Positions 1-64,000 of a stretch of 64,000 nucleotides of DNA are shown here, piece by piece. How positions within the stretch are numbered: position 1 is the stretch's first letter; each line of letters begins with the position of its first letter. The notes beneath the pieces were generated by a model. It was not told the DNA's origin, ran no database searches, and saw nothing but the letters and a program-made list of their open reading frames with translations. Made by a program: the position numbers and the translations under genes. This DNA comes from Candidatus Poribacteria bacterium (GTDB lineage: Bacteria; Poribacteria; WGA-4E; WGA-3G): assembly GCA_965205015.1 (NCBI GenBank), contig OZ242029.1, positions 4,128,001 through 4,192,000 on the forward strand, in the 5' to 3' direction.

Positions 1-2
1 TC

Positions 3-3000
3 CTCCCGATTCAACTGAATCCTGTCCAGTACAATCCTGTCCGCCGTGAAGTGAGGCTCTACCACCGTCTCGTGGTAGAGGTCCGCTTTCGTAGCGGCGA
101 GGTAACCGCATCCCTACCAAGGTCCACGCCGTCTACTGTGTTATCGACGCTACCAAGCGGTTCACAGACTGAATCTGATGTTTATACCGCAATCTTCGCT
201 GATATGCTTGTTAACCCACAGAGTGCCATGAAATGGCGTGCGTCTCCCATTTCGTTTGCAAAACGAGCACCTGGGGCACCGAGTGTGCCGTTCACAGGAC
301 CCCGCTATAGAATCCGTATCACTGACTCTGGAATGTACAGCATTACAGCACAGGATCTCGCAGCTGCCGGTGCCAGTTTGGAGGCGATAGTGCCAGCGAC
401 ATTGCGGCTAACAAATAAAGGGAAACAGATACCGATTTTTGTGCGTGGTGAAGGCGACAAAAGATTTGACCCAACAGATGAAATCATCTTCTATGGCGAA
501 CGCCAGCACGGAGAAAAGAGTTATATCCACCCTTATTCCGATGAGAACATCTATTGGCTCTCCTGGGGTGCGGGACCCGGGATTCGGATGGGAGCGAAAA
601 CGCCACTTCCACATACAAATAACGCGCAGTCTTACAAGATTTTTCTCACACGCGCACATATCGAGAAAGACCGACAGTTTAGACGCTTCCGTCATGTAAA
701 CCTTACAGAAAGCCAGACATATGTAGAATTTAGTCAAGGGTTACTACAACGGCACTTCCGCTTGACGGAGCTACCACCGCTTCCAGATGACAGCTGGTTT
801 TGGGCACAACTCACCGCACCTGCGCTGAAAACGTTTAACTTCAATCTTCCCGGCGTTTCTGAGACGGCGCTACCGACAACCGTCCGAGTCGGCCTTCACG
901 GTAGATCCAACACACCGCACCTATGTACTATTTGGCTAAATGATAAAATCGAATTTGGAGAAGCCCGCTGGAATGGCGAAACCGAATACCAAATTCTTAA
1001 TCAGGAGATCCCCCAATCCTTTTTTAATCCAGGAAAGAACGCAATTCGGATTACAAATCCTGTTACCCCTGAATCGCCTATTGATATCATCCTGTTCAAT
1101 TGGCTCCAAATCGACTACTGGCGAGATTTTAAAGCGGAAGCAGATGTGCTCCCCTTTGCAATTACACCGTTCTGGGACGAAACAGGGGCTGTGAACCCAG
1201 GCTTCGAGGTCGAATTAAAGAACTTTACCACACCAGACGTCGAAATTTACGGCATTGACGGCACTCGCTACGTAGGCTTATCCGCTCGCACTGACCCGAA
1301 AGCGCCTGGTACCTATAAAATTCTGTTCCGTTCGACCCAAATTCGTCCTAAGGAGGCGAGCGATCCTACGATCCAATACATTGCGCTTACCCGGCGTCAA
1401 TTCCGAAAACCGAAAATCGCAGTAGATGCGCCATCCGATCTGCGTAGCACTCACAACGCGGCAGACTATATTATTATTACACATAACCACTTCATTCAGG
1501 ACGTTCAACCGCTTGCCGATTATCGATCTCAACAAGGGCTGCGCACCAAAATCGTAGATGTTCAAAACATCTACGATGAATTTAACGACGGTATTCTCGA
1601 TCCCAAGGCTATCCGTGATTTTCTCAATTACGCGTATCATCATTGGCAGCCGCCTGCGCCAACTTATGTGTTTCTCGTGGGCGACACAAATATTGACATC
1701 AAAAATAAACTTAATTTTGTGCCAACGGTTCAGGTGCAAATCCCTGGTTACGGATCCGGGGCGTCCGACCATCAATTCGTTACATTTCGAGGGGAAGATA
1801 GTTTTCCAGACATGCTCATCGGTAGAATGCCGGCGAACAATCGCGTGGATCTCCGCATATTTATCGAACGCACGATTAACTATGAAACATCTTCGCCAGT
1901 CGGTTCTTGGCATAAGCGGCTCCTCATGCTCGCAGGGTCGGATATCAGATTCCATTGGCAAACCACGCAACTCATTTCCCATAATCAACTGAGCGACAGA
2001 TATGAAACCCAACGTATCTATGCACCCCATACGGATGACCCGGTTTTGACAGGCGACGACACTGCCCTCACGCCCGTCGGTAGACGGGTGATCGACGGCT
2101 TTAACGACGGTGCGAGTATTGTCAACTATATCGGGCATGGCGGGGGAGGGAGATGGGCTTCCAGCCGGATGCTCGACTTTGCAGACCCCCAACAGAACTT
2201 AACCAATATTTCACAACTCCCCTTAGTTATTAGCATGACCTGCTATACCGGTTCCTTTGATGAAGATATAAACAGTCTTGCTGAAGAACTCCTCCGTTCT
2301 GAAAATGGGGGTGCTGTTGCTGTCATTGGGGCAACCAGTATCGGACTGCTCGATGGCGACTACTATCTGAACGCAGAAATCTTTGACGTTATCTTCAATC
2401 AACAGATACATAATTTCGGTGCCATTCTTGCGCAAGCAAAAACCCAGTTCCTCACCAATACACCCAGATTCCTTGATCTCGCCGAGGTTTTCACGCTTTT
2501 CGGCGATCCTGCGACAGACTTGAAGATACCGCCTAACACAATACAGGTCACAGTAGACATCAGTGCTGAGCAAGGGCGAAATACCTCTCAAGGAGATACC
2601 TTTCTCTCCGTTTCTGCAACGCTACCTGATCGGAATTTTAGTGGGGATGCCGAAATTACCGTTGTGCCGACAACTGAAGCCGTAAGCTCCGAGAACATAA
2701 AACTGAACCCCGAAATTGTTTCTATCGTCAATGGACAGGTCAACACAGAAATGCGTGTCCCCGCTGATCCCAACTTTGATGTCGGGGCTGTCCAGATTTA
2801 CGCATGGAATGCAAATGAAGAGGCTTTAGGGCATGCTACCTACAATATCTTAGATCGATACGCCAACAACGTCCGTCTTGTCCCTTTTCCGGTCGCAGCG
2901 AACCAACCCGCGCATCTCTATGTAGAAGTTGTGGACGAAAATGCTATTGACGACATAACGCTGTTTTGGAGTCTGGATGGTCATGAATTTTTCACGATTC

Positions 3001-4586
3001 CCGTTGTGCCACATGCTGGCACAACCTATAGAAGCCAGCGACCGATTCCCGCATATCCGGATGGAGAAATTATCGATTATTACGCGGAAATCAGGGTCAA
3101 AAGTGGGCGAACATTTCAAACAGAGTTGGTCACCTACCATATCGGATATGATGAAATTGATATCGACCTTGTCGTTTTGGACCAGACCTTGGCATGGGAC
3201 ACTACATCTCCGTTTACACTCTCGGTACAGGTCCGGAACCGAAAGAACCAAACAGCCCGAAACGTACCCGTTCGGTTCTTTGTGAAAGCAGTGAGTGGGA
3301 ACACCGATATCCCCAATCCAAACGTTAGCGTTGCGACGATCCTTGCAGAGCTCCAAAATGCTACGCCAATCGGCGACCTCCAAATACTTCCGGAAGTGCT
3401 ACCCGGTAGCCAGGTCGCTGTGAGTGTACCTTGGCAACCGCCCCCGGGTGAATATCTCGTCACCGTCTATGTAGACCCACCATCTGCCGACCTTCCGCAG
3501 GGAAGCATCATTGAAGAACGCGAACGGAACAACTGGACCTCGCGGCAGTTTTCGGGCAATCGTATTATTCTAACACCCGAAACACTCGATCAACCGATTC
3601 AGAGTCCAGACGGTATCTTTCGTATTGCTGTTCCGCCCGGCGGTGTACAAACAAGTACCGTCCTGACTTATGCCGAAGAAGCGCTTACCATTACAAATCA
3701 ACCTGATATTACAGCGGAAACCCTCTCAACATCGGGAACCCTCGCCTATCAATTTGACGTGGAGGGATCGGGGGCGCACACCCCTCCTACACTGCCGGTA
3801 ACCGCCACTTTCAAAAAAGAAGGAGATGGTGATGCCTATATCTATCGGCGCGATAATGACAACGGAAATTGGATTCGGGTCGGCGAGCAAACGACGAGTG
3901 GAAACACTATCTCTGCGGCGGTAAAACTGCCCGGAACATTTGCGCTGCTCTCACACAGTGACACACGTCCCCCCGTGCTTGACTTAACCTTTGACCATCA
4001 AGGTTTTGTCGATGGCGACTATATCTCTGATACACCCACCATCTCAGCGCGGATTGAGGACGCAAACGGGGTTGATTCACGACCGGAGAATATAATCCTC
4101 ACCAAAAACGGTGAAAACGTGCCTCAAGATGAATATGTAATTGCAGCATCGCCTACCAACAATAGCTTGCTCCTGATAACCTATACGCCTGTCTTAGAAC
4201 CGGGCGAATACCGCATCCGGTTACAGGCACAGGACGCAAACGGCAATATCTCAGACACGGAGCGCACTGGAACTGTTGCTGGGGAATTTGAAATCAAAAA
4301 TATTGCCAACTTCCCAAATCCATTTATGCCGGGAAGCGGGACCTATTTCGCTTATTACCTCACGGAAAGTGCGGACGAGGTAAGCCTGAAAATCTACACG
4401 ATTACAGGGCGCCGCGTTATTGCCATTGATACCTTGGATGCGTCCGTCTCCTTCAACGAATTCCACTACGACGGCTACGACAGGGACGGCGAACCGCTTG
4501 CGAACGGGGTCTATCTCTACAAATTTACCGCTCGCAAAGGGGATGTCCGTAAACAAAAGGTCGGGAAAATCGCAGTACGGAAGTAG
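3..4586 (+). CDS. Peptidase C25 (gingipain/PorU-like) protein with C-terminal FlgD-Ig/T9SS-type sorting domain; 5'-truncated by the window edge
   Basis: Frame is open from nt 3 (LPIQLNPVQYNPVRREVRLY). C25 motifs ADYIIIT, YVFLVGD, IGRMP, YIGHG (His) and MTCYTG (Cys); C-terminal NFPNPF...KIYTITGRRV...LANGVYLYK. Confidence 0.85.
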   Translation, partial: LPIQLNPVQYNPVRREVRLYHRLVVEVRFRSGEVTASLPRSTPSTVLSTLPSGSQTESDVYTAIFADMLVNPQSAMKWRASPISFAKRAPGAPSVPFTGPRYRIRITDSGMYSITAQDLAAAGASLEAIVPATLRLTNKGKQIPIFVRGEGDKRFDPTDEIIFYGERQHGEKSYIHPYSDENIYWLSWGAGPGIRMGAKTPLPHTNNAQSYKIFLTRAHIEKDRQFRRFRHVNLTESQTYVEFSQGLLQRHFRLTELPPLPDDSWFWAQLTAPALKTFNFNLPGVSETALPTTVRVGLHGRSNTPHLCTIWLNDKIEFGEARWNGETEYQILNQEIPQSFFNPGKNAIRITNPVTPESPIDIILFNWLQIDYWRDFKAEADVLPFAITPFWDETGAVNPGFEVELKNFTTPDVEIYGIDGTRYVGLSARTDPKAPGTYKILFRSTQIRPKEASDPTIQYIALTRRQFRKPKIAVDAPSDLRSTHNAADYIIITHNHFIQDVQPLADYRSQQGLRTKIVDVQNIYDEFNDGILDPKAIRDFLNYAYHHWQPPAPTYVFLVGDTNIDIKNKLNFVPTVQVQIPGYGSGASDHQFVTFRGEDSFPDMLIGRMPANNRVDLRIFIERTINYETSSPVGSWHKRLLMLAGSDIRFHWQTTQLISHNQLSDRYETQRIYAPHTDDPVLTGDDTALTPVGRRVIDGFNDGASIVNYIGHGGGGRWASSRMLDFADPQQNLTNISQLPLVISMTCYTGSFDEDINSLAEELLRSENGGAVAVIGATSIGLLDGDYYLNAEIFDVIFNQQIHNFGAILAQAKTQFLTNTPRFLDLAEVFTLFGDPATDLKIPPNTIQVTVDISAEQGRNTSQGDTFLSVSATLPDRNFSGDAEITVVPTTEAVSSENIKLNPEIVSIVNGQVNTEMRVPADPNFDVGAVQIYAWNANEEALGHATYNILDRYANNVRLVPFPVAANQPAHLYVEVVDENAIDDITLFWSLDGHEFFTIPVVPHAGTTYRSQRPIPAYPDGEIIDYYAEIRVKSGRTFQTELVTYHIGYDEIDIDLVVLDQTLAWDTTSPFTLSVQVRNRKNQTARNVPVRFFVKAVSGNTDIPNPNVSVATILAELQNATPIGDLQILPEVLPGSQVAVSVPWQPPPGEYLVTVYVDPPSADLPQGSIIEERERNNWTSRQFSGNRIILTPETLDQPIQSPDGIFRIAVPPGGVQTSTVLTYAEEALTITNQPDITAETLSTSGTLAYQFDVEGSGAHTPPTLPVTATFKKEGDGDAYIYRRDNDNGNWIRVGEQTTSGNTISAAVKLPGTFALLSHSDTRPPVLDLTFDHQGFVDGDYISDTPTISARIEDANGVDSRPENIILTKNGENVPQDEYVIAASPTNNSLLLITYTPVLEPGEYRIRLQAQDANGNISDTERTGTVAGEFEIKNIANFPNPFMPGSGTYFAYYLTESADEVSLKIYTITGRRVIAIDTLDASVSFNEFHYDGYDRDGEPLANGVYLYKFTARKGDVRKQKVGKIAVRK

Positions 4587-4704
4587 GTACAGGACAAAAT
4601 CCGCAGCTTTTGTGGGGATTAACGCACTCTTCTGAGTTCAACGTCATGGTTCCCCACAACCTATCGGAAACTGAATCCCGCAGGGGCGGCAGGTTTATAG
4701 AGAA

Positions 4705-5529
4705 ATGAACACTAAAACCATCGGTAAAATCATCGGTATCCTTGGTATTCTTATTGTCGGTCTCATTGGGTTTCAGATGCTCAAAGTCCAGGCACCTGAA
4801 GTAGAAGAACCACAAAAGATCATTAAGACAGTGAGTCGGCGCATCACTACGTCTCCTTTCGTCAAGAAGACACCAGAAACAATCCTCAATGAAACGGTAA
4901 TGGATATACCGCAAGAAGATACAAACAGTGAGTCTCCTGACATAGAGACGACATCTGTTCCTGAAAGCGTGCCTACGGCGCAGAGCACGGATGCTGAAAT
5001 CAGGGAATTTCAAGCATGGCTTTTTTCGAGCCTCGAAGAGGAAGACGCTATTGAGGAAATAGAACAGGATGATTCCAACGTGGCAGCGGATGAAATCGAC
5101 TACACTTTAGAGAAATCCGTGATAAGCTCCGTGATTGAGGAGCAATGGAGAAATAGTTTCGAAACGCACGATATTGAAGGATATATGTCGGCGATATGGG
5201 AAGACGACTTCTTCTATGTCAGTGATATGGACACGCCCGATAATCTCGGTGATGACATAATATTTCGGGGCGGTTCAGAGGAACGCGAGGGAGCATTGAG
5301 AATGTTCGATGCCAACCATGCCATCGACCTGAGTCTTTCTAAGAACGGAGATACCGAATTCTTGAGTGAGACGCTTGCTATCGTTGACTATGATTACGAC
5401 CTCAAACTCGCTTCTCCAGCACACGGTGTATCTAATCCATCAGGACGCATGATTTTCGTCTTGGAACTTCGAGAAAGCGGAGAATGGCGTATTCTTGAAT
5501 GGTATGACTATCCAAACCTGAATCCATAA
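4705..5529 (+). CDS. Membrane-anchored protein with C-terminal NTF2/SnoaL-like domain
   Basis: N-terminal hydrophobic helix, acidic linker, then WRNSFETHDIEGYMSAIW...GEWRILEW typical of NTF2-like folds. Confidence 0.55.
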   Translation: MNTKTIGKIIGILGILIVGLIGFQMLKVQAPEVEEPQKIIKTVSRRITTSPFVKKTPETILNETVMDIPQEDTNSESPDIETTSVPESVPTAQSTDAEIREFQAWLFSSLEEEDAIEEIEQDDSNVAADEIDYTLEKSVISSVIEEQWRNSFETHDIEGYMSAIWEDDFFYVSDMDTPDNLGDDIIFRGGSEEREGALRMFDANHAIDLSLSKNGDTEFLSETLAIVDYDYDLKLASPAHGVSNPSGRMIFVLELRESGEWRILEWYDYPNLNP

Positions 5530-5622
5530 CAATCTCTCATGCCTAAAATAGTTAAACCTGTGAGTGATTGCTGGAATCAAAGACTCGCAGGTTTAGCTAA
5601 TTCCTAACGCAAGTTGCCATCT

Positions 5623-5678
5623 TTGTAGCATAGGCTGTTAGCCTGTGTCTGTTTGTAGCATAGGCTGTTAGCCTGTGT
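5623..5678 (+). repeat. Two tandem copies of a GTAG-type REP-like palindrome (GTAGCATAGGCTGTTAGCCTGTG)
   Basis: Direct repeat visible; related copies near 26795-26850 and 52170-52196. Confidence 0.75.
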
Positions 5679-5743
5679 TTCCGTTATCCGCAATGTGATA
5701 GGGATTGTCCAAAGTTTAGTAAACCCTTATGCCACTCCCTCCA

Positions 5744-6958
5744 TTAAGTTGCCTCACCCACGGAAAGAACTTCGATTATCCTTCCAAACGGCTTATCCGG
5801 AAACAGGGACGCAAGTTTCTGTGTATACGTCAGCGGTGTGAGTTCTAAAATCTCGCCATCTATATCCACCCTGTAACGCCGATGCACATCTGCCCCCGCT
5901 TTGAGAAGTGCTTTGACGATTTCCAAGCACTCGTCAAGGGCTTCTACGGCTTCTCTTATCCCATACCACGTGCCTATCGCCACGAGGAGCGGAGACATCT
6001 CGTATTCAACAGGACGAAATATGATCCGATTGCCACAGACAAACTCCTGTTCAATCAGTTGCGGATTGGAACCGACATACCGTCTGACCCTCTCCAGATC
6101 GCCCATAATAATCGCAGCCCCTAAATCCGGCACTGCCCCGTTTTCAATCAGTAAGTTATAGAAAGGCATTCGCGGCTCGGCTTCAAAAGCGGAGTGATGC
6201 CACGGTTTCACCAGTAAGTCCATTGGGGCGTTGCCTTCAGCCTGTCCTGCCGTGGCCAACGATGGATCCGCTTCAATCAGGAGTGTGGCGATCTCTATCC
6301 GATCGCACCCTGCGGCAATTCCGAGCAGGCTTATGCCGTTCCACGTCCTTGATCTGTCAAAACGTTGTTTAAGCACCTCTGGGTTGTTACGGATAGCTGT
6401 CTCAACGTATTCACGGTCGTCCATAAGAACCGCCGCAACGAGATTCGTTGCCGCCCTGTGTTCCCTGAAGAGGTCATAGAGTTGCCGTATCGGTCTGAAC
6501 CATCGCGCTTTACCGAAATTGATCAGTCCTCTTGAGGCGAGTGCTTCGAGAGGGGTTCGTCCTTCCTCATCTCTCACAGAAACGAGCGACGGGTCGGTAG
6601 TCAGCAGTTCCTCTACGCGCTGCATATCGGTTTGTGTCAGATCAGGAGCCCGGAGTATTTGGAACAGGAGGTCTTTGGTGAGTATTCCCTCCGCGACTTG
6701 TTCTTGATGCAGCACCGCTTCCTTCAACCGCGTCCAACTTGCGAATCCGTATTCACGGGCAATCACAAATTGCGCGTCTTGCAAACCGAATGTTGTCTGC
6801 TGGATTTCTGTATCTGTGGCATCGGAGAGTTTTGGAAAGAACGTGCGAATCCGTTGAAACGCGTCAAGAGAACTTTCCTTACGCGCCTTCAGCAGCTGTT
6901 TCGCTTGCGACTTCAGATGTTCAAGGTTCGGATTGGAGGGCAGTTGTTTATATTGCAT
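5744..6958 (-). CDS. Ankyrin-repeat protein with N-terminal LPxxPNLEHLKxQAKxLL domain
   Basis: N-terminal LPSNPNLEHLKSQAKQLL...AQFVIAREYGFASWTRLK motif; ankyrin-like segments GRTPLEALA, SPLLVAI, LLKAGADVH; RBS GAGGAG. Confidence 0.75.
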   Translation of the reverse strand: MQYKQLPSNPNLEHLKSQAKQLLKARKESSLDAFQRIRTFFPKLSDATDTEIQQTTFGLQDAQFVIAREYGFASWTRLKEAVLHQEQVAEGILTKDLLFQILRAPDLTQTDMQRVEELLTTDPSLVSVRDEEGRTPLEALASRGLINFGKARWFRPIRQLYDLFREHRAATNLVAAVLMDDREYVETAIRNNPEVLKQRFDRSRTWNGISLLGIAAGCDRIEIATLLIEADPSLATAGQAEGNAPMDLLVKPWHHSAFEAEPRMPFYNLLIENGAVPDLGAAIIMGDLERVRRYVGSNPQLIEQEFVCGNRIIFRPVEYEMSPLLVAIGTWYGIREAVEALDECLEIVKALLKAGADVHRRYRVDIDGEILELTPLTYTQKLASLFPDKPFGRIIEVLSVGEAT

Positions 6959-7091
6959 GAGAATCTCCTCTCGTTACACCCGCTGTCCGCATTTACAGGC
7001 ACAGAAAGAAGATTATAGGTATTCGGAAGAAACAAGGCAGGTTGGACCCTTCCCGCGGACTGGAGGCTTCCTTGTGAAGTTAACAGTATAT

Positions 7092-7121
7092 AGGATACCA
7101 CAAGCGTTAAAGGTTTGTCAA
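7092..7121 (-). promoter_or_regulatory. Putative sigma70 promoter of the ankyrin gene
   Basis: Minus strand TTGACA, 18-nt spacer ending in TGG, then TATCCT. Confidence 0.45.
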
Positions 7122-7164
7122 CTTAAAATAGAGAAAAGAGTCCCTATAGGGTCAATTCTCAAAT

Positions 7165-7209
7165 TGTCTGAATCGCGGATTGACGCGGATTATGCAGATT
7201 TCGCGGATT
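7165..7209 (+). repeat. Repeat family A (TGTCTGAATCGCGGATT followed by 9-10 nt periodic GATT units)
   Basis: Near-identical copies at 14820, 51061 (+) and ending at 19708, 52131, 54565 (-). Confidence 0.85.
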
Positions 7210-7798
7210 TTTGGGACACCTTCCGGTCAAATCTACGGATCCATTGGGGCTGACCCACTTCAGAAGAAAACGGGAAGGTGAATACCAAAGCTTTACATAT
7301 CTTGCGCGAGTCCTTACGTTAATTCTTGATAATAGTTTATGGATGACGTATAATTAACATCATATTCTTGAAATTTTGCCCTTTATCAGTAAAACGAATG
7401 AAGAATCGAGATATGAACACCATAGTTAGAACAGCGCGAATACTTGATAGTAATCCTTGCCTGCGGGGCTCGTTGGTCCTTTCAGAAACCATCTGGATCC
7501 CCGATTTAACAAGCCTGATCGCCCCCCCCCCCCGCTTTACAAACGATAAGCGTTTAGCCCCACAATATTCACCGATTCTACCAATATTCCGTCCCCGTGC
7601 CCGCGCGCCATTTCACCCGATGGCATCCAGCGCGGGTTGTTTTTGTTGTCGTAGTTTCAGCAACACATATCCAACGAATGCCTTACGCACAATCGCATCT
7701 TTCCCTCTTGCAGTCGCAATGATTTATGAACCCCCTCAGTTAAACGAAACCCTCAACTTTTGAATCATAGCAGCAAAACGTTCAGAATCAGGTTAACT

Positions 7799-10700
7799 AT
7801 GTCAAATCTTAAATCCAGCATCCGAGACAATCATAAGAGGGGAAGCGTTGGCGACTTCCTTAAATCCAAAATTGAAGATGGATCCTCCCTCTCAATTGTT
7901 TCCGCGTACTTCACGATCCACGCCTTTCAAACACTCAAAGAATCGCTCACAAAAATCAAAGAGCTCCGGTTTCTGTATGGTGAACCTCGCTTTATAAAAA
8001 GCCTCAACTCCGAAAATACCGACAAGAAAGCCTTCAAAATTGAGGGCGAAACCGAAGGCTTGAAATTCGAGGATCGCTTAAAACAGAATTGGATTGCCAA
8101 AGAGTGTGCCGCATGGATTCGAGAAAAAGTACAGATTCAATCCATTCAAAAATCTAATCTGATGCATGCGAAAATGTATCACATCGCTAAGGATGGTGTA
8201 GAAGATGCCATTGTCGGAAGTTCCAATTTTACCGTGCGCGGCCTTGGAATGAGTGCAACAGACAATAACATTGAACTGAATCTTGAAGTAGACAGCAACC
8301 GAGATCGCAGTGACGTGAAGGTGTGGTTTGATGATATCTGGGAGGACAAAGAACTCGTCAAGGATGTCAAAGACGAGGTGCTGCTATACCTTGAGCAACT
8401 CTATCAGAACAACACCCCAGAGTTTATCTATTATAAAACGTTATATCACATCTTTGAACGGTTTTTAGGCGAACAAGAAAAAAGTGGACTCCTCGCTGAG
8501 GATGTGCAACTCGTCGATACGATTGTCTGGAACACTCTATTTGAATTCCAGAAGGATGCCGTGAAAGGCGCGATAAACAAAATTCGGCAACACAACGGGT
8601 GTATCATTGCGGATAGTGTCGGTTTAGGCAAAACCTTCGAGGCACTTGCTATCATCAAATACTTTGAACTCCTGAACAACAGAGTCCTCGTGCTATGCCC
8701 CAAGAAGTTGCGGGACAACTGGACAGATTACCGTGCAGACAATAACAGCGAGCTGAATCTGTTCTGCAAGGACCGCTTTCGATACACAGTCCTCTCCCAT
8801 ACCGATCTGAGTCGTGATGGTGGAAAGTCAGGCGATATTAACCTTGAAACCATCAATTGGGGCAACTACGATTTGGTTGTTATTGATGAATCGCACAATT
8901 TCCGTAACAATACACCCGGTAAGAGAGATGAGGACGGCAATTTGATCCGCAAAAGCCGGTACCAACGGCTAATGGAGGATATTATCCAGAGCGGCATCAA
9001 AACCAAAGTCCTATTGCTCTCTGCTACACCAGTGAATAACAATCTGAAGGATCTCCGCAACCAGATCTATTTTCTCACCGAAGGTCGAGACGACGCTTTC
9101 CAAAAGTCGCTTGGCATTGATAGCCTGCAAAGAACCCTGGCAGATGCCCAGCGCACTTTTACCGACTGGTCAAAGCAACAGGACGACCGCCAGACACGTG
9201 ACCTACTGGAACGGCTCAGTTCCACCTTTTTCAAACTGCTTGACGAGTTGACGATCGCCCGTTCTCGAAAACACATTGAGAAATACTATCCAGACTCACT
9301 GAAAGAGCTTGGTGGGTTCCCGGAGCGCAACAAGCCAATTTCTGTCTACACCGATATTGATTTGCAAGGTCAGTTCATGTCTTACGACGAACTTAACGAG
9401 GAAATTTCCGAATATCAACTCTCCCTATTCAATCCCTCAAAGTATGTGCTGCCCGAGTACATTTCCCAATACGAGGACGGACAGATTGGACAATTTACGC
9501 AAAGTGACCGTGAACACTACTTGATCGGTATGATGAAGGTCAATTTTCTCAAACGCTTGGAAAGTTCCGTTCACGCCTTTGGAATTACGATGGGACGGAC
9601 GATCGAAAAAATCGAGCAACTGGAAAAACGGATTAAACGATTCCAAGAGTTTCGCGAGGAAAATCCTGATATGGATTTGGAAGATGTTGATATCGAGGCA
9701 TTTGAGGATGAAGATCTACAAGAGGCAATGCAGGTAGGCAAAAAATTAGTCTTCAAAATGGTACACCTTAATACTGAAAGGTGGTTGACAGATTTGGAAC
9801 ACGACCGCGAACAACTTGAGTTGCCTTATCTCTATGCAAAGGATGTTACCGATGATCGCGATGCCAAACTCGCCAAACTCAAGCAACTCATCGCCGAAAA
9901 GGTTAAACAACCCACAAGAAATAAAAAAGGAAGACCGAATCGCAAGGTTCTGGTATTTACTGCCTTCGCAGATACAGCCAAATATCTCTACGATGCATTG
10001 GAACAATGGGCACCTGAAGAACTCGGTGTCCATATCGGAATGGTATCGGGAGGTACAAGCGGTAATAAGACAACCTTCGGCAGGACTGAATTCAGCAATA
10101 TCTTAACGAATTTTTCACCGAATTCCAAAAAACGTCACCTGATGAAAACCATGCCACAGGACGAGGAGATAGACCTGCTCATCGGCACGGATTGTATCTC
10201 GGAAGGACAAAACCTGCAGGACTGTGATTATCTCATTAACTACGACATTCATTGGAATCCAGTGCGTATCATTCAACGGTTTGGACGTATTGACCGCATC
10301 GGTAACAACAATGACAGCGTCCAGCTCGTCAACTTCTGGCCCACACCCGACCTCAACCGTTACATCAAACTAAAAAATCGGGTCGAAGCACGGATGGCAC
10401 TCGTAGACATTGCCGCAACGCAGGGGGATAATCTGTTAGAACCGGAAGGAATTCAGGAACTCCTTGAGGATGACCTCAAATACCGTGATCAGCAGCTGCT
10501 AAAACTGAAGGACGAAGTCTTAGACCTTGAGGATTTCAATGAGAGTGTCGCCCTCAACGAATTCACGCTTGATGACTTCCGTATTGACTTGATGAACTAT
10601 ATTGAGAGTAACCGGAAAACGCTTGAAGACGCACCTTTCGGACTCTATACCGTTGTGCCACCGGATCCCAAGTACCAGATGATGACCAAAGGGGTTATCT

Positions 10701-11092
10701 TCTGTCTGCGACAAAAAGGCGATTCCACAGGAAATGAGAAGATAAATCCGTTACAGCCCTATTTCTTGGTCTACATTCGCGAGGATGGCGAGGTGCGGTT
10801 TACTTTTGCACAACCTAAACAGATCTTGGAGATGTACCGCTTGTTGTGTGCAGATGTGAAAAAACCGTATGAAGACCTGTGTACCTTGTTTGACCAGCAA
10901 ACCGGCAACGGCACGGACATGACCCTCTACAATGACCTGCTGCAGAAAGCAGTTCATTCACTCAGTCGCACCTATCAGAGACGAGCCGTCAGTAATCTCT
11001 TAGTGGGTCGTGGCGGCACGCTACCTAAACGACAAAAGCAGATTAGCAATGTGACTGACTTTGAACTCATTACATGGTTGGTGATTCAATGA
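7799..11092 (+). CDS. PLD-family nuclease domain fused to SNF2-like superfamily 2 helicase
   Basis: HAKMY...GSSNFT PLD motif; DSVGLGKT (Walker A), IDESHNFRN (Walker B), LLSATP, SEGQNLQ, QRFGRIDRIG. ATG 7799 preferred over TTG 7760. Confidence 0.85.
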   Translation: MSNLKSSIRDNHKRGSVGDFLKSKIEDGSSLSIVSAYFTIHAFQTLKESLTKIKELRFLYGEPRFIKSLNSENTDKKAFKIEGETEGLKFEDRLKQNWIAKECAAWIREKVQIQSIQKSNLMHAKMYHIAKDGVEDAIVGSSNFTVRGLGMSATDNNIELNLEVDSNRDRSDVKVWFDDIWEDKELVKDVKDEVLLYLEQLYQNNTPEFIYYKTLYHIFERFLGEQEKSGLLAEDVQLVDTIVWNTLFEFQKDAVKGAINKIRQHNGCIIADSVGLGKTFEALAIIKYFELLNNRVLVLCPKKLRDNWTDYRADNNSELNLFCKDRFRYTVLSHTDLSRDGGKSGDINLETINWGNYDLVVIDESHNFRNNTPGKRDEDGNLIRKSRYQRLMEDIIQSGIKTKVLLLSATPVNNNLKDLRNQIYFLTEGRDDAFQKSLGIDSLQRTLADAQRTFTDWSKQQDDRQTRDLLERLSSTFFKLLDELTIARSRKHIEKYYPDSLKELGGFPERNKPISVYTDIDLQGQFMSYDELNEEISEYQLSLFNPSKYVLPEYISQYEDGQIGQFTQSDREHYLIGMMKVNFLKRLESSVHAFGITMGRTIEKIEQLEKRIKRFQEFREENPDMDLEDVDIEAFEDEDLQEAMQVGKKLVFKMVHLNTERWLTDLEHDREQLELPYLYAKDVTDDRDAKLAKLKQLIAEKVKQPTRNKKGRPNRKVLVFTAFADTAKYLYDALEQWAPEELGVHIGMVSGGTSGNKTTFGRTEFSNILTNFSPNSKKRHLMKTMPQDEEIDLLIGTDCISEGQNLQDCDYLINYDIHWNPVRIIQRFGRIDRIGNNNDSVQLVNFWPTPDLNRYIKLKNRVEARMALVDIAATQGDNLLEPEGIQELLEDDLKYRDQQLLKLKDEVLDLEDFNESVALNEFTLDDFRIDLMNYIESNRKTLEDAPFGLYTVVPPDPKYQMMTKGVIFCLRQKGDSTGNEKINPLQPYFLVYIREDGEVRFTFAQPKQILEMYRLLCADVKKPYEDLCTLFDQQTGNGTDMTLYNDLLQKAVHSLSRTYQRRAVSNLLVGRGGTLPKRQKQISNVTDFELITWLVIQ

Positions 11093-14000
11093 ACGAACTG
11101 CAAACAAGAAAAAACATTGAGCAGGCACTGAAAGATTTTCAACGCGGAGCGCTGGCAATGAACGCCAACAACCTGCTTAACGCACTCGGTTACGAAAGTG
11201 AAATAACAGTAGAGCTTGAATCTAATCTCGCTGAGGAGTTCATCTCGTATTTCGACCAGTTTGGAAAACTAAACCCGGAACGGGCAATGGTAGATGAATG
11301 GGAGTCTATTGATTTTCTGTTTCAACTCACAGAAGAAGAAATCTCCGGAACAGGTCAGACGCGAATCGTTTTTAAAAACAGGCAGCTTGACAACACGGTT
11401 ATTGAATCATATGTTTTCTTCGCGCTAAAGTTACGGGAAAACAATTACACTCGCACACAGTTGGCCAACATTACCCGCGAAATCAATAGACTGACACCGA
11501 TGCCTGCAATGATTGTTTTCCAGCACGGTCAGACTGTGAGTCTCGCTGTCATCAATCGCCGCCTGCACAAGCGAGATGCAGCGAAGGACGTGCTTGAAAA
11601 GGTAACCCTGATTAAAGATATCGATTCCCACGATCCCCATCCCGCTCACATTCAAATTCTCTTTGACCTGTCACGAGATGAGCTGTTTAGGGTCCACGGC
11701 TTCAGCAACTTTGTTGAACTGCATCGTGCCTGGGCAAAAACACTTGATATCCAGGAGTTGAACAAACGATTCTATCGCGAACTCTCCAATTGGTACTTCT
11801 GGGCAATGGATAATGTAACTTTCCCAGAGGACGCAGGCGAAAATGTAGATATCCGCAACGCCACCAGTGTGATTCGCTTGGTTACACGGTTAATCTTTGT
11901 CTGGTTCATCAAGGAGAAAAAATTAGTCCCCGACATCTTCTTTAATCCGAGAGAGATAGAGAAAATCCTTGTCAGCACCGACCCACAGGAAAGTACTTAT
12001 TACAAAGCTATCCTCCAAAACCTTTTCTTCGCGACCCTCAATCAGGAGATGAACACCCCTAAAAAACCCGATAACCGTAAATTTCGCGGTAAGGGACGAC
12101 AGCACTACAATATCACGTCACTCTATCGCTATGAAACGTATTTCACGAATTCAGATGAGGCACTGCGACACTTTGAAAAAATCCCGTTCTTGAATGGTGG
12201 TCTCTTTGAATGCTTGGATAAAGAGAACAAGGACAATCCCAAGAAAATTCTACGGATTGATGGCTTTTCCGATCGGGCAGATAACCAGTTATCCGTTCCC
12301 AATTTCCTGTTCTTTTCCGAGGAAAGGAATGTTGACCTCAACAGCGTCTACGACACAAAAGGCAAGCGGTATAAGGTCCGTGGACTCATTGACATCCTCC
12401 GCCGCTACAAATTTACGATTACAGAAAACACTCCTATTGAAGAAGAAGTCGCGCTTGACCCGGAACTGCTCGGGAAGGTTTTTGAAAACCTGCTTGCGGC
12501 ATACAACCCCGAAACCGGTGCAACCGCACGGAAGCAGACCGGCTCCTTCTACACCCCTCGCGAAATCGTCAACTATATGGTTGACGAATCACTCATCGCT
12601 TACTTGAAAGAAAGTAGCAGGCACACTCCGTTGTGCCGTAGCATTGATACTGATGCGGCAACAGAAACCAAACTCCGCCACCTTCTCGCTTACAACGACG
12701 AACCCCATCAATTCACCGATACCGAAATCGAGCAGCTCATCAACGCCATTGATACCCTCAAAATACTGGACCCTGCCTGCGGATCGGGTGCTTTCCCGAT
12801 GGGCATTTTACATAAACTCGTTTTCATCCTCGGAAAGCTTGACCCACGTAACGACCAGTGGAGACAACGACAAATTGCCAAAGTCGAACACCTCATTGAT
12901 ATGGCAGAAGAAATTGACGACAGCACGGTTCGGCGAAACACCATCCGCGACCTCGAACAGGAAAAAGACAATATCAATGAGACATTTGAGCGGAACGAAC
13001 TCGACTACGGCAGAAAACTCTACCTCATAGAGAACTGCATCTACGGTGTGGATATCCAACCGATTGCGGTCCAGATCGCCAAACTCCGATTCTTCATTTC
13101 GCTCGTCGTAGACCAAAGAATTGACGATGCCCAAGAGAATAGAGGCGTGCGTCCTCTGCCCAATTTAGAAACCAAGTTTGTCGCGGGAAACACACTCATC
13201 GGTGTAGAGAAACCGACACAACTGTTAATGCGCAATCCAGAAATTGATCGCAAGGAAAGAGAATTGGGCGGGGTCCGAAGGAAACATTTCACCGCCCGCA
13301 CCCCAAGAACCAAAGAGAAATACCGCAACCTTGATAAGCAAATCCGTGCCGACATCAGTCAATTGCTCAGGAGCGACGGTTTCCCCAGCGAAACGACTGA
13401 AAAAATTGCTAACTGGGATCCTTATGACCAAAATGCAGTCGCCGATTTCTTTGATGCCGAGTGGATGTTCGGTATCACGGAGGGTTTTGATGTGGTGATT
13501 GGCAATCCACCTTACGTCCGTCAAGAGAAGATTAAAGCACTCAAACCTGCTTTCAAAAAACACTACACCTGTTACACGGGTGCTGCAGACCTCTACGTCT
13601 ATTTCTATGAGCGCGGACTCCAACTGCTGAGTCCAAACGGTATCCATACGTTTATCTGTTCCAACAGTTGGCTGGATGTCAACTACGGCGCGCCGCTACA
13701 GAAGTATGTATTAGACAACACCGCGGGGGCGGTTGTCTGTCACAGTGAAGCAGAACGTGAGTTTGAGAGTGCCGACATCAACACCATCGTGAGTATTCTC
13801 CAAAATGGGACTCCCAATGCGGATTCTCGTGCTCGTTTTCTCACCTTCAAGACTTTCATCGGCGATCCAGATGTAGAGAATCGCCGTGAAGGAACACGCA
13901 CCTATACCGAGTTAGCACAAGCCGGCACCCGCGATAACAGATATGCAGGAGACAAATGGGGCGGGAAGTATCTACGCGCCCCTGACATCTATTGGACGAT

Positions 14001-14817
14001 TTTAGAGAAAGGAAAAGATAAACTGGTGCGTCTGGGGGACATCGCGGAGGTGAGACGAGGCTTCACAACGGGTGCCAATGAGTTCTTTTATCTTGACGAT
14101 GAAAGGATTCAGGCATGGGACCTTGCGGATGAATTTCTGAAGCCTGTCATCAAGAGTCCACGGGAATGCAAAAGCATCCGTGTAGATCCCAACCAGTTGC
14201 AGTTCAAGTTATTTATGTGCCATGCAGATAAATCCGAATTAGCAGGGACTGCGGCGTTGGAATACATTGAATGGGGTGAGTCGCAGGGGTATCATCGGAG
14301 ACCGAGTTGTCGAGGTCGCACACGCTGGTGGGATTTGGGGCAATGGGAATACCCTGATATGTTATGGTCGGATGCCTACAATGTTCGATTTGGATGTTTT
14401 GAAAACGCTGGTGATTATTTTGCAGATAAACGGTTTTTCGTTATAGAATTCAAGGAGAACAATTTGGCAACGCGCGCCTACTTAAACAGCACTATCATTC
14501 CGTTGTTAATTGAAACCGAAGGTATCTCTAATTTGGGTGAAGGCGTTATTTATACCAACGTTTACTGGTTAAAAACACTTCCGATATTGACAGAAAACCG
14601 TATAACGAAAGAGATTCACCAATGCTATGAAAACATAAAAACGCGCGAGATCCTTCCTATCTTTGATGAAATCCATCAACCTGATCGTCGCGCCCTTGAC
14701 ACAATCATTTTCGATGCCCTTGACCTCACACAAGGTGAACGGGATGGTGTGTATGAAGCGGTTGTGAATCTGGTAGAATCGCGCCTGCGGAAGGCGAGGA
14801 GTTTGAAGGGTAAATAG
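11089..14817 (+). CDS. Eco57I/TaqI-like (type IIG-like) N6-adenine DNA methyltransferase
   Basis: FLNGGLF, GSFYTPREIV, LDPACGSGAF, GVDIQ, VIGNPPY; ATGA overlap with the helicase stop at 11089-11092. Confidence 0.85.
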   Translation: MNELQTRKNIEQALKDFQRGALAMNANNLLNALGYESEITVELESNLAEEFISYFDQFGKLNPERAMVDEWESIDFLFQLTEEEISGTGQTRIVFKNRQLDNTVIESYVFFALKLRENNYTRTQLANITREINRLTPMPAMIVFQHGQTVSLAVINRRLHKRDAAKDVLEKVTLIKDIDSHDPHPAHIQILFDLSRDELFRVHGFSNFVELHRAWAKTLDIQELNKRFYRELSNWYFWAMDNVTFPEDAGENVDIRNATSVIRLVTRLIFVWFIKEKKLVPDIFFNPREIEKILVSTDPQESTYYKAILQNLFFATLNQEMNTPKKPDNRKFRGKGRQHYNITSLYRYETYFTNSDEALRHFEKIPFLNGGLFECLDKENKDNPKKILRIDGFSDRADNQLSVPNFLFFSEERNVDLNSVYDTKGKRYKVRGLIDILRRYKFTITENTPIEEEVALDPELLGKVFENLLAAYNPETGATARKQTGSFYTPREIVNYMVDESLIAYLKESSRHTPLCRSIDTDAATETKLRHLLAYNDEPHQFTDTEIEQLINAIDTLKILDPACGSGAFPMGILHKLVFILGKLDPRNDQWRQRQIAKVEHLIDMAEEIDDSTVRRNTIRDLEQEKDNINETFERNELDYGRKLYLIENCIYGVDIQPIAVQIAKLRFFISLVVDQRIDDAQENRGVRPLPNLETKFVAGNTLIGVEKPTQLLMRNPEIDRKERELGGVRRKHFTARTPRTKEKYRNLDKQIRADISQLLRSDGFPSETTEKIANWDPYDQNAVADFFDAEWMFGITEGFDVVIGNPPYVRQEKIKALKPAFKKHYTCYTGAADLYVYFYERGLQLLSPNGIHTFICSNSWLDVNYGAPLQKYVLDNTAGAVVCHSEAEREFESADINTIVSILQNGTPNADSRARFLTFKTFIGDPDVENRREGTRTYTELAQAGTRDNRYAGDKWGGKYLRAPDIYWTILEKGKDKLVRLGDIAEVRRGFTTGANEFFYLDDERIQAWDLADEFLKPVIKSPRECKSIRVDPNQLQFKLFMCHADKSELAGTAALEYIEWGESQGYHRRPSCRGRTRWWDLGQWEYPDMLWSDAYNVRFGCFENAGDYFADKRFFVIEFKENNLATRAYLNSTIIPLLIETEGISNLGEGVIYTNVYWLKTLPILTENRITKEIHQCYENIKTREILPIFDEIHQPDRRALDTIIFDALDLTQGERDGVYEAVVNLVESRLRKARSLKGK

Positions 14818-14819
14818 GG

Positions 14820-14864
14820 TGTCTGAATCGCGGATTTTCGCGGATTAGGCAGATTTCGCGGATT
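14820..14864 (+). repeat. Repeat family A copy directly after the methyltransferase stop
   Basis: TGTCTGAATCGCGGATTTTCGCGGATTAGGCAGATTTCGCGGATT; degenerate copy at 15059-15084. Confidence 0.85.
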
Positions 14865-14865
14865 A

Positions 14866-14936
14866 CGCTCCAGCGGAGCGATATGTCTATAGTACACATG
14901 ATGGGTCCAGTCTTCCGCTCCAGCGGAGCGGTATGT
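14866..14936 (+). repeat. Two copies of short palindrome CGCTCCAGCGGAGCG(A/G)TATGT
   Basis: Direct repeat; similar CCCCGTAGGGG...ATATGTCTATAG unit at 29463-29487. Confidence 0.65.
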
Positions 14937-15121
14937 GAGGTATGAAAATTAGGAAAATTAGGTGAGTGTCAGATTCCAAATTTGGTTGATATCTGTCGGC
15001 TATATGTGCTATTCTTAAGTATGGTAATCTGCATTGTTGAGAAAGCAGCGCACAAACCGTCTGAATCGCTGATTATACGGAGTTTTCCGATCCATATTAG
15101 CCTTGAATAGGGATGTAATGA

Positions 15122-18100
15122 ATGCCAAAATATGATGTTGCGTTGTCGTTCGCTGGACAAGATCGACAGCACGCCAAAGCCTTAGCAGATCTTCTTAAAA
15201 CGGGCGGATATACATTCTTTTATGATGAGAATGAGCGCGCGCACCTTTGGGGCAAAGATCTCTATGTTCACCTATCGTCGATTTACAAAAATCAGGCGCG
15301 CTATTGTATTATGTTTTTGTCTGAACACTATGCCCGGAACTTGTGGACCAACCATGAGCGCGAGAGTGCTCAGGCGAGGGCATTTCAGGAAAATCGCGAG
15401 TATATTCTCCCAGTTCGTATTGATGATACAGAAATACCGGGTATTCTCCCGACGGTTGGATATCTTGATTTACGTTCAATGACTATTGCAGAAGTCTATG
15501 AAGCCTTAGTAAAAAAGTTATCAAGTACTGCATCACGAAAAACACCATCCGATAACAACAATGCTCCTCATCCTGAGAGGGAGAAAGAAAAATCCTTTAA
15601 TCATGAACGCGATCAAAATGTAAACGCTGAAGATTCTAAAACATCTTTAGGTCAAAAAGGTGTGAGCGAAAAGGGATCTCATGAAAAGGCAAGCAACAGG
15701 CCACTAAAAGGATTCATTACATACTCACACGAGAATACTATACAAAAAGACGAATTACGCAAACGTTTTGCCGTAATGAAGCAGAATAATGAGCTAATAA
15801 CATGGGATGACGGTCAACTTACACCTGGAGATGGAGCACTTCAGGAAGACATTCTCGAAAAGATTGCTGATTCGGACCTACTACTCTACCTTGTTTCTGC
15901 CGCGAGTCTTGACTCTAAAAACTGTAACAGGGAATTAGCAGAGGCGTTGAAGCGAGAGATTAGAGTTATCCCGATTATCCTTGAGCATTGCGATTGGCTG
16001 CATCATCAACTTAGCGGTTTTGAAGTTCTTCCACACAAAGGGAAGCCGCTTAGCGGTTGGGACGATCAGAGCGAAGGCTGGCAAAATGTGGTGGATGGCG
16101 TTCGAAAAGCACTTAACAAGATGGGGGGGGGATCCGAGACACCCGAGAAAGAGTTACGCGCTGAATTAGCGTTCCAACGTGGGAATACTATCATGATACT
16201 CGGACAACTGGATATGGCAATAGAGGCGTACTCTGATGCTATCAATCTCAATCCGCGTAACGCGAGTGCCTATTGCAATCGCGGTGTTGCTTACATGGAA
16301 AAAGGCGAACTTGATCGCGCTATTAAGGACTATAACATAGCGATAAAATTGGGTTTCAAGCATGCTTTAGTCCATACCAATCGCGGGGTCGCTTATGGGA
16401 AAAAAGAGGAACATGATCTTGCTATAAAAGATTATAACAAAGCCATAGAACTCAATTCCGGTTTTGCCCATGCCTATTACAACCGGGGTGTCGCTTATAG
16501 TGATATAGGCGAATTGGATCTTGCTATTCAAGACTATACTAAAGCAATAGAACGTAAACACGATTATATTCAAGCCTACACCGGCCGAGGTCTTGTCTAC
16601 AGCGAAAAAAATGATTTTGACTTAGCAATTGCGGACTATACTCAGGCAATAGAACTCAATCAACACTATGCAGCTGCCTACAACAACCGCGGACTCGCTT
16701 ACGTTAGTACGGGTGAGTTGGATCTTGCTATTCAAGACTATACTAAAGCAATAGAACTCAATCCAAAGTTTGCCGGAACCTATTATAATCGCGGTGTTGC
16801 TTATGGACAGAAAAATGAAATTGATAAAAGTATCGTTGATTATACCAAGACAGTAGAACTGGATTCTAATTATGTGGATGCCTACTACTGTCTCGGCAAT
16901 GCCTATGTTGATAAAGACAAATTTATCGCAGCCATCACACACTATAGTAAAGTGATAGAATTGGATCCAGATTATGTTGAGGCCTATTATAATCGAGGTT
17001 GGACGCATAGCAAAAATGCCAATCATGATCTTGCTATTGCAGATTGTGACATGGTAATAGAATTAGAACCGAGTCGTGCGGGAGCATATAACATGCGCGG
17101 TGTTTCCAACTACAGTAAAGGCAATTCCGCGAATGCAATTAAAGACTTTAGCAAAGCAATAGAATTAGAGCCAGATTATGTTGATGCCTATAATAACCGC
17201 GGCAACGTTTACCTCAAAAGCAGACAAGTTGTTCTTGCGCTTAAAGACTTTAACAAGGCAATAGAACTTAATCCCAAGTATAGAGATGCCTATAATGGTC
17301 TCGCTGAAGTTCATAGCGTTAGAGATGAGTTTGACCAGGCTATTGCCAACTATAACAAGGCACTAAAATTGGATCCTAATTATGCCGTGGCCTATTGCAA
17401 TCGAGGCAATGTCTATAATGACAAAGGCGAGGTAGACAAGGCAATTGCGGATTATAACAGGGCGATTGCCCTAGACTCGAAAAATGCCGAAACCTATTAT
17501 AGTAGAGGCAATACGTACCTCAATAAAGGTGAGTTTGATCTCGCTATCACAGATTATAATAAAGCAATAGAACTCAACCTAGACAAGGCTGAAGTCTACT
17601 TATACCGCGGCGTGGCTCGGATGTGCTTGCGAAATTGGCAAGATGCCAAAGCCGATCTGATTGTTGCCCGGGACAAAGAGTTGGATATCACCGATGCGTT
17701 TCATAAAGACATCAAAAGTATTGAAGCCCTTGAGCGAATAGTCGGTACTCCATTGCCCACAGATATTGCTTTACTGTTAACGCACCAAGTACTTGAACCT
17801 AATAATGCTGAAACCTATATCATCCGTGGCATTGCTTACGCTAAAAATGGCGAGTATGATCTTGCCGTTGCTGATTTTAGCAAGGCAATAGAACTAGAAC
17901 CAGAGACGCTTATTGCCTATGGGCATCGCGGCGTAGCTTACTACAACGAAGGCAAGTTTCACCAAGCGGTCACTGACTTTAATAGAACAATAAGCCTTAC
18001 ACCTGAAGACCCATTTGCCTATTATGTTCGCGGGATGGCTTACCGTAACCTGTTGGTTTTTGAGAAAGCCATCCAAGACTTTAGCACAGCGGCAATACGT

Positions 18101-19027
18101 CTCAAACCCGATGCGGCTGCCAATGCCTATACGGAACGCGGTGTAACCTACCACCTTAAGGGGGACGTGGATAAGGCAATTGAAGACTATAACACTGCAA
18201 TAGCGTTGGATCCAAAGTTCCCAAAGGCTTATACGGAACGTGGAAAGACTTACCGCGATAAAGGCGAGGTAGACAAGGCGATTGCGGATTACGACAGAGC
18301 CATAGAACTTAATCCAGAGTTTGCTGAGCCTTATACCTGCCGCGGCTCCATCTACAAGGAACGAGGCGAGATAGACAAGGCGATTGAAGATCACAGGAAA
18401 GCCATAGAATTGAATCCAGAATTTGCTGAAGCATACCTCAATCGGGGACAGGCTTACTACGCCAAGAACGAATTGGACAAGGCGATTGCGGATTATGACA
18501 AAGCCATAGAGCTTGATCCAAAACTTGTGGAGGCATACACGCATCGGGGCAACGCATATCGCGACAAAGCCGAGTTAGACAGTGCAATTACGGATTATAC
18601 GAAGGCACTAAAACTCAGACCAAAAGTTGCCGAATCCTATTATACACGGGGTGAAGCGTGGTTGCTTGCGAAAAGGTGGGAAGAAGCAAAGACCGACCTG
18701 ACAGCTGCGCTCTTACAAGACGTAGATGTTGCCGCTGTGTTTCACAATACCTATGAAAGCACTGCTGCCTTTGAACAAAAAATAGGGGTTCGTTTACCGA
18801 AAGAGATTGTTGAGTTGCTGACCCCACCGAGCGGGTCCCCGTTTGAAATTGGGAGAGACGCGCGGATCGCGTTAGGAATGAAGTACTACGGGAGCGGTGA
18901 ACTTAGCAGTGGTCTTGCCTCGAAACTCGCAGGGGTCCCGCGCGAAGAATTCTGGCGTCTGATGGGGGATTATGGGCTCTCTCCTTTGTATGTTGATGAG
19001 GAGGAGCTTGTCAATAGCGGATTTTAA
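15122..19027 (+). CDS. TIR-TIR-TPR array protein with C-terminal UPF0175-like domain
   Basis: TIR1 YDVALSFAG...WTNHE; TIR2 GFITYSH...CNRE; roughly 24 TPRs (AYYNRG...AIxDYxKAIELNP); tail ARIALGMKYYGSGELSSGLASKLAGVPREEFWRLMGDYG. Confidence 0.85.
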   Translation: MPKYDVALSFAGQDRQHAKALADLLKTGGYTFFYDENERAHLWGKDLYVHLSSIYKNQARYCIMFLSEHYARNLWTNHERESAQARAFQENREYILPVRIDDTEIPGILPTVGYLDLRSMTIAEVYEALVKKLSSTASRKTPSDNNNAPHPEREKEKSFNHERDQNVNAEDSKTSLGQKGVSEKGSHEKASNRPLKGFITYSHENTIQKDELRKRFAVMKQNNELITWDDGQLTPGDGALQEDILEKIADSDLLLYLVSAASLDSKNCNRELAEALKREIRVIPIILEHCDWLHHQLSGFEVLPHKGKPLSGWDDQSEGWQNVVDGVRKALNKMGGGSETPEKELRAELAFQRGNTIMILGQLDMAIEAYSDAINLNPRNASAYCNRGVAYMEKGELDRAIKDYNIAIKLGFKHALVHTNRGVAYGKKEEHDLAIKDYNKAIELNSGFAHAYYNRGVAYSDIGELDLAIQDYTKAIERKHDYIQAYTGRGLVYSEKNDFDLAIADYTQAIELNQHYAAAYNNRGLAYVSTGELDLAIQDYTKAIELNPKFAGTYYNRGVAYGQKNEIDKSIVDYTKTVELDSNYVDAYYCLGNAYVDKDKFIAAITHYSKVIELDPDYVEAYYNRGWTHSKNANHDLAIADCDMVIELEPSRAGAYNMRGVSNYSKGNSANAIKDFSKAIELEPDYVDAYNNRGNVYLKSRQVVLALKDFNKAIELNPKYRDAYNGLAEVHSVRDEFDQAIANYNKALKLDPNYAVAYCNRGNVYNDKGEVDKAIADYNRAIALDSKNAETYYSRGNTYLNKGEFDLAITDYNKAIELNLDKAEVYLYRGVARMCLRNWQDAKADLIVARDKELDITDAFHKDIKSIEALERIVGTPLPTDIALLLTHQVLEPNNAETYIIRGIAYAKNGEYDLAVADFSKAIELEPETLIAYGHRGVAYYNEGKFHQAVTDFNRTISLTPEDPFAYYVRGMAYRNLLVFEKAIQDFSTAAIRLKPDAAANAYTERGVTYHLKGDVDKAIEDYNTAIALDPKFPKAYTERGKTYRDKGEVDKAIADYDRAIELNPEFAEPYTCRGSIYKERGEIDKAIEDHRKAIELNPEFAEAYLNRGQAYYAKNELDKAIADYDKAIELDPKLVEAYTHRGNAYRDKAELDSAITDYTKALKLRPKVAESYYTRGEAWLLAKRWEEAKTDLTAALLQDVDVAAVFHNTYESTAAFEQKIGVRLPKEIVELLTPPSGSPFEIGRDARIALGMKYYGSGELSSGLASKLAGVPREEFWRLMGDYGLSPLYVDEEELVNSGF

Positions 19028-19029
19028 GG

Positions 19030-19521
19030 ATGCCAATACAGCCAGTTATTAGCAATAACAGTCCGCTTGTTGGACTCTTCGGGCTCAACCTTCTTTCTCT
19101 ATTGCGTGATCTTTATACAGAGGTGTGGATTCCACGAAAAGTTGAAAAGGAGTTTCTCAAAAAAGATCCGATAGTTCGTCGGGAAGCCCTCGAAAATGCG
19201 CCTTGGATTAAAACCGTCGATTTAACGGATCCGCAAACCGCTGCGGTTTATGTGGCACTTGATGACGGTGAAGCCGAAACCTTGGCTCTTGCGAATGAAC
19301 ATGATGCACGTCTCGTTCTTCTTGATGAAAAGGTGGGAAGACAGACTGCCGAAGAAGTTGGATTAACGGTTAAGGGGACAGTCGGCATTTTGTTGGAAGC
19401 AAAGGAAAAAGGCTTGATTGATGTTATCAAGCCGCTTTTAATTCGGTTGCAGGATAACGGAATGCACCTGAGCGAATCACTCATCCATAACGCCCTGCAA
19501 AGGGCAGGTGAGACAGATTAA
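19030..19521 (+). CDS. DUF3368-family PIN-domain protein (putative toxin/RNase)
   Basis: VISNNSPL, IPRKVEKE, LDDGEAETLALA, VLLDEKVGR, VKGTVGILLEAKEKGLI. Confidence 0.85.
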   Translation: MPIQPVISNNSPLVGLFGLNLLSLLRDLYTEVWIPRKVEKEFLKKDPIVRREALENAPWIKTVDLTDPQTAAVYVALDDGEAETLALANEHDARLVLLDEKVGRQTAEEVGLTVKGTVGILLEAKEKGLIDVIKPLLIRLQDNGMHLSESLIHNALQRAGETD

Positions 19522-19608
19522 CGGTTTTCTGCACACCTATCGCCCCCTTGGGGCTTAGGTATGACATTTGGGGACTGGCTCCACTTGACTAACCCGCTCT
19601 TCTCCTGA

Positions 19609-19708
19609 AAATCCTAAAATCCCGTAAATCCTGATTCTGACAGCTCCGCCTCACCCTTGCCAAAATCCGCGTAATCCGTATAATCCGTGAAAATCCGCGA
19701 TTCAGACA
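19609..19708 (-). repeat. Repeat family A copy (19664-19708) and variant (19609-19642)
   Basis: Reverse complement of TGTCTGAATCGCGGATT and of TGTCAGAATCAGGATT with periodic GGATT units. Confidence 0.8.
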
Positions 19709-19709
19709 A

Positions 19710-20687
19710 CTATCCCCGCGCAAACACCAAAACATCGTAACTCTGTCCGCTATACGTGAATTGATCTTTGAACCGACCTTCACAGGTAAAGCCTGCGGCT
19801 TCCAAAATCTCCGCCTTCTTTGCAGCACCGCTGTCAATATAACACTGAACCTTTGACTCAGGAAACGTCACTGCAGAAAGCAACGCCGGAACAGCGTCTG
19901 CAAAATTCGGATGAAAGAAGAGGTCCAACACAGCAGTCGCGGGTCGCCAACGTGAATCCCGACCGACAGTTGCCCATCCCACGATTGCTCCACCTGAAGA
20001 AATTAACAATTTCGCATCGTCGTAGGCGTCCTCGGTTTCCAAATCGTGTTTGAAACTCAGAAATCCGCCCTCAAGGTTCGTGGGACCGTAAACCCCCCAC
20101 TTCAGACTTCGGAGTGTGTCCCATCCGACAATACCCGATAACGCCGTGACTTTCGGCCAATCGTGCCATTCCACGGATTTCGGTGCCGCAGGTGCAGGCG
20201 CGAAGTAACGTTCCTCAAAGTCCTCATTGACATGATACTTCATGAAACCGGACTCTGGAAATACGCTTTCAAATCCGAAACTGTGATAGATATAATAGGG
20301 ATGACTCTTGTAACCCGTGCCGAGGTAGAGTGCCTTGCCTAACCGTTGTCGGAAATCCTCCATCTGATACGCCATCACGCCTTTTGCTGCCCCCTTCCTG
20401 CGCTGTTCTGGCATGGTAAAAACGTGTCCTAAAATACCGACGCCTTCATACTCAACCGTCATGATGTTGGTAATCACAGTGCCGTCGAGTTTACCGACAT
20501 AGAAACGGGTTTCTAATACATCAAGGATTTCCGTGACGCACCGCTCAATATGCCACTTATAGTTCCCCGGTTTATGCCCAAGGAATTGTTTCACCTCTTC
20601 GGCGTGAGGCGTGTCTGGGGCGGTAATGACACCGACCTCCATCCGTTCCCCTGTTTTCAGTAATGCGTCTCCGAGTTTATCGTACAT
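19710..20687 (-). CDS. GNAT-family N-acetyltransferase
   Basis: GHVFTMPEQRRKGAA acetyl-CoA motif, YHSFGF; second GNAT-like half (LEAAGFTCEG). ATG 20687 preceded by GAGG. Confidence 0.75.
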   Translation of the reverse strand: MYDKLGDALLKTGERMEVGVITAPDTPHAEEVKQFLGHKPGNYKWHIERCVTEILDVLETRFYVGKLDGTVITNIMTVEYEGVGILGHVFTMPEQRRKGAAKGVMAYQMEDFRQRLGKALYLGTGYKSHPYYIYHSFGFESVFPESGFMKYHVNEDFEERYFAPAPAAPKSVEWHDWPKVTALSGIVGWDTLRSLKWGVYGPTNLEGGFLSFKHDLETEDAYDDAKLLISSGGAIVGWATVGRDSRWRPATAVLDLFFHPNFADAVPALLSAVTFPESKVQCYIDSGAAKKAEILEAAGFTCEGRFKDQFTYSGQSYDVLVFARG

Positions 20688-20717
20688 CTCTACCTCTATT
20701 GTATCAATTATAGGAAT

Positions 20718-20864
20718 AGGACTTACGCAGTTTCCCTGTTTTTGTGCCGTTTTTGGTTCGTAGTCGCGCAATGGCGCAAGTCGCGTATGGACTTGCGGGA
20801 CAATGCGCTTTCTTCGGGAATATCACCGCAATTTTGGCATAGAAGCCAATTGTGCATAAGTCCT
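20718..20864. mobile_element. MITE-like element with AGGACTTACGCA...TGCATAAGTCCT terminal inverted repeats
   Basis: 12-bp imperfect TIRs; similar element at 52147-52267. Confidence 0.55.
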
Positions 20865-20999
20865 GAGAAAAATAAAATTAGCAAACACCGCGAAAATATG
20901 ATATACTTAAAATCGCTTGATGTCAAGCCTGAATGCTGGTATCGTAAAGCATTATACAGGAGCGCTGTATAGGCGCGCAAAGATCAAAATGGAGGGACT

Positions 21000-21464
21000 A
21001 TGGAGACAGAACAGACACTGGTTCTCATCAAACCGGACGGTGTTCAGCGTGGGCTTATCGGTGAAGTCATTGCCCGCTATGAGCACAAAGGACTCAAAAT
21101 CGTTGGGATGAAATTGCTGCGACTCCCGCGCGACACGGCAGAAAAACTCTACGCCGTCCATCACGGTAAATCTTTTTACGATGTACTTATCGAATTCATG
21201 ACTTCAGCCCCTATTGTTGCTTTAGCGATTGAGGGACGCGGGGCAATAGAATTAGTCCGCATTCTCAATGGAGAGACTGACCCGAAAAAATCACAACCCG
21301 GAAGTATCCGAGGCGATTTCTCAATCAATATCACGCATAACGTCGTGCACGCATCCGACTCTCCAAGGAGTGCTGAGCGTGAATTGGAGATCGTGTTTGC
21401 ACCCGATGAACGCTACAAATATCACCGAATAGATGAAGAGATCCTGCATCCTTCGGCGGTGTAA
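21000..21464 (+). CDS. ndk: Nucleoside diphosphate kinase
   Basis: TLVLIKPDGVQRGLIGEVI, GSIRGDF, NVVHASDS. Confidence 0.97.
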   Translation: METEQTLVLIKPDGVQRGLIGEVIARYEHKGLKIVGMKLLRLPRDTAEKLYAVHHGKSFYDVLIEFMTSAPIVALAIEGRGAIELVRILNGETDPKKSQPGSIRGDFSINITHNVVHASDSPRSAERELEIVFAPDERYKYHRIDEEILHPSAV

Positions 21465-21570
21465 CGGATAGGCATTAAACTGCGTTTTTTTATTTAACAC
21501 GCACAGTTCCCAAATTTTATTCGAGAACTTTTGTGCAAAAAACATCAAAAATAGATGGAGGTCAAAACAA

Positions 21571-22347
21571 TTGAGAACTCTTAATGTATGCGCGCTTATC
21601 CTCATGCTTACCCTTGGATTCGCTTTCAGTGTCCATGCCGGTAAAGCCGACTGTGAAAATATAGATGGTGATGGCGCGAAACCTATCAAAGAGGTTGGTA
21701 AGGAAGATGCCGGCAAGCAGAACGATTACGATGAGGTCGTCGAAGAAGATGACCGCAAGGGTGTCACCTACCTCGCTTTCATTGGCGGTAGCACACCGAA
21801 ACCCAATAAGTGTGGACTGAATCCAAAGAACCCTGAAGCTGAATGGACGGGTTGGGGTGGTCCCCTTGATGTGGACAACGCCACTATCGGAGAAGGCGGA
21901 GGCACCCGCAACCATATCGTCATTGGTGGTATCTACTTTGAGCGCGGCATCGGCTCGCACGCGATTGCAACGATGGTGTACGATCTCAGTGGAGATAAGT
22001 ACCTCAAATTTGAGGGCTATGTCGGTATGTCAGACGAGAAAGATCCAGCAGAATGTAACCACGGCGGCAGCAGCGATTTCATTTTCAGTGTCGACGGAAA
22101 AGAGGTCTTCAAATCCGATACGCTTCAGGGCACAGATGGTGGAAAACAGGTGGAAGCCGTCAAAGTCGAATTTGACATTCCTGCCAATGCCAAAGAACTT
22201 GAAATCGTCATGGGTGACGGTGGCGATGGAATCGGTTGCGATCACTCTGCAATCGGTGATGCAAAACTCCTCAACGCCCAAGCACTCGCCGTTGAACCCG
22301 CTAACAAACTCCCCACAATTTGGGGGCATTTGAAAGATCGTTATTAG
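21571..22347 (+). CDS. Secreted NPCBM/NEW2 carbohydrate-binding domain protein
   Basis: Signal peptide; YFERGIGSHA, FSVDGKEVF, GDGIGCDH; C-terminal LAVEPANKLPTIWGHLK. Confidence 0.75.
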   Translation: MRTLNVCALILMLTLGFAFSVHAGKADCENIDGDGAKPIKEVGKEDAGKQNDYDEVVEEDDRKGVTYLAFIGGSTPKPNKCGLNPKNPEAEWTGWGGPLDVDNATIGEGGGTRNHIVIGGIYFERGIGSHAIATMVYDLSGDKYLKFEGYVGMSDEKDPAECNHGGSSDFIFSVDGKEVFKSDTLQGTDGGKQVEAVKVEFDIPANAKELEIVMGDGGDGIGCDHSAIGDAKLLNAQALAVEPANKLPTIWGHLKDRY

Positions 22348-22565
22348 ACGTTGAGAATCTCTTATCTTGTAATAGAAGAAAATTCTCAAACAACGTTCTT
22401 AAGCCTGATTTAGAGAAGCTATAATGTGTAGCAACACAGCGGGCTTTGCTGAATCAGGTTTTTCCTTGCAATTTCGTGTTATATACGTTATTATAATTAG
22501 AAGTAAAATATGAATCTTAACCCCGTAGGAGTGCTTTTCAAGCACACTCTCGGTAGGAGGAAAAA

Positions 22566-23333
22566 ATGAAAAAAGCATTATTAATTCTCGGTGTGGTGTG
22601 TTTCAGTCTCATCACTGTTCACATCAGCACCGCTGAGATTGACTTTGAGACAGCAGTCGGCATCTGGCTCTTTGATGAAGGCAAAGGCGGTGAAGCTAAA
22701 GACATATCCGGTGAAGACAACCATGGCGAAGTCGTCAAAGCCCCATGGGTGGATGGAAAATTCGGCAAAGCCCTCGAATTTGATGGAAAATCCGGCTGTG
22801 TCAAGACGGGAGCGAAACTTCTTGAAGCTCTCGAAGAGTTCACTATTCTTGCATGGATACAAAGCACGGACGCTCCACCCGCTCGGACGGGACTCGTCGG
22901 ACAGAACAACGCACCGGAGTTCGGCTTTATTACGACGAATGAGCTGAGCCTCTGGACCCCCTCAGCTGGCCTGACGAATAATCCTTGGAAACACAAACAC
23001 GGTAATGGTGAATGGCATCACGTCGGGTGTGTCGCGACGCAGGAATACGTCCATACCTATATTGATGGTGAATATGCTGAGAAGAAGGGGAAGTGGGCGA
23101 ATCACGGCGCAGCTCCGTTTGACGTTAACATCGGTGGATGCGGTGTCTGGGATCCAGGCGGAAACTTTTTCCCAGGTCTCATGGACGAAGTCATGATTTT
23201 CCATTCAGCTTTGGAACAAGCAGATATTCAGGAGCTAATGGAAAAAGGTTACGTAAATTATTTGGCTGTTGACCCCAAAGACAAGCTCGGTACAACGTGG
23301 GGGCATCTTAAGGCAACGAACCATTTTAGGTAA
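22566..23333 (+). CDS. Secreted LamG-like jellyroll protein
   Basis: Signal peptide; GIWLFDEG, GKFGKALEFDG, WHHVG, GLMDEVMIF; C-terminal LAVDPKDKLGTTWGHLK; RBS AGGAGG. Confidence 0.85.
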   Translation: MKKALLILGVVCFSLITVHISTAEIDFETAVGIWLFDEGKGGEAKDISGEDNHGEVVKAPWVDGKFGKALEFDGKSGCVKTGAKLLEALEEFTILAWIQSTDAPPARTGLVGQNNAPEFGFITTNELSLWTPSAGLTNNPWKHKHGNGEWHHVGCVATQEYVHTYIDGEYAEKKGKWANHGAAPFDVNIGGCGVWDPGGNFFPGLMDEVMIFHSALEQADIQELMEKGYVNYLAVDPKDKLGTTWGHLKATNHFR

Positions 23334-23444
23334 TAGCCTCCCCTTTTTTCAACGCTCATAGACGTACTGGGGTATCGTAAATTCCGCAGGGCGTCTATGA
23401 GTAACCTACCCGTTGACCCCCTCGCCTCACTCATACCCGCGCCT

Positions 23445-25040
23445 CTACTTTAATTCGTGCAGTTCTCTGAGTTTGTCTAACGCGACCTGATTCCCCGGTT
23501 CCAATTCTAAAATCCGTTCAAAGATGCCAATCGCCTCTGGAATATTTCCAAGTTCCTGATAAACAACACCCAGTGCACCATAAGCACGAACATGCGTCGC
23601 CTCAATTGCGATAACCCTTTTAAACAGTGAGACGGCTTCGAGATAGTCCTCCTTCATCAGCGAAATTAAGCCGAGTCTATAAATGGCTTGGACATCCGTT
23701 GTGTCATGCGTAATGACCTGTTTGTAGTGTGGCGCGGCTGCTGTATAACGCCGTTGTTTCCAGTAGGCCCCGGCAAGCTCACGATGCACGGAGAGTTGAG
23801 ACGGAACGAGTTTAAGTGCCGCCTGATAGTTCTGAATTGCCGCTTCCAGTTGCCCCGTGTTCTCATAGACGATCGCAAGATTCGCGTGGACATTTGCGAA
23901 AAAAGTGTCGTAATCCGAAGGGGTCGACTGTCCGTGAGATTTGCTATCTGTTTTATTTTTTTTAAACTGAAGTGCCATTTGACAGGCACGGATCGCTGCA
24001 GCAGTCTGTCGGTTTTCATAATAGATCTGTCCTATATAATTATACGCCTGCGCTTTCAAGTAGGCTATCTCGTCTGTACTTCTCTCCTTCTGAACCTCTA
24101 TATCCTTGTCGAGTAGCGACAGGAGGCGTTCTAAGACGGCTAAGGCTTCTTGGTGCCGTGCCGTATAGAGGAGCGAAACGCCATAATCGAACCAGACCTT
24201 TATATCTTTCTGTTCGTCTGAAATAAGCGGCTCAAACTCAGCGACAGCCCTCGCGTAATCCCCTTCCGACATATAACGCCGACCGCGTTCGGCATACAAC
24301 GGAGCAGTGACCCCCGCTTTAAGCACGTCCCACCACAAGGGATCTATCAATTCACCGTATTCGCTGGGGTTCCGAGCTGCCTGCGCGTGCTGTTTCGCTG
24401 CTTGTGTATCCCCCAGCGCGATAGCGACCTGTGCCATGAGGGCATGCGCTTCACTTTGTCTCGGATTCAAGCGGAGTGCCTTCTCCAGATGTGTCCGAGC
24501 AAGTTTCATCTGCCGTTTTGCCAGTGCAATTTCGCCGAGCCAGAGTTCGGAGAATGGATTGTTCGGTTGGAGACGTTTAGCGTGTTCTAAATGTTGTTCT
24601 GCTTCATCGAATTTCCCCAAGATACGGAGCGCGGAAGCGAGATAGAGATGCGCAGGTGCGGATGTTGAATCCAAGGTCAGCGCACGGGTGAGATGTTTCA
24701 CTGCGTCCTCGGGTTGACGCTGCTTCGTCAAACGTCCAAGAAAGTAGAGCCACTTGAATTCATCAGGTGCGAGTTTGCTTGCTTGATGATAACACGGTAT
24801 TGCTGGTACCTCCCACCCGTGGCTGAGGTAGATATGCCCCAACTGGCCCCAGACCTCCGCAGTATTGGGAGACTTCCGGACCGCTTTTTGAGCGTTTTCA
24901 ATCGCCTCTATAAGCGGTTTTTCCTCAACCAAATCGAGATCCGCAGGTTCAGGAATATCAAGGTTTCCACCAGCAAATGTCGGGATATTGATCAGGATAA
25001 AAAGAAAAAGAGCAATGATATAAGCGGACAATTTCTTCAA
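23445..25040 (-). CDS. Secreted tetratricopeptide repeat protein
   Basis: Signal peptide and multiple TPRs; 4-nt overlap with the upstream gene. Confidence 0.8.
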   Translation of the reverse strand: MKKLSAYIIALFLFILINIPTFAGGNLDIPEPADLDLVEEKPLIEAIENAQKAVRKSPNTAEVWGQLGHIYLSHGWEVPAIPCYHQASKLAPDEFKWLYFLGRLTKQRQPEDAVKHLTRALTLDSTSAPAHLYLASALRILGKFDEAEQHLEHAKRLQPNNPFSELWLGEIALAKRQMKLARTHLEKALRLNPRQSEAHALMAQVAIALGDTQAAKQHAQAARNPSEYGELIDPLWWDVLKAGVTAPLYAERGRRYMSEGDYARAVAEFEPLISDEQKDIKVWFDYGVSLLYTARHQEALAVLERLLSLLDKDIEVQKERSTDEIAYLKAQAYNYIGQIYYENRQTAAAIRACQMALQFKKNKTDSKSHGQSTPSDYDTFFANVHANLAIVYENTGQLEAAIQNYQAALKLVPSQLSVHRELAGAYWKQRRYTAAAPHYKQVITHDTTDVQAIYRLGLISLMKEDYLEAVSLFKRVIAIEATHVRAYGALGVVYQELGNIPEAIGIFERILELEPGNQVALDKLRELHELK

Positions 25041-26761
25041 AAAGACACCCCCCTTCCTTGATAAACCATCACACGTTGATTGATGCTTGCTCCCGGAAAT
25101 CTTTCACGACTCCCATCTTGCCAGTGCACTTCAATCGCTTGAATTGCATCGATTGTCCCCAACCCGAAATGTACGCTCGGTTCACTGCTACTGAGATAAC
25201 TCGTACCCGATAGCACATACCCCGTGAATGCGTGTGATGCTGTCCGGAGTGTCACTTGCGCGCCAAGTGCATCGCGATTTTGAGTGATCGCCCGCACGGA
25301 AAGATAGTGATGTTGTGGCGGTGGTGCATCGTTTCGGAAAAGACGGAGCCGATTGTCGAGACCGCTCACCACCATATCGATATCACCGTCTCTATCAATA
25401 TCGCCGAAAGCCATTCCACGGCTGACTTCGATCCGTTCCGTGAAATTGGGGGCACGCGAACTCGCATCGGTGAAAGCAATACGTTGTCCGGAATCTGAGT
25501 TCCCTCCTACAGGATCTGTCTGAGAATTTTGAAAGAGAAGATTCGGTTCGGCGTAGAAATTCCAGAATTCACCAGTGTTCGCACCCTCAAGGACAGGACC
25601 GCGCTTCACCCGACCGTTGACGAGCGCGATGTCCAGATCGGTATCGTTGTCGAAATCCACGAAACCGCATCCAAATCCTGTAAAGGGTAGATCGCGCCCG
25701 GCGAATCCCGCCCTCTCTGTCATATCAACGAATACAGAGAAGGTGGAAGTCGTATAAAATGTATTTGTTTCACCAGACAGGTGCGTTATAAACAGATCGG
25801 GACGCATATCACCGTTGACATCGCCAACGGCGATCCCCATGCTCCCTTCGGGTTGTCCATAGGTGTTAAACGCCAGACCGTACAGTATGGCTTCCTCAGC
25901 AAAAGTGCCATCCTTCTGGTTCACATAGAGTTGGTTCGCTTCCCCGTCGTTGGCGACATAAAAATCCGCCCAACCATCACCCGTTAAATCGAGACACACA
26001 ACACCGAGGCCTCTGCCGGGCATTGTAGCGATTCCTGCCTGTTGTGATACGTCTGTAAATGTGCCATCACCGTTGTTTCGGAATAAGCGATCCGCGGCGG
26101 GTTCAAAGACCTGTGGATTGCAGTAATCCGGGGCACCATGTTTTCCGCGACAGACCGCCTCTGAATCGAATTTAACGTAGTTGGCGACGTAGAGATCGAG
26201 GTACCCGTCTCTGTCATAATCGCCAAAGGTCGCAGATGTTCCCCACGCTTCGTTTGAGAGTCCCGTTTCCTGTAGTGTAAACGTTCCATCACCGTTGTTA
26301 CGGTAGAAGACATCCGCACCGTAGTTCGTCATATAGACATCCGCGTCCCCATCATTGTCCACATCCCCGATTGCGACGCCTTGTCCATAACCTTCATGTC
26401 CGATGCCAGCGGTTTCTGTAACGTCAACAAACGTTCCATCGGTCTGTTGTCGAAAAAGTCGATTCGAGGCAGGGGCACCCCCAATGGATGCCCCTACATC
26501 GGGTGCTGGAAATCGGATGTGCAGGATATCGAGGGCATCATCGTTGTTGTAATCAAACAGGGCAACTCCACTTCCGATTACCTCCGGTAGGGCGTACGTC
26601 CCCGCCTGCCAAGGTGTTTCTGTCTGTGTGAAACCGAGCGCAGCGGTCACTTCCGTAAAAAAGGGTTTATCCGTCTCCGCGCTGGAGACGGTGGTGAGGT
26701 TGGGAAACCTCGCCAGCAGCGTAATGAGGATGAGTGTTATGACGTATGACTTCGTGAACAT
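25037..26761 (-). CDS. CRTAC1-family FG-GAP repeat protein with ASPIC/UnbV domain
   Basis: Repeated DxDxDGxxD motifs, LFRNNGDGTF, YLSSSEPSVHFGLG, IEVHWQDG. Confidence 0.9.
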   Translation of the reverse strand: MFTKSYVITLILITLLARFPNLTTVSSAETDKPFFTEVTAALGFTQTETPWQAGTYALPEVIGSGVALFDYNNDDALDILHIRFPAPDVGASIGGAPASNRLFRQQTDGTFVDVTETAGIGHEGYGQGVAIGDVDNDGDADVYMTNYGADVFYRNNGDGTFTLQETGLSNEAWGTSATFGDYDRDGYLDLYVANYVKFDSEAVCRGKHGAPDYCNPQVFEPAADRLFRNNGDGTFTDVSQQAGIATMPGRGLGVVCLDLTGDGWADFYVANDGEANQLYVNQKDGTFAEEAILYGLAFNTYGQPEGSMGIAVGDVNGDMRPDLFITHLSGETNTFYTTSTFSVFVDMTERAGFAGRDLPFTGFGCGFVDFDNDTDLDIALVNGRVKRGPVLEGANTGEFWNFYAEPNLLFQNSQTDPVGGNSDSGQRIAFTDASSRAPNFTERIEVSRGMAFGDIDRDGDIDMVVSGLDNRLRLFRNDAPPPQHHYLSVRAITQNRDALGAQVTLRTASHAFTGYVLSGTSYLSSSEPSVHFGLGTIDAIQAIEVHWQDGSRERFPGASINQRVMVYQGRGVSF

Positions 26762-26914
26762 ATCATTATCTCAAATGATGCAGGTTGTCACCTCGTAGCA
26801 TAGACTGTTCGTCTGCGCATAAGCAGGCGCAACCTAACAGGATACGCTACAAACAACCTATAACCTGTAACTCTTAACTTATAACCTTTTGGGTTCAAAT
26901 ACAATAACAGTCTC

Positions 26915-28186
26915 TTAAGCTAAAATTACAAACGCTAACCGCCGATGTGCTTCACGTAATGCCGCTTCCACCGCCTCCGGTGTTTCCGCGCGAGCGAAAA
27001 TGAAACCGAGGTATCGCGCACCCTCTGGCAGGGGGACGACCTCTCCACCAATGGGGATTGTGATGTTGACCTCTACGATACCCTCCACGCAGTGCGCCGC
27101 TGTTTTGCCGCGCACTTCGCCTAAGATACCCGCTTTCGGTACAGGGATCATCATCACGCCTGCTGCCTGCTGCTCCCGCTGTAATTCCTCCACCTGCTGT
27201 CCAATCGCATGTCGGATAACGAGTTCCTCCAGCGACATCCCTGTTCCGAACCTTAGGGTCCTGGCACAGAGTCCACCAATCGTCCGCGCAGCGATCTCGA
27301 TCAGGTGTGCCCCTTTATCGTTGTAGCGGAGTTCGGCGTGGATCGGTCCGTGTTTTAACCCCAGCGCGTGGGCGGCTTCTGCAGTCGCTCGATGCAATGC
27401 CTCTTGGACCTCCATTGACAGACGGGAGGGTGTAACATAGAGGGTCTCTTCAAAAAAGGGACCTTCCAGTGGATCGGGTTTATCAAAAAGCGCGAGTGTC
27501 TTCAACTCACCGTCTAACAGGATGCCTTCGAGCGCCACCTCTATACCCGGGATATAGTCCTCAACGAGTAGGTATTGTGCAGGAGGGGCTTCGGATTTTT
27601 GTAAGGTTCGGAGCAGTTTCGCTGTCCGTTGGAAGGCTTCAATAAATTCAGCGGGTGTATCTGCCCTGATGACACCGCGGCTGGCGGACAGGGACAACGG
27701 CTTAATAATACACGGAAACCGTACGTGTGTATCTGGACTGTAGGGGTTGGGTAACCCAATCCCCACGATCTCAGCAGGATTGTCCTCAATGGAAAAGCGT
27801 TGATAGGCAGGCACCGACACGCCGTTTGTCGCCAATGTGTGCCGCAAGAGATACTTATTGCGGGTCGCTTTTGCGGAATCAACGGGATTGTGCGGGAGCT
27901 CCAACGCTTCTGACGCTGTCGTTGCCAGGAGCGTCGTATCGTCATCAACCCCGACTATTGCCGCGATTGGATAGGTCTCGGCGAATTCAACAATTGTCTG
28001 TGTTGCAGCAGACGGCGCGCTGAAGTCGAGCACAAGCGTCTGTCGCGGTGATACATCTGCTGTCGTCGCCGCTTCCTCTGATGCGACAACGACCTCCACA
28101 TTCAACTTCAGAGCGGCTTCGAGGAAATCCGTCGCTCGGTAGGTCCGTGTTGGTAGAAGTAGGAGGACGCGCTGTTTATGAGTCAT
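26915..28186 (-). CDS. ATP-grasp domain protein
   Basis: PCIIKPLSLSASRGV, LVEDYIPGIE, HAELR, IEIAARTIGG. Confidence 0.85.
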   Translation of the reverse strand: MTHKQRVLLLLPTRTYRATDFLEAALKLNVEVVVASEEAATTADVSPRQTLVLDFSAPSAATQTIVEFAETYPIAAIVGVDDDTTLLATTASEALELPHNPVDSAKATRNKYLLRHTLATNGVSVPAYQRFSIEDNPAEIVGIGLPNPYSPDTHVRFPCIIKPLSLSASRGVIRADTPAEFIEAFQRTAKLLRTLQKSEAPPAQYLLVEDYIPGIEVALEGILLDGELKTLALFDKPDPLEGPFFEETLYVTPSRLSMEVQEALHRATAEAAHALGLKHGPIHAELRYNDKGAHLIEIAARTIGGLCARTLRFGTGMSLEELVIRHAIGQQVEELQREQQAAGVMMIPVPKAGILGEVRGKTAAHCVEGIVEVNITIPIGGEVVPLPEGARYLGFIFARAETPEAVEAALREAHRRLAFVILA

Positions 28187-28319
28187 CAGTTATTGGTTAT
28201 CAGCGTAATTAACTTTCAGGCACCAGTTATCAGAAGTTGAAAGTTGCGAAGTGGTGCCTTCCTAACTTCCTAACTTTAGCACACTTCTTAACTTTCCGAT
28301 TCCTATAAAACTGATTGCG

Positions 28320-29279
28320 CTAACCGTTTCGGGAACCGCGTAACAACTTCTGATACTCCGCATGGGCATTCTGCGGATCGTCCTCACCATCAAGCACACG
28401 TCGCAGGCACTGTACAAAGCCTATCGGTTCATCTTCACCGAAGATAGTGCGTCCGAATAGAATGGCACGTCCGCCGTTGCTAACAACGTTGTGCGCAAGT
28501 GCAAATGTGCTACGCGCATTTTGACGGGGACCACCCAATGCGCCAATCACCAACGTCGTATCGAACTGACACAACTCGGTCCAGACGTCGGCGGTCGTAT
28601 AGGCGGTTTTGATAAAGCGCGGGCGTTGGTGTTTTCGGAGATAACTCATCGTGCGGACGATGGAATCGGCGACGTACATACCCCGCTTCTCCTCATCCAT
28701 CCCCGGCATTTTTACATTCGGTAAAAACACCTCTAAAAGATGATCAAAGCCCTCAATTTCACCCACGACATGTGCGAACTGCACATACGCTTGTAGCATG
28801 CGTTCATCAGCGATCGGATCGTTGTTGAGCGTAATGGAGTACAACCCAAGGCTCACTCGACATTCCAGCGCAGGACCGATGAGTGCCTCACAATAGCGTT
28901 GCATGTCCTCTGGAAACACTGTCTGAAACGGCATTGACAGCCGCGAGGTATAGACGCCAAACCTCGGATTCCAGATAGCCGTCTCTGAGTTCATCCGGAC
29001 GATTGGCGTGATCGGTGTGTCTTCAAACAGATTTTCTTCAAGCGCGAGGATTTCTGCATCGGCGGGGGTCATTAGGAGCCCGTCTAATTTGCCATCTGCA
29101 ACGAGGTCGCGCTGGAGTTGCAAAAACTCTGCGTGTGTTCGGTAGTGCGGTTTCGGGTGTTGTACTTGTCCAAGCCCTTTAATCCCGGCAGATGCGAGCG
29201 GATCCGCCGCAAAAACCAGAATCGGGCTATGGGCAAGTAAATCCTTATCAGCAAGTTTGTCAAATATCCGGTTACCCAT
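28320..29279 (-). CDS. Class I aldolase-like TIM-barrel protein
   Basis: AADP start, RFIKTAY (candidate Schiff-base Lys), ALGGP, GRAILFGRTIF as in DhnA/LacD-type aldolases. Confidence 0.6.
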   Translation of the reverse strand: MGNRIFDKLADKDLLAHSPILVFAADPLASAGIKGLGQVQHPKPHYRTHAEFLQLQRDLVADGKLDGLLMTPADAEILALEENLFEDTPITPIVRMNSETAIWNPRFGVYTSRLSMPFQTVFPEDMQRYCEALIGPALECRVSLGLYSITLNNDPIADERMLQAYVQFAHVVGEIEGFDHLLEVFLPNVKMPGMDEEKRGMYVADSIVRTMSYLRKHQRPRFIKTAYTTADVWTELCQFDTTLVIGALGGPRQNARSTFALAHNVVSNGGRAILFGRTIFGEDEPIGFVQCLRRVLDGEDDPQNAHAEYQKLLRGSRNG

Positions 29280-29481
29280 TTTTAATATATTGCCTCCTGG
29301 GCTGCGCGTCTGACACGGGTCTCTTATAGAGACTTGCAGGACAATGTTTCGCGCAGGTCCCCGATCATCCTATACGGATCTTTTAGATACTATAAATACG
29401 GCATTGCGTTAGAGTGCTTAGAAGGAATGATGTTTAAACATTTCTTTCTATTCAGATTAAAACCCCGTAGGGGTGATATGT

Positions 29482-32052
29482 CTATAGGATACTCGTTGGA
29501 TCGATGTCTATCACAAACTCAATAGCATTCGATTTAATAGCGACGGGTGGCTCGTCAGTTAGGTGCTTAAGGAGTTGACTGATTCTTACAACGGAGTTGC
29601 TTCGAAGTAAAAAGTGCCACCGAAATTTCCCTTCGATTTTCGAGAGGGGTGCTGGGGCGGGACCGAGAATCTCCACCTCGGTCTCGCCGACGTCGTTTGC
29701 TGCCTCATCTAACGGAGCGGTAGGGGGTTGATCTGCTATCCAAACCTGAAGTTGATCTCGGACAGCGTATGCGGCCTCTTCAACCTGTTTTTCGTCCTTG
29801 CCGCGAAGCAGAAGCGTCCCGACATGTGAGAACGGTGGATACTGTAAAACCCCGCGGGCTTCGACCTCCTGCGCATAGAAATTGAGGTAGTCGTGCTTTT
29901 GTGCGGCGGAGATACAGTAGTGTTCAGGCATATAGGTCTGAATGATGACCTTCCCTTCAAGTTCAGCACGTCCAGAACGTCCAGCGACCTGTGTCAACAG
30001 GCTAAACGTCTGCTCACTCGCCCGAAAGTCAGGTAAATTCAAGCTGGTATCCGCGGTGATAACCCCGACAAGTGTGACATTCGGGAAGTCTAAACCCTTT
30101 GACACCATCTGTGTGCCTATCAGGATATCAATCTGCTGCTGCTCAAATGTCTCTAAAATCTGCTGATGTGCGTTTTTCCGTGCTGTTGAATCGGCATCAA
30201 ACCGCTTCACGCGTGCCTGTGGGAACGCTTTCCGTACCTCTTGTTCGACAGCCTCCGTCCCCAACCCAAAATAGCGAATGGCGGGGCTGCTGCACTGTGG
30301 ACAGGTCGGATGCGTCGGACGTTTATCACCACAGTGGTGACAAACGAGGCGTTTCGTCTCAAAGTGAAAAGTCAATGAGATAGAGCAATTTTCGCAGCGT
30401 TCAACATAACCGCAAGTTCGGCAGAAGACATAAGTGGAATGCCCACGTCTGTTAAGAAACAGGATAATTTGCTCTTGCCTTTCCAATCGTTCTTCAATCG
30501 AATTTCGGAGGACATCTGAAAAGATCGTCCTGTTGCCCTTTTTCAATTCAGTCCGCATATCAACGATGTGGACATCGGGCATTTTTCTATTAAGAACGCG
30601 GTCTGGCAGACTGAGAAGCCGATAACGCCCACTTTTCGCACGATGAAAACTCTCAAGGGATGGTGTCGCACTCCCAAGGACGACAGGACAGTTGGCGAGC
30701 TCACCCCGCTTCTGCGCGACATCCCGTGCGTGGTAGCGCGGGACGGTATCCGACTTATAGGAATCCGAATGTTCTTCGTCTATAATCAGCATACCCAGTT
30801 CTTTCACTGGGGCAAAGACGGCAGAACGGGGACCAATCACAATGTCTGCTTCCCCGTTTCGGATACGATGCCACTGATCATAGCGTTCCCCATCGCTCAA
30901 CCGACTGTGCAGTAATGCCACCCGTTCCCCGAATCGCCCAACAAATCGAGAAGCCGCCTGCGGTGTAAGCGATATTTCTGGGACTAATACGATGACAGAT
31001 TTCCCGCTTCCAAGGACTTCTGTCATTGCTTGCATGTAGACCTCGGTTTTTCCGCTTCCCGTTACGCCGTGTAGCAGGAAAGTGGGCGCACGTTCCGCAG
31101 TGGAGGACGCCGCCATCGTCTGGCCGACAAGTCTATTTTGGATCTCCGCGAATGCCATCGATTGTGCAGAATTCAGGTGATGGGGTTGTGTAGCAGTAAT
31201 CGGCTCAGAACCCAAAGGATTCCGAACGGCTTGTGCACGTGTGATATGAAGAAAACCCCGTCTTTCAAGCGTGCGGAGCAGAGAGATACTGGCATTGACG
31301 CGTTTGGTTAAATCGGCTGTCGCCAATGGAACACCTTCGTCAAGCAGGAGGCGCAGTATTTCGGCATGCTTGGCGGCGGCAACGTGCCGACGGTTGCCTG
31401 GGTGCTTACCAGAGGAATTTTCAGAACCGTCCGCCTCGCCCTTGAGTCGATCTATTTCCGCTTCAATATCAGCAGGCGTTAAAGCTAAAGTTGCTACAGA
31501 GGTTAACTGCGTGTTGGCTTTCGGTTTGTGGGTGATATCAAGGCTAACGATACCTTTTTCTTGGAGCGCGGTAATCTTCGGACGGAGGTTTTGGTAACTG
31601 ACCCCCATACGTCGGGCAAGTTGATTCAGAGACAGCTCACCTTCTGCTTCTAAAAGTGCGACGAGTTGCTTTTGCACCTTTCCCCGTGGGGCAGGTGCTC
31701 CCGATAAGAGTTGGACCTTCTGTTCTTTCTGTGTTCGCACAGCAGCGGGCACGGCACAAAAGAGCGAGAGACCCCACGAGCAGACATAATATTCCGCCAT
31801 CCATTTGGTAAGGGCAAGCAGTTCAGTGGAGAACGTCGGGATTTTCTCAAGACAGGTGGAAATATTCTTGATGATGCCGGGGGCGAGATCGGTTTCATCG
31901 AGGCGTTCAACGACAACGCCTTCCTGACGTGTCCCCCGGAAAGGCGCTAACACTCGGGTTCCGAGTTGTAAAGCGGCATCCATCTGCGGCGGCACACCGT
32001 AGGTGAAGACTTGATCGACCGATAGCGGAAAAGCAATATTCGCGTAACGCAT
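29482..32052 (-). CDS. priA: Primosomal protein N'
   Basis: HGVTGSGKTEVY, VPEISLTPQ, DEEH, four CxxC motifs, QVAGRSGR. Confidence 0.97.
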   Translation of the reverse strand: MRYANIAFPLSVDQVFTYGVPPQMDAALQLGTRVLAPFRGTRQEGVVVERLDETDLAPGIIKNISTCLEKIPTFSTELLALTKWMAEYYVCSWGLSLFCAVPAAVRTQKEQKVQLLSGAPAPRGKVQKQLVALLEAEGELSLNQLARRMGVSYQNLRPKITALQEKGIVSLDITHKPKANTQLTSVATLALTPADIEAEIDRLKGEADGSENSSGKHPGNRRHVAAAKHAEILRLLLDEGVPLATADLTKRVNASISLLRTLERRGFLHITRAQAVRNPLGSEPITATQPHHLNSAQSMAFAEIQNRLVGQTMAASSTAERAPTFLLHGVTGSGKTEVYMQAMTEVLGSGKSVIVLVPEISLTPQAASRFVGRFGERVALLHSRLSDGERYDQWHRIRNGEADIVIGPRSAVFAPVKELGMLIIDEEHSDSYKSDTVPRYHARDVAQKRGELANCPVVLGSATPSLESFHRAKSGRYRLLSLPDRVLNRKMPDVHIVDMRTELKKGNRTIFSDVLRNSIEERLERQEQIILFLNRRGHSTYVFCRTCGYVERCENCSISLTFHFETKRLVCHHCGDKRPTHPTCPQCSSPAIRYFGLGTEAVEQEVRKAFPQARVKRFDADSTARKNAHQQILETFEQQQIDILIGTQMVSKGLDFPNVTLVGVITADTSLNLPDFRASEQTFSLLTQVAGRSGRAELEGKVIIQTYMPEHYCISAAQKHDYLNFYAQEVEARGVLQYPPFSHVGTLLLRGKDEKQVEEAAYAVRDQLQVWIADQPPTAPLDEAANDVGETEVEILGPAPAPLSKIEGKFRWHFLLRSNSVVRISQLLKHLTDEPPVAIKSNAIEFVIDIDPTSIL

Positions 32053-32092
32053 AGTTTTTTATAGCCATCAGTTGACTACGGACACTCTTTTC

Positions 32093-32812
32093 TTATCCGT
32101 CTGCTAAAAAAGCAAGCACCTTTTTGACATCTTCCCATACCTCAGCTTTACCCTTCGGGTTTCTGAGGAGATATGCCGGGTGATACGTCGGCATGATGAC
32201 TGGCGGTTGCCTATGTGGAAGGACGCGGAGTCCTGACACATTACACGGATGGAATTCCCCGCGAAGTCTTGTAATACCGGTTTTGGTATCCAGCAACATC
32301 TGTGCCGCAAAACTTCCGAGTGCCATAATCACCTTCGGTTGAACGAGCTCTATCTGACGCACTAAATAGGGACTACAGGTTTCGACCTCATCGGGGGCAG
32401 GATTCCTGTTACCGGGGGGACGACACTTAAGCACATTCGCGATATAGACATCCTCGCGCTTAAGTTGCATCCCGTCCTCAATAATGCGCGTCAACAACTG
32501 ACCGGCTCTACCGACAAAGGGTTCTCCCTGTTGATCTTCATCAGCACCGGGGGCTTCACCGATGAACATAAGGTCGGCTTCCGGGTTGCCAACACCAAAA
32601 ACGACACTGTGCCGTGTCTCGTGCAATGAACATTTGGTGCAATCTGCGGCATCGGTAGCCAGCGTAGGGAGGTCGAAGTTCGCATAGGGCGATTCTTGTT
32701 CTGGCTCGTTGAGTTCTGATTCCATGAAACCGAGTTGGAGTTGTTCTTCCACGTATTCCCTCACATTTGCTACGAGTTCTACATACTCTTTTTTGAGACG
32801 ATCTCTGTCCAT
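32093..32812 (-). CDS. Uracil-DNA glycosylase family 4
   Basis: [37 protein letters not shown]. Confidence 0.93.
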
Positions 32813-33003
32813 TTTTTAGTTATTATGGTAGCGTTGCGGGCAGCCACAAGGGCAGCCCCTACAAGATGTCTACTTATTTTTAGGGTCCACCATAGTTCTC
32901 GGTTTGCCTCGCAGTGAGAGTTGTCAGTCACAAGCGGTTGCTTCTAAACCAAAATCTCTACAATCGCGAGCACAGCTCGCTCCTACAACTGATGATTCTT
33001 CTA

Positions 33004-34692
33004 CTAATTGCGCAGATCGTGAATCAGGGATATACTATCGAACCAAGTGATGTACAGGAAGAGCGCAATCAGGAGAACGATACAAACCTGTTGAACAAGT
33101 TCTTGTGCTTTCCGAGGCATAGGTCTGCCGCGGATCTTCTCGACAGCAAAAAACAGTAATTGACCGCCGTCCGCGATTGGGATCGGCAACAGATTGACGA
33201 TGCAAAGATTGATACTAATAAATCCAATAAAAAAGAGAAAACTACCCAATCCGACCCGGTCAAACATACGACTCGTGATGTTCGCGATACCGACTGGACC
33301 GGTAAGCTGCTTCGGTGAGACATCTCCACCTACCAAGCGTTCCAATATCTTGCCGACGGCTGTAAATGTCAACCATGTCGCTTCAACCCCTTTTTCGAAA
33401 CTTGTAAAAAAGTTATAGTCCGGCAAGGGTGCCGTTTTTGCATCGAATTCCATTCCACTCAAAGAGGTTTGCCACGCCAATCCGAAAGGTGCGCTCTCGG
33501 TATCTGTTTCTGAACTTTGTGTTTCCGCTGCGAGGATTACTTTTTTTAGGCTTCCATTGTGCACCACGTCGATTTCAATCGATCCGCCTGCCATTTTCTT
33601 GAGTTCCGAATAGAGCGTTGCATTGTCTATTGGCGTTCCGTTAAGAGCAACAAGCACATCTCCATCGTGGATGCCAGCATTTTGGGCAATGCTGTCCTCT
33701 TGGACACTTGCTTTGACGTGCCAACGTACCGGTAGTTCAAGTGTGCGTGTCTCATCACCACGGCGAATACCGAGGGTCAAGGCTTCCTGATTTCCGTTAA
33801 TACGTTGATACAGTCCCTGATACTTCTCATTTCGCCAGTCTTCGGAAGCGTGCCAGACACCGTATCCAAAATACGGGACGTTGTGGAGTTTCTCGCCGTT
33901 GATACTCTCAATTTGGTCGCCGACTTGGATTCCAGCTTGTGCAGCGGGACTCCCTGCTTCGACGTGACTGACGATTGTTTCGGTTCTACTACTCACTTGA
34001 ATCACACCTATATCGCCCCTCACACTCGGCTCAGCATTGGGCTTAACAGAGAGGATCTTGCGTTCATCGTTCCGTTCTACCAGGAGTTCAAGCGGTTTAT
34101 TTGCACTGGTGACAACCCATGTTTGGAACATCATCCAATGGCTAACCGGGTCTCCATTGACAGAAATGACTGTATCCCCAGGCATCAGCCCACCCCTTGC
34201 GCCGGGTCCATCATCATTGATCCAACCGATCTGAATTGTCTCTTTTTCACTGAGCGGTAAGTCTGTTAATCCACCGATTAACCGAGCAGAATCTGTATTA
34301 ATCCCGGTAGCAAAAACAAGCCAATATATCAACACGCCAAATAAGAGATTAACCGCGGGTCCCGCGGCGACGACCAAGGCGCGACTGCCGAGGGGGGCAC
34401 TCGCGAATTCACCGGGAGCCCCGGTTTGCTCGGTTGGACTTTCCCCCTCCATTTGAACATAACCGCCAAACGGCAATAGTGAGATTCTATAATCTGTTTC
34501 GTCTCGCTGAAATCCGATGAGTTTCGGGCCGAAACCGAGGGAGAAGGTGTTCACCTTAATACCACACCGTTTCGCGGCATAAAAATGACCGAGTTCATGA
34601 ATGAAAATGAGAAACCCGAGAGGAATAATCGCCAGAAATGCGGTTTTTATGTACGGAAGTATGGAGCTAATCAGACCGACAAAAAATTCCAT
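33004..34692 (-). CDS. rseP: RIP metalloprotease with PDZ domains
   Basis: IHELGHF, PFGGYV, AGPAVN, NLLPIPIADGG. Confidence 0.93.
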   Translation of the reverse strand: MEFFVGLISSILPYIKTAFLAIIPLGFLIFIHELGHFYAAKRCGIKVNTFSLGFGPKLIGFQRDETDYRISLLPFGGYVQMEGESPTEQTGAPGEFASAPLGSRALVVAAGPAVNLLFGVLIYWLVFATGINTDSARLIGGLTDLPLSEKETIQIGWINDDGPGARGGLMPGDTVISVNGDPVSHWMMFQTWVVTSANKPLELLVERNDERKILSVKPNAEPSVRGDIGVIQVSSRTETIVSHVEAGSPAAQAGIQVGDQIESINGEKLHNVPYFGYGVWHASEDWRNEKYQGLYQRINGNQEALTLGIRRGDETRTLELPVRWHVKASVQEDSIAQNAGIHDGDVLVALNGTPIDNATLYSELKKMAGGSIEIDVVHNGSLKKVILAAETQSSETDTESAPFGLAWQTSLSGMEFDAKTAPLPDYNFFTSFEKGVEATWLTFTAVGKILERLVGGDVSPKQLTGPVGIANITSRMFDRVGLGSFLFFIGFISINLCIVNLLPIPIADGGQLLFFAVEKIRGRPMPRKAQELVQQVCIVLLIALFLYITWFDSISLIHDLRN

Positions 34693-34752
34693 GATGTTTG
34701 TTCCCTCTTTTTTTTAGGGAGACAGGTACAAGACCCGTTCCTACGAAGTTTA

Positions 34753-35925
34753 TTAAATCGTGTGATATTTTTTTATTATTGAACGTGTTGTTGATTTTGC
34801 CCACCGGTCAACCTCAAGGATATCCGAAAGTGTTGGATCCGCGATTACCTGATGCGTATCCATCACACGCGCAAGGATCGCAGGAATATCCATAAATCCG
34901 ATGCGTGTATCAAGAAAAGCCTCCACGACCACTTCATCTGCGCTACTGAGCACGACAGGGAGTGTGCCGCCGACATCTGCAGCCGTGTAAGCAAGCGAGA
35001 GGCATGGAAATTTCTCAAAGTCCGCCGGTTCAAAGTGTAGTGTGCGTGCTTCCATTAAATCCAAGCGTGGCACTGGTGCCGAAAGTCTACGCGGATAGGT
35101 TAAAGCGTATTGGATCATAATACGCATATCTGTGGGACCGAGTTGGGCGAGTGTGGAGCCATCTGCCCATTCCACCATGGAATGGACAATACTCTCTGGA
35201 TGGACGACGACCTCGATTTTTGAAAGTTCGATATCGAACAACCATTTCGCCTCAATGACCTCCAGTCCCTTGTTCATCATCGTCGCGGAGTCGATTGTAA
35301 TTTTCTGTCCCATCTTCCAATTCGGGTGTTGAAGGGCTTGCTGCGGCGTGACGGCATACAGTACTTCTTTGGGCACCTCTCGAAAGGGTCCACCTGACGC
35401 GGTAATCAGGAGTCGATGGATATCTGCCTGTTGATCGCGCGCGCCCTCCAAGCATTGGAAAATGGCACTCATTTCACCATCTATGGGTATTAAGTTAACA
35501 CCGTTTTTTTCGACCGCTGCGTTAACAAGAGGGCCTGCCATCACCATAACCTCTTTATTAACAAAAGCGATGTCCTTGCCGGCGTTAATTGCTGCCAAGG
35601 TCGGCAGCAAACCCGCAGTTCCGCCCATTCCATCCAAGACTTGGGACGCTTGCGGCATTGTCGCTACGGCTTGAAGCCCCTCGGTACCTGCGAGTACTTG
35701 TGTGCAGTTGATATCTCGGATCCGGTCTCGGAGTTCTGACGCCGCTGTGGGTTCATTTAAAGCCACCAATGTAGGACGATACTGTCGAATCTGTTGTTCA
35801 AGGGTATCGACGTCTCGGTTTGCCGCGAGGCCGACGACCTTAAATTCGTCAGCATGCGTTTCAACAACACTGAGAGTGTTCTTTCCAATAGAGCCCGTGC
35901 TACCGAGTATGGCGATATGCTTCAT
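34753..35925 (-). CDS. dxr: 1-deoxy-D-xylulose 5-phosphate reductoisomerase
   Basis: ILGSTGSIG, ITASGGPF, HPNWKMGQKITIDSATMMNKGLE; start at MKHIAILG. Confidence 0.95.
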   Translation of the reverse strand: MKHIAILGSTGSIGKNTLSVVETHADEFKVVGLAANRDVDTLEQQIRQYRPTLVALNEPTAASELRDRIRDINCTQVLAGTEGLQAVATMPQASQVLDGMGGTAGLLPTLAAINAGKDIAFVNKEVMVMAGPLVNAAVEKNGVNLIPIDGEMSAIFQCLEGARDQQADIHRLLITASGGPFREVPKEVLYAVTPQQALQHPNWKMGQKITIDSATMMNKGLEVIEAKWLFDIELSKIEVVVHPESIVHSMVEWADGSTLAQLGPTDMRIMIQYALTYPRRLSAPVPRLDLMEARTLHFEPADFEKFPCLSLAYTAADVGGTLPVVLSSADEVVVEAFLDTRIGFMDIPAILARVMDTHQVIADPTLSDILEVDRWAKSTTRSIIKKYHTI

Positions 35926-36057
35926 TTTTTGTGGTTGTCGGTTATCGGTTCGCCTGCTGCGCAGGCTTTCAGCCGTCGGTTCCAAGAGCGTTTTGCTAAA
36001 CGATACCCCCTTAACCGACTCCCGAAAGGGTTGCGTAGCAACCCGCACCGAGAACCC

Positions 36058-36888
36058 TCAAAAGTGTCCCGTTAGTGCCAAGTAGTAATAGAGCACAGGT
36101 GTGCTAAAAATTAGGCTGTCGCACCTATCAATGAATCCGCCGTGTCCAGGGATAACGTGTCCGGAATCCTTAACACCGGCGGTTCGCTTCATCAGAGAGG
36201 CACTGAGATCCCCAAGTTGACCTAAGACGCTCAGGAGCAATCCAATAAAGACGGCGTGCCCCCAAGAGAGTGTTCCTTTCAGAAGGATTGCACTCAGCAG
36301 GAAACTCGTCAAAGTGCCGACAACCAATCCACCAATCGTTCCTTCAATTGTTTTTCGTGGACTGACCGGCGTGCCGAGTTTGTGTTTACCGAACGCTCTG
36401 CCAACGAGATACGCCCCGGTATCGCTACACCAAATGATGCCCGCCAATAGAAAAATCAGTTGCCTACCGATCGGTTCCACATTTCGGAGTAAGATGAGAT
36501 GATAGCCTAATGCCCAACCGATAGTTAAAATACCGGTGAGTTTGAGTGTGACAGCGAGCAATTCGCCAGCGACCTTCGCCCGAAAAATACTTTCTGCGAA
36601 AATATAAATGAATACGAAGGTAAAGTAGCTGAATATTACCGTTGAGGCAGACGTTGTCCGTGTGAGTACAGGCAAAAAATACGCGAACAAACAGAACACA
36701 CCTGACAAGAGTGCCGGCATCACTGGATTCAATTTTTCCGTGAAGTGCTGTGCTAAACGACAGTACTCAACTTGCATCATCACCACGGCGACAGATACAA
36801 GTATCAGATAGAGCCAATCCCCCCTATAAACAATGAGGAGGACTAACGGCGCCAGCACAACCACACTCAAGGCTCGCCGCCAAAACAT
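36058..36888 (-). CDS. cdsA: Phosphatidate cytidylyltransferase
   Basis: SDTGAY, SPRKTIEG, KRTAGVKDSG, PGHGGFIDRCD. Confidence 0.95.
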   Translation of the reverse strand: MFWRRALSVVVLAPLVLLIVYRGDWLYLILVSVAVVMMQVEYCRLAQHFTEKLNPVMPALLSGVFCLFAYFLPVLTRTTSASTVIFSYFTFVFIYIFAESIFRAKVAGELLAVTLKLTGILTIGWALGYHLILLRNVEPIGRQLIFLLAGIIWCSDTGAYLVGRAFGKHKLGTPVSPRKTIEGTIGGLVVGTLTSFLLSAILLKGTLSWGHAVFIGLLLSVLGQLGDLSASLMKRTAGVKDSGHVIPGHGGFIDRCDSLIFSTPVLYYYLALTGHF

Positions 36889-36896
36889 ATTTTTTC

Positions 36897-36993
36897 GTAG
36901 TTAACAGTCTTCGGTTAACAGTTAACAGTTAAAAGAGGGTAAAGTTCAACGAAACCCTTTTAACTGACAACTGATAACTGACAACTGACAACT
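36897..36993. repeat. Intergenic hairpin element with heptamer tandem repeats (GTTAACA / AACTGAC)
   Basis: Opposed heptamer arrays around a short core; similar elements at 28185-28320, 37787-37886 and 38520-38643. Confidence 0.65.
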
Positions 36994-36998
36994 ATTCC

Positions 36999-37586
36999 TC
37001 AAGTTTCTAATAATTCAGATTCTTTCGCCTCCGTCAGCTCGCTAATCTGGTCGATGTACTTATCCGTGAGCTGCTGAACGGGATCCGCGCTTGCTTTCCC
37101 ACGCTTCTTATCGCCGCCACGTCCTCTGCTTTTACCGCCGCCGCTACCCGTATCACCATCGGCTTTTTTAACGGCTTCGTTGGCATCGCGTCGGATATTC
37201 CGAATTGCCACTTTCCCTTCTTCAGCGAGTTTACGCACGACCTTCGTTAGTTCGGTCCTGCGCTCCAATGTGAGTTCGGGGACTTGGATTCGGATAACGT
37301 TCCCGTCATTGTTCGTCGAGAGTCCCAAATCCGAGTGGGCGATTGCTTTTTCAATTTCTGTAATTAGGGTTTTGTCCCAAGGTTGAATGACAAGCAGCCG
37401 CGGTTCAGGGGTGGTAATCGTGCCGACTTGACTCAACGGACTTTTGCTACCGTAATAAGTAACACTGACCTGATCCAAGAGTGCCGGTGTCGCACGCCCT
37501 GTTTGTACATGCGACAATTTCGCCGCTGTCGCTTCGACTGTCTTCTTCATCCGGGACTCAGTCTGTTGAAGAATCTGCTGTTGCAT
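36999..37586 (-). CDS. frr: Ribosome recycling factor
   Basis: TGRATPALLD, IQPWD, IRIQVPELTLERR, VAIRNIRRDAN; start at MQQQILQQ. Confidence 0.95.
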   Translation of the reverse strand: MQQQILQQTESRMKKTVEATAAKLSHVQTGRATPALLDQVSVTYYGSKSPLSQVGTITTPEPRLLVIQPWDKTLITEIEKAIAHSDLGLSTNNDGNVIRIQVPELTLERRTELTKVVRKLAEEGKVAIRNIRRDANEAVKKADGDTGSGGGKSRGRGGDKKRGKASADPVQQLTDKYIDQISELTEAKESELLET

Positions 37587-37909
37587 CTGATATTTCCCTA
37601 TAAGACATCGCGAACGCCTATACAGCAATAAGAGGAACCGCCGAGGGTCCCATGACAGTTGGCTGCAAAGGGTCGCGATGGAAGAAGTGCTTTTCTCTTT
37701 TCAGTTCGTATGATTCAGTCCACCCGTAGCCTCGAACGTGAAACTACGCGTGTCATCTATACACAAACCATCACACCATAGAAAGGTTGTCAGCATATTG
37801 GCTTTCAGAAACCTTCAGTTAAGAGGTTTTCGATTAACAGAACCCGCTTGTAACTGACGGCTGCCCGCCATTCTGCTGATCGCTATTCACTATAAATGGT
37901 TCTGTATCT

Positions 37910-38503
37910 TTATTGTCCAAGTACGTAGAGCACAAAACGTTTGACGACAATATTCTCACCCAATTGGGCGATTGCGTCCTTTACGAGACTCTCAATAGTC
38001 TTGTCTGAATCTCGGATATAAGGCTGCTGTAAGAGACAGGTCTCCGTATAGTATTTAGAGATTCGCCCTTCAACAATCCTTTCAGCGATGTGCGCGGGTT
38101 TACCCTCTTGCTCGGCTTGTGCTTTCAGAATGGCTTTCTCGGATTCCAGATCTTCGGCAGGTACATCTTCCGCTTTAATATATTTCGGTTTTGCGGCTGC
38201 GACCTGCATCGCGATCTCTTTTGCCAATTTTTGGAATTGCTCTGTTCGCGCAACGAAATCGGTTTCGCAATTGAGTTCGACCAAGGTGCCGACACGGCTA
38301 CCGGGATGGATATAAGAAACAATCAATCCTTCTTCTGTCGCTCGACCGCCTTTGATTTCGGAAGCTTTCAATCCCTGCTCCCGTAATTTCTGAATTGCTT
38401 CGTCAATATTTCCGTTCGTTTCAGTTAGCGCCTTTTTGCAGTCCATAATCCCTGCCCCCGTGCGCGAACGGAGGTCGCTAACAAGCTTTGCTGTAATTGC
38501 CAT
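37910..38503 (-). CDS. tsf: Elongation factor Ts (short form)
   Basis: LRSRTGAGIMDCKKAL, ELNCETDFVA; RBS AAGGAGG. Confidence 0.97.
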   Translation of the reverse strand: MAITAKLVSDLRSRTGAGIMDCKKALTETNGNIDEAIQKLREQGLKASEIKGGRATEEGLIVSYIHPGSRVGTLVELNCETDFVARTEQFQKLAKEIAMQVAAAKPKYIKAEDVPAEDLESEKAILKAQAEQEGKPAHIAERIVEGRISKYYTETCLLQQPYIRDSDKTIESLVKDAIAQLGENIVVKRFVLYVLGQ

Positions 38504-38645
38504 TTATCCTCCTTTTATTTAGCCATCAGCCGTCAGCCTTCGGAAACCGTCAGTTTTTGGAAACTTTCGAACCCAACAGGAAACGGATGACACATCAAAA
38601 ACCGCTTTACTGACGGAAACCGATAACCGATGGCTGATTGCCAAT

Positions 38646-39551
38646 TTATTGAGATTGTCGCCGAGGCGGTCTTCTTCTCTGTCGTTGACGTGGCGCCCGT
38701 GCCTGACGCTGTTCTCCATCGCCAATCGCCTCTGGCTCTGCGGACAGTTGTGCTTCTTCCAGAATTGCGGCACTTTCTTCCTCATGCCTTTCCACTTCAA
38801 GCATAGCGTCTACTTGTGCTACAGTCGCTGCGGGCTGCTCTGCTTCCGTTGCGACCTCTTCGCCTTCTAACGCATCTCCCCTGCCATTAATGACTGCATC
38901 GGATAAGACAGTGCAGATGAGACGAATCGAACGGATCGCGTCATCGTTCCCTGGAACCGGCAAATCAATCGGATCAGGGTCGCAGTTGGTATCAACGATA
39001 GCGATGATTGGAATGCCGAGTTTGTTTGCCTCTGCGATCGCTGTATGCTCTTTCCGTGTATCGGTAACAACGACGGCTTCGGGGAGCCTTTTCATCTCTC
39101 TGACCCCACTCAGGTTGCTGTCGAGTTTGCCTTTCTCACGTCGCAGACGCATGACTTCTTTTTTCGGCATCTGATCAAAAAGTCCATTGGTTTCATCTGC
39201 ATCCAGTTTATCCAACCGGTTGACGCTCCGACGGATGGTTTGGAAATTCGTCAGCATACCGCCAAGCCACCGATGATTTACATGATACATACCACATCGG
39301 ACAGCCTCGCCTCGCACGGCTTCTTGGGATTGTCGTTTCGTTCCGACAAATAGCACACCCCCGCCCTTTGCGGCGATCTCTTCAACGAACTGCGCGGCGG
39401 TTTCGAGCATACGTAGCGTCTTTTGCAAATCAATAATATAAATCCCGTTTCGTTCGGCGAAGATGTACTCTGCCATCTTCGGATTCCAACGACGGGTTTG
39501 ATGTCCGAAGTGAACTCCACATTCAAGGAGCTCTTTCATTGTAACTGCCAA
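38646..39551 (-). CDS. rpsB: 30S ribosomal protein S2
   Basis: [39 protein letters not shown]; TTG start after AGGAGG. Confidence 0.97.
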
Positions 39552-39680
39552 AAAAACCTCCTAAGTTCGCGAGGGCAACCTCGCCCCCACTGGGTTTTCG
39601 CGTCCACCTCTTTCATATCTGCATCAGACTCCCAACACGAGAGAACCCGCTGTGCAAATCGAGAGGTGTGTTTTATCCAG
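39552..39680 (-). promoter_or_regulatory. Putative S2 (rpsB) autoregulatory leader
   Basis: Minus strand ACACACCTCT...AGAGGTGGA...AAACCC arrangement resembles rpsB leaders. Confidence 0.5.
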
Positions 39681-39847
39681 TATTGATTGTGTAACTCCCG
39701 ATGAACGTCTTTCATCAGAATTGATGTAAATATTTTACCACAGAAACGATTGAATTTCAAGTATTTATAACACACGTCTGAACTGAGGTCAAGAAAATTG
39801 TAGATTCGGGATAGGTTCTGTGATATAAAACAGGTGGAGGGACACAG

Positions 39848-40900
39848 GTGAAACACCTAATTGAACAGATCGCAGCACACTTCAAAACAGAGGCAGATGC
39901 TCTGAAACTCCAACCGATTCAGCACGGCAGCCAGCCAAAACACAATGTCTGTCGTTTAAAATGCGGTTCCGTGAGTTACTTACTCAAACAGCACGACATC
40001 ACCACACCCGTCGTTAAAGCAGGCTATACGCCTTGTCAAATTGAAGCCACCGTCCTGTCGATATTACACCGCAACGGCTGTCGTGTACCACAAATTATTT
40101 GGGAATCGGAAGACGCTCATGCCCTACTGTTGGAATGGTGCGGTGAATGGACGCTCGATGCCATGGCACAACGCAGACCGGCGTCTATTCTCAAACCGAT
40201 TTTGCAGACTACGCTTATGGAACTCTGTCGGGTTGAAACCGTTTTTGCAAAAAACACGGAACTTCTTACGGCTTACGCCTTCCGTCATGATTTGCACATT
40301 ACCCTACAACGTTTACTGGAACAAGGCAGAAGAACCCTTGGCTATCTTTGTGGTTCCATGCGCGCATCACAAACGACGCAGCTTGACACGGCATGGGCAA
40401 CCTTTTCCAATCGACTCCAGACGGCACCACCGACTTTCGATAGTCTGGACTACCAGAGTCGCAACATCGTGATTTCCGATGAAACGCCTTTCTTAATCGA
40501 CTTTTCGAGTGTTGGTTGGGATTGGCAGGAACGGCGGTTGGTCCAGCTTTTCAATAGTATTGGGGCAAATCAAGAGGGGGCGAACTTCGTCTCGTTGCTA
40601 AATCGCGATTTGGTTGATGCTTATGCAGCGTGGGTTATCTCGCATCGTGAAACTTGTTCACCTGCAGAGATCGCGGCACGTGTTGACAGCCATCACCTCC
40701 TCTTTTATCTTTTGGTTATACATCAAATTTTGCGTGCTGTTGCGCAGCCGGAAGCCTCCGAGAGCCAAACACTCCTCGAGGCGTGGGGTGCTCCCAAGGC
40801 AAGATACCAAAGCGCGCTGATGCAGGTGATTCATACGGGGCTGAGCGACGACGTTTACACAACTCAAATTCGAGAGATGGTTGCCAATCGAGGTTCCTAA
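39848..40900 (+). CDS. Aminoglycoside phosphotransferase/kinase-like protein
   Basis: YLLKQH, DYQSRNIV (catalytic-loop-like), LIDFS; RBS GGAGG. Confidence 0.7.
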   Translation: MKHLIEQIAAHFKTEADALKLQPIQHGSQPKHNVCRLKCGSVSYLLKQHDITTPVVKAGYTPCQIEATVLSILHRNGCRVPQIIWESEDAHALLLEWCGEWTLDAMAQRRPASILKPILQTTLMELCRVETVFAKNTELLTAYAFRHDLHITLQRLLEQGRRTLGYLCGSMRASQTTQLDTAWATFSNRLQTAPPTFDSLDYQSRNIVISDETPFLIDFSSVGWDWQERRLVQLFNSIGANQEGANFVSLLNRDLVDAYAAWVISHRETCSPAEIAARVDSHHLLFYLLVIHQILRAVAQPEASESQTLLEAWGAPKARYQSALMQVIHTGLSDDVYTTQIREMVANRGS

Positions 40901-41007
40901 GCCGTCAGCAATCAGCAATTAGAGGTCGGCGATTGGGGCAAGGTTAGGAAACCTCGTCAGCGGGCAGTGAGGGTGGTAATCCACAGGCAGGATGAGGGGT
41001 TTAACCA

Positions 41008-41409
41008 TCACTCTTTACCTGCATCCTTAAGAATTGTTTTCCCGAGTTCCTGAAAAAACACGTGGACTTCGGGGGTTGATGGTTTTGTGTTATGAAACTC
41101 GGTCTGATACGATTTCAGTACCCTGTAAAGTGATGTAAGACTTATTTTCCGATTCTGGAGTGCCTCGCGCACGTTTGCGAAGACCGCAATCACCTGATCT
41201 TCTGAGATACCATCGGGACGATTTTTTGACTTAAGATGTTTTTCTACACCGTTCAAGGCACGTTCTGCCATCCAATAGCGGGCACCTTCAGGACCACCGA
41301 CTCGGCGGTAAATCACACCACCTGCGATTAAACTGACTGCGATAACCGCCAACACGAAAGTCAGAACTCGTCTATAGCAGCCGCTTAGTTTTCTATTCGT
41401 ATTCGCCAT
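41008..41409 (-). CDS. Hypothetical membrane-anchored protein
   Basis: Single N-terminal hydrophobic helix; tightly packed in an operon. Confidence 0.6.
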   Translation of the reverse strand: MANTNRKLSGCYRRVLTFVLAVIAVSLIAGGVIYRRVGGPEGARYWMAERALNGVEKHLKSKNRPDGISEDQVIAVFANVREALQNRKISLTSLYRVLKSYQTEFHNTKPSTPEVHVFFQELGKTILKDAGKE

Positions 41410-41415
41410 GTCGGT

Positions 41416-42543
41416 TTAGATTTTTCCTTCGCGTATCGTTAACGCCGCTTTCAATTTTTTGTTCCCGATAAATTTTGTGCCGTGTGTGTCAAAGAATTCA
41501 AATTCACCGTCCAGGACTTCAAAGACTGCGACATCGGCGACGGTTCCAACTTTCAAATGACCGAGTTGTTCCTCACGTTGGATAGCCTTTGCGGCACTGA
41601 AAGTCGCTTTCTCAATCACGTCTTCAAGTGAGAGTCCCAAATGCATCATCTTTGACAAGACCGTCGGTAAATCATAGACGGGTCCGTTGATGTTGCCTGT
41701 GTGGAGGTCGGTACTGATAACGTCGGAGATGAAACCTTGTTCCATGGCGCGTTGTGCGACCTCATAACGGAAACTGCCTGCCCCGTGCCCGACATCGAAG
41801 ATAATGCCATCCTCGCGCGCCTTCCACGCCTCAGGTATCACGCGCCCCTTTTCGTCAACAATATTATCACCGTTGCCTTGGAAACAGTGGGTAATCACAT
41901 CGCCCGGACGGAGTAACCGCAAGATATCGGGCAGCGGCACGCCGGCACCGATATGACACATGACGGGTGTCTCTGCGCGTTCAGCGGCTTCAATGGCAAG
42001 TTTCAGCGGTTCAACGCCGTTATCGCCAACCTGCATTTTCCCCTGACGCACCTTGACGCCGACGGTCATATCGCGATGTGCTTGTAACGTCTCGGCAACG
42101 CGACCCGGGTTGGCATAAGCGATATCGTGCATTTCACCGACAGGTCCGTAGACAAGCCCAATTCCAGAGATGTGGATATAGGTGAGAATATTCGTCTGCG
42201 CGGGTTCAGCAATGAATTCACGGAAACCGGGGAACGTCACCCAACTGGGGCTACCCGCATCGACAACGGTGGTGGTTCCGGCTGTTGGGCAAACGCCGTC
42301 GGCTCTGATACCCCAAGTCGTGACACCGTAGTAGACATGCGTGTGGATATCAACGAGTCCCGGTGTCACGAATTTATCCTTAACATTGATGGTTTGCGTC
42401 GCTGCGTCTTCGGGAATGTCCCGTTCAATCGCAGCGATGACACCGCCCGTAATTGCGACATCTCGCCTTGCATTCAAATTCTGTGCGGTGTCAATGACAG
42501 TGCCACCTTTTAGTAGAATGTCGTAATTCATGTCCGTCCCCAT
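41416..42543 (-). CDS. Amidohydrolase/deacetylase (dihydroorotase-like) metallohydrolase
   Basis: PGLVDIHTH, TTVVDAGS, GVKVR, DVGHG, ISTDLH. Confidence 0.88.
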   Translation of the reverse strand: MGTDMNYDILLKGGTVIDTAQNLNARRDVAITGGVIAAIERDIPEDAATQTINVKDKFVTPGLVDIHTHVYYGVTTWGIRADGVCPTAGTTTVVDAGSPSWVTFPGFREFIAEPAQTNILTYIHISGIGLVYGPVGEMHDIAYANPGRVAETLQAHRDMTVGVKVRQGKMQVGDNGVEPLKLAIEAAERAETPVMCHIGAGVPLPDILRLLRPGDVITHCFQGNGDNIVDEKGRVIPEAWKAREDGIIFDVGHGAGSFRYEVAQRAMEQGFISDVISTDLHTGNINGPVYDLPTVLSKMMHLGLSLEDVIEKATFSAAKAIQREEQLGHLKVGTVADVAVFEVLDGEFEFFDTHGTKFIGNKKLKAALTIREGKI

Positions 42544-42549
42544 TACTGC

Positions 42550-43230
42550 TTAGACGCCACGTTTGTCTCCCCATATATCTACGTGCACACGAGGGGAATA
42601 GCGATAACCGTTCTCTTTGCAGAGATCCACCAACCATTCCTGTTTCTGTCGTAGCACGACAGGTGTTGTCCCTTGCGGCATCAAGAGGATAGTCTCGGCA
42701 GGAATATCGATCTCCGTCTCTAACGCTTGGATTTCCGCTAAATCTTCAGGAGTGTCCACGACGAATTTCACTTGGCATGGATACTGATCCAAAAACTTTC
42801 GGATAACGTCGGGACGGATGCGGCCACGTTCGTGACGTTTGAAAAACCGGTTGTCTGCTGGCGGATTAGAGTTACGCAACTTAGGACTCATGGAAATGAG
42901 GTGTGCGGAAACCGCTGCAAAAAGCGTGGCGTTCGTTTCAATTGTGATGTGATGCCCACGTTTATCCAGTTCACAACAGAGCTCCATCAACTCCCGCGCC
43001 TGAATAAATGGCTCTCCACCGGTAATAACCACGTGCTTACAGCGGTATTGCGAGATGGCATCAACGCTTTCAGCGACAGAGATGTTCCGGTTTTCAGGCT
43101 TCCAAGATGTGTAAGGTGTATCACACCAAACACATCTCAGATTGCAATAACTCGTTCGGAAGAAAACAGAGGGAACACCGATAAGTTGTCCTTCTCCCTG
43201 AATCGTGTGGAAGAGTTCGCTAAATTTCAT
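42550..43230 (-). CDS. queE: 7-carboxy-7-deazaguanine synthase (radical SAM)
   Basis: TIQGEG, CNLRCVWCDT, TGGEP, IETN, SPK, RVHVDIW. Confidence 0.88.
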   Translation of the reverse strand: MKFSELFHTIQGEGQLIGVPSVFFRTSYCNLRCVWCDTPYTSWKPENRNISVAESVDAISQYRCKHVVITGGEPFIQARELMELCCELDKRGHHITIETNATLFAAVSAHLISMSPKLRNSNPPADNRFFKRHERGRIRPDVIRKFLDQYPCQVKFVVDTPEDLAEIQALETEIDIPAETILLMPQGTTPVVLRQKQEWLVDLCKENGYRYSPRVHVDIWGDKRGV

Positions 43231-43367
43231 ACTGTCGTCCCTCGCGAAGCGTTCAGTCAAGGTGATGTGTTAGCTGACAGCATCTTGTGAGGTCGGTCTC
43301 GGATTTTAAGGAAATTAGACGCGAGTGCTATTCACAAACGGTGCGAGGTAACGATTTCCGCGAATGA

Positions 43368-43739
43368 TTAAGCCTCAATGAGTTCAATTTGAACGTTGTC
43401 GGGTCCCTTGAAAAACGCCATCATGAGTCCATTGGGTTTCAAATCTTCGAGTTCCGCGCCCTTCGCTTGGAGCTTCGCGACCTCGGCGTCTAAGTCTTCT
43501 ACAGTAAAGGCGAGTTGATAGACACCCCAACGTGGGTTCCCGCTGGTGTCCTCGACTTCCATATCTCCGAACTTCGGTGAGAGGAAGATCCGTTCGCCAC
43601 CGATCTCCATCCGGACAATGGGTAACCCGCGGACCTCTACCTTTTCTGTGACCTTTCCATCGAACATCTCTTCATAATAACGAATTGCACCTTCTAAATC
43701 TTCACAACGAAGATGAACGTGGTGAAATGTAACTGCCAT
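43368..43739 (-). CDS. VOC/glyoxalase family protein
   Basis: FHHVHL, LAFTVEDLD, FFKGPDNVQIEL. Confidence 0.85.
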   Translation of the reverse strand: MAVTFHHVHLRCEDLEGAIRYYEEMFDGKVTEKVEVRGLPIVRMEIGGERIFLSPKFGDMEVEDTSGNPRWGVYQLAFTVEDLDAEVAKLQAKGAELEDLKPNGLMMAFFKGPDNVQIELIEA

Positions 43740-44039
43740 TGTTAGAATTTCCTTTCCTTAGAAGAATCGCGCTTTTCACGCGCGGGTTGAAATATGGTAT
43801 GGAATATACAATTATCACACAATCGGTTGATTGTGTCAAATTATTTTTCAGCGCCGTAACCCTCAAAAAGTTGAAGAATTGTCTACGAAATGGGTTATTA
43901 ATAAAAAAAAATGAAAAAAAATCTAACTTTTTTCGAGGAAGTGCGTCTAAAGTAACGAAAGCATCAATTGAACATTCAAATTTTGTGTAAAAAGTAATAT
44001 ACACTTTCAATATTTTCGTAAATGAAAAGGAGAAAAACA

Positions 44040-44381
44040 GTGTCAACGCAAATTCGTAAACAAGGCGACGTAGCGATTTTGGAACCCAACGGAAAAATAG
44101 TGGGACCCTCCGTATTGGAATTACGAGAGGCAATCGCGCCGCAAATAGAGACTTCCAACGCCCCACGTATCCTCATCAACTTTGAGAACGTCAATATGAT
44201 CGACAGTTCAGGACTGGGTGCTCTCATGGAGGCACGTGCCCTTGCGACCCGAAAACAAGGACGCATCGGGGTCATTCATGTTGGTAAACACATCAAAAAC
44301 TTGGTCGTTCTGAGTCGTCTCGTGAGTATGTTTGAACATTACGACGACGAGGATGCGGCAGTTTTAGGACTATCCGCATAG
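44040..44381 (+). CDS. STAS-domain anti-sigma factor antagonist
   Basis: VNMIDSSGLGAL phosphorylation motif; GTG start after AAGGAG. Confidence 0.85.
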   Translation: MSTQIRKQGDVAILEPNGKIVGPSVLELREAIAPQIETSNAPRILINFENVNMIDSSGLGALMEARALATRKQGRIGVIHVGKHIKNLVVLSRLVSMFEHYDDEDAAVLGLSA

Positions 44382-44403
44382 AACGCACAGGTCAATGCAC
44401 GAC

Positions 44404-44434
44404 AAAAGGGACTGGTTTTACCGGTCCCTTTTTT
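44404..44434 (+). terminator. Intrinsic terminator
   Basis: AAAAGGGACTGG-TTTTA-CCGGTCCCTTTTTT hairpin with U tract. Confidence 0.75.
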
Positions 44435-44452
44435 GTTGCCCCCGGCAAAGTC

Positions 44453-44480
44453 TTGACAAATCCCACTATGTTGTTATGAT
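44453..44480 (+). promoter_or_regulatory. Putative sigma70 promoter
   Basis: TTGACA, 16-nt spacer ending in TGT, TATGAT. Confidence 0.5.
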
Positions 44481-44513
44481 ATCGTGAACGACTCACTGAG
44501 AAGGTATCATAAC

Positions 44514-46622
44514 ATGTCGCTGGAAAAATGGACAACTCTCCAAACTGAGCATATTCAATGCCTCGCAGAAACCCTTGCGAGACGGGAATTCCTTGCAATT
44601 GGGCAACTGGAACCGATCGCGGATTTTGAGGAACTCTTCACGTTTGACGAAGCACAGCCGACACCGATCGAATTCACACCGGAATATCCCGCTTGGCGGT
44701 TGGAATCGGTGGCTGCACGTCTCATTGAGGCGGTCGCGATCGCGGCACATGAACCGCTCACTGCGTTGGGATACCGCGAACTTGCTCGTATCCTGTTGGA
44801 GCATACTGCGTATCTCTACACCTATCCAGACGGTGAACCGCGTCCAAGGCTCGAAGCGGGCAGTGCATTGGCATTGGCAGGGAGTGTCTGTGCGTCGCTG
44901 CCACAATCGGAACTCTGGCGGCTTGCAGGCTTCGGAAGGATTTCGGCGGTATTAGCGGAGGTTGCGCCGGCACCGACAGATTCTCATCTCACCAGACCGA
45001 TAGATGCCGCTTTCTCGCTTGCGAATGAACGGAACCTCCCAATTTTGGCGTCCGCCGTTACTGCCTATAACACCGTTCTCAAACGCAATTTCACGCCTCA
45101 GTATCAATACAATCTGCCCTTCAGCGATAATGACTTTTTTGACGTCCTCGATCTGGATTTTCCGGGAATGGAAGCCGTGAAATCCGCCCTCTTAGCGGAG
45201 GATATGCCCACAGCCAAATCCGCATACATCGCTTTTCGGAGAGAATTTTTAGATTCACAGGTTGAACATAAATCAATCCCGCTAACGGAAAGATCCGATA
45301 CCTATACGACTGCGAAAACCTACCTTGAATGCCTACTTCGGTTATCCATCCATCCGACCCCTGCTATCACAGCAACGACAGAGATGGGGATTGCCGCACA
45401 CCTGTTTCCGGAATTCCGTGGGAGTGAACAACTTCGGACGCTCGCGCTGCGTCGTTATCAGTGGATCGCGGAGATGTTCTTCCGTTCCGATGGCTTTCAC
45501 AAGGACCGGACGTTGCGCTCCCACGTTGAAGCGATCGCTGACTTTGTCAGATTCCTCCGTTTTCAATCCGATTCACAAACGAATGCCCTCCGAGAGTTGC
45601 TCGAAAAGTTAGTGGCGACATGCATCCATTTAAGCCAACCCGATTACTCGTTTCCACCGCTTGGTCCGCTCCCTGCTCCGAATTTCGATGCCGTTGAGCT
45701 CTGTACGATCGTCGATAGCGACTTCCGGCGTGAGGATCTTCCGCATTCTGATATCACTTCGCACGCACTTCCTGAGACGGGCTGTTACGTCATGCGGGAT
45801 AGCTGGGAACCCGACGCACAGTACCTATTTTTCGATGCGCATCCGTCGGGAAAACAGAGCAACACGGACACCTCAACTTTCGTGTTATATGCACACGGAC
45901 GACACCTGACAAAAGGTGCTGTTCGTCTGCTTGATACGCCACTGTCCGCATCCGATAGGATTGATACGCAGTGGATAACAACACCCGCCTTCGATTGTGT
46001 CGAAAAGTGGCATCAAACGCCAACGGTTCACCATAAACGCGCCATCTTTTACCTCAAAGGCGAATACTTTATCTTACATGACCTCGTCCTCGGTGGTGGT
46101 GCACACACATTGGAACAGGTTTTTCGTCTTGATCGGGGGACAGCTTCGGATATCGCCACTGATACCGGATCTGCTTGGACACAGGATCCACGCCGTAGCA
46201 ATCTGTTCATCGGTGCGGTGGGGCCGACTCATCCCTCGGTAACGTTGGAGGCGGACAGCGTTATATATCGAAGTCCTCAAGAGTCGCCAATCGCAATGAA
46301 CACATTGTTATTTCCTATGAAACCTAAAGTTAAGGTGCCTCCGATGTTTTCCGCTATCGAAGTTCGTACGGATCCTGATGTTTTGGGCACAGGTTTCACC
46401 CTTCAGCTGCCCAATGTAACGGACACGTTTCTCATCTCTGACGACGGCTTAGCGGAGATGTCGTCTGGAGAGATTCGGTTTGTCGGTGAATCTCTCTTTT
46501 TACGGAGAGATACCTCCGGTTCAGCCGTTCAATTCGTGATGTTGAACGGTCGGTTTCTGGAGGTAGATGGGGACGTCCTTGCCGATTTGGCTGAAGCCTG
46601 CGAAAGTTATGTGCGGATGTAG
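44514..46622 (+). CDS. Heparinase II/III-like protein
   Basis: LDLDFPGMEAVK, GCYVMRDSW, YLFFDA, HKRAIF...YFILHD; catalytic residues look degenerate. Confidence 0.6.
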   Translation: MSLEKWTTLQTEHIQCLAETLARREFLAIGQLEPIADFEELFTFDEAQPTPIEFTPEYPAWRLESVAARLIEAVAIAAHEPLTALGYRELARILLEHTAYLYTYPDGEPRPRLEAGSALALAGSVCASLPQSELWRLAGFGRISAVLAEVAPAPTDSHLTRPIDAAFSLANERNLPILASAVTAYNTVLKRNFTPQYQYNLPFSDNDFFDVLDLDFPGMEAVKSALLAEDMPTAKSAYIAFRREFLDSQVEHKSIPLTERSDTYTTAKTYLECLLRLSIHPTPAITATTEMGIAAHLFPEFRGSEQLRTLALRRYQWIAEMFFRSDGFHKDRTLRSHVEAIADFVRFLRFQSDSQTNALRELLEKLVATCIHLSQPDYSFPPLGPLPAPNFDAVELCTIVDSDFRREDLPHSDITSHALPETGCYVMRDSWEPDAQYLFFDAHPSGKQSNTDTSTFVLYAHGRHLTKGAVRLLDTPLSASDRIDTQWITTPAFDCVEKWHQTPTVHHKRAIFYLKGEYFILHDLVLGGGAHTLEQVFRLDRGTASDIATDTGSAWTQDPRRSNLFIGAVGPTHPSVTLEADSVIYRSPQESPIAMNTLLFPMKPKVKVPPMFSAIEVRTDPDVLGTGFTLQLPNVTDTFLISDDGLAEMSSGEIRFVGESLFLRRDTSGSAVQFVMLNGRFLEVDGDVLADLAEACESYVRM

Positions 46623-46689
46623 TCAAGCATCAGGAATCGGAGTGTTTTTGCTTGGGTGTTTCGTCCTCCTACAAAGAGGTTATCATCGC

Positions 46690-47424
46690 TTAATCGGTTG
46701 TGAGCTTTTGTGCCTTTTTCAATGCTTTTTTCACGTCTTGAGGCGTAACATCGATGGCTGCTTGTCCCGTGTTGATGGCATTGCATGCGATAATGGTTTT
46801 GAGAATTTGATGTGCCAAGGTCACATGTTTCGTAACATTTTTTGAATTGCTATGTTGAAAGATGCGTTGTCTCTCATATCCGTAGAGGGTTTCTAATTCT
46901 CGGACGACGTTTTCCGGGACGTTGAGGTCGGGGATACGGTAATTCTTGCAGAACTCGTCTCGGGTTTCGTTAAAGAGTGCCTTGTATTTATCCGGGAACT
47001 GCACATGGTCGATATCAAGACGGCGGAAGCGATTGAATAGGATGTTGCGGAGTTGGGCGTGGTGCTGTGGAAGTTCATTTCTTCGAAGTATTTCACAATA
47101 CTGAGCGTAGTCGCGTTCGCATTCAACTTGATAAGCCTCAAGGAGGTCTTGATTGAATCTTTCATCGGCTTCGTCCCCGTATTTTTCTTTGTACGCCTTC
47201 TGATGATTTCGAGTGAAATCTTCGATGAAACCCTGTTTTTCCAGGTCATCTTCGTCAGGGATCGGATCCCCCATCCATTCCTCAAAGGGCAGCAGATCGG
47301 GTATATCGGGTGGTGGCAGATCGTCTTCAAATTCTTCCATGAATGCGTCAACGATCTGGGTTAGTGTCATAAAACGTGCGAAACATTTGACGACGAATTC
47401 TTTGTGTTTTTCTTCGAGTTTCAT
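46690..47424 (-). CDS. Hypothetical protein with DUF2280-like segments
   Basis: ATG after AAGGAGG; HKEFVVKCFARFMTLTQIVDAFMEEF and KYKALFNETRDEF recall DUF2280. Confidence 0.5.
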   Translation of the reverse strand: MKLEEKHKEFVVKCFARFMTLTQIVDAFMEEFEDDLPPPDIPDLLPFEEWMGDPIPDEDDLEKQGFIEDFTRNHQKAYKEKYGDEADERFNQDLLEAYQVECERDYAQYCEILRRNELPQHHAQLRNILFNRFRRLDIDHVQFPDKYKALFNETRDEFCKNYRIPDLNVPENVVRELETLYGYERQRIFQHSNSKNVTKHVTLAHQILKTIIACNAINTGQAAIDVTPQDVKKALKKAQKLTTD

Positions 47425-47439
47425 GAGAATCCTCCTTAA

Positions 47440-47463
47440 AAATGTTACACTTGTGTAACATTT
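47440..47463. promoter_or_regulatory. Perfect 11-bp inverted repeat, candidate operator
   Basis: AAATGTTACAC-TT-GTGTAACATTT; further half-site at 47564-47574. Confidence 0.55.
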
Positions 47464-47942
47464 GGTGCGCGGTGGTGATCGGTAGAGAACCCAGTTGTTG
47501 TAAGGGTTCATAGGCATTTTTTGTAACTATCTACTGTGAAAAAAATAGATAAAATAGCGAAAAGTGTAACATTTTATTGAGATAGCCGGGGGCAGTGGAT
47601 TATCAGGCACTGCTCCTCCGTTGGTAAGGCAATTTGTAAGTTGAGTTGTATGATGTTTAACCTCATCTTTCCACTTTATTTGTTTTTAGGATATTTATAT
47701 AATATCATATATAATATAAGGATGCAAATTTATTTTTTTATCTATAGGAAAATTCGTCAGAATTGTGATTGACTATGATTTCTGTGATTCACCCTGATTG
47801 GCTGTGATTGACTGAGGTGCAATGAATTGCGCTACTACGAACCAGGCTCCTTTTGAAAAATGGACATCTTTCAAGTGTGCATCTGTTTGTAGTGATGCGA
47901 TTTATCGCATCAATGCGTAAGTCCGATCTATGATAAAAAGTC

Positions 47943-47971
47943 TTGCACTTGAGAGGTAGAAGGGATATAAT
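47943..47971 (+). promoter_or_regulatory. Putative sigma70 promoter (leaderless transcript)
   Basis: TTGCAC-17 nt-TATAAT, 6 nt before ATG 47978. Confidence 0.6.
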
Positions 47972-47977
47972 GGAAGT

Positions 47978-50900
47978 ATGAATTTCCAAACACGTTGCAA
48001 CCGTTATCTACAGAATATCCAACAAACACACAGCACTTCAGCAGCGACCCCAGAACTCTCTCTATACCCACATCTCCAGGCGTTTCTTGAAGGGATTGCT
48101 GTTGACCCTTTCGACAGAGATACCATCACATTTACGCAAGAACCGAGAAGATTGGATCAGATCGGTAGACCCGACTTCATCGCGATGGACGGCTTACTGC
48201 CTATCGGTTATATTGAGGCAGAAGTTTATGGCAGAGACCTCGAGGCACTCACCGGACACGCCAGGGAACAGAACGCTCGGTTTATTGAAAACCTCGATAA
48301 TTTCATCCTCACAAATTTCGTTGAATTCCGGTTGTATACGGAGGGGCAGCTGCGCGCAACCGCAAACATCCAGAACGACCCTGAGAATTTAGAAATGCTC
48401 TTGGAACGGTTTCTGAACGCTGGAGGTGTCCAAATCGCGTCACCCGAGGTATTGGCGAGATACCTCGCGAGACGGACGCGGGAACTCCAGATACAGATCG
48501 CAACGACGCTTACCGATGAAAATAGTGAAATCCACAGAATGTTCTCGGCGTTCAAGGAGACACTCATCTCTACGCTGACCCCTGACGACTTTGCGGATAT
48601 GTACGCCCAAACGCTCGCCTACGGATTGTTCGCGGCACGCTGCACACTCCCGAACGCGACGAACTTCTCACGGCACACCGCCGTTGAGGCACTTCCGAGA
48701 TCAAACCCATTCCTCGTCCAACTCTTTTATCACGTCGCCTCTCCGACACTGGAGACGAACGTGACCTACATTCTGGACGACATCGCCTCGCTGCTCCGAA
48801 ATGTCCCGACAGAGATGCTCCGCACGGCGTTTGCCGCAAGGAATCACCTTGAAGACCCTGTCATCCACTTCTACGAGACTTTCCTCGCCGAATATGATCC
48901 ACAACGCCGCGTCGATCGGGGTGTCTACTACACACCGCCACAGGTTATTTCTTATATCGTTCGATCGGTGGATAGCCTCCTCAAAACGGAATTGAACAGA
49001 TCTGACGGTCTCGCCGATGATAATACGCTCATCTTAGACCCTGCGACAGGCACCGGTGGATTCCTGTTGACGGTGTTGGATCACATCCGCGAGTCGGTTA
49101 CCGAAATATACGGCACGGGAGAGTGGAACCAATATATCAACGCGCAGTTGGTGAAACGGATTTTCGGGTTTGAGTTGCTCGTCGCGCCGTATACCATTGC
49201 GCATCTGAAGTTGAGTCTGTTCCTGCAAGCGCACGGGTGGCGCGCCGATGAACGCCTCCGTATCTATCTCACCAATACGTTGGAGAACCCTGGGGAAATG
49301 CAACCATCATTACCCTTTGCGGGGTTTATCTCGGATGAGGCGAACGCGGCGTTGTCGGTGAAACGGGACGAACCTCTTCTCGTTATTCTTGGCAATCCGC
49401 CTTATCAGCGAAGTTCTGCTAACCCGAGCCGTGACACCGATGGAACCTTAAATTTTATTGGGCGACTAATGGAAGATTACAGAAGTGTTGATGGAACACG
49501 AATGGCAGAGCGAAATCTCCAAGCACTTCAGGGTGACTATGTGAAGTTTGTTCGGTGGGCACAATGGCGCATTGACAAAAACGGTGAGGGTATTACTGGC
49601 TATATTGTAAATAACGGATTTTTGTACGGTATCATCTTTCGCGGTATGCGGCAGAGCTTGATGAACAGTTTTAATACCATCTATTGTTTCAATTTGCACG
49701 GCAGCAGCAGAATCGGGGAAATTGTACCTGATGGTGAAACTGATGAAAATGTTTTTGATATTCAGCAAGGTACTGCAATTCTATTGTGCGTTAAGGAACG
49801 TGGTAATGTTGATCCAGCAAAAATCTATTATGCTGACCTGTGGGGAAATCGAGAGGAGAAATACGAGATACTTTCGGAGACTGATGTTCAGACCACGTCA
49901 TGGACAGAGCTAATCCCTGACCCACCGTTCTATCATTTTGTGCCCCGTCACGATCAACATATAGAAGAATACGAAGTTGGTTGGGAATTAACTGACATCT
50001 TTCAAGCAAGTTCAATTGGAATTATAACAGCACGAGACAGACTGACTATTCATAGCACCCCAGAAGCGGTGTACACCACCGCCACTGATTTTGTGTCGCT
50101 CTCTGAATCCGAGGCACGACAACAATATAGATTGCCAAGGGATAGACGTGATTGGCAAATTCGTCTTGCCCAAGAAGATCTCCGCGAGCACCCTGATACA
50201 GAACAACACATAGTACCGATTAATTATCGTCCTTTTGACACGCGGTATACCTACTATACAGGACAGTCACGTGGGTTTCACTGTATGCCAAGACCCGCTA
50301 TTATGTCGCATCTCCTCACGAGCGAGAATCTTGCCCTCTGCACGCACCGCATCATTCGGAGTGCTACCACATGGCAGCATGCATTTATTACCAACAGAAT
50401 TACTGATGGCAATTGTGTCTCAAATACCGATGGCCCCACCCATGTTTTCCCGCTTTACTTGTATCCGAATCCTGAGGAATTGGGGATATCGACAGAACGG
50501 TCTCTCAATTTCAAACCTGCCTTTCTGACCGCACTTTCGGAAGCAGTGGGACTCTCACAGGTTGCGCCGTTTAACCTCCCTGAAGGCGTTTCAGCGGAGG
50601 AGATTCTCGCCTATGTCTATGCGGTGCTGTATAGTCCGACCTATCGCGAACGATATTATGAGTTCCTGAAATACGATTTCCCGCGTATCTCGTTGCCACA
50701 AGACCTTGATCAGTTCCGTACGCTCGCGGCGTTGGGACAGCGTTTGATGGATTGGCATTTATTAAAAAACGTGCAGATTCCGCCGATGCATCGGTTTGAG
50801 GGTGAAGGGGACGGTGTCGTTGCACAGGTGCGGTATTTGGATGGACGGGTTTGGATCAATCCGAATCAGTATTTCACGGATGTGCCGCCTGAGGTTTGGG

Positions 50901-51067
50901 AGTATGAGGTGGGTGCGTATCAGGTATGTGAGAAGTGGTTAAAGGATCGGCGTGGTGAAGCGTTGCGCTATGAAGATGTGCGACAGTATCGTGCAATTTT
51001 GGTGGCTGTGGCGGAGACGCTTCGGGTTATGGCGGAGATTGATGGGGTTTTGTGGGGGATTGTCTGA
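47978..51067 (+). CDS. Single-chain restriction-modification enzyme (N6-adenine MTase with type ISP-like specificity domain, no helicase)
   Basis: RPDF...GYIEAE, GVYYTPP, LDPATGTGGF, LGNPPY, YRPFD, DFPRI, YQVCEKWLKDR. Confidence 0.85.
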   Translation: MNFQTRCNRYLQNIQQTHSTSAATPELSLYPHLQAFLEGIAVDPFDRDTITFTQEPRRLDQIGRPDFIAMDGLLPIGYIEAEVYGRDLEALTGHAREQNARFIENLDNFILTNFVEFRLYTEGQLRATANIQNDPENLEMLLERFLNAGGVQIASPEVLARYLARRTRELQIQIATTLTDENSEIHRMFSAFKETLISTLTPDDFADMYAQTLAYGLFAARCTLPNATNFSRHTAVEALPRSNPFLVQLFYHVASPTLETNVTYILDDIASLLRNVPTEMLRTAFAARNHLEDPVIHFYETFLAEYDPQRRVDRGVYYTPPQVISYIVRSVDSLLKTELNRSDGLADDNTLILDPATGTGGFLLTVLDHIRESVTEIYGTGEWNQYINAQLVKRIFGFELLVAPYTIAHLKLSLFLQAHGWRADERLRIYLTNTLENPGEMQPSLPFAGFISDEANAALSVKRDEPLLVILGNPPYQRSSANPSRDTDGTLNFIGRLMEDYRSVDGTRMAERNLQALQGDYVKFVRWAQWRIDKNGEGITGYIVNNGFLYGIIFRGMRQSLMNSFNTIYCFNLHGSSRIGEIVPDGETDENVFDIQQGTAILLCVKERGNVDPAKIYYADLWGNREEKYEILSETDVQTTSWTELIPDPPFYHFVPRHDQHIEEYEVGWELTDIFQASSIGIITARDRLTIHSTPEAVYTTATDFVSLSESEARQQYRLPRDRRDWQIRLAQEDLREHPDTEQHIVPINYRPFDTRYTYYTGQSRGFHCMPRPAIMSHLLTSENLALCTHRIIRSATTWQHAFITNRITDGNCVSNTDGPTHVFPLYLYPNPEELGISTERSLNFKPAFLTALSEAVGLSQVAPFNLPEGVSAEEILAYVYAVLYSPTYRERYYEFLKYDFPRISLPQDLDQFRTLAALGQRLMDWHLLKNVQIPPMHRFEGEGDGVVAQVRYLDGRVWINPNQYFTDVPPEVWEYEVGAYQVCEKWLKDRRGEALRYEDVRQYRAILVAVAETLRVMAEIDGVLWGIV

Positions 51068-51104
51068 ATCGCGGATTATCGCGGATTATGCAGATTTCGC
51101 TGAT
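51061..51104 (+). repeat. Repeat family A copy that supplies the stop codon of the RM gene
   Basis: TGTCTGAATCGCGGATTATCGCGGATTATGCAGATT; TGA at 51065-51067. Confidence 0.85.
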
Positions 51105-51418
51105 AAGAAGCCGGTTCGTAGTAGGGCGATTTATCGCCCGTTCTTTTCTGTGTATAATGAGTTTTCTTAATCTGAACAGAAACATTCAATAGCATTCAGT
51201 TCTGGCCCCTTTCAGATTCCGTTGAAATCTTGTGGTTTAATATGTTACTATCGAATTAACAGAAACAGGGTCGAATTTTCTAAACTACACTGTTATGGGG
51301 GTTTTATGGCAGAAGGACAATTTTTATTTAATATGGATTACCAGCAGTTTACTGAAATTTTGAACCAGCAAAATAATCTTTTCAAACTGCGAGAAAAATT
51401 TGATACGAGTAATGTACC

Positions 51419-51731
51419 TGTACTGCCATCGGAAATTAGGGCCACCCCCTAAACCAAGATTGGGATTGAGATTTCATTAGCACAGAGAGGGCGCCCTTGG
51501 GAGAACGGATATGCGGAAAGACTTATCCGTACCCTCAAGGAGGAAGAAGTTCACCTCAATGACTATGAGGACATCCATGAAGCGAGAACCCGTATTGGGC
51601 AGTTTATTGAACACGTGTATCATCACAAACGCCCTCACTCGGCGTTAGAGTATTTGATGCCTATGGAATTTCAGAAACAAAACTTGTCTTAACTTTACGG
51701 AATTTCGGCCCTAATAAGCGTTGGCACTTCA
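51419..51731 (+). mobile_element. Internally deleted IS3-family element
   Basis: TG...CA ends with 25-bp imperfect TIRs (19/25); encodes only the integrase C-terminus GRPWENGYAERLIRTLKEEEV...KRPHSAL. Confidence 0.85.
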
Positions 51732-52060
51732 CGCAGGCATTTTGGGAAATCGGTATGAAAGAGACAGCACAACCGCTTTGGTTGTCCGCTGCTACATACG
51801 AGGAACATATCGCACCGATGCTTGATGCCTTGGGGCGAGAGTTAGAAGGGGCGATGCATCGGATTAGCGCGGCATCGTGTTATGAGAAGGCGGGGGATCT
51901 GAGTCGAGCCGTGAACCTGTATCGTGCGGCACTGTCAGGTCCGTTGTGTGAAGATACGCGGGAAGAGGTTGAAAATATGCTGAGTGCTTGTCTCATTACG
52001 TTGAATCACCAGCCATCGGAAAACACTTTTTCTATACACCTGTCGCCCCGCTGGGGCTAA
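51732..52060 (+). pseudogene. 5'-truncated hypothetical gene (...QAFWEIGMKETAQPLW...)
   Basis: Frame is open back to the IS right end; a homologous N-terminal fragment lies at 54397-54516. Confidence 0.55.
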
Positions 52061-52087
52061 GATAACCCGAAAATAAAAAACACTTCT

Positions 52088-52267
52088 AATCCGCGAAATC
52101 TGCCTCATCCGCGAGAATCCGCGATTCAGACAGACAATCAGCAATAAGGCTTACGCATGATGCGCTTTTGTAGCATAAACTGTTAGTTTGTGCTACCAGA
52201 ACGCTGTGTTTTCCGAGAAATCTCATCTCACAGAATGGGAAATCACAGTCAAAATTGCGTAAGTCCT
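52088..52267. repeat. Repeat family A copy (52088-52131, -) and MITE-like element (52147-52267) containing a GTAG palindrome
   Basis: AATCCGCGATTCAGACA; CTTACGCA...TGCGTAAGTCCT ends. Confidence 0.7.
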
Positions 52268-52388
52268 GACTATAATTTCTCCTTATCAACCACAAGGGTG
52301 AAACGCGAAGCAATCTCATTTTCCCTTGCGATTGATCATAGATATGCCTATAATTGATTCAAAGCCAACACCGATAGGAGAAAAAACA

Positions 52389-53831
52389 ATGAATGCCTAC
52401 ATTAACGTAGAAAACTTTGGGCCGATAGAAAAGGCAGAGATAGACCTGCGTCCACTCACTGTATTCGTCGGCGAGAGCAACACCGGCAAGACCTATCTCG
52501 CCGCGCTCATTTACGCATTATACCAACATTTTAGGGGCATCTCACAATTTCCTTGGGCAGACTCTGTTTCCTCTCATCTCAGTTTTGTTTATCGTTTCCA
52601 CTCACCAAATCGGCAGGAAGAGATAGAAAAAGAGTTGTTAAAGGCACTTGAAAAGTTAAACACGCCTGGACGTCCGTTCAAATTTGCCGATTTACCGCAG
52701 CAGATGTCTTCTCGGTCGCAGTCTATACTCACTGATCAGGAAAACTTCACATATGAACTCCAACGGTGTTTCGATCTTGAATCTGCTTCCAAGTTAATTC
52801 AATTCACCCGGAGCCAAGACAACGAAATGAAAGTTTCACTTTCAGTTGGCGAGGGCGATCAAACATATTGGGATTTTGAAGCGCGAATCACTGAATCCGC
52901 CGATCCGACTATAATCGGGCACATCAATCCAGATATGATTCTCCTCAACGCAAAGGATCCAATGCGTAAGACTGAATTCAATGAAACATCCGATGTTGAA
53001 CGTCTATTTCAGACTTTAAGCGGGCGACGCTGGCGAACAGTGGATTCATACTACTTGCCTGCCGCTCGAAGCGGTATCATGGAAAGCCGAGACGTACTTG
53101 CCACTGCCCTCATCAAGCGAGCGACGCGCATCGGTTTAGATCGCCTTGAAGTCTCCACATTTTCCGGAATGATAGCAGATTTTCTGGAGCAAATTTTCCA
53201 ATACAAGGAACGCAAGAGATCCTCAAGCAAAATAAGTCGCGTCGCTGAACAACTGGAGACGGAACTGCTTGAGGGTAAAATAGAGGTTAAACGCCACTCG
53301 CCAGAAGCGTATCCAGAATTCCTTTACCGTCCAGATCAAGCGAAAGAAGGTTTACGGATGAGCCATTCCTCCGCCATGGTGTCCGAGCTTGCACCTTTAG
53401 TCCTCTTTCTGCGAGGTATCGTTAAACAGGGTGACCTACTCATTATTGAAGAACCTGAGTCCCACCTGCACCCAGGTGCCCAAACCAAAATCGCCCAAAC
53501 CTTTGCCCGTTTGGTCCGAGCCGGTGTTAACATTCTTATGACAACACACAGCAACTATCTCCTCCAACAAATCGGGAACCTCATTCGCGAAGGTGAATTG
53601 CGGAAACAGGGAGAATCCACAGATGAATCAAAAGACTGGCTCAAGGAGGAAGAGGTCGGGGCGTGGTCATTTCATAAGAATAAGCCCGTCACAGAACTCT
53701 TATTCGACCTTGTTGGAGGTATAGAACCCGAAGATCACTTAGATATAGCAGAGGATCTCTATAACCGTTCCGCAGGACTCCAAAATAGAATTGAAGAAAC
53801 CAAAGGGAGAGACGCCGTTGAATCTGAATAA
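52389..53831 (+). CDS. AAA_15/AAA_21-type ABC-like ATPase
   Basis: NFGPI, GESNTGKT, YLPAARSG, IIEEPESHLHP, TTHS; RBS AGGAG. Confidence 0.88.
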   Translation: MNAYINVENFGPIEKAEIDLRPLTVFVGESNTGKTYLAALIYALYQHFRGISQFPWADSVSSHLSFVYRFHSPNRQEEIEKELLKALEKLNTPGRPFKFADLPQQMSSRSQSILTDQENFTYELQRCFDLESASKLIQFTRSQDNEMKVSLSVGEGDQTYWDFEARITESADPTIIGHINPDMILLNAKDPMRKTEFNETSDVERLFQTLSGRRWRTVDSYYLPAARSGIMESRDVLATALIKRATRIGLDRLEVSTFSGMIADFLEQIFQYKERKRSSSKISRVAEQLETELLEGKIEVKRHSPEAYPEFLYRPDQAKEGLRMSHSSAMVSELAPLVLFLRGIVKQGDLLIIEEPESHLHPGAQTKIAQTFARLVRAGVNILMTTHSNYLLQQIGNLIREGELRKQGESTDESKDWLKEEEVGAWSFHKNKPVTELLFDLVGGIEPEDHLDIAEDLYNRSAGLQNRIEETKGRDAVESE

Positions 53832-54315
53832 AGGGTTTACCCACATTCAAAAGCAGGTATCTCCAAACAGTCTCACCAAGTCATGCAGCGGAGAAGGATG
53901 TCGAGTATACCTTACCGACATACCCAGGAAGCGGATCGTGATAAATGTAGAGAAAGAATTTGACGCACGCCGAGACAACCGAAAAAGGTCCGACCGTCTG
54001 ATGTTTTACGGGCACAAAAACACCTTCGTCGTCGTTCCAATTGAACTCAAAGGTCGTGGTAAAGGCGAAGAATCACAAGTTCTTGAGCAGTTGAAAAACA
54101 GTTTAGAATTTGCCGCTACCCTCGTGCAGGATGTGAAAAAAACCGTCTACGTTCCAATTGTGCTAACCAAGAACGGCATTAGATGGACGAATCCAAGACG
54201 TCAAAACCAAGAACTTAAACTGACATTCAAAGGTAAAACTTTGAGAGTTCTGACAGGGCGTTGTGGTAGACCGAAGAACCTCGCCAATTTACTGTCCAAC
54301 GCGGGTTATCTCTAA
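53818..54315 (+). CDS. Small basic protein, putative PD-(D/E)xK nuclease-like
   Basis: KRSDRLMF...VPIELKG...QL pattern; overlaps the ATPase stop; start codon uncertain. Confidence 0.55.
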   Translation: MNLNKGFTHIQKQVSPNSLTKSCSGEGCRVYLTDIPRKRIVINVEKEFDARRDNRKRSDRLMFYGHKNTFVVVPIELKGRGKGEESQVLEQLKNSLEFAATLVQDVKKTVYVPIVLTKNGIRWTNPRRQNQELKLTFKGKTLRVLTGRCGRPKNLANLLSNAGYL

Positions 54316-54396
54316 TCTTAATAGGACTTACACATTTCCTCTTAAAGAGTGGACGATTAGAGGTAATGAATTATCGGAACTTCAAGGAATAAGCAC

Positions 54397-54573
54397 ATGC
54401 CCAACGGAAAAACTAAATCCTACACAAAGACCCTCAAAGAGACGATGAATCGAAAATCAGAGATCCTCTCGAAGGCACAAGCATTTTGGAAAATTGGCAT
54501 GAAGGAAACGGCACAACTAAAATCCACGTCATCCATGTCATCCGCGAGAATCCGCGATTCAGACAGCAATTGA
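54397..54573 (+). pseudogene. 3'-truncated paralog of the 51732-52060 gene, interrupted by repeat family A (54520-54565, -)
   Basis: MPNGKTK...SKAQAFWKIGMKETAQ, then reads into the repeat. Confidence 0.55.
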
Positions 54574-54690
54574 ATGCCTCTGGAGATTCCGCTAATTGAC
54601 GATTTTCCCTTGCTTTGTGCAGAAAATTGTGGCAAAATATGTAAAGATTCTGGGTTTTCTACGCGAAGGAACTTACAACAGAAAAAGGTT

Positions 54691-55134
54691 ATGTTGAAAA
54701 CAATTCTGTGTCTCTCTGCGTGTTTGTGCGTGATGGCGGTGTCAGCTCAGGCAGAGTTAACATCCCAAGACCTCGATAAGATCCGTTTGATTATCCACGA
54801 GGCAAACGCCCCGATAAAAGCCGAGATAGCTTCTGTAAAAGAGGAACTCTCAAAAGATATTGTGTCCGTGAAAGAGGAACTCTCAAAAGATATCGCCTCT
54901 GTGAAAGACGCGCTTGCAAAAGAGATCGGATCCACAAAAAATGAGGTGTCAGAGGTGCGTGGCAGACTTGATGGACTTGAAAAGATGATGACGTGGCTAA
55001 TGGTTTTGATCGGAGTTGTCGTCGGTATTCCACAGATTATCATGGCATGGCGTAGCAAAAAGGATCGGGCCCAAGAAGAGGAGATTCAAGAACTTAGACA
55101 GGAAATAGAAATGCTCAAACAACAGCGGACGTAA
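54691..55134 (+). CDS. Signal-peptide coiled-coil protein with 11-residue repeats and C-terminal TM helix
   Basis: EIASVKEELSK/DIVSVKEELSK/DIASVKDALAK; 33-nt tandem repeat near 54823-54921. Confidence 0.65.
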   Translation: MLKTILCLSACLCVMAVSAQAELTSQDLDKIRLIIHEANAPIKAEIASVKEELSKDIVSVKEELSKDIASVKDALAKEIGSTKNEVSEVRGRLDGLEKMMTWLMVLIGVVVGIPQIIMAWRSKKDRAQEEEIQELRQEIEMLKQQRT

Positions 55135-55160
55135 GCCTGTGATCCGGAGAATGAGACGAT

Positions 55161-55760
55161 TTACGGATGAGTGGTGGCTTTGAAGACAGAATCAACCGCT
55201 CCAAAAAGTGTGGGTAAATTCGCCAATGCAAAGTCCGTTCTGTTTTGGGTAAAGGTGTCGCCGATAAGCCGTCCAAATTGCCACAATGTTCCATCGGTGA
55301 CAATGCCGTAGATAGGGAAACCAAGATCATCATTTATCTTCTGGGCGGCGACTAACTCCGCCAGACATTGCCCCCACCCTTGCTCAAAGTCGTTTTTTTT
55401 CGCCTCAACGAGCAGTATCAACGGACTTCCAACAACGGTCTTGCCCAATTCGGATCGGGTAGAGATAAAATAATCGGGTGTTCCGTTCAAGATGTCATCG
55501 TAAGCGATGGATTGTTTTATCCAGAGTGCGTATTGATCGGCATAAGCTTTATAACTCTCCTTCAAAACAGGAAAGATAATTGCTTCACACCGTGCCGCTT
55601 CAGAGGCGAAGACATGAATACGTTCCCGGGTAAATTCAAAGTCTCGCAGGAATTCCGCTGAAGGGCTTGACGGTTCGGCTTTAACAAAGTCATCTTCAGC
55701 GTATATGATTCCGAATTTCTCCTGCACTTCAGAGATTGTCTTGAAATCGCTAAATGCCAC
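55161..55760 (-). CDS. Hypothetical protein, restriction-endonuclease-like fold
   Basis: GTPDY...LLVEAKK...GQCLAEL...YGIVTDG; GTG start after GGAG. Confidence 0.65.
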   Translation of the reverse strand: MAFSDFKTISEVQEKFGIIYAEDDFVKAEPSSPSAEFLRDFEFTRERIHVFASEAARCEAIIFPVLKESYKAYADQYALWIKQSIAYDDILNGTPDYFISTRSELGKTVVGSPLILLVEAKKNDFEQGWGQCLAELVAAQKINDDLGFPIYGIVTDGTLWQFGRLIGDTFTQNRTDFALANLPTLFGAVDSVFKATTHP

Positions 55761-55775
55761 GGTTCTCCCTCCACA

Positions 55776-56357
55776 TTAAAATGTGACGCGTCTATAAATG
55801 TCGCGGAGCGGAAGTGCACAATTGATAGAAAAAAGCGGTAACACATCTGTAAGTTTACGGAATTCCGTTGAAATCCACTCCGTTTCTTGACGAAGGTAGT
55901 GCTCTACGCGCACTTTATCTTGTGAAATCAGGCTGTATTCTTGCAAGGCGGGAATCTGCCGATAACGTGCGAATTTTTCACCTCGATCCTCGGCTTCGGT
56001 TGAAGGTGAGAGTACCTCCACAACAATACGCGGATTGAGGAGCGTGTCAAAAACGTCGTCTTCAAAACGGAGCTCCTTGCAGGCAACGACCACATCTGGA
56101 TAGAAATAGGAAGTTGTCGTGCCAGCCTTGACACGCATGTCACCAATGAAGGCTTCACACTCACTATCGACTAATTGATTGGAAATCCCATTAAACACAT
56201 CCCCCGTGATGCGATTGTGCGCTCGACTGGCACCAGACATTGCGACTATTTCTCCTTTGATGAACTCATTTTTGAAGGGTGCTTTGCGCTCAAGGGTGAT
56301 GTACTCTTTGGGGGTTAAGCGAGTTCGCGCAGCAGCAGATACCATAGTTTCCTCCAC
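55776..56357 (-). CDS. Uma2-family endonuclease
   Basis: AMSGASRAH, YPDVVV, VEVLSPST, DRGEKF, LQEY; true start may be the internal Met (MVSA). Confidence 0.9.
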   Translation of the reverse strand: MEETMVSAAARTRLTPKEYITLERKAPFKNEFIKGEIVAMSGASRAHNRITGDVFNGISNQLVDSECEAFIGDMRVKAGTTTSYFYPDVVVACKELRFEDDVFDTLLNPRIVVEVLSPSTEAEDRGEKFARYRQIPALQEYSLISQDKVRVEHYLRQETEWISTEFRKLTDVLPLFSINCALPLRDIYRRVTF

Positions 56358-56452
56358 GAATCTGATAGCATTCCTAATATATTAACTCAAATTCACTGTG
56401 AATATTATAATAGGAAATCTATTGCAAAATCAACGAAATTCCGTGAATTGTT

Positions 56453-57907
56453 TCAATCCAACGGGAACAACGGGCGGCGGATGTCGTGGTATTCAAAATG
56501 TAGCGGGTTCACGGCAGTCAATCCGGGTGTATCTACCTCGATAATCTGTCCTGCGATGGGTTCGTAGGCGGCGCGGTAGGCGACCGCGGCTTTGACGACA
56601 ATCATCTGCATCTCGGTCGGGTCGATACCGAGACTGTAGAGCTGCTGGAGACTAAAGGGTGTCTGTCGCCGACTCGTCAGGACAACCAGAGAATCCCCAA
56701 CGGCGACGACAGTCGTCAACCCCTGATCGTGGTATCTCACGCCACCGTGCCGAGGCTGCGTTTCTATGTACTGTCCATCGTGGATGAGCCGGACAGTGCC
56801 GCGAATCGGGACGGGATCGCCGTGTCGGTCGTCCGCTTTTCCACCGACTTCGAGGGAAACCGTCCCACCGACTCCGGTTTGAATGCACGTTTGAACAGCC
56901 TCTGGATCGTAGACGACCACGACGAATCCGGATGCTTCCTGTCGGACCAACTCCCCTAAAATGAAAGTGCTATCTCCGGGTGAGCCACCACCGATGTTAT
57001 CCCCCATTTCAACAAGAATAACGGGATGGTTTTCAGAGTGGATGGCTTGCTCGACTGCCTGCTCAGCATTGGGAAGATCGAGCGTAAGGTGTCCACGGAC
57101 ATTCCAGAGCATGTCGGAGAGGCGATCGGCTTCTGTCTGAGCGAGTTCTGGGTCGTTATCAGTGACGACGACGAAAGCGGGTCCCGCCTCATGGACATCG
57201 GCGTACGGATAACCCACGGCGACGCTCCCGACGAGGATATTCGGATTTTCTTCTAACTGCGTCGCGGCGTTGAGGATAGGTTCCATCGGTGGCACGCTGG
57301 TGACATGATACAGGATGTTGAGGAGCATCGGCGGCTTGGCGAGTGCTTGCGTCGGTGTAACCTCACCTCGGAGTATCCGCATCATCAATTCCGCTGCCTG
57401 TAGTCCACGTTGACGTTGATCGATGTGGGGTGTTGTCTTGTAAATCACGAGGGCGGTCGATTCGGTGACCATCTGCTCGGAGACGTTGGCGTGCTGGTCA
57501 AGCGTGACAACAATCGGAAAGTCCCGCCCGAATGCATCCCGGAGCCGTCGTAAGACTTCGCCATCGCCATCAGGGTAGCTCTCAACGGCCATCGCGCCGT
57601 GTAGTGCGAGGAGGAGTCCTTCGTGTTTCGGTGCGGCTTTGAGGTGCTGGATTAATATCTCGGTCATCCGGTCGAATACATCGTCCGTCACACGTCCTGC
57701 AGGCATGGCAGTCGCCATAAACGTTGGATAAATCGTATAATCGTATTGTGTCGCGCCTTGAATGAATCCGCTTATTTCGTGGTGTGCTTCTCCCCACGTC
57801 TTTATTATATTACTGGCATGGGTTTGAGAGAACGCAGCGGCATCGGTGGGGGTGCCGCTAAATGTGTTCGATTCATGCATGATTCCGGCGATAGCAAGTG
57901 TTGTCAT
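56453..57907 (-). CDS. M81-family metallopeptidase (MlrC-like)
   Basis: HESNTF, LHGAM, LDQHAN, PHID, DNIGGG, IVVKA. Confidence 0.9.
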   Translation of the reverse strand: MTTLAIAGIMHESNTFSGTPTDAAAFSQTHASNIIKTWGEAHHEISGFIQGATQYDYTIYPTFMATAMPAGRVTDDVFDRMTEILIQHLKAAPKHEGLLLALHGAMAVESYPDGDGEVLRRLRDAFGRDFPIVVTLDQHANVSEQMVTESTALVIYKTTPHIDQRQRGLQAAELMMRILRGEVTPTQALAKPPMLLNILYHVTSVPPMEPILNAATQLEENPNILVGSVAVGYPYADVHEAGPAFVVVTDNDPELAQTEADRLSDMLWNVRGHLTLDLPNAEQAVEQAIHSENHPVILVEMGDNIGGGSPGDSTFILGELVRQEASGFVVVVYDPEAVQTCIQTGVGGTVSLEVGGKADDRHGDPVPIRGTVRLIHDGQYIETQPRHGGVRYHDQGLTTVVAVGDSLVVLTSRRQTPFSLQQLYSLGIDPTEMQMIVVKAAVAYRAAYEPIAGQIIEVDTPGLTAVNPLHFEYHDIRRPLFPLD

Positions 57908-57941
57908 GATAGTTCGTTTAACCTCTTAGTGGGAAAGTTAT

Positions 57942-58216
57942 CGTAGGGAATCAACGCTGAATGCGCGTATGGCATTCAGCGGGGTTGAACGGATACCACC
58001 AAAATCGTAGAAACAATGGAGGAACGAAACTTTCTCCTAATACGCCACATCAAATAGGGAGCAAGTGAAACCCAACGCTCTTCCTGTGAGGTATTCGGAA
58101 ATATGGCAGTATGACGTTGGGTTTCGCTATATCGCTGACTGATATCATCACATAGAATGTTGAATATGCTTGGGGGCCAGCATCGCCTTTCTTAGTTCTG
58201 CTCAACCCAACCTACG
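57942..58216. repeat. Composite REP-like palindromic element
   Basis: CGTAGG...GGGTTGA / GAAACCCAACG...CGTTGGGTTTC / TCAACCCAACCTACG nested inverted repeats. Confidence 0.55.
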
Positions 58217-58347
58217 GGCTTTTCTCCTGATAACTGAAAACTAAAAAATGCCTTGACGGATACAGTGGAAATAGTGTATCATTTAACAATCTTTAAGTCT
58301 CCTATTTTCTAACAGCAGGATAAGACGATTACTCACGATTGGAAAGC

Positions 58348-59061
58348 ATGACGCAGAACGGCACTCGGAAGAATCAGATCGAAGAAGCAATAGAAGTCGC
58401 CGCCGAAGCCCATCAAGGGCAATATCGGAAAGGCACTGACACGCCCTATATCACACACCCTTATGCCGTTGGGCTCATTTTAATGGAAGCAGGATGTCCT
58501 GAAGCCGTGATTATTGCAGGGATCCTGCACGATACCGTCGAGGACACCGATCTGACCCTGGAGTTTATTCGAGACCGTTTTGGCGACGTTATCGCAGACA
58601 TCGTCGAAGGATGTTCAGAGAATAAAGCGTTGCGGTGGCGAGCGCGCAAGACTGAACGGATTGAGGCTTTACGCACAGCAAGCCCCGAAGTCTGCATCGT
58701 AACATGCGCCGACAAACTTCATAACCTACGCACTATTATTTCAGAGTACGATGTCATCGGTGATGCCGTGTGGGATCGGTTCCACGGTGGTGTCGAGGAT
58801 CAAGCGTGGTATTACCGCAGTATTCTCGGTGCAATCGCTGATCGAGACACGACTTTACAAAAAAGCGGAGTTCGTGCTAAACTGTCTGAACATGACAGCG
58901 GTGTAAACACCCACTCCGATGGCAATGACACCGTACCTCAACAAGAGCCCTCCGATAGCAACGACGCTCGGAAGACTCCCACAGCAATAGATGCTATAAA
59001 TCCTCAACTCTTTCGACAGTTTCAGCAGGCTGTGGCATATCTATTTGATGGTGATTCGTAA
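58348..59061 (+). CDS. HD-domain protein (RelA/SpoT hydrolase-like)
   Basis: AHQGQYRKG, PYITHP, LHDTVEDT, ADKLHN. Confidence 0.85.
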   Translation: MTQNGTRKNQIEEAIEVAAEAHQGQYRKGTDTPYITHPYAVGLILMEAGCPEAVIIAGILHDTVEDTDLTLEFIRDRFGDVIADIVEGCSENKALRWRARKTERIEALRTASPEVCIVTCADKLHNLRTIISEYDVIGDAVWDRFHGGVEDQAWYYRSILGAIADRDTTLQKSGVRAKLSEHDSGVNTHSDGNDTVPQQEPSDSNDARKTPTAIDAINPQLFRQFQQAVAYLFDGDS

Positions 59062-59083
59062 ATGACGAAGCCATACCTGCAGA

Positions 59084-59296
59084 AAGGCGAGGTTAGATGA
59101 AGTTTAAATAAATATTTCGGTAATCCTATCCCAAAAAAGACATTGTAGGGGGTTTTTGCTTGGGTGTTTCCCCAGGTCTTGTGCCTGCCCACATATTACC
59201 GAATTAAATTCTTAATCTTCATGAAACTCGCCAGCGGAATATAAGGAGAGATTTAAGGCGGGGTTAGAAACCTCGCCAGCGGAATATAAGGAGAGA
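59084..59296. mobile_element. Nested repeat: REP interrupted by a MITE-like element that contains another REP
   Basis: 28-bp imperfect TIRs at 59097-59124 and 59195-59222; 25-bp direct repeat at 59227-59251 and 59272-59296. Confidence 0.6.
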
Positions 59297-59300
59297 CCTA

Positions 59301-60197
59301 ATGAAGATTGCGTACGCTTTTAGACGATGTGCATCGTATCCTTACAACGGCGGCGAATTACCCACCGATGCAACAGATAGACGGCGGTTTTTGGATCATG
59401 CCAAGGCGATTGGATTCGACGGAATTGAGCTTCCCGCGATGAACCTCCCTGAGACCGAAGCCAAGACGCTCCGTTTGGAACTTGAAGACGCTGGTATGCC
59501 ATGCGTTGCGATTCGTGGGGGTGGCGGTGCCGCGCATCCGCGTGTCGCTGCTGCAAACAAGCAAAGTATGATAAACGCTGTTCATTTCGCGGCGAATATC
59601 GGGGCGGGCGTTGTGAATTCCACGGTTACCACCCCACCTCGCGACCCGAACGGTAAAGGCACGTATCGCGGTGAATCCGTCTCGCAAGGGTCAAGCCGTC
59701 TCGCGAGCGCAGTGGATTATGAACGCACCGCAAAAGCCGTGAGCGAAGTCGCGGGTGTCGCTGCCAATCTGGGCGTGGAAATCTCCATAGAAATCCATCA
59801 AAACTCGATTGCGGATAACAGTTGGTCGGCACTACATCTTTTAGAATTAATCGATGCCCCAAATGTCGGTGTGAATCCCGACTTAGGTAACATCTATTGG
59901 ACTTACGATATTCCGGAGGAATCGTGCGAAGATGCGATCGCTGCGCTTGCGCCGCACGTCAACTACTGGCACTGCAAGAGTCTCTATCGTGTGCATATTC
60001 CGGAGCTGGAAACGGCTATCTATGTCCAAGCCCCGTTGCCTGACGGTGAAATCGACTACCGCTTCGCAATCGCGGCGTTACTCGAAGCCAACTACGAAGG
60101 CTATCTGGCAATCGAAGGGATACGCGATGGCGACCAGTTCCACCAAGATGGTCGGAGCGTGGCGTACGTGAAATCGGTTTTGTCGGATTTGCAGTAA
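59301..60197 (+). CDS. Sugar phosphate isomerase/epimerase (xylose isomerase-like TIM barrel)
   Basis: GFDGIEL, SIEIH, NPDLGN, HCK, YEGYLAIE. Confidence 0.85.
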   Translation: MKIAYAFRRCASYPYNGGELPTDATDRRRFLDHAKAIGFDGIELPAMNLPETEAKTLRLELEDAGMPCVAIRGGGGAAHPRVAAANKQSMINAVHFAANIGAGVVNSTVTTPPRDPNGKGTYRGESVSQGSSRLASAVDYERTAKAVSEVAGVAANLGVEISIEIHQNSIADNSWSALHLLELIDAPNVGVNPDLGNIYWTYDIPEESCEDAIAALAPHVNYWHCKSLYRVHIPELETAIYVQAPLPDGEIDYRFAIAALLEANYEGYLAIEGIRDGDQFHQDGRSVAYVKSVLSDLQ

Positions 60198-60214
60198 CAA
60201 TTGAGCACAAGAGA

Positions 60215-60303
60215 CGGAACGGAAGAAAGAAAAGAAAGGAAGGATGGAAGGATGGAAGAAGGGAAGGTTGGGTAACCCCCTTCCAATCTTCCGCCCTTCC
60301 AAC
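60215..60303. repeat. Purine-rich octamer (GGAAGGAT-like) array with opposed CTTCC array
   Basis: GGAAGGATGGAAGGATGGAAG...GGAAGGTTGGGTAACCCCCTTCCAATCTTCC. Confidence 0.6.
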
Positions 60304-60312
60304 CAAATCGCT

Positions 60313-61356
60313 ATGACACAAGAAAAAGTTCGACTCACGGCGACCGTTAAATGTGCAGGGTGAGCGTCAAAACTGGCTCCGGGTGAGCTTGCGCACATTT
60401 TAGGTAAAATCCCGAAATCCACCGATCCGAACCTGCTTGTCGGCACTGAAACCTCCGATGACGCTGGGATCTATCGTATCTCTGACGAACTCGCGCTCGT
60501 TAACACGGTGGACTACTTCACACCTATCGTGGACGATCCGTATACCTTCGGTGCGATCGCTGCGACGAACTCACTGAGTGATGTCTACAGCATGGGGGGT
60601 GTCCCGAAAACGGCGTTGAACATCACCTGTTGGCCCAAGGCTGACTTGGATCTATCCATCCTCGGCGACATCGTCCAAGGTGGCACTGAAAAGGCGATTG
60701 AGGCGGGGGCAGCACTTGTCGGTGGGCATACCGTGGATGCGCCGGAACTCATGTATGGACTCGCTGTAACGGGTATCGTGCATCCGGAGAAATTCGTCAA
60801 GAACTACGGGGCGCGTCCGGGTGAAGTGCTTATTCTTACCAAAAATCTCGGCATCGGTATTCTCACCACAGGACTGAAATTCGACAAAATTAGCGATGCA
60901 GTCTTACCGCAACTCGTCGAATCTATGACCCGACTCAACGCCTCGGCAGCATCCGTCATGCTGAAGTACGGTGCCAGTGCGTGTACAGATGTTACAGGGT
61001 ACGGCTTGTTAGGGCATGCGTCGGAGATGGCGGCGGGTAACAATGTTCGCCTCAAGATCAATAGCAGCACTGTACCATACTTTGCTGATGCCCCCGCACT
61101 TGTTGCACAGGACACCTACACGCAAGCCTATCTTGCGAATATGACGTTCCTCGCCGACAAGGTTACCTTCCACACCGATAGCGAGGCGATGCGGCACATT
61201 TTGATGGAGGCGGAAACGTCTGGCGGTCTGCTGTTCTCGCTGCCCGCAGAGAGTGCCGACGCGGCGATAGCGGACCTCCATGCCGCTGATTGTCCAGAGG
61301 CGGCTGTCATTGGAGAAGTGGTAGCAGGCGATTCCGCACATATTGAAGTTTTTTAA
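60313..61356 (+). CDS. selD: Selenide, water dikinase with in-frame UGA (Sec17)
   Basis: MTQEKVRLTATVKCAG-TGA-ASKL...SDDAGIY is in frame with DYFTPIVDDP, GGHT, TDVTGYGLLGH, ETSGGLL. Confidence 0.92.
60364..60394 (+). promoter_or_regulatory. Candidate SECIS hairpin
   Basis: Immediately 3' of the UGA: GCGTCAA...GCTC-CGGGT-GAGC-TTGCGC. Confidence 0.55.
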
Positions 61357-61363
61357 GGGGCAT

Positions 61364-61879
61364 ATGACCAAAACAGAACTTGCAAAACAGATACGTGCTG
61401 TTTCATATCTTACGGGAGAATTCGTACTCCGCTCAGGAAATATTAGCAACTTCTATTGGGACAAATACCGGTTCGAGAGTAACCCTGCCCTGCTCACTGC
61501 TATTGCTGAAGAGATGGCGAAATTACTGCCCTCCGAATGCGACGGTCTGGCAGGCTTAGAATTAGGGGGCATACCGCTGGCAACTGCCCTCTCGTTGCAA
61601 ACAGGACTACCCTGTTTCTACGTTCGGAAGGAAGCGAAAACATACGGCACCCGCAACCTCATTGAAGGCGGTGTTGCGGAAGGAAGCACACTTGTCGTCA
61701 TAGAGGATGTGATTACGACCGCAGGACAGGTCTGCACATCGATTAATCAGATCCGCGACGAGGGATATACGGTGGAACACGTTGTCGCTGCCATTGATCG
61801 ACAGGCAGGCGGTGCGGCAAAAATTAACGCGATCGGCTGTTCGTTCGCATCCGTTTTTACACTTGCGGAGTTAGCCTGA
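61364..61879 (+). CDS. pyrE: Orotate phosphoribosyltransferase
   Basis: GEFVLRSG, YVRKEAKTYG, VIEDVITTAG. Confidence 0.88.
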   Translation: MTKTELAKQIRAVSYLTGEFVLRSGNISNFYWDKYRFESNPALLTAIAEEMAKLLPSECDGLAGLELGGIPLATALSLQTGLPCFYVRKEAKTYGTRNLIEGGVAEGSTLVVIEDVITTAGQVCTSINQIRDEGYTVEHVVAAIDRQAGGAAKINAIGCSFASVFTLAELA

Positions 61880-61904
61880 CCGAACCGCAAGGAACATTAA
61901 AAAT

Positions 61905-62681
61905 ATGAAGATACTGTTTATCGGGGATATAGTTGGCAAACCCGGCAGAGTGGTAACAATCCAGTTTTTGGAAGAACACCGGCACAAATACGACTTCATC
62001 GTTGTGAATGGGGAGAACGCAGCAGGGGGCAAAGGGATAACGTTTGATATCGTTGACCAGCTTCTTGCCTCCGGTGTCTCCGCGATTACAACTGGGAACC
62101 ACGTGTGGGATAACGGAGAGATCTTCGGTTTTATAGATACAACACCTCAACTGATACGCCCTGCGAATTATCCGACCGATGTCCCTGGACGCGGTATAAC
62201 CATTGTTTCTTCCGAGGACGGACAAACGCAACTCGGGGTCATCAATCTCGCCGGGCAGCTTTTCATGAATCCTTATACCAATCCGTTTCATGCGCTCGAT
62301 TCGATTTTACCTGAGGTAAAAGCGGTAACACCTTATATCCTCCTTGACTTTCATGCGGAAGCGACCTCTGAAAAAATTGCGATGGGCTGGCACGCAGATG
62401 GCAGAATAGGGGCAGTGCTTGGCACGCACACGCACGTTCAGACAGCGGATGCGCGTGTTCTGCCACAAGGCACGGCTTACATTACAGATGTGGGTATGAC
62501 GGGACCCTACGATTCAGTGATCGGCACACGAACGGATCAGGCACTTGAACGTTTTTTAACGATGATGCCTACCCGATTCGGTGTCGCTAAAGGGAAGGGT
62601 AAACTTTGTGGTGCCGAGGTAGAACTCGACGAAGAAACCGGACTGGCAGTGAGCATCGTGCCGCTGCAACATCAGTATTAA
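61905..62681 (+). CDS. ymdB: YmdB/TIGR00282 family metallophosphoesterase
   Basis: GDIVGKPG, NGENAAGG, GNHVWD, DFHAEATSEK, GTHTHVQTAD. Confidence 0.9.
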   Translation: MKILFIGDIVGKPGRVVTIQFLEEHRHKYDFIVVNGENAAGGKGITFDIVDQLLASGVSAITTGNHVWDNGEIFGFIDTTPQLIRPANYPTDVPGRGITIVSSEDGQTQLGVINLAGQLFMNPYTNPFHALDSILPEVKAVTPYILLDFHAEATSEKIAMGWHADGRIGAVLGTHTHVQTADARVLPQGTAYITDVGMTGPYDSVIGTRTDQALERFLTMMPTRFGVAKGKGKLCGAEVELDEETGLAVSIVPLQHQY

Positions 62682-62685
62682 TGAT

Positions 62686-63915
62686 ATGCAATTAGAAATA
62701 CCTATGGCAACACGGACTGTCCGCAGTGTCAGTGAAATAACAGATTTATTGAAGCGTCTGATTGCAGAACAGCCATACCTCCAAGATGTATGGGTGCAGG
62801 GGCAGGTCTCTAATTACAGTAGATCCGCCGCTGGACATATCTATTTTACACTCAAGGATGAGAAAAGCCAAATCAGGTGTGCCCTTTTTCGGCGAGATGC
62901 CGCCCTTCTCCGATTTTTACCGCGTGATGGTGAAGAGGTCCTGGTCGGAGGGCAGATAGGTATCTACGCTGCCCGGGGTGAATATCAGATAACAGTCAAA
63001 AAAGTAGAACCGCTTGGGATCGGTGCGTTGCAACGAGCCTTTGAAGCGTTGAAACAGCAACTCACCGAGGAGGGTTTATTTGCGGCACACCACAAAAAAC
63101 CGTTGCCGGAATTCCCGATAAAAATCGGCGTGGTAACTTCCGCGACGGGTGCAGCGTTTCAGGACATCTGCCAACAACTCCGTAAGCGGTACCCATTAGC
63201 TCGAGTGGTGCTGCATCCAACGCTTGTTCAAGGTGATGGTGCCCCAGAAGGGATCGCCCATGCGTTACAAGTGATGAACCAGCGGGACGACATAGATGTG
63301 CTAATCGTCGGTCGCGGCGGCGGCTCAATCGAAGATCTCTGGGCATTTAACGAAGAACGCGTGGCGCGTGCGATCTTTGCATCTACAATTCCAGTGGTTT
63401 CCGCTGTCGGGCATGAAACAGATTTTACCATCGCCGACATGGTGGCGGATCACCGCGCACCGACCCCTTCGGCGGCAATTGAACATATCGTCCCAGATCA
63501 GGATGAGCTTCTCGCCCAATTAGACGGATACAACGCGTGGCTGCAGAGAATCATCAATGACCGATTTGATACGCACAAAACACGCCTCCAAGACCTGCAG
63601 ACACGGCTCTCGCCGACACGGCGTAAAGATGCCATCTATCAACTTCACCAAACGGTAGATACTTTGGACGTTGCATGTCGGAGTGCTGTAGGACGGAAAC
63701 TCGCTGATAGCGAACGCGATCTTCACACACTTGCGCAACGCTTAAACGCGCTGAGTCCGTTAGCCACGTTGGAACGGGGGTATAGTATCAGTCGGAAAGT
63801 AGATGGGGCGGTACTCACCTCGGCTGAACAGGTATCGATAGGTGATAAAGTTGAGATTCAACTCGCAGATGGACATCTTGTGTGTCGCGTTGAGGAACTC
63901 TTGTCAGAGGAATAA
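62686..63915 (+). CDS. xseA: Exodeoxyribonuclease VII large subunit
   Basis: GHIYFTLKD, GRGGGSIEDLWAFN, VGHETD, RAPTPS, LSPLATLERGY. Confidence 0.96.
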   Translation: MQLEIPMATRTVRSVSEITDLLKRLIAEQPYLQDVWVQGQVSNYSRSAAGHIYFTLKDEKSQIRCALFRRDAALLRFLPRDGEEVLVGGQIGIYAARGEYQITVKKVEPLGIGALQRAFEALKQQLTEEGLFAAHHKKPLPEFPIKIGVVTSATGAAFQDICQQLRKRYPLARVVLHPTLVQGDGAPEGIAHALQVMNQRDDIDVLIVGRGGGSIEDLWAFNEERVARAIFASTIPVVSAVGHETDFTIADMVADHRAPTPSAAIEHIVPDQDELLAQLDGYNAWLQRIINDRFDTHKTRLQDLQTRLSPTRRKDAIYQLHQTVDTLDVACRSAVGRKLADSERDLHTLAQRLNALSPLATLERGYSISRKVDGAVLTSAEQVSIGDKVEIQLADGHLVCRVEELLSEE

Positions 63916-63980
63916 TAGCAGTCCATCGGGAATCGGAGTTCCCTCCTACCACTGCAATAATGTAATGTTATAGGGGAAAA

Positions 63981-64000
63981 ATGACATTTGAAGAAAATTT
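63981..64000 (+). CDS. xseB: Probable start of exodeoxyribonuclease VII small subunit (partial)
   Basis: AGGGG RBS then MTFEEN, directly downstream of xseA. Confidence 0.55.

What the first reader, a model, noticed from the sequence alone, without database searches (positions are those of the whole stretch)
15122..19521. TIR-TIR-TPR sensor fused to a UPF0175 antitoxin-like domain and coupled to a DUF3368 PIN toxin: candidate undescribed defence system
Seen: a 1301-aa protein carries two dissimilar TIR domains, both retaining a candidate catalytic Glu (WTNHE, CNRE), then about 24 TPRs, then a final 60 aa or so (about 18840-19027) resembling UPF0175. A DUF3368 PIN gene starts 2 nt after its stop. 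Known: UPF0175 is normally a small stand-alone protein paired with DUF3368; bacterial TIRs are often NADases or signal makers; TPRs sense phage proteins in several defence systems. Inference: the antitoxin is tethered to a large sensor, so ligand binding or cleavage could release a PIN RNase while also activating the TIRs. It sits directly behind an RM-like operon.
Basis: partly seen in the sequence, partly recalled or inferred. Interest (0 to 1): 0.85.

Follow-up and report, generated by a model that had tools for sequence, protein, structure and literature searches.

The report
TPR-tethered antitoxin with PIN partner
A sponge-symbiont (Poribacteria-like) genome encodes a giant TIR-TIR-TPR protein whose last 75 residues are an antitoxin-type domain predicted to cap the PIN nuclease gene that follows it, and this is one member of a lineage-wide, modular family that looks like an undescribed variant of a toxin-antitoxin-based defence system.

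Summary
ORF 15122-19027 (1301 aa) carries two TIR domains, 21-22 detectable TPRs and a C-terminal UPF0175 domain scoring above Pfam's cut-off. A DUF3368/COG2405 PIN gene (PADLOC PDC-S70) starts 2 nt after its stop.

The fusion is neither unique nor an artefact. A genome scan found 59 related loci, 57 titled Poribacteria, each with a TPR-cap-UPF0175 protein of 207-1346 aa. Forty have an intact PIN gene starting from 26 nt inside the ORF's end to 11 nt after its stop (one exception). Contigs from three samples in two studies carry the window's in-frame junction.

The conserved core is TPR-UPF0175 plus PIN. The TIR-TIR head is one of several swappable N-terminal heads (TIR, FRG, DUF2971), fused or encoded just upstream in 17 of 60 loci. 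Papers class all three as NAD+-using domains. The locus lies at a syntenic, variable site behind an HKD-SNF2/type IIG RM-like operon.

A complex prediction puts the tail over the PIN cleft (0.71 against a best control of 0.25).

My reading: a tethered-antitoxin, TA-like defence module, a new variant of a known kind. Sensing, TIR activation and PIN toxicity are inferred. The PIN family has Asn where VapC-type PINs carry their first catalytic Asp.

The parts
14986..15015 (+). Weak sigma-70-like promoter match in the 305-nt gap upstream of the big gene
   Evidence: 9 of 12 hexamer positions with a TG extension. This is a consensus match only, not evidence of function.
15122..19027 (+). 1301-aa gene: TIR - linker - TIR - TPR array 1 - cap - TPR array 2 - cap - UPF0175
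   Evidence: The N-terminus agrees with the starts of the stand-alone relatives P0157 and P0158. No DNA-level tandem repeats were found. Contigs from two studies cover it.
15128..15520 (+). TIR domain 1 (residues about 3-133), candidate catalytic Glu79 in WTNHE (codon 15356-15358)
   Evidence: Pfam TIR_2/TIR. PADLOC PDC-S66 over residues 3-98. phmmer alignment to AbTIR chains, WTNYE against WTNHE. The Glu is kept in P0156-P0159.
15521..15712 (+). Low-complexity, charged linker between the two TIRs (residues about 134-197)
   Evidence: Read from the translation. No family match covers it.
15713..16132 (+). TIR domain 2 (residues 198-337), ThsB-like, candidate catalytic Glu271 in CNRE (codon 15932-15934)
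   Evidence: PADLOC ThsB1 at E 7.4e-25 over residues 198-337. Pfam ThsB_TIR. Alignment to Cat1 9mud. The same head type occurs in P0003, L065, L005, L008, L017 and L054.
16160..17587 (+). TPR array 1 (residues about 347-822, about 14 repeats), the divergent distal array
   Evidence: Only 60-62% identical to the equivalent arrays of L007, L029, L020 and L012.
17588..17782 (+). First helical end cap after a TPR array (residues 823-887, ...W..A.ADL...F......LP.DIALLLT); 'cap' is my own label
   Evidence: Internal duplicate of the second cap. Stand-alone TIR-TIR-TPR proteins P0156-P0159 end 3-4 residues after this motif.
17783..17806 (+). In-frame junction (T)HQVLEPNN joining cap 1 to TPR array 2
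   Evidence: The same junction is present in L002, L003, L007, L020 and L029. It is spanned without gaps by contigs of runs X1, X3 and X4.
17807..18622 (+). TPR array 2 (residues 896-1167, 8 repeats), the conserved proximal array
   Evidence: Residues 891-1301 are 84% identical to the C-termini of L002 and L003 and 82% identical to the 421-aa short form L001.
18623..18796 (+). Second end cap (residues 1168-1225)
   Evidence: Alignments A1 and A3. Profile positions 1-70 of A1 match the C-termini of many TPR proteins.
18797..19024 (+). UPF0175 (COG2886) antitoxin-type domain (residues 1226-1301)
   Evidence: Pfam PF03683 at 46.3 bits against a cut-off of 27.9. Weak PADLOC PDC-S70 model PDLC05076 match. 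34% identical to a stand-alone 99-aa UPF0175 of a related genome. Predicted interface residues with the PIN are 1259-1296.
19030..19521 (+). COG2405/DUF3368 PIN-domain protein (163 aa), the putative toxin or effector
   Evidence: Pfam, and PADLOC PDC-S70 over the full length. AF2 model with pLDDT 88.6; Foldseek hits to VapC4 5h4g, 1y82, 2mdt and VapC 3tnd. Invariant N9, E41, E81, D99 in 40 sequences.
7760..14817 (+). Context: HKD/PLD-SNF2 helicase (7760-11092) and Eco57I/type IIG-like methyltransferase (11074-14817), directly upstream on the same strand
   Evidence: Pfam. PADLOC C3a139 'HKD+Snf2' at E 1.5e-127 and REase_MTase_IIG at E 2.8e-73. Syntenic in related loci.

Best explanation
This is a real two-gene operon of a Poribacteria-type sponge symbiont. 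It is a tethered-antitoxin variant of the UPF0175/COG2405-PIN toxin-antitoxin-like module (PADLOC candidate PDC-S70).

Shown by the calls: the antitoxin-type UPF0175 domain is the C-terminal 75 residues of a large TPR protein. The PIN gene follows within 2 nt. The same arrangement recurs across the lineage.

Predicted: the tail sits over the PIN's putative active-site cleft, so the large protein holds the PIN latent in a 1:1 tether.

Inferred:
- The TPR superhelix is the input module. The proximal 8-repeat array is conserved and the distal array is divergent.
- Binding of an invader-derived protein or peptide, or loss or damage of the large protein, frees the PIN to act on nucleic acid.
- In head-bearing members such as this one, the N-terminal NAD+-using head (here two TIR domains with retained candidate catalytic Glu79 and Glu271) is brought into an active assembly. 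The output would then be NAD+ consumption or signalling plus PIN activity, which is abortive-infection-type defence.

The locus sits at a conserved, hypervariable site next to an RM-like operon, which fits a defence role.
For: Domains and spacing.

Recurrence. One search found 59 loci (57 titled Poribacteria, 2 'uncultured bacterium'). Searches give 40 of 59 with an intact PIN gene, 12 with remnants or an internal stop, and 7 with none. Among the 40 plus the window, the PIN starts 2-3 nt after the stop in 27, 11 nt after in 1, and overlaps by 23-26 nt in 12; one odd case reads -116. In three related genomes, 4 of 5 DUF3368 PINs sit next to a long-frame UPF0175 and 1 next to a small one. In 150 genomes of that phylum, 133 have UPF0175, and 64 of the 150 listed matches (365 in all) lie in open frames of 200 aa or more.

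Not an artefact. The internal junction is shared with 5 other loci and the C-terminal half is 84% identical to orthologues. There are no DNA tandem repeats. Contigs of X1 and X3 (0 differences) and of X4 from another study (17 differences, no gaps, 15833-18085) span the junction.

Binding. Complex prediction gave 0.71 against a best of 3 controls of 0.25. That mark was reached by 58 of 80 solved complexes and 2 of 110 mismatched pairs; these counts hold only roughly because my own alignments were used. The runs agree in at least 87% of contacts and the partner's pLDDT is at least 87. The interface covers PIN residues 10-11, 41, 76-78, 81, 99-104 and 115-119, that is the conserved cleft. No UPF0175 or COG2405 chain was found in the PDB by sequence. 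VapBC complexes are solved, so some memory effect is possible.

PIN fold.

Head swapping. TIR heads in the window, L009, P0003, L065 and P0013. FRG in L003 and L044. DUF2971 in P0004 and P0005. The same heads occur as separate upstream same-strand genes in 13 loci. The base rate is only 3-5 TIR_2 and 4-5 FRG matches per 5.5-5.9 Mb genome. Passages of PMC9503650 place Frg in the ART superfamily as a possible NADase effector. PMC12522546 predicts DUF2971 to be ART-like.

Defence setting. The RM-like neighbours are syntenic in 8 related loci while the heads differ. Passages of bioRxiv 10.1101/2024.09.26.614923 report that one PDC-S70 representative lowered plating of T7, T4 and T5 by 100- to 1000-fold in E. 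coli.

Loss of the PIN with the antitoxin-bearing gene retained (19 of 59 loci) is the usual decay pattern of toxic partners; that this pattern is usual is my own knowledge.
Against: - Nothing here is experimental, and the organism is uncultured.
- All 40 aligned PINs, and a canonical Poribacteria PIN, have Asn where VapC-type PINs carry the first catalytic Asp. PMC5499597 lists only 2-5 active-site residues for COG2405. Nuclease activity is therefore uncertain.
- 43 of 60 loci show no head in the ORF or upstream, so TIR output is not part of the core.
- 19 of 59 loci keep the TPR-UPF0175 gene without an intact PIN. L063 and L064 also lack one. This could mean the large protein has a PIN-independent role.
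- The TIR-TIR plus UPF0175 combination was seen only in this window and in near-identical contigs of runs. The stand-alone TIR-TIR-TPR relatives P0156-P0159 lack the tail.
- Variation at the TPR helix-A positions is only modest evidence of ligand sensing (140 repeats passed the filter).
- The complex score is the model's own confidence and may borrow from solved VapBC-type complexes.
- TPR proteins are in any case abundant in sponge symbionts.
Confidence: 0.55

Rival explanations
1. A plain addiction or gene-integrity module with no sensing. Because the antitoxin domain is the last 75 residues of a long, recombination-prone gene, any frameshift, nonsense mutation or deletion in that gene removes the antitoxin and unleashes the PIN. 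The pair would then simply enforce retention of the intact TPR gene and the neighbouring island. The TIR heads would have an unrelated function.
For: Antitoxin-last architecture with tight coupling to the PIN. The family is vertically retained at one syntenic site. UPF0175/COG2405 is classed as a predicted TA pair in PMC2701414 and PMC5499597. No NTPase or other switch domain is present.
Against: Many loci carry truncated or split upstream TPR genes yet keep a short TPR-UPF0175 ORF with its own start, so integrity of the long form is not enforced. The swapping of NAD+-using heads and the RM-like neighbourhood are typical of immune systems. One PDC-S70 member was reported as antiphage.
Confidence: 0.2
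2. The PIN is not a toxin here but a non-catalytic or specialised partner. The UPF0175-PIN contact would serve as an assembly or adaptor interface, for example PIN dimers bringing two TPR-TIR proteins together, or the TPR scaffold aiming the PIN at a particular RNA or protein complex. The heads would be the real effectors.
For: Asn replaces the first catalytic Asp in all 40 PINs, while other cleft residues and much of the surface are highly conserved. The predicted interface is large, at 89-93 contacts. TIR enzymes generally need oligomerisation (my own knowledge).
Against: E41, E81 and D99 are invariant and line the predicted interface. The Asn is a family-wide trait that is also present in a canonical small pair, and a member of that family was reported active against phages. 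PIN genes decay in 12 of 59 loci and are absent in 7, which suggests a cost. Most loci have no head to assemble.
Confidence: 0.12
3. A 'eukaryote-like' TPR/TIR protein used by the symbiont to interact with its sponge host, for example by interfering with host TIR signalling. The UPF0175/PIN part would be an incidental or decaying TA remnant.
For: The lineage is sponge- or coral-associated by record titles and run labels. It encodes very many TIR-TPR proteins: 317 hits at E <= 0.001 to the head region. Ankyrin and other repeat proteins lie nearby.
Against: The protein starts directly with the TIR fold, with no N-terminal extension or signal-like segment. I ran no signal-peptide predictor. The tail and the PIN are strongly conserved and tightly coupled. 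FRG and DUF2971 heads and RM-like neighbours point to intracellular conflict systems.
Confidence: 0.08
4. Artefact: the 1301-aa frame arises from a misassembly across TPR repeats, or from a recent loss of a stop codon between a TIR-TIR-TPR gene and a short TPR-UPF0175 gene.
For: Stand-alone TIR-TIR-TPR proteins (P0156-P0159, 716-894 aa) end just where the junction lies. Split versions exist in L001, L008 and L054. Repeat genes are prone to assembly errors.
Against: The junction peptide is shared with five other loci. Gap-free contigs span it in three samples from two studies. There are no DNA tandem repeats in the gene. Long fused frames are common in the phylum.
Confidence: 0.03

Closest known systems
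UPF0175 (COG2886) / DUF3368 (COG2405) PIN pair, listed in PADLOC as candidate PDC-S70
   Same: The same two families in the same order, with the genes tightly coupled. Both score above Pfam's cut-offs, and the PIN matches PDC-S70 models over its full length. UPF0175 is reported to occur only with COG2405.
   Different: The canonical antitoxin is a stand-alone protein of about 75-100 aa, for example the 99-aa one in L062. Here it is the C-terminal domain of a 207-1346 aa TPR protein, with TIR, FRG or DUF2971 heads in some members. The fused-type PINs are only 35% identical to a canonical PIN of the same lineage.
VapBC-type type II toxin-antitoxin systems
   Same: PIN-fold partner (Foldseek hits to VapC4 5h4g and VapC 3tnd). 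The antitoxin is encoded first. The antitoxin C-terminal region is predicted to lie over the PIN cleft.
   Different: No sequence-level relation to VapB. The first catalytic Asp is Asn. The antitoxin is not a small labile protein. DNA binding and autoregulation were not tested.
CapRel(SJ46)-type fused toxin-antitoxin phage sensors (recalled, not from a call)
   Same: The idea that an antitoxin element physically tethered to a larger protein doubles as, or is controlled by, a sensor of a phage protein.
   Different: In CapRel the toxin and antitoxin are parts of one polypeptide and the toxin is a RelA/SpoT-type enzyme. Here the toxin is a separate PIN gene and the tether is to a TPR array.
Avs / bacterial NLR-like STAND proteins with TIR heads and TPR sensors (recalled)
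   Same: An N-terminal swappable effector head (TIR among others) followed by a long TPR array that would serve as the sensor. Head swapping between relatives.
   Different: There is no central STAND NTPase; the sequence is fully accounted for by TIR, linker, TIR, TPR, caps and UPF0175. There is an extra antitoxin tail and a PIN partner.
Bacterial TIR NADases and signal makers (AbTIR, Thoeris ThsB, Cat1, SpbK)
   Same: Both TIRs match TIR_2. TIR2 matches ThsB models. The candidate catalytic Glu residues align with AbTIR and Cat1.
   Different: Two unlike TIRs in tandem on a TPR scaffold. A ThsA-type partner was not looked for. Activity is unknown.
PrrC anticodon nuclease held latent by the EcoprrI restriction enzyme (recalled)
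   Same: A latent RNase masked by a large defence-associated protein and sitting beside a restriction-modification locus. This is a guard-type logic.
   Different: Unrelated protein families. Here the masking domain is a UPF0175 tail, and a link to the neighbouring RM-like genes is only positional.

Membership tests
UPF0175 / COG2886 antitoxin family (PF03683) | Match to the family HMM above the curated cut-off | tested here: met
   46.3 bits against a cut-off of 27.9, E 3.3e-12, residues 1226-1296. Relatives P0003-P0005 score 41-58 bits.
UPF0175 / COG2886 antitoxin family (PF03683) | Small stand-alone protein | tested here: not met
   The domain is the C-terminus of a 1301-aa protein. Stand-alone forms of 77-99 aa exist in related genomes.
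UPF0175 / COG2886 antitoxin family (PF03683) | Encoded directly upstream of a COG2405 PIN gene | tested here: met
   2-nt spacing. 40 of 59 related loci have an intact PIN in the same position.
UPF0175 / COG2886 antitoxin family (PF03683) | Binds and neutralises the toxin; HTH DNA binding and autoregulation | not testable with these tools
   There is only a prediction. Score 0.71 against a best control of 0.25; the mark was reached by 58 of 80 solved and 2 of 110 mismatched pairs, roughly, because my own alignments were used; at least 87% contact agreement; partner pLDDT at least 87. The HTH is a published prediction.
COG2405 / DUF3368 PIN (PADLOC PDC-S70) | Family HMM matches | tested here: met
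   PF11848 at 58.7 bits against 27.3. PDLC05071 at E 9.7e-44 over residues 6-161.
COG2405 / DUF3368 PIN (PADLOC PDC-S70) | PIN fold | tested here: met
   AF2 model with pLDDT 88.6 and pTM 0.85. Foldseek: VapC4 5h4g_B at E 2.5e-4 and TMq 0.64, plus 1y82, 1v96 and 2mdt.
COG2405 / DUF3368 PIN (PADLOC PDC-S70) | Full set of acidic catalytic residues of VapC-type PINs | tested here: inconclusive
   E41, E81 and D99 are invariant, but the first motif reads S-N-N/T-S in all 40 sequences. It is also Asn in a canonical pair. The literature lists 2-5 residues for this family.
COG2405 / DUF3368 PIN (PADLOC PDC-S70) | Toxicity or antiphage activity | not testable with these tools
   One unrelated representative was reported as protective (passages only). 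Its supplementary domain table could not be seen.
TIR-domain NADases / signal makers | TIR fold matches for both domains | tested here: met
   TIR_2 at E 2.5e-30 in 2 stretches, and ThsB_TIR. PADLOC ThsB1 and PDC-S66.
TIR-domain NADases / signal makers | Conserved Glu at the catalytic position | tested here: met
   E79 aligns with the Glu of WTNYE in AbTIR chains. E271 aligns with the Glu of CWDE in Cat1. Both are kept in P0156-P0159. The identity of those residues as catalytic is recalled.
TIR-domain NADases / signal makers | NAD+ cleavage or signal production | not testable with these tools
Thoeris | ThsA (SIR2/SLOG or equivalent) effector gene beside the ThsB TIR | not tested
   The nearest neighbours scanned showed no such family, but the whole window was not scanned for ThsA.
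Avs / STAND NLR-like defence proteins | Central STAND/P-loop NTPase between head and TPRs | tested here: not met
   Residues 1-1301 are filled by TIR, linker, TIR, TPRs, caps and UPF0175, with no room and no match for an NTPase. One search printed 25 of 38 families.
Type II toxin-antitoxin system (general) | Two co-directional genes, antitoxin first, coupled or overlapping; proteinaceous antitoxin that contacts the toxin | tested here: met
   Spacing across 41 loci: 2-3 nt in 27, 11 nt in 1, overlaps of 23-26 nt in 12, one outlier. The contact itself is only predicted.

The most novel reading that the evidence does not exclude
A lineage-wide, NTPase-free immune architecture. A TPR sensor with interchangeable NAD+-consuming heads (TIR, Frg-type ART, DUF2971-type ART) keeps a PIN nuclease latent through a C-terminal UPF0175 'plug'. 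One recognition event would then fire two effectors at once, NAD+ depletion or signalling and nucleic-acid cleavage. The fused and split gene versions would record how such guards are assembled from TA parts.
Probability: 0.25. Interest if true: 0.8.

Novelty: new variant of a known kind. Interest (0 to 1): 0.62.

Why it matters
If the reading is right, it would show a way of wiring a toxin-antitoxin pair into immunity that has not been described in the papers I could search. The antitoxin would no longer be a labile free protein. It would be a plug on a large repeat sensor, optionally combined with a second, NAD+-based effector.

That would link three active themes: TA systems as phage defence, TIR/ART NAD+ enzymes, and TPR sensors. 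It would do so without a STAND NTPase.

It would also give a function to part of the very large TPR/TIR gene complement of sponge symbionts, which is usually read as host-interaction machinery.

The family offers natural fused, split and headless versions, which makes the hypothesis easy to test in E. coli. If the rival 'addiction only' reading is right, the finding is a modest curiosity of TA domain architecture.

Tried and rejected
No whole genome is held for the window, so both 'own' searches failed.

Sequence search of the PDB with the PIN found nothing at E <= 1. With the tail profile it found only weak TPR-like hits. No solved UPF0175 or COG2405 complex could therefore be named, although PMC5499597 cites 2mdt for COG2405, and Foldseek later ranked 2mdt 13th.

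The last protein search with the PIN returned only close relatives of 72-94% identity. It gave no distant sequences for the active-site question, so I used a canonical pair from a related genome.

Tandem Repeats Finder found no DNA repeats in the gene. The viral-contig scan with the tail alignment found no relative, which leaves mobility unaddressed. The promoter and terminator scan gave only weak consensus matches.

The TPR position-entropy analysis used only the 140 repeats that matched my home-made HMM end to end, 10 of them from the window. Positions 12 and 13 were the most variable, followed by 2, 9, 19, 22, 17 and 5. That helix-A positions 2, 5, 9, 12 and 13 form the ligand face is recalled. 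I treat this as weak support.

In one search some bins of X4 (2 of 30) and X5 (10 of 30) had no cover, and the many short 'joints' have sides under 35 letters at 90% likeness. These most likely come from other TPR genes of the community, and I draw nothing from them. X5 is an RNA library, but its contigs cannot show transcription.

I considered and rejected misassembly or a lost stop, and membership in Avs/STAND (no NTPase). I did not fold the TIR-TIR head or the C-terminal half, because the outputs (pLDDT, secondary structure) would not have tested the mechanism.

PMC7159879 was searched for FRG, DUF2971 and TPR-S and holds none of them. The PADLOC source preprint 10.1101/2024.01.29.577857 was seen only in a search listing. 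The domain table of the tested PDC-S70 construct (Supplementary Data 4 of 10.1101/2024.09.26.614923) may say whether a UPF0175 gene was included.

Full report
**1. What is there.**
The window holds a 1301-aa ORF at 15122-19027 (+) and a 163-aa ORF at 19030-19521 (+). They are separated by the stop TAA and two bases.

Pfam finds two TIR_2 stretches, 21-22 TPRs and a UPF0175 (PF03683) match over residues 1226-1296, at 46.3 bits against a cut-off of 27.9. The small protein matches DUF3368 (PF11848) at 58.7 bits against 27.3. PADLOC adds three things:
- ThsB-like for TIR2 (residues 198-337);
- PDC-S66 for TIR1;
- full-length PDC-S70 for the small protein (E 9.7e-44), with a weak PDC-S70 model hit on the tail.

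TIR1's WTNHE aligns with WTNYE of AbTIR chains, and TIR2's CNRE aligns with CWDE of Cat1. That these are the catalytic Glu residues is recalled. The protein has no room for any other domain. Its order is TIR1, a charged linker, TIR2, about 14 TPRs, a helical end cap, 8 TPRs, a second copy of the cap, then UPF0175.

**2. Organism and site.**
Flanking genes are 80-97% identical at protein level to genes of loci whose record titles read Candidatus Poribacteria. The order is type IIG-like methyltransferase, then the TPR-UPF0175 gene, PIN, GNAT (opposite strand), NDK, NPCBM, LamG. It is kept in L001, L002, L003, L005, L009, L011, L012 and L036. What lies at the 5' end of the TPR gene differs from locus to locus.

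Upstream in the window are an HKD/PLD-SNF2 helicase and an Eco57I/type IIG-like methyltransferase.

**3. The fusion is a family trait.**
- A word-limited protein search with the C-terminal 137 residues found three long proteins among 548 candidates: TIR-TPR-UPF0175 (P0003) and DUF2971-TPR-UPF0175 (P0004, P0005).
- A scan of one genome per species with a tail alignment gave 59 loci, 57 titled Poribacteria and 2 'uncultured bacterium'.
- In every locus the tail ends an ORF of 207-1346 aa with 2-30 TPRs.
- A P0002-like PIN ORF is intact in 40 of 59. It is reduced to a remnant or carries an internal stop in 12, and is absent in 7.
- In the 40 plus the window, the PIN starts 2-3 nt after the stop in 27 and 11 nt after in 1. 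It overlaps by 23-26 nt in 12, with one outlier.
- The scan patterns only reach close relatives. L065, from another genome, is a 571-aa TIR-TPR-UPF0175 protein with an overlapping PIN that the scan had missed.
- In 150 genomes of the same phylum, 133 have a UPF0175 match. Of the 150 listed matches (365 in all), 64 lie in open frames of 200 aa or more.
- In three complete genomes, 4 of 5 DUF3368 PINs sit beside a long-frame UPF0175 and 1 beside a small one.
- A profile search of 1.84 billion representatives gave 1086 hits. Only roughly the first 24 rows cover the UPF0175 half. The rest match the last TPR plus cap, mostly at the very C-terminus of other TPR proteins. Six of eight top hits that I scanned are TPR plus UPF0175, one of them with a TIR head.

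**4. Not a misassembly or a lost stop.**
- Stand-alone TIR-TIR-TPR-cap proteins (P0156-P0159, 716-894 aa, no UPF0175 in their lists) end 3-4 residues after the cap motif. The window protein therefore equals such a protein joined to a TPR8-cap-UPF0175 unit.
- The join (...LLTHQVLEPN...) is shared with L002, L003, L007, L020 and L029.
- Residues 891-1301 are 84% identical to the C-termini of L002 and L003. The distal array (367-830) is only 60-62% identical to its counterparts.
- The gene has no DNA-level tandem repeats.
- Contigs from run X1 (16728-19067, 0 differences) and X3 (another sample, 16728-18064, 0 differences) span the join without gaps. So does X4 from another study (15833-18085, 17 differences). 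X4 also covers TIR1. X1 may be the source sample.
- Contigs of an RNA library from the same sample as X4 cover 20 of 30 bins. This does not prove transcription.

**5. Heads.**
- Heads inside the ORF: TIR-TIR (window), another type of TIR (L009), FRG (L003, L044). From protein searches: TIR (P0003, P0013, L065) and DUF2971 (P0004, P0005).
- The same head types are separate same-strand genes just upstream in 13 loci:
  - DUF2971 in L012 and L020;
  - a frameshifted L009-like TIR in L029;
  - FRG or FRG-TPR genes in L001, L010, L014, L017, L027, L031 and L033;
  - TIR-TPR genes in L005, L008, L017 and L054.
- 43 of 60 loci show no head in the ORF or upstream with these queries.
- With only 3-5 TIR_2 and 4-5 FRG matches per genome, 17 of 60 is far above chance adjacency by my rough estimate of well under 1% per locus.
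- Passages of PMC9503650 place Frg in the ART superfamily as a possible NADase and antiviral effector. The abstract and passages of PMC12522546 predict DUF2971 to be a DarT/AbiGi-like ART.
- All three head types are thus NAD+-using domains. Interchange of functionally similar heads, fused or split, is the usual signature of conflict systems (my own knowledge).

**6. The PIN and its contact with the tail.**
The AF2 model (pLDDT 88.6) is a PIN fold, with Foldseek hits to VapC4 5h4g, 1y82, 1v96, 2mdt and VapC 3tnd. Across 40 sequences N9, E41, E81 and D99 are invariant. The first motif is S-N-N/T-S, so the first catalytic Asp of VapC-type PINs is replaced by Asn. A canonical small UPF0175 plus PIN pair in a related genome has the same Asn, so this is a family trait. 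It agrees with '2-5 active-site residues' for COG2405 in PMC5499597.

Complex prediction on tail residues 1227-1301 plus the PIN, each with its own alignment, gave these results:
- score 0.71, against a best of three controls of 0.25;
- that mark was reached by 58 of 80 solved complexes and 2 of 110 mismatched pairs, counts that hold only roughly because my own alignments were used;
- the runs agree in at least 87% of contacts, and the partner's pLDDT is at least 87.

The model supports binding but does not show it, and VapBC-type complexes in the PDB could lend memory. The interface on the PIN (10-11, 41, 76-78, 81, 99-104, 115-119) is the conserved cleft.

**7. What is known.**
- UPF0175/COG2886 is a predicted HTH antitoxin of PIN genes (PMC2701414 passages).
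- It is found only with COG2405 (PMC5499597 passages).
- PDC-S70 is a PIN-based candidate found by 'guilt by embedding' (PMC12988326 passages).
- One cold-seep representative was reported to cut plating of T7, T4 and T5 by 100- to 1000-fold in E. coli B (bioRxiv 10.1101/2024.09.26.614923 passages).
- Full-text searches turned up no description of a TPR-fused UPF0175 (UPF0175, DUF3368; COG and PF numbers; Poribacteria, toxin-antitoxin, TPR; antitoxin, TPR, fused, PIN, TIR, defense). The library lacks most subscription journals and all supplements.

**8. Mechanism and rivals.**
Best reading (0.55): a tethered-antitoxin, TA-like defence module.
- Shown: the architecture, its recurrence, the tight gene coupling and the defence-like site.
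- Predicted: the tail plugs the PIN cleft.
- Inferred: the TPRs sense an invader protein, the PIN is released, and in this member the two TIRs are activated.

Rivals:
- an addiction or gene-integrity module without sensing (0.2);
- a PIN that serves as an assembly or adaptor partner rather than a toxin (0.12);
- a host-directed 'eukaryote-like' protein with a TA remnant (0.08);
- artefact (0.03).

Points against my reading are listed in full in the Against line. The main ones are the missing first Asp, the many headless loci, the 19 of 59 loci without an intact PIN, and the absence of any experiment.

**9. Verdict.**
This is not a one-off oddity. It is a member of a lineage-wide family, best classed as a new variant of a known kind (UPF0175/COG2405, PDC-S70). 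The window's TIR-TIR head is so far seen only in this strain-level lineage.

Interest is moderate to high. The case is a coherent, testable architecture linking TA modules, NAD+-using effectors and TPR sensors without an NTPase.

Noticed in passing
window 7368-14817 (+): A 131-aa ORF with no family match is followed by an HKD/PLD-SNF2 helicase (1110 aa; PADLOC C3a139 'HKD+Snf2', E 1.5e-127). Next comes an overlapping 1247-aa Eco57I/type IIG-like methyltransferase. Together they form an RM- or DISARM-like three-gene block whose type I did not resolve.
   Followed up: partly
window 51-4586 (+): A very large (1511 aa) Peptidase_C25 protein with CARDB and a C-terminal FlgD_ig domain.
   Followed up: no
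window 5744-6958 (-): A 404-aa protein with weak ankyrin-repeat matches. A homologue lies upstream of the TPR-UPF0175 gene in L011.
   Followed up: no
L005 4921-6360, L017 5317-6723, L027 5382-6776, L023 9081-10550: An AAA_23/SMC_N/AAA_15-type ATPase gene recurs near the TPR-UPF0175 gene in four loci. In L005, L017 and L027 it lies between the head-TPR genes and that gene; in L023 it lies downstream. It may be a further component of some versions of the system.
   Followed up: partly
L045 and L048 (one contig, two places): Two loci about 1.6 Mb apart in one genome gave the same coordinates and scores. Their PIN sequences are identical in the alignment. This points to a recent duplication or a repeated element.
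   Followed up: partly
L063 817-1884 (+) and 2045-3202 (-): A 355-aa TPR-cap-UPF0175 gene without a PIN lies next to a 385-aa ORF. By my own reading of its sequence (no family scan), the ORF looks like a TnpB/IS200-605 OrfB-type protein.
   Followed up: no
P0001 residues 823-887 and 1168-1225; one search hits: The roughly 60-residue helical cap that follows the last TPR (W..A..DL...F....FE....LP..I..LL) ends a very large number of TPR proteins in public data. Its last segment, LP.EI..LL, is read by Pfam as the start of the UPF0175 match.
   Followed up: partly
L060 1462-2069: A small stand-alone UPF0175 gene (94 aa) is followed not by a PIN but by a 115-aa ORF. Its C-terminus looks DUF433/COG2442-like by eye; I did not scan it.
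   Followed up: no
L001, L002, L003, L009, L011 downstream of NDK: The LamG/Laminin_G_3 gene at window 22566-23333 is present as two tandem paralogues (about 90% and about 72-77% identity) in five related loci. I did not check whether the window has a second copy.
   Followed up: no
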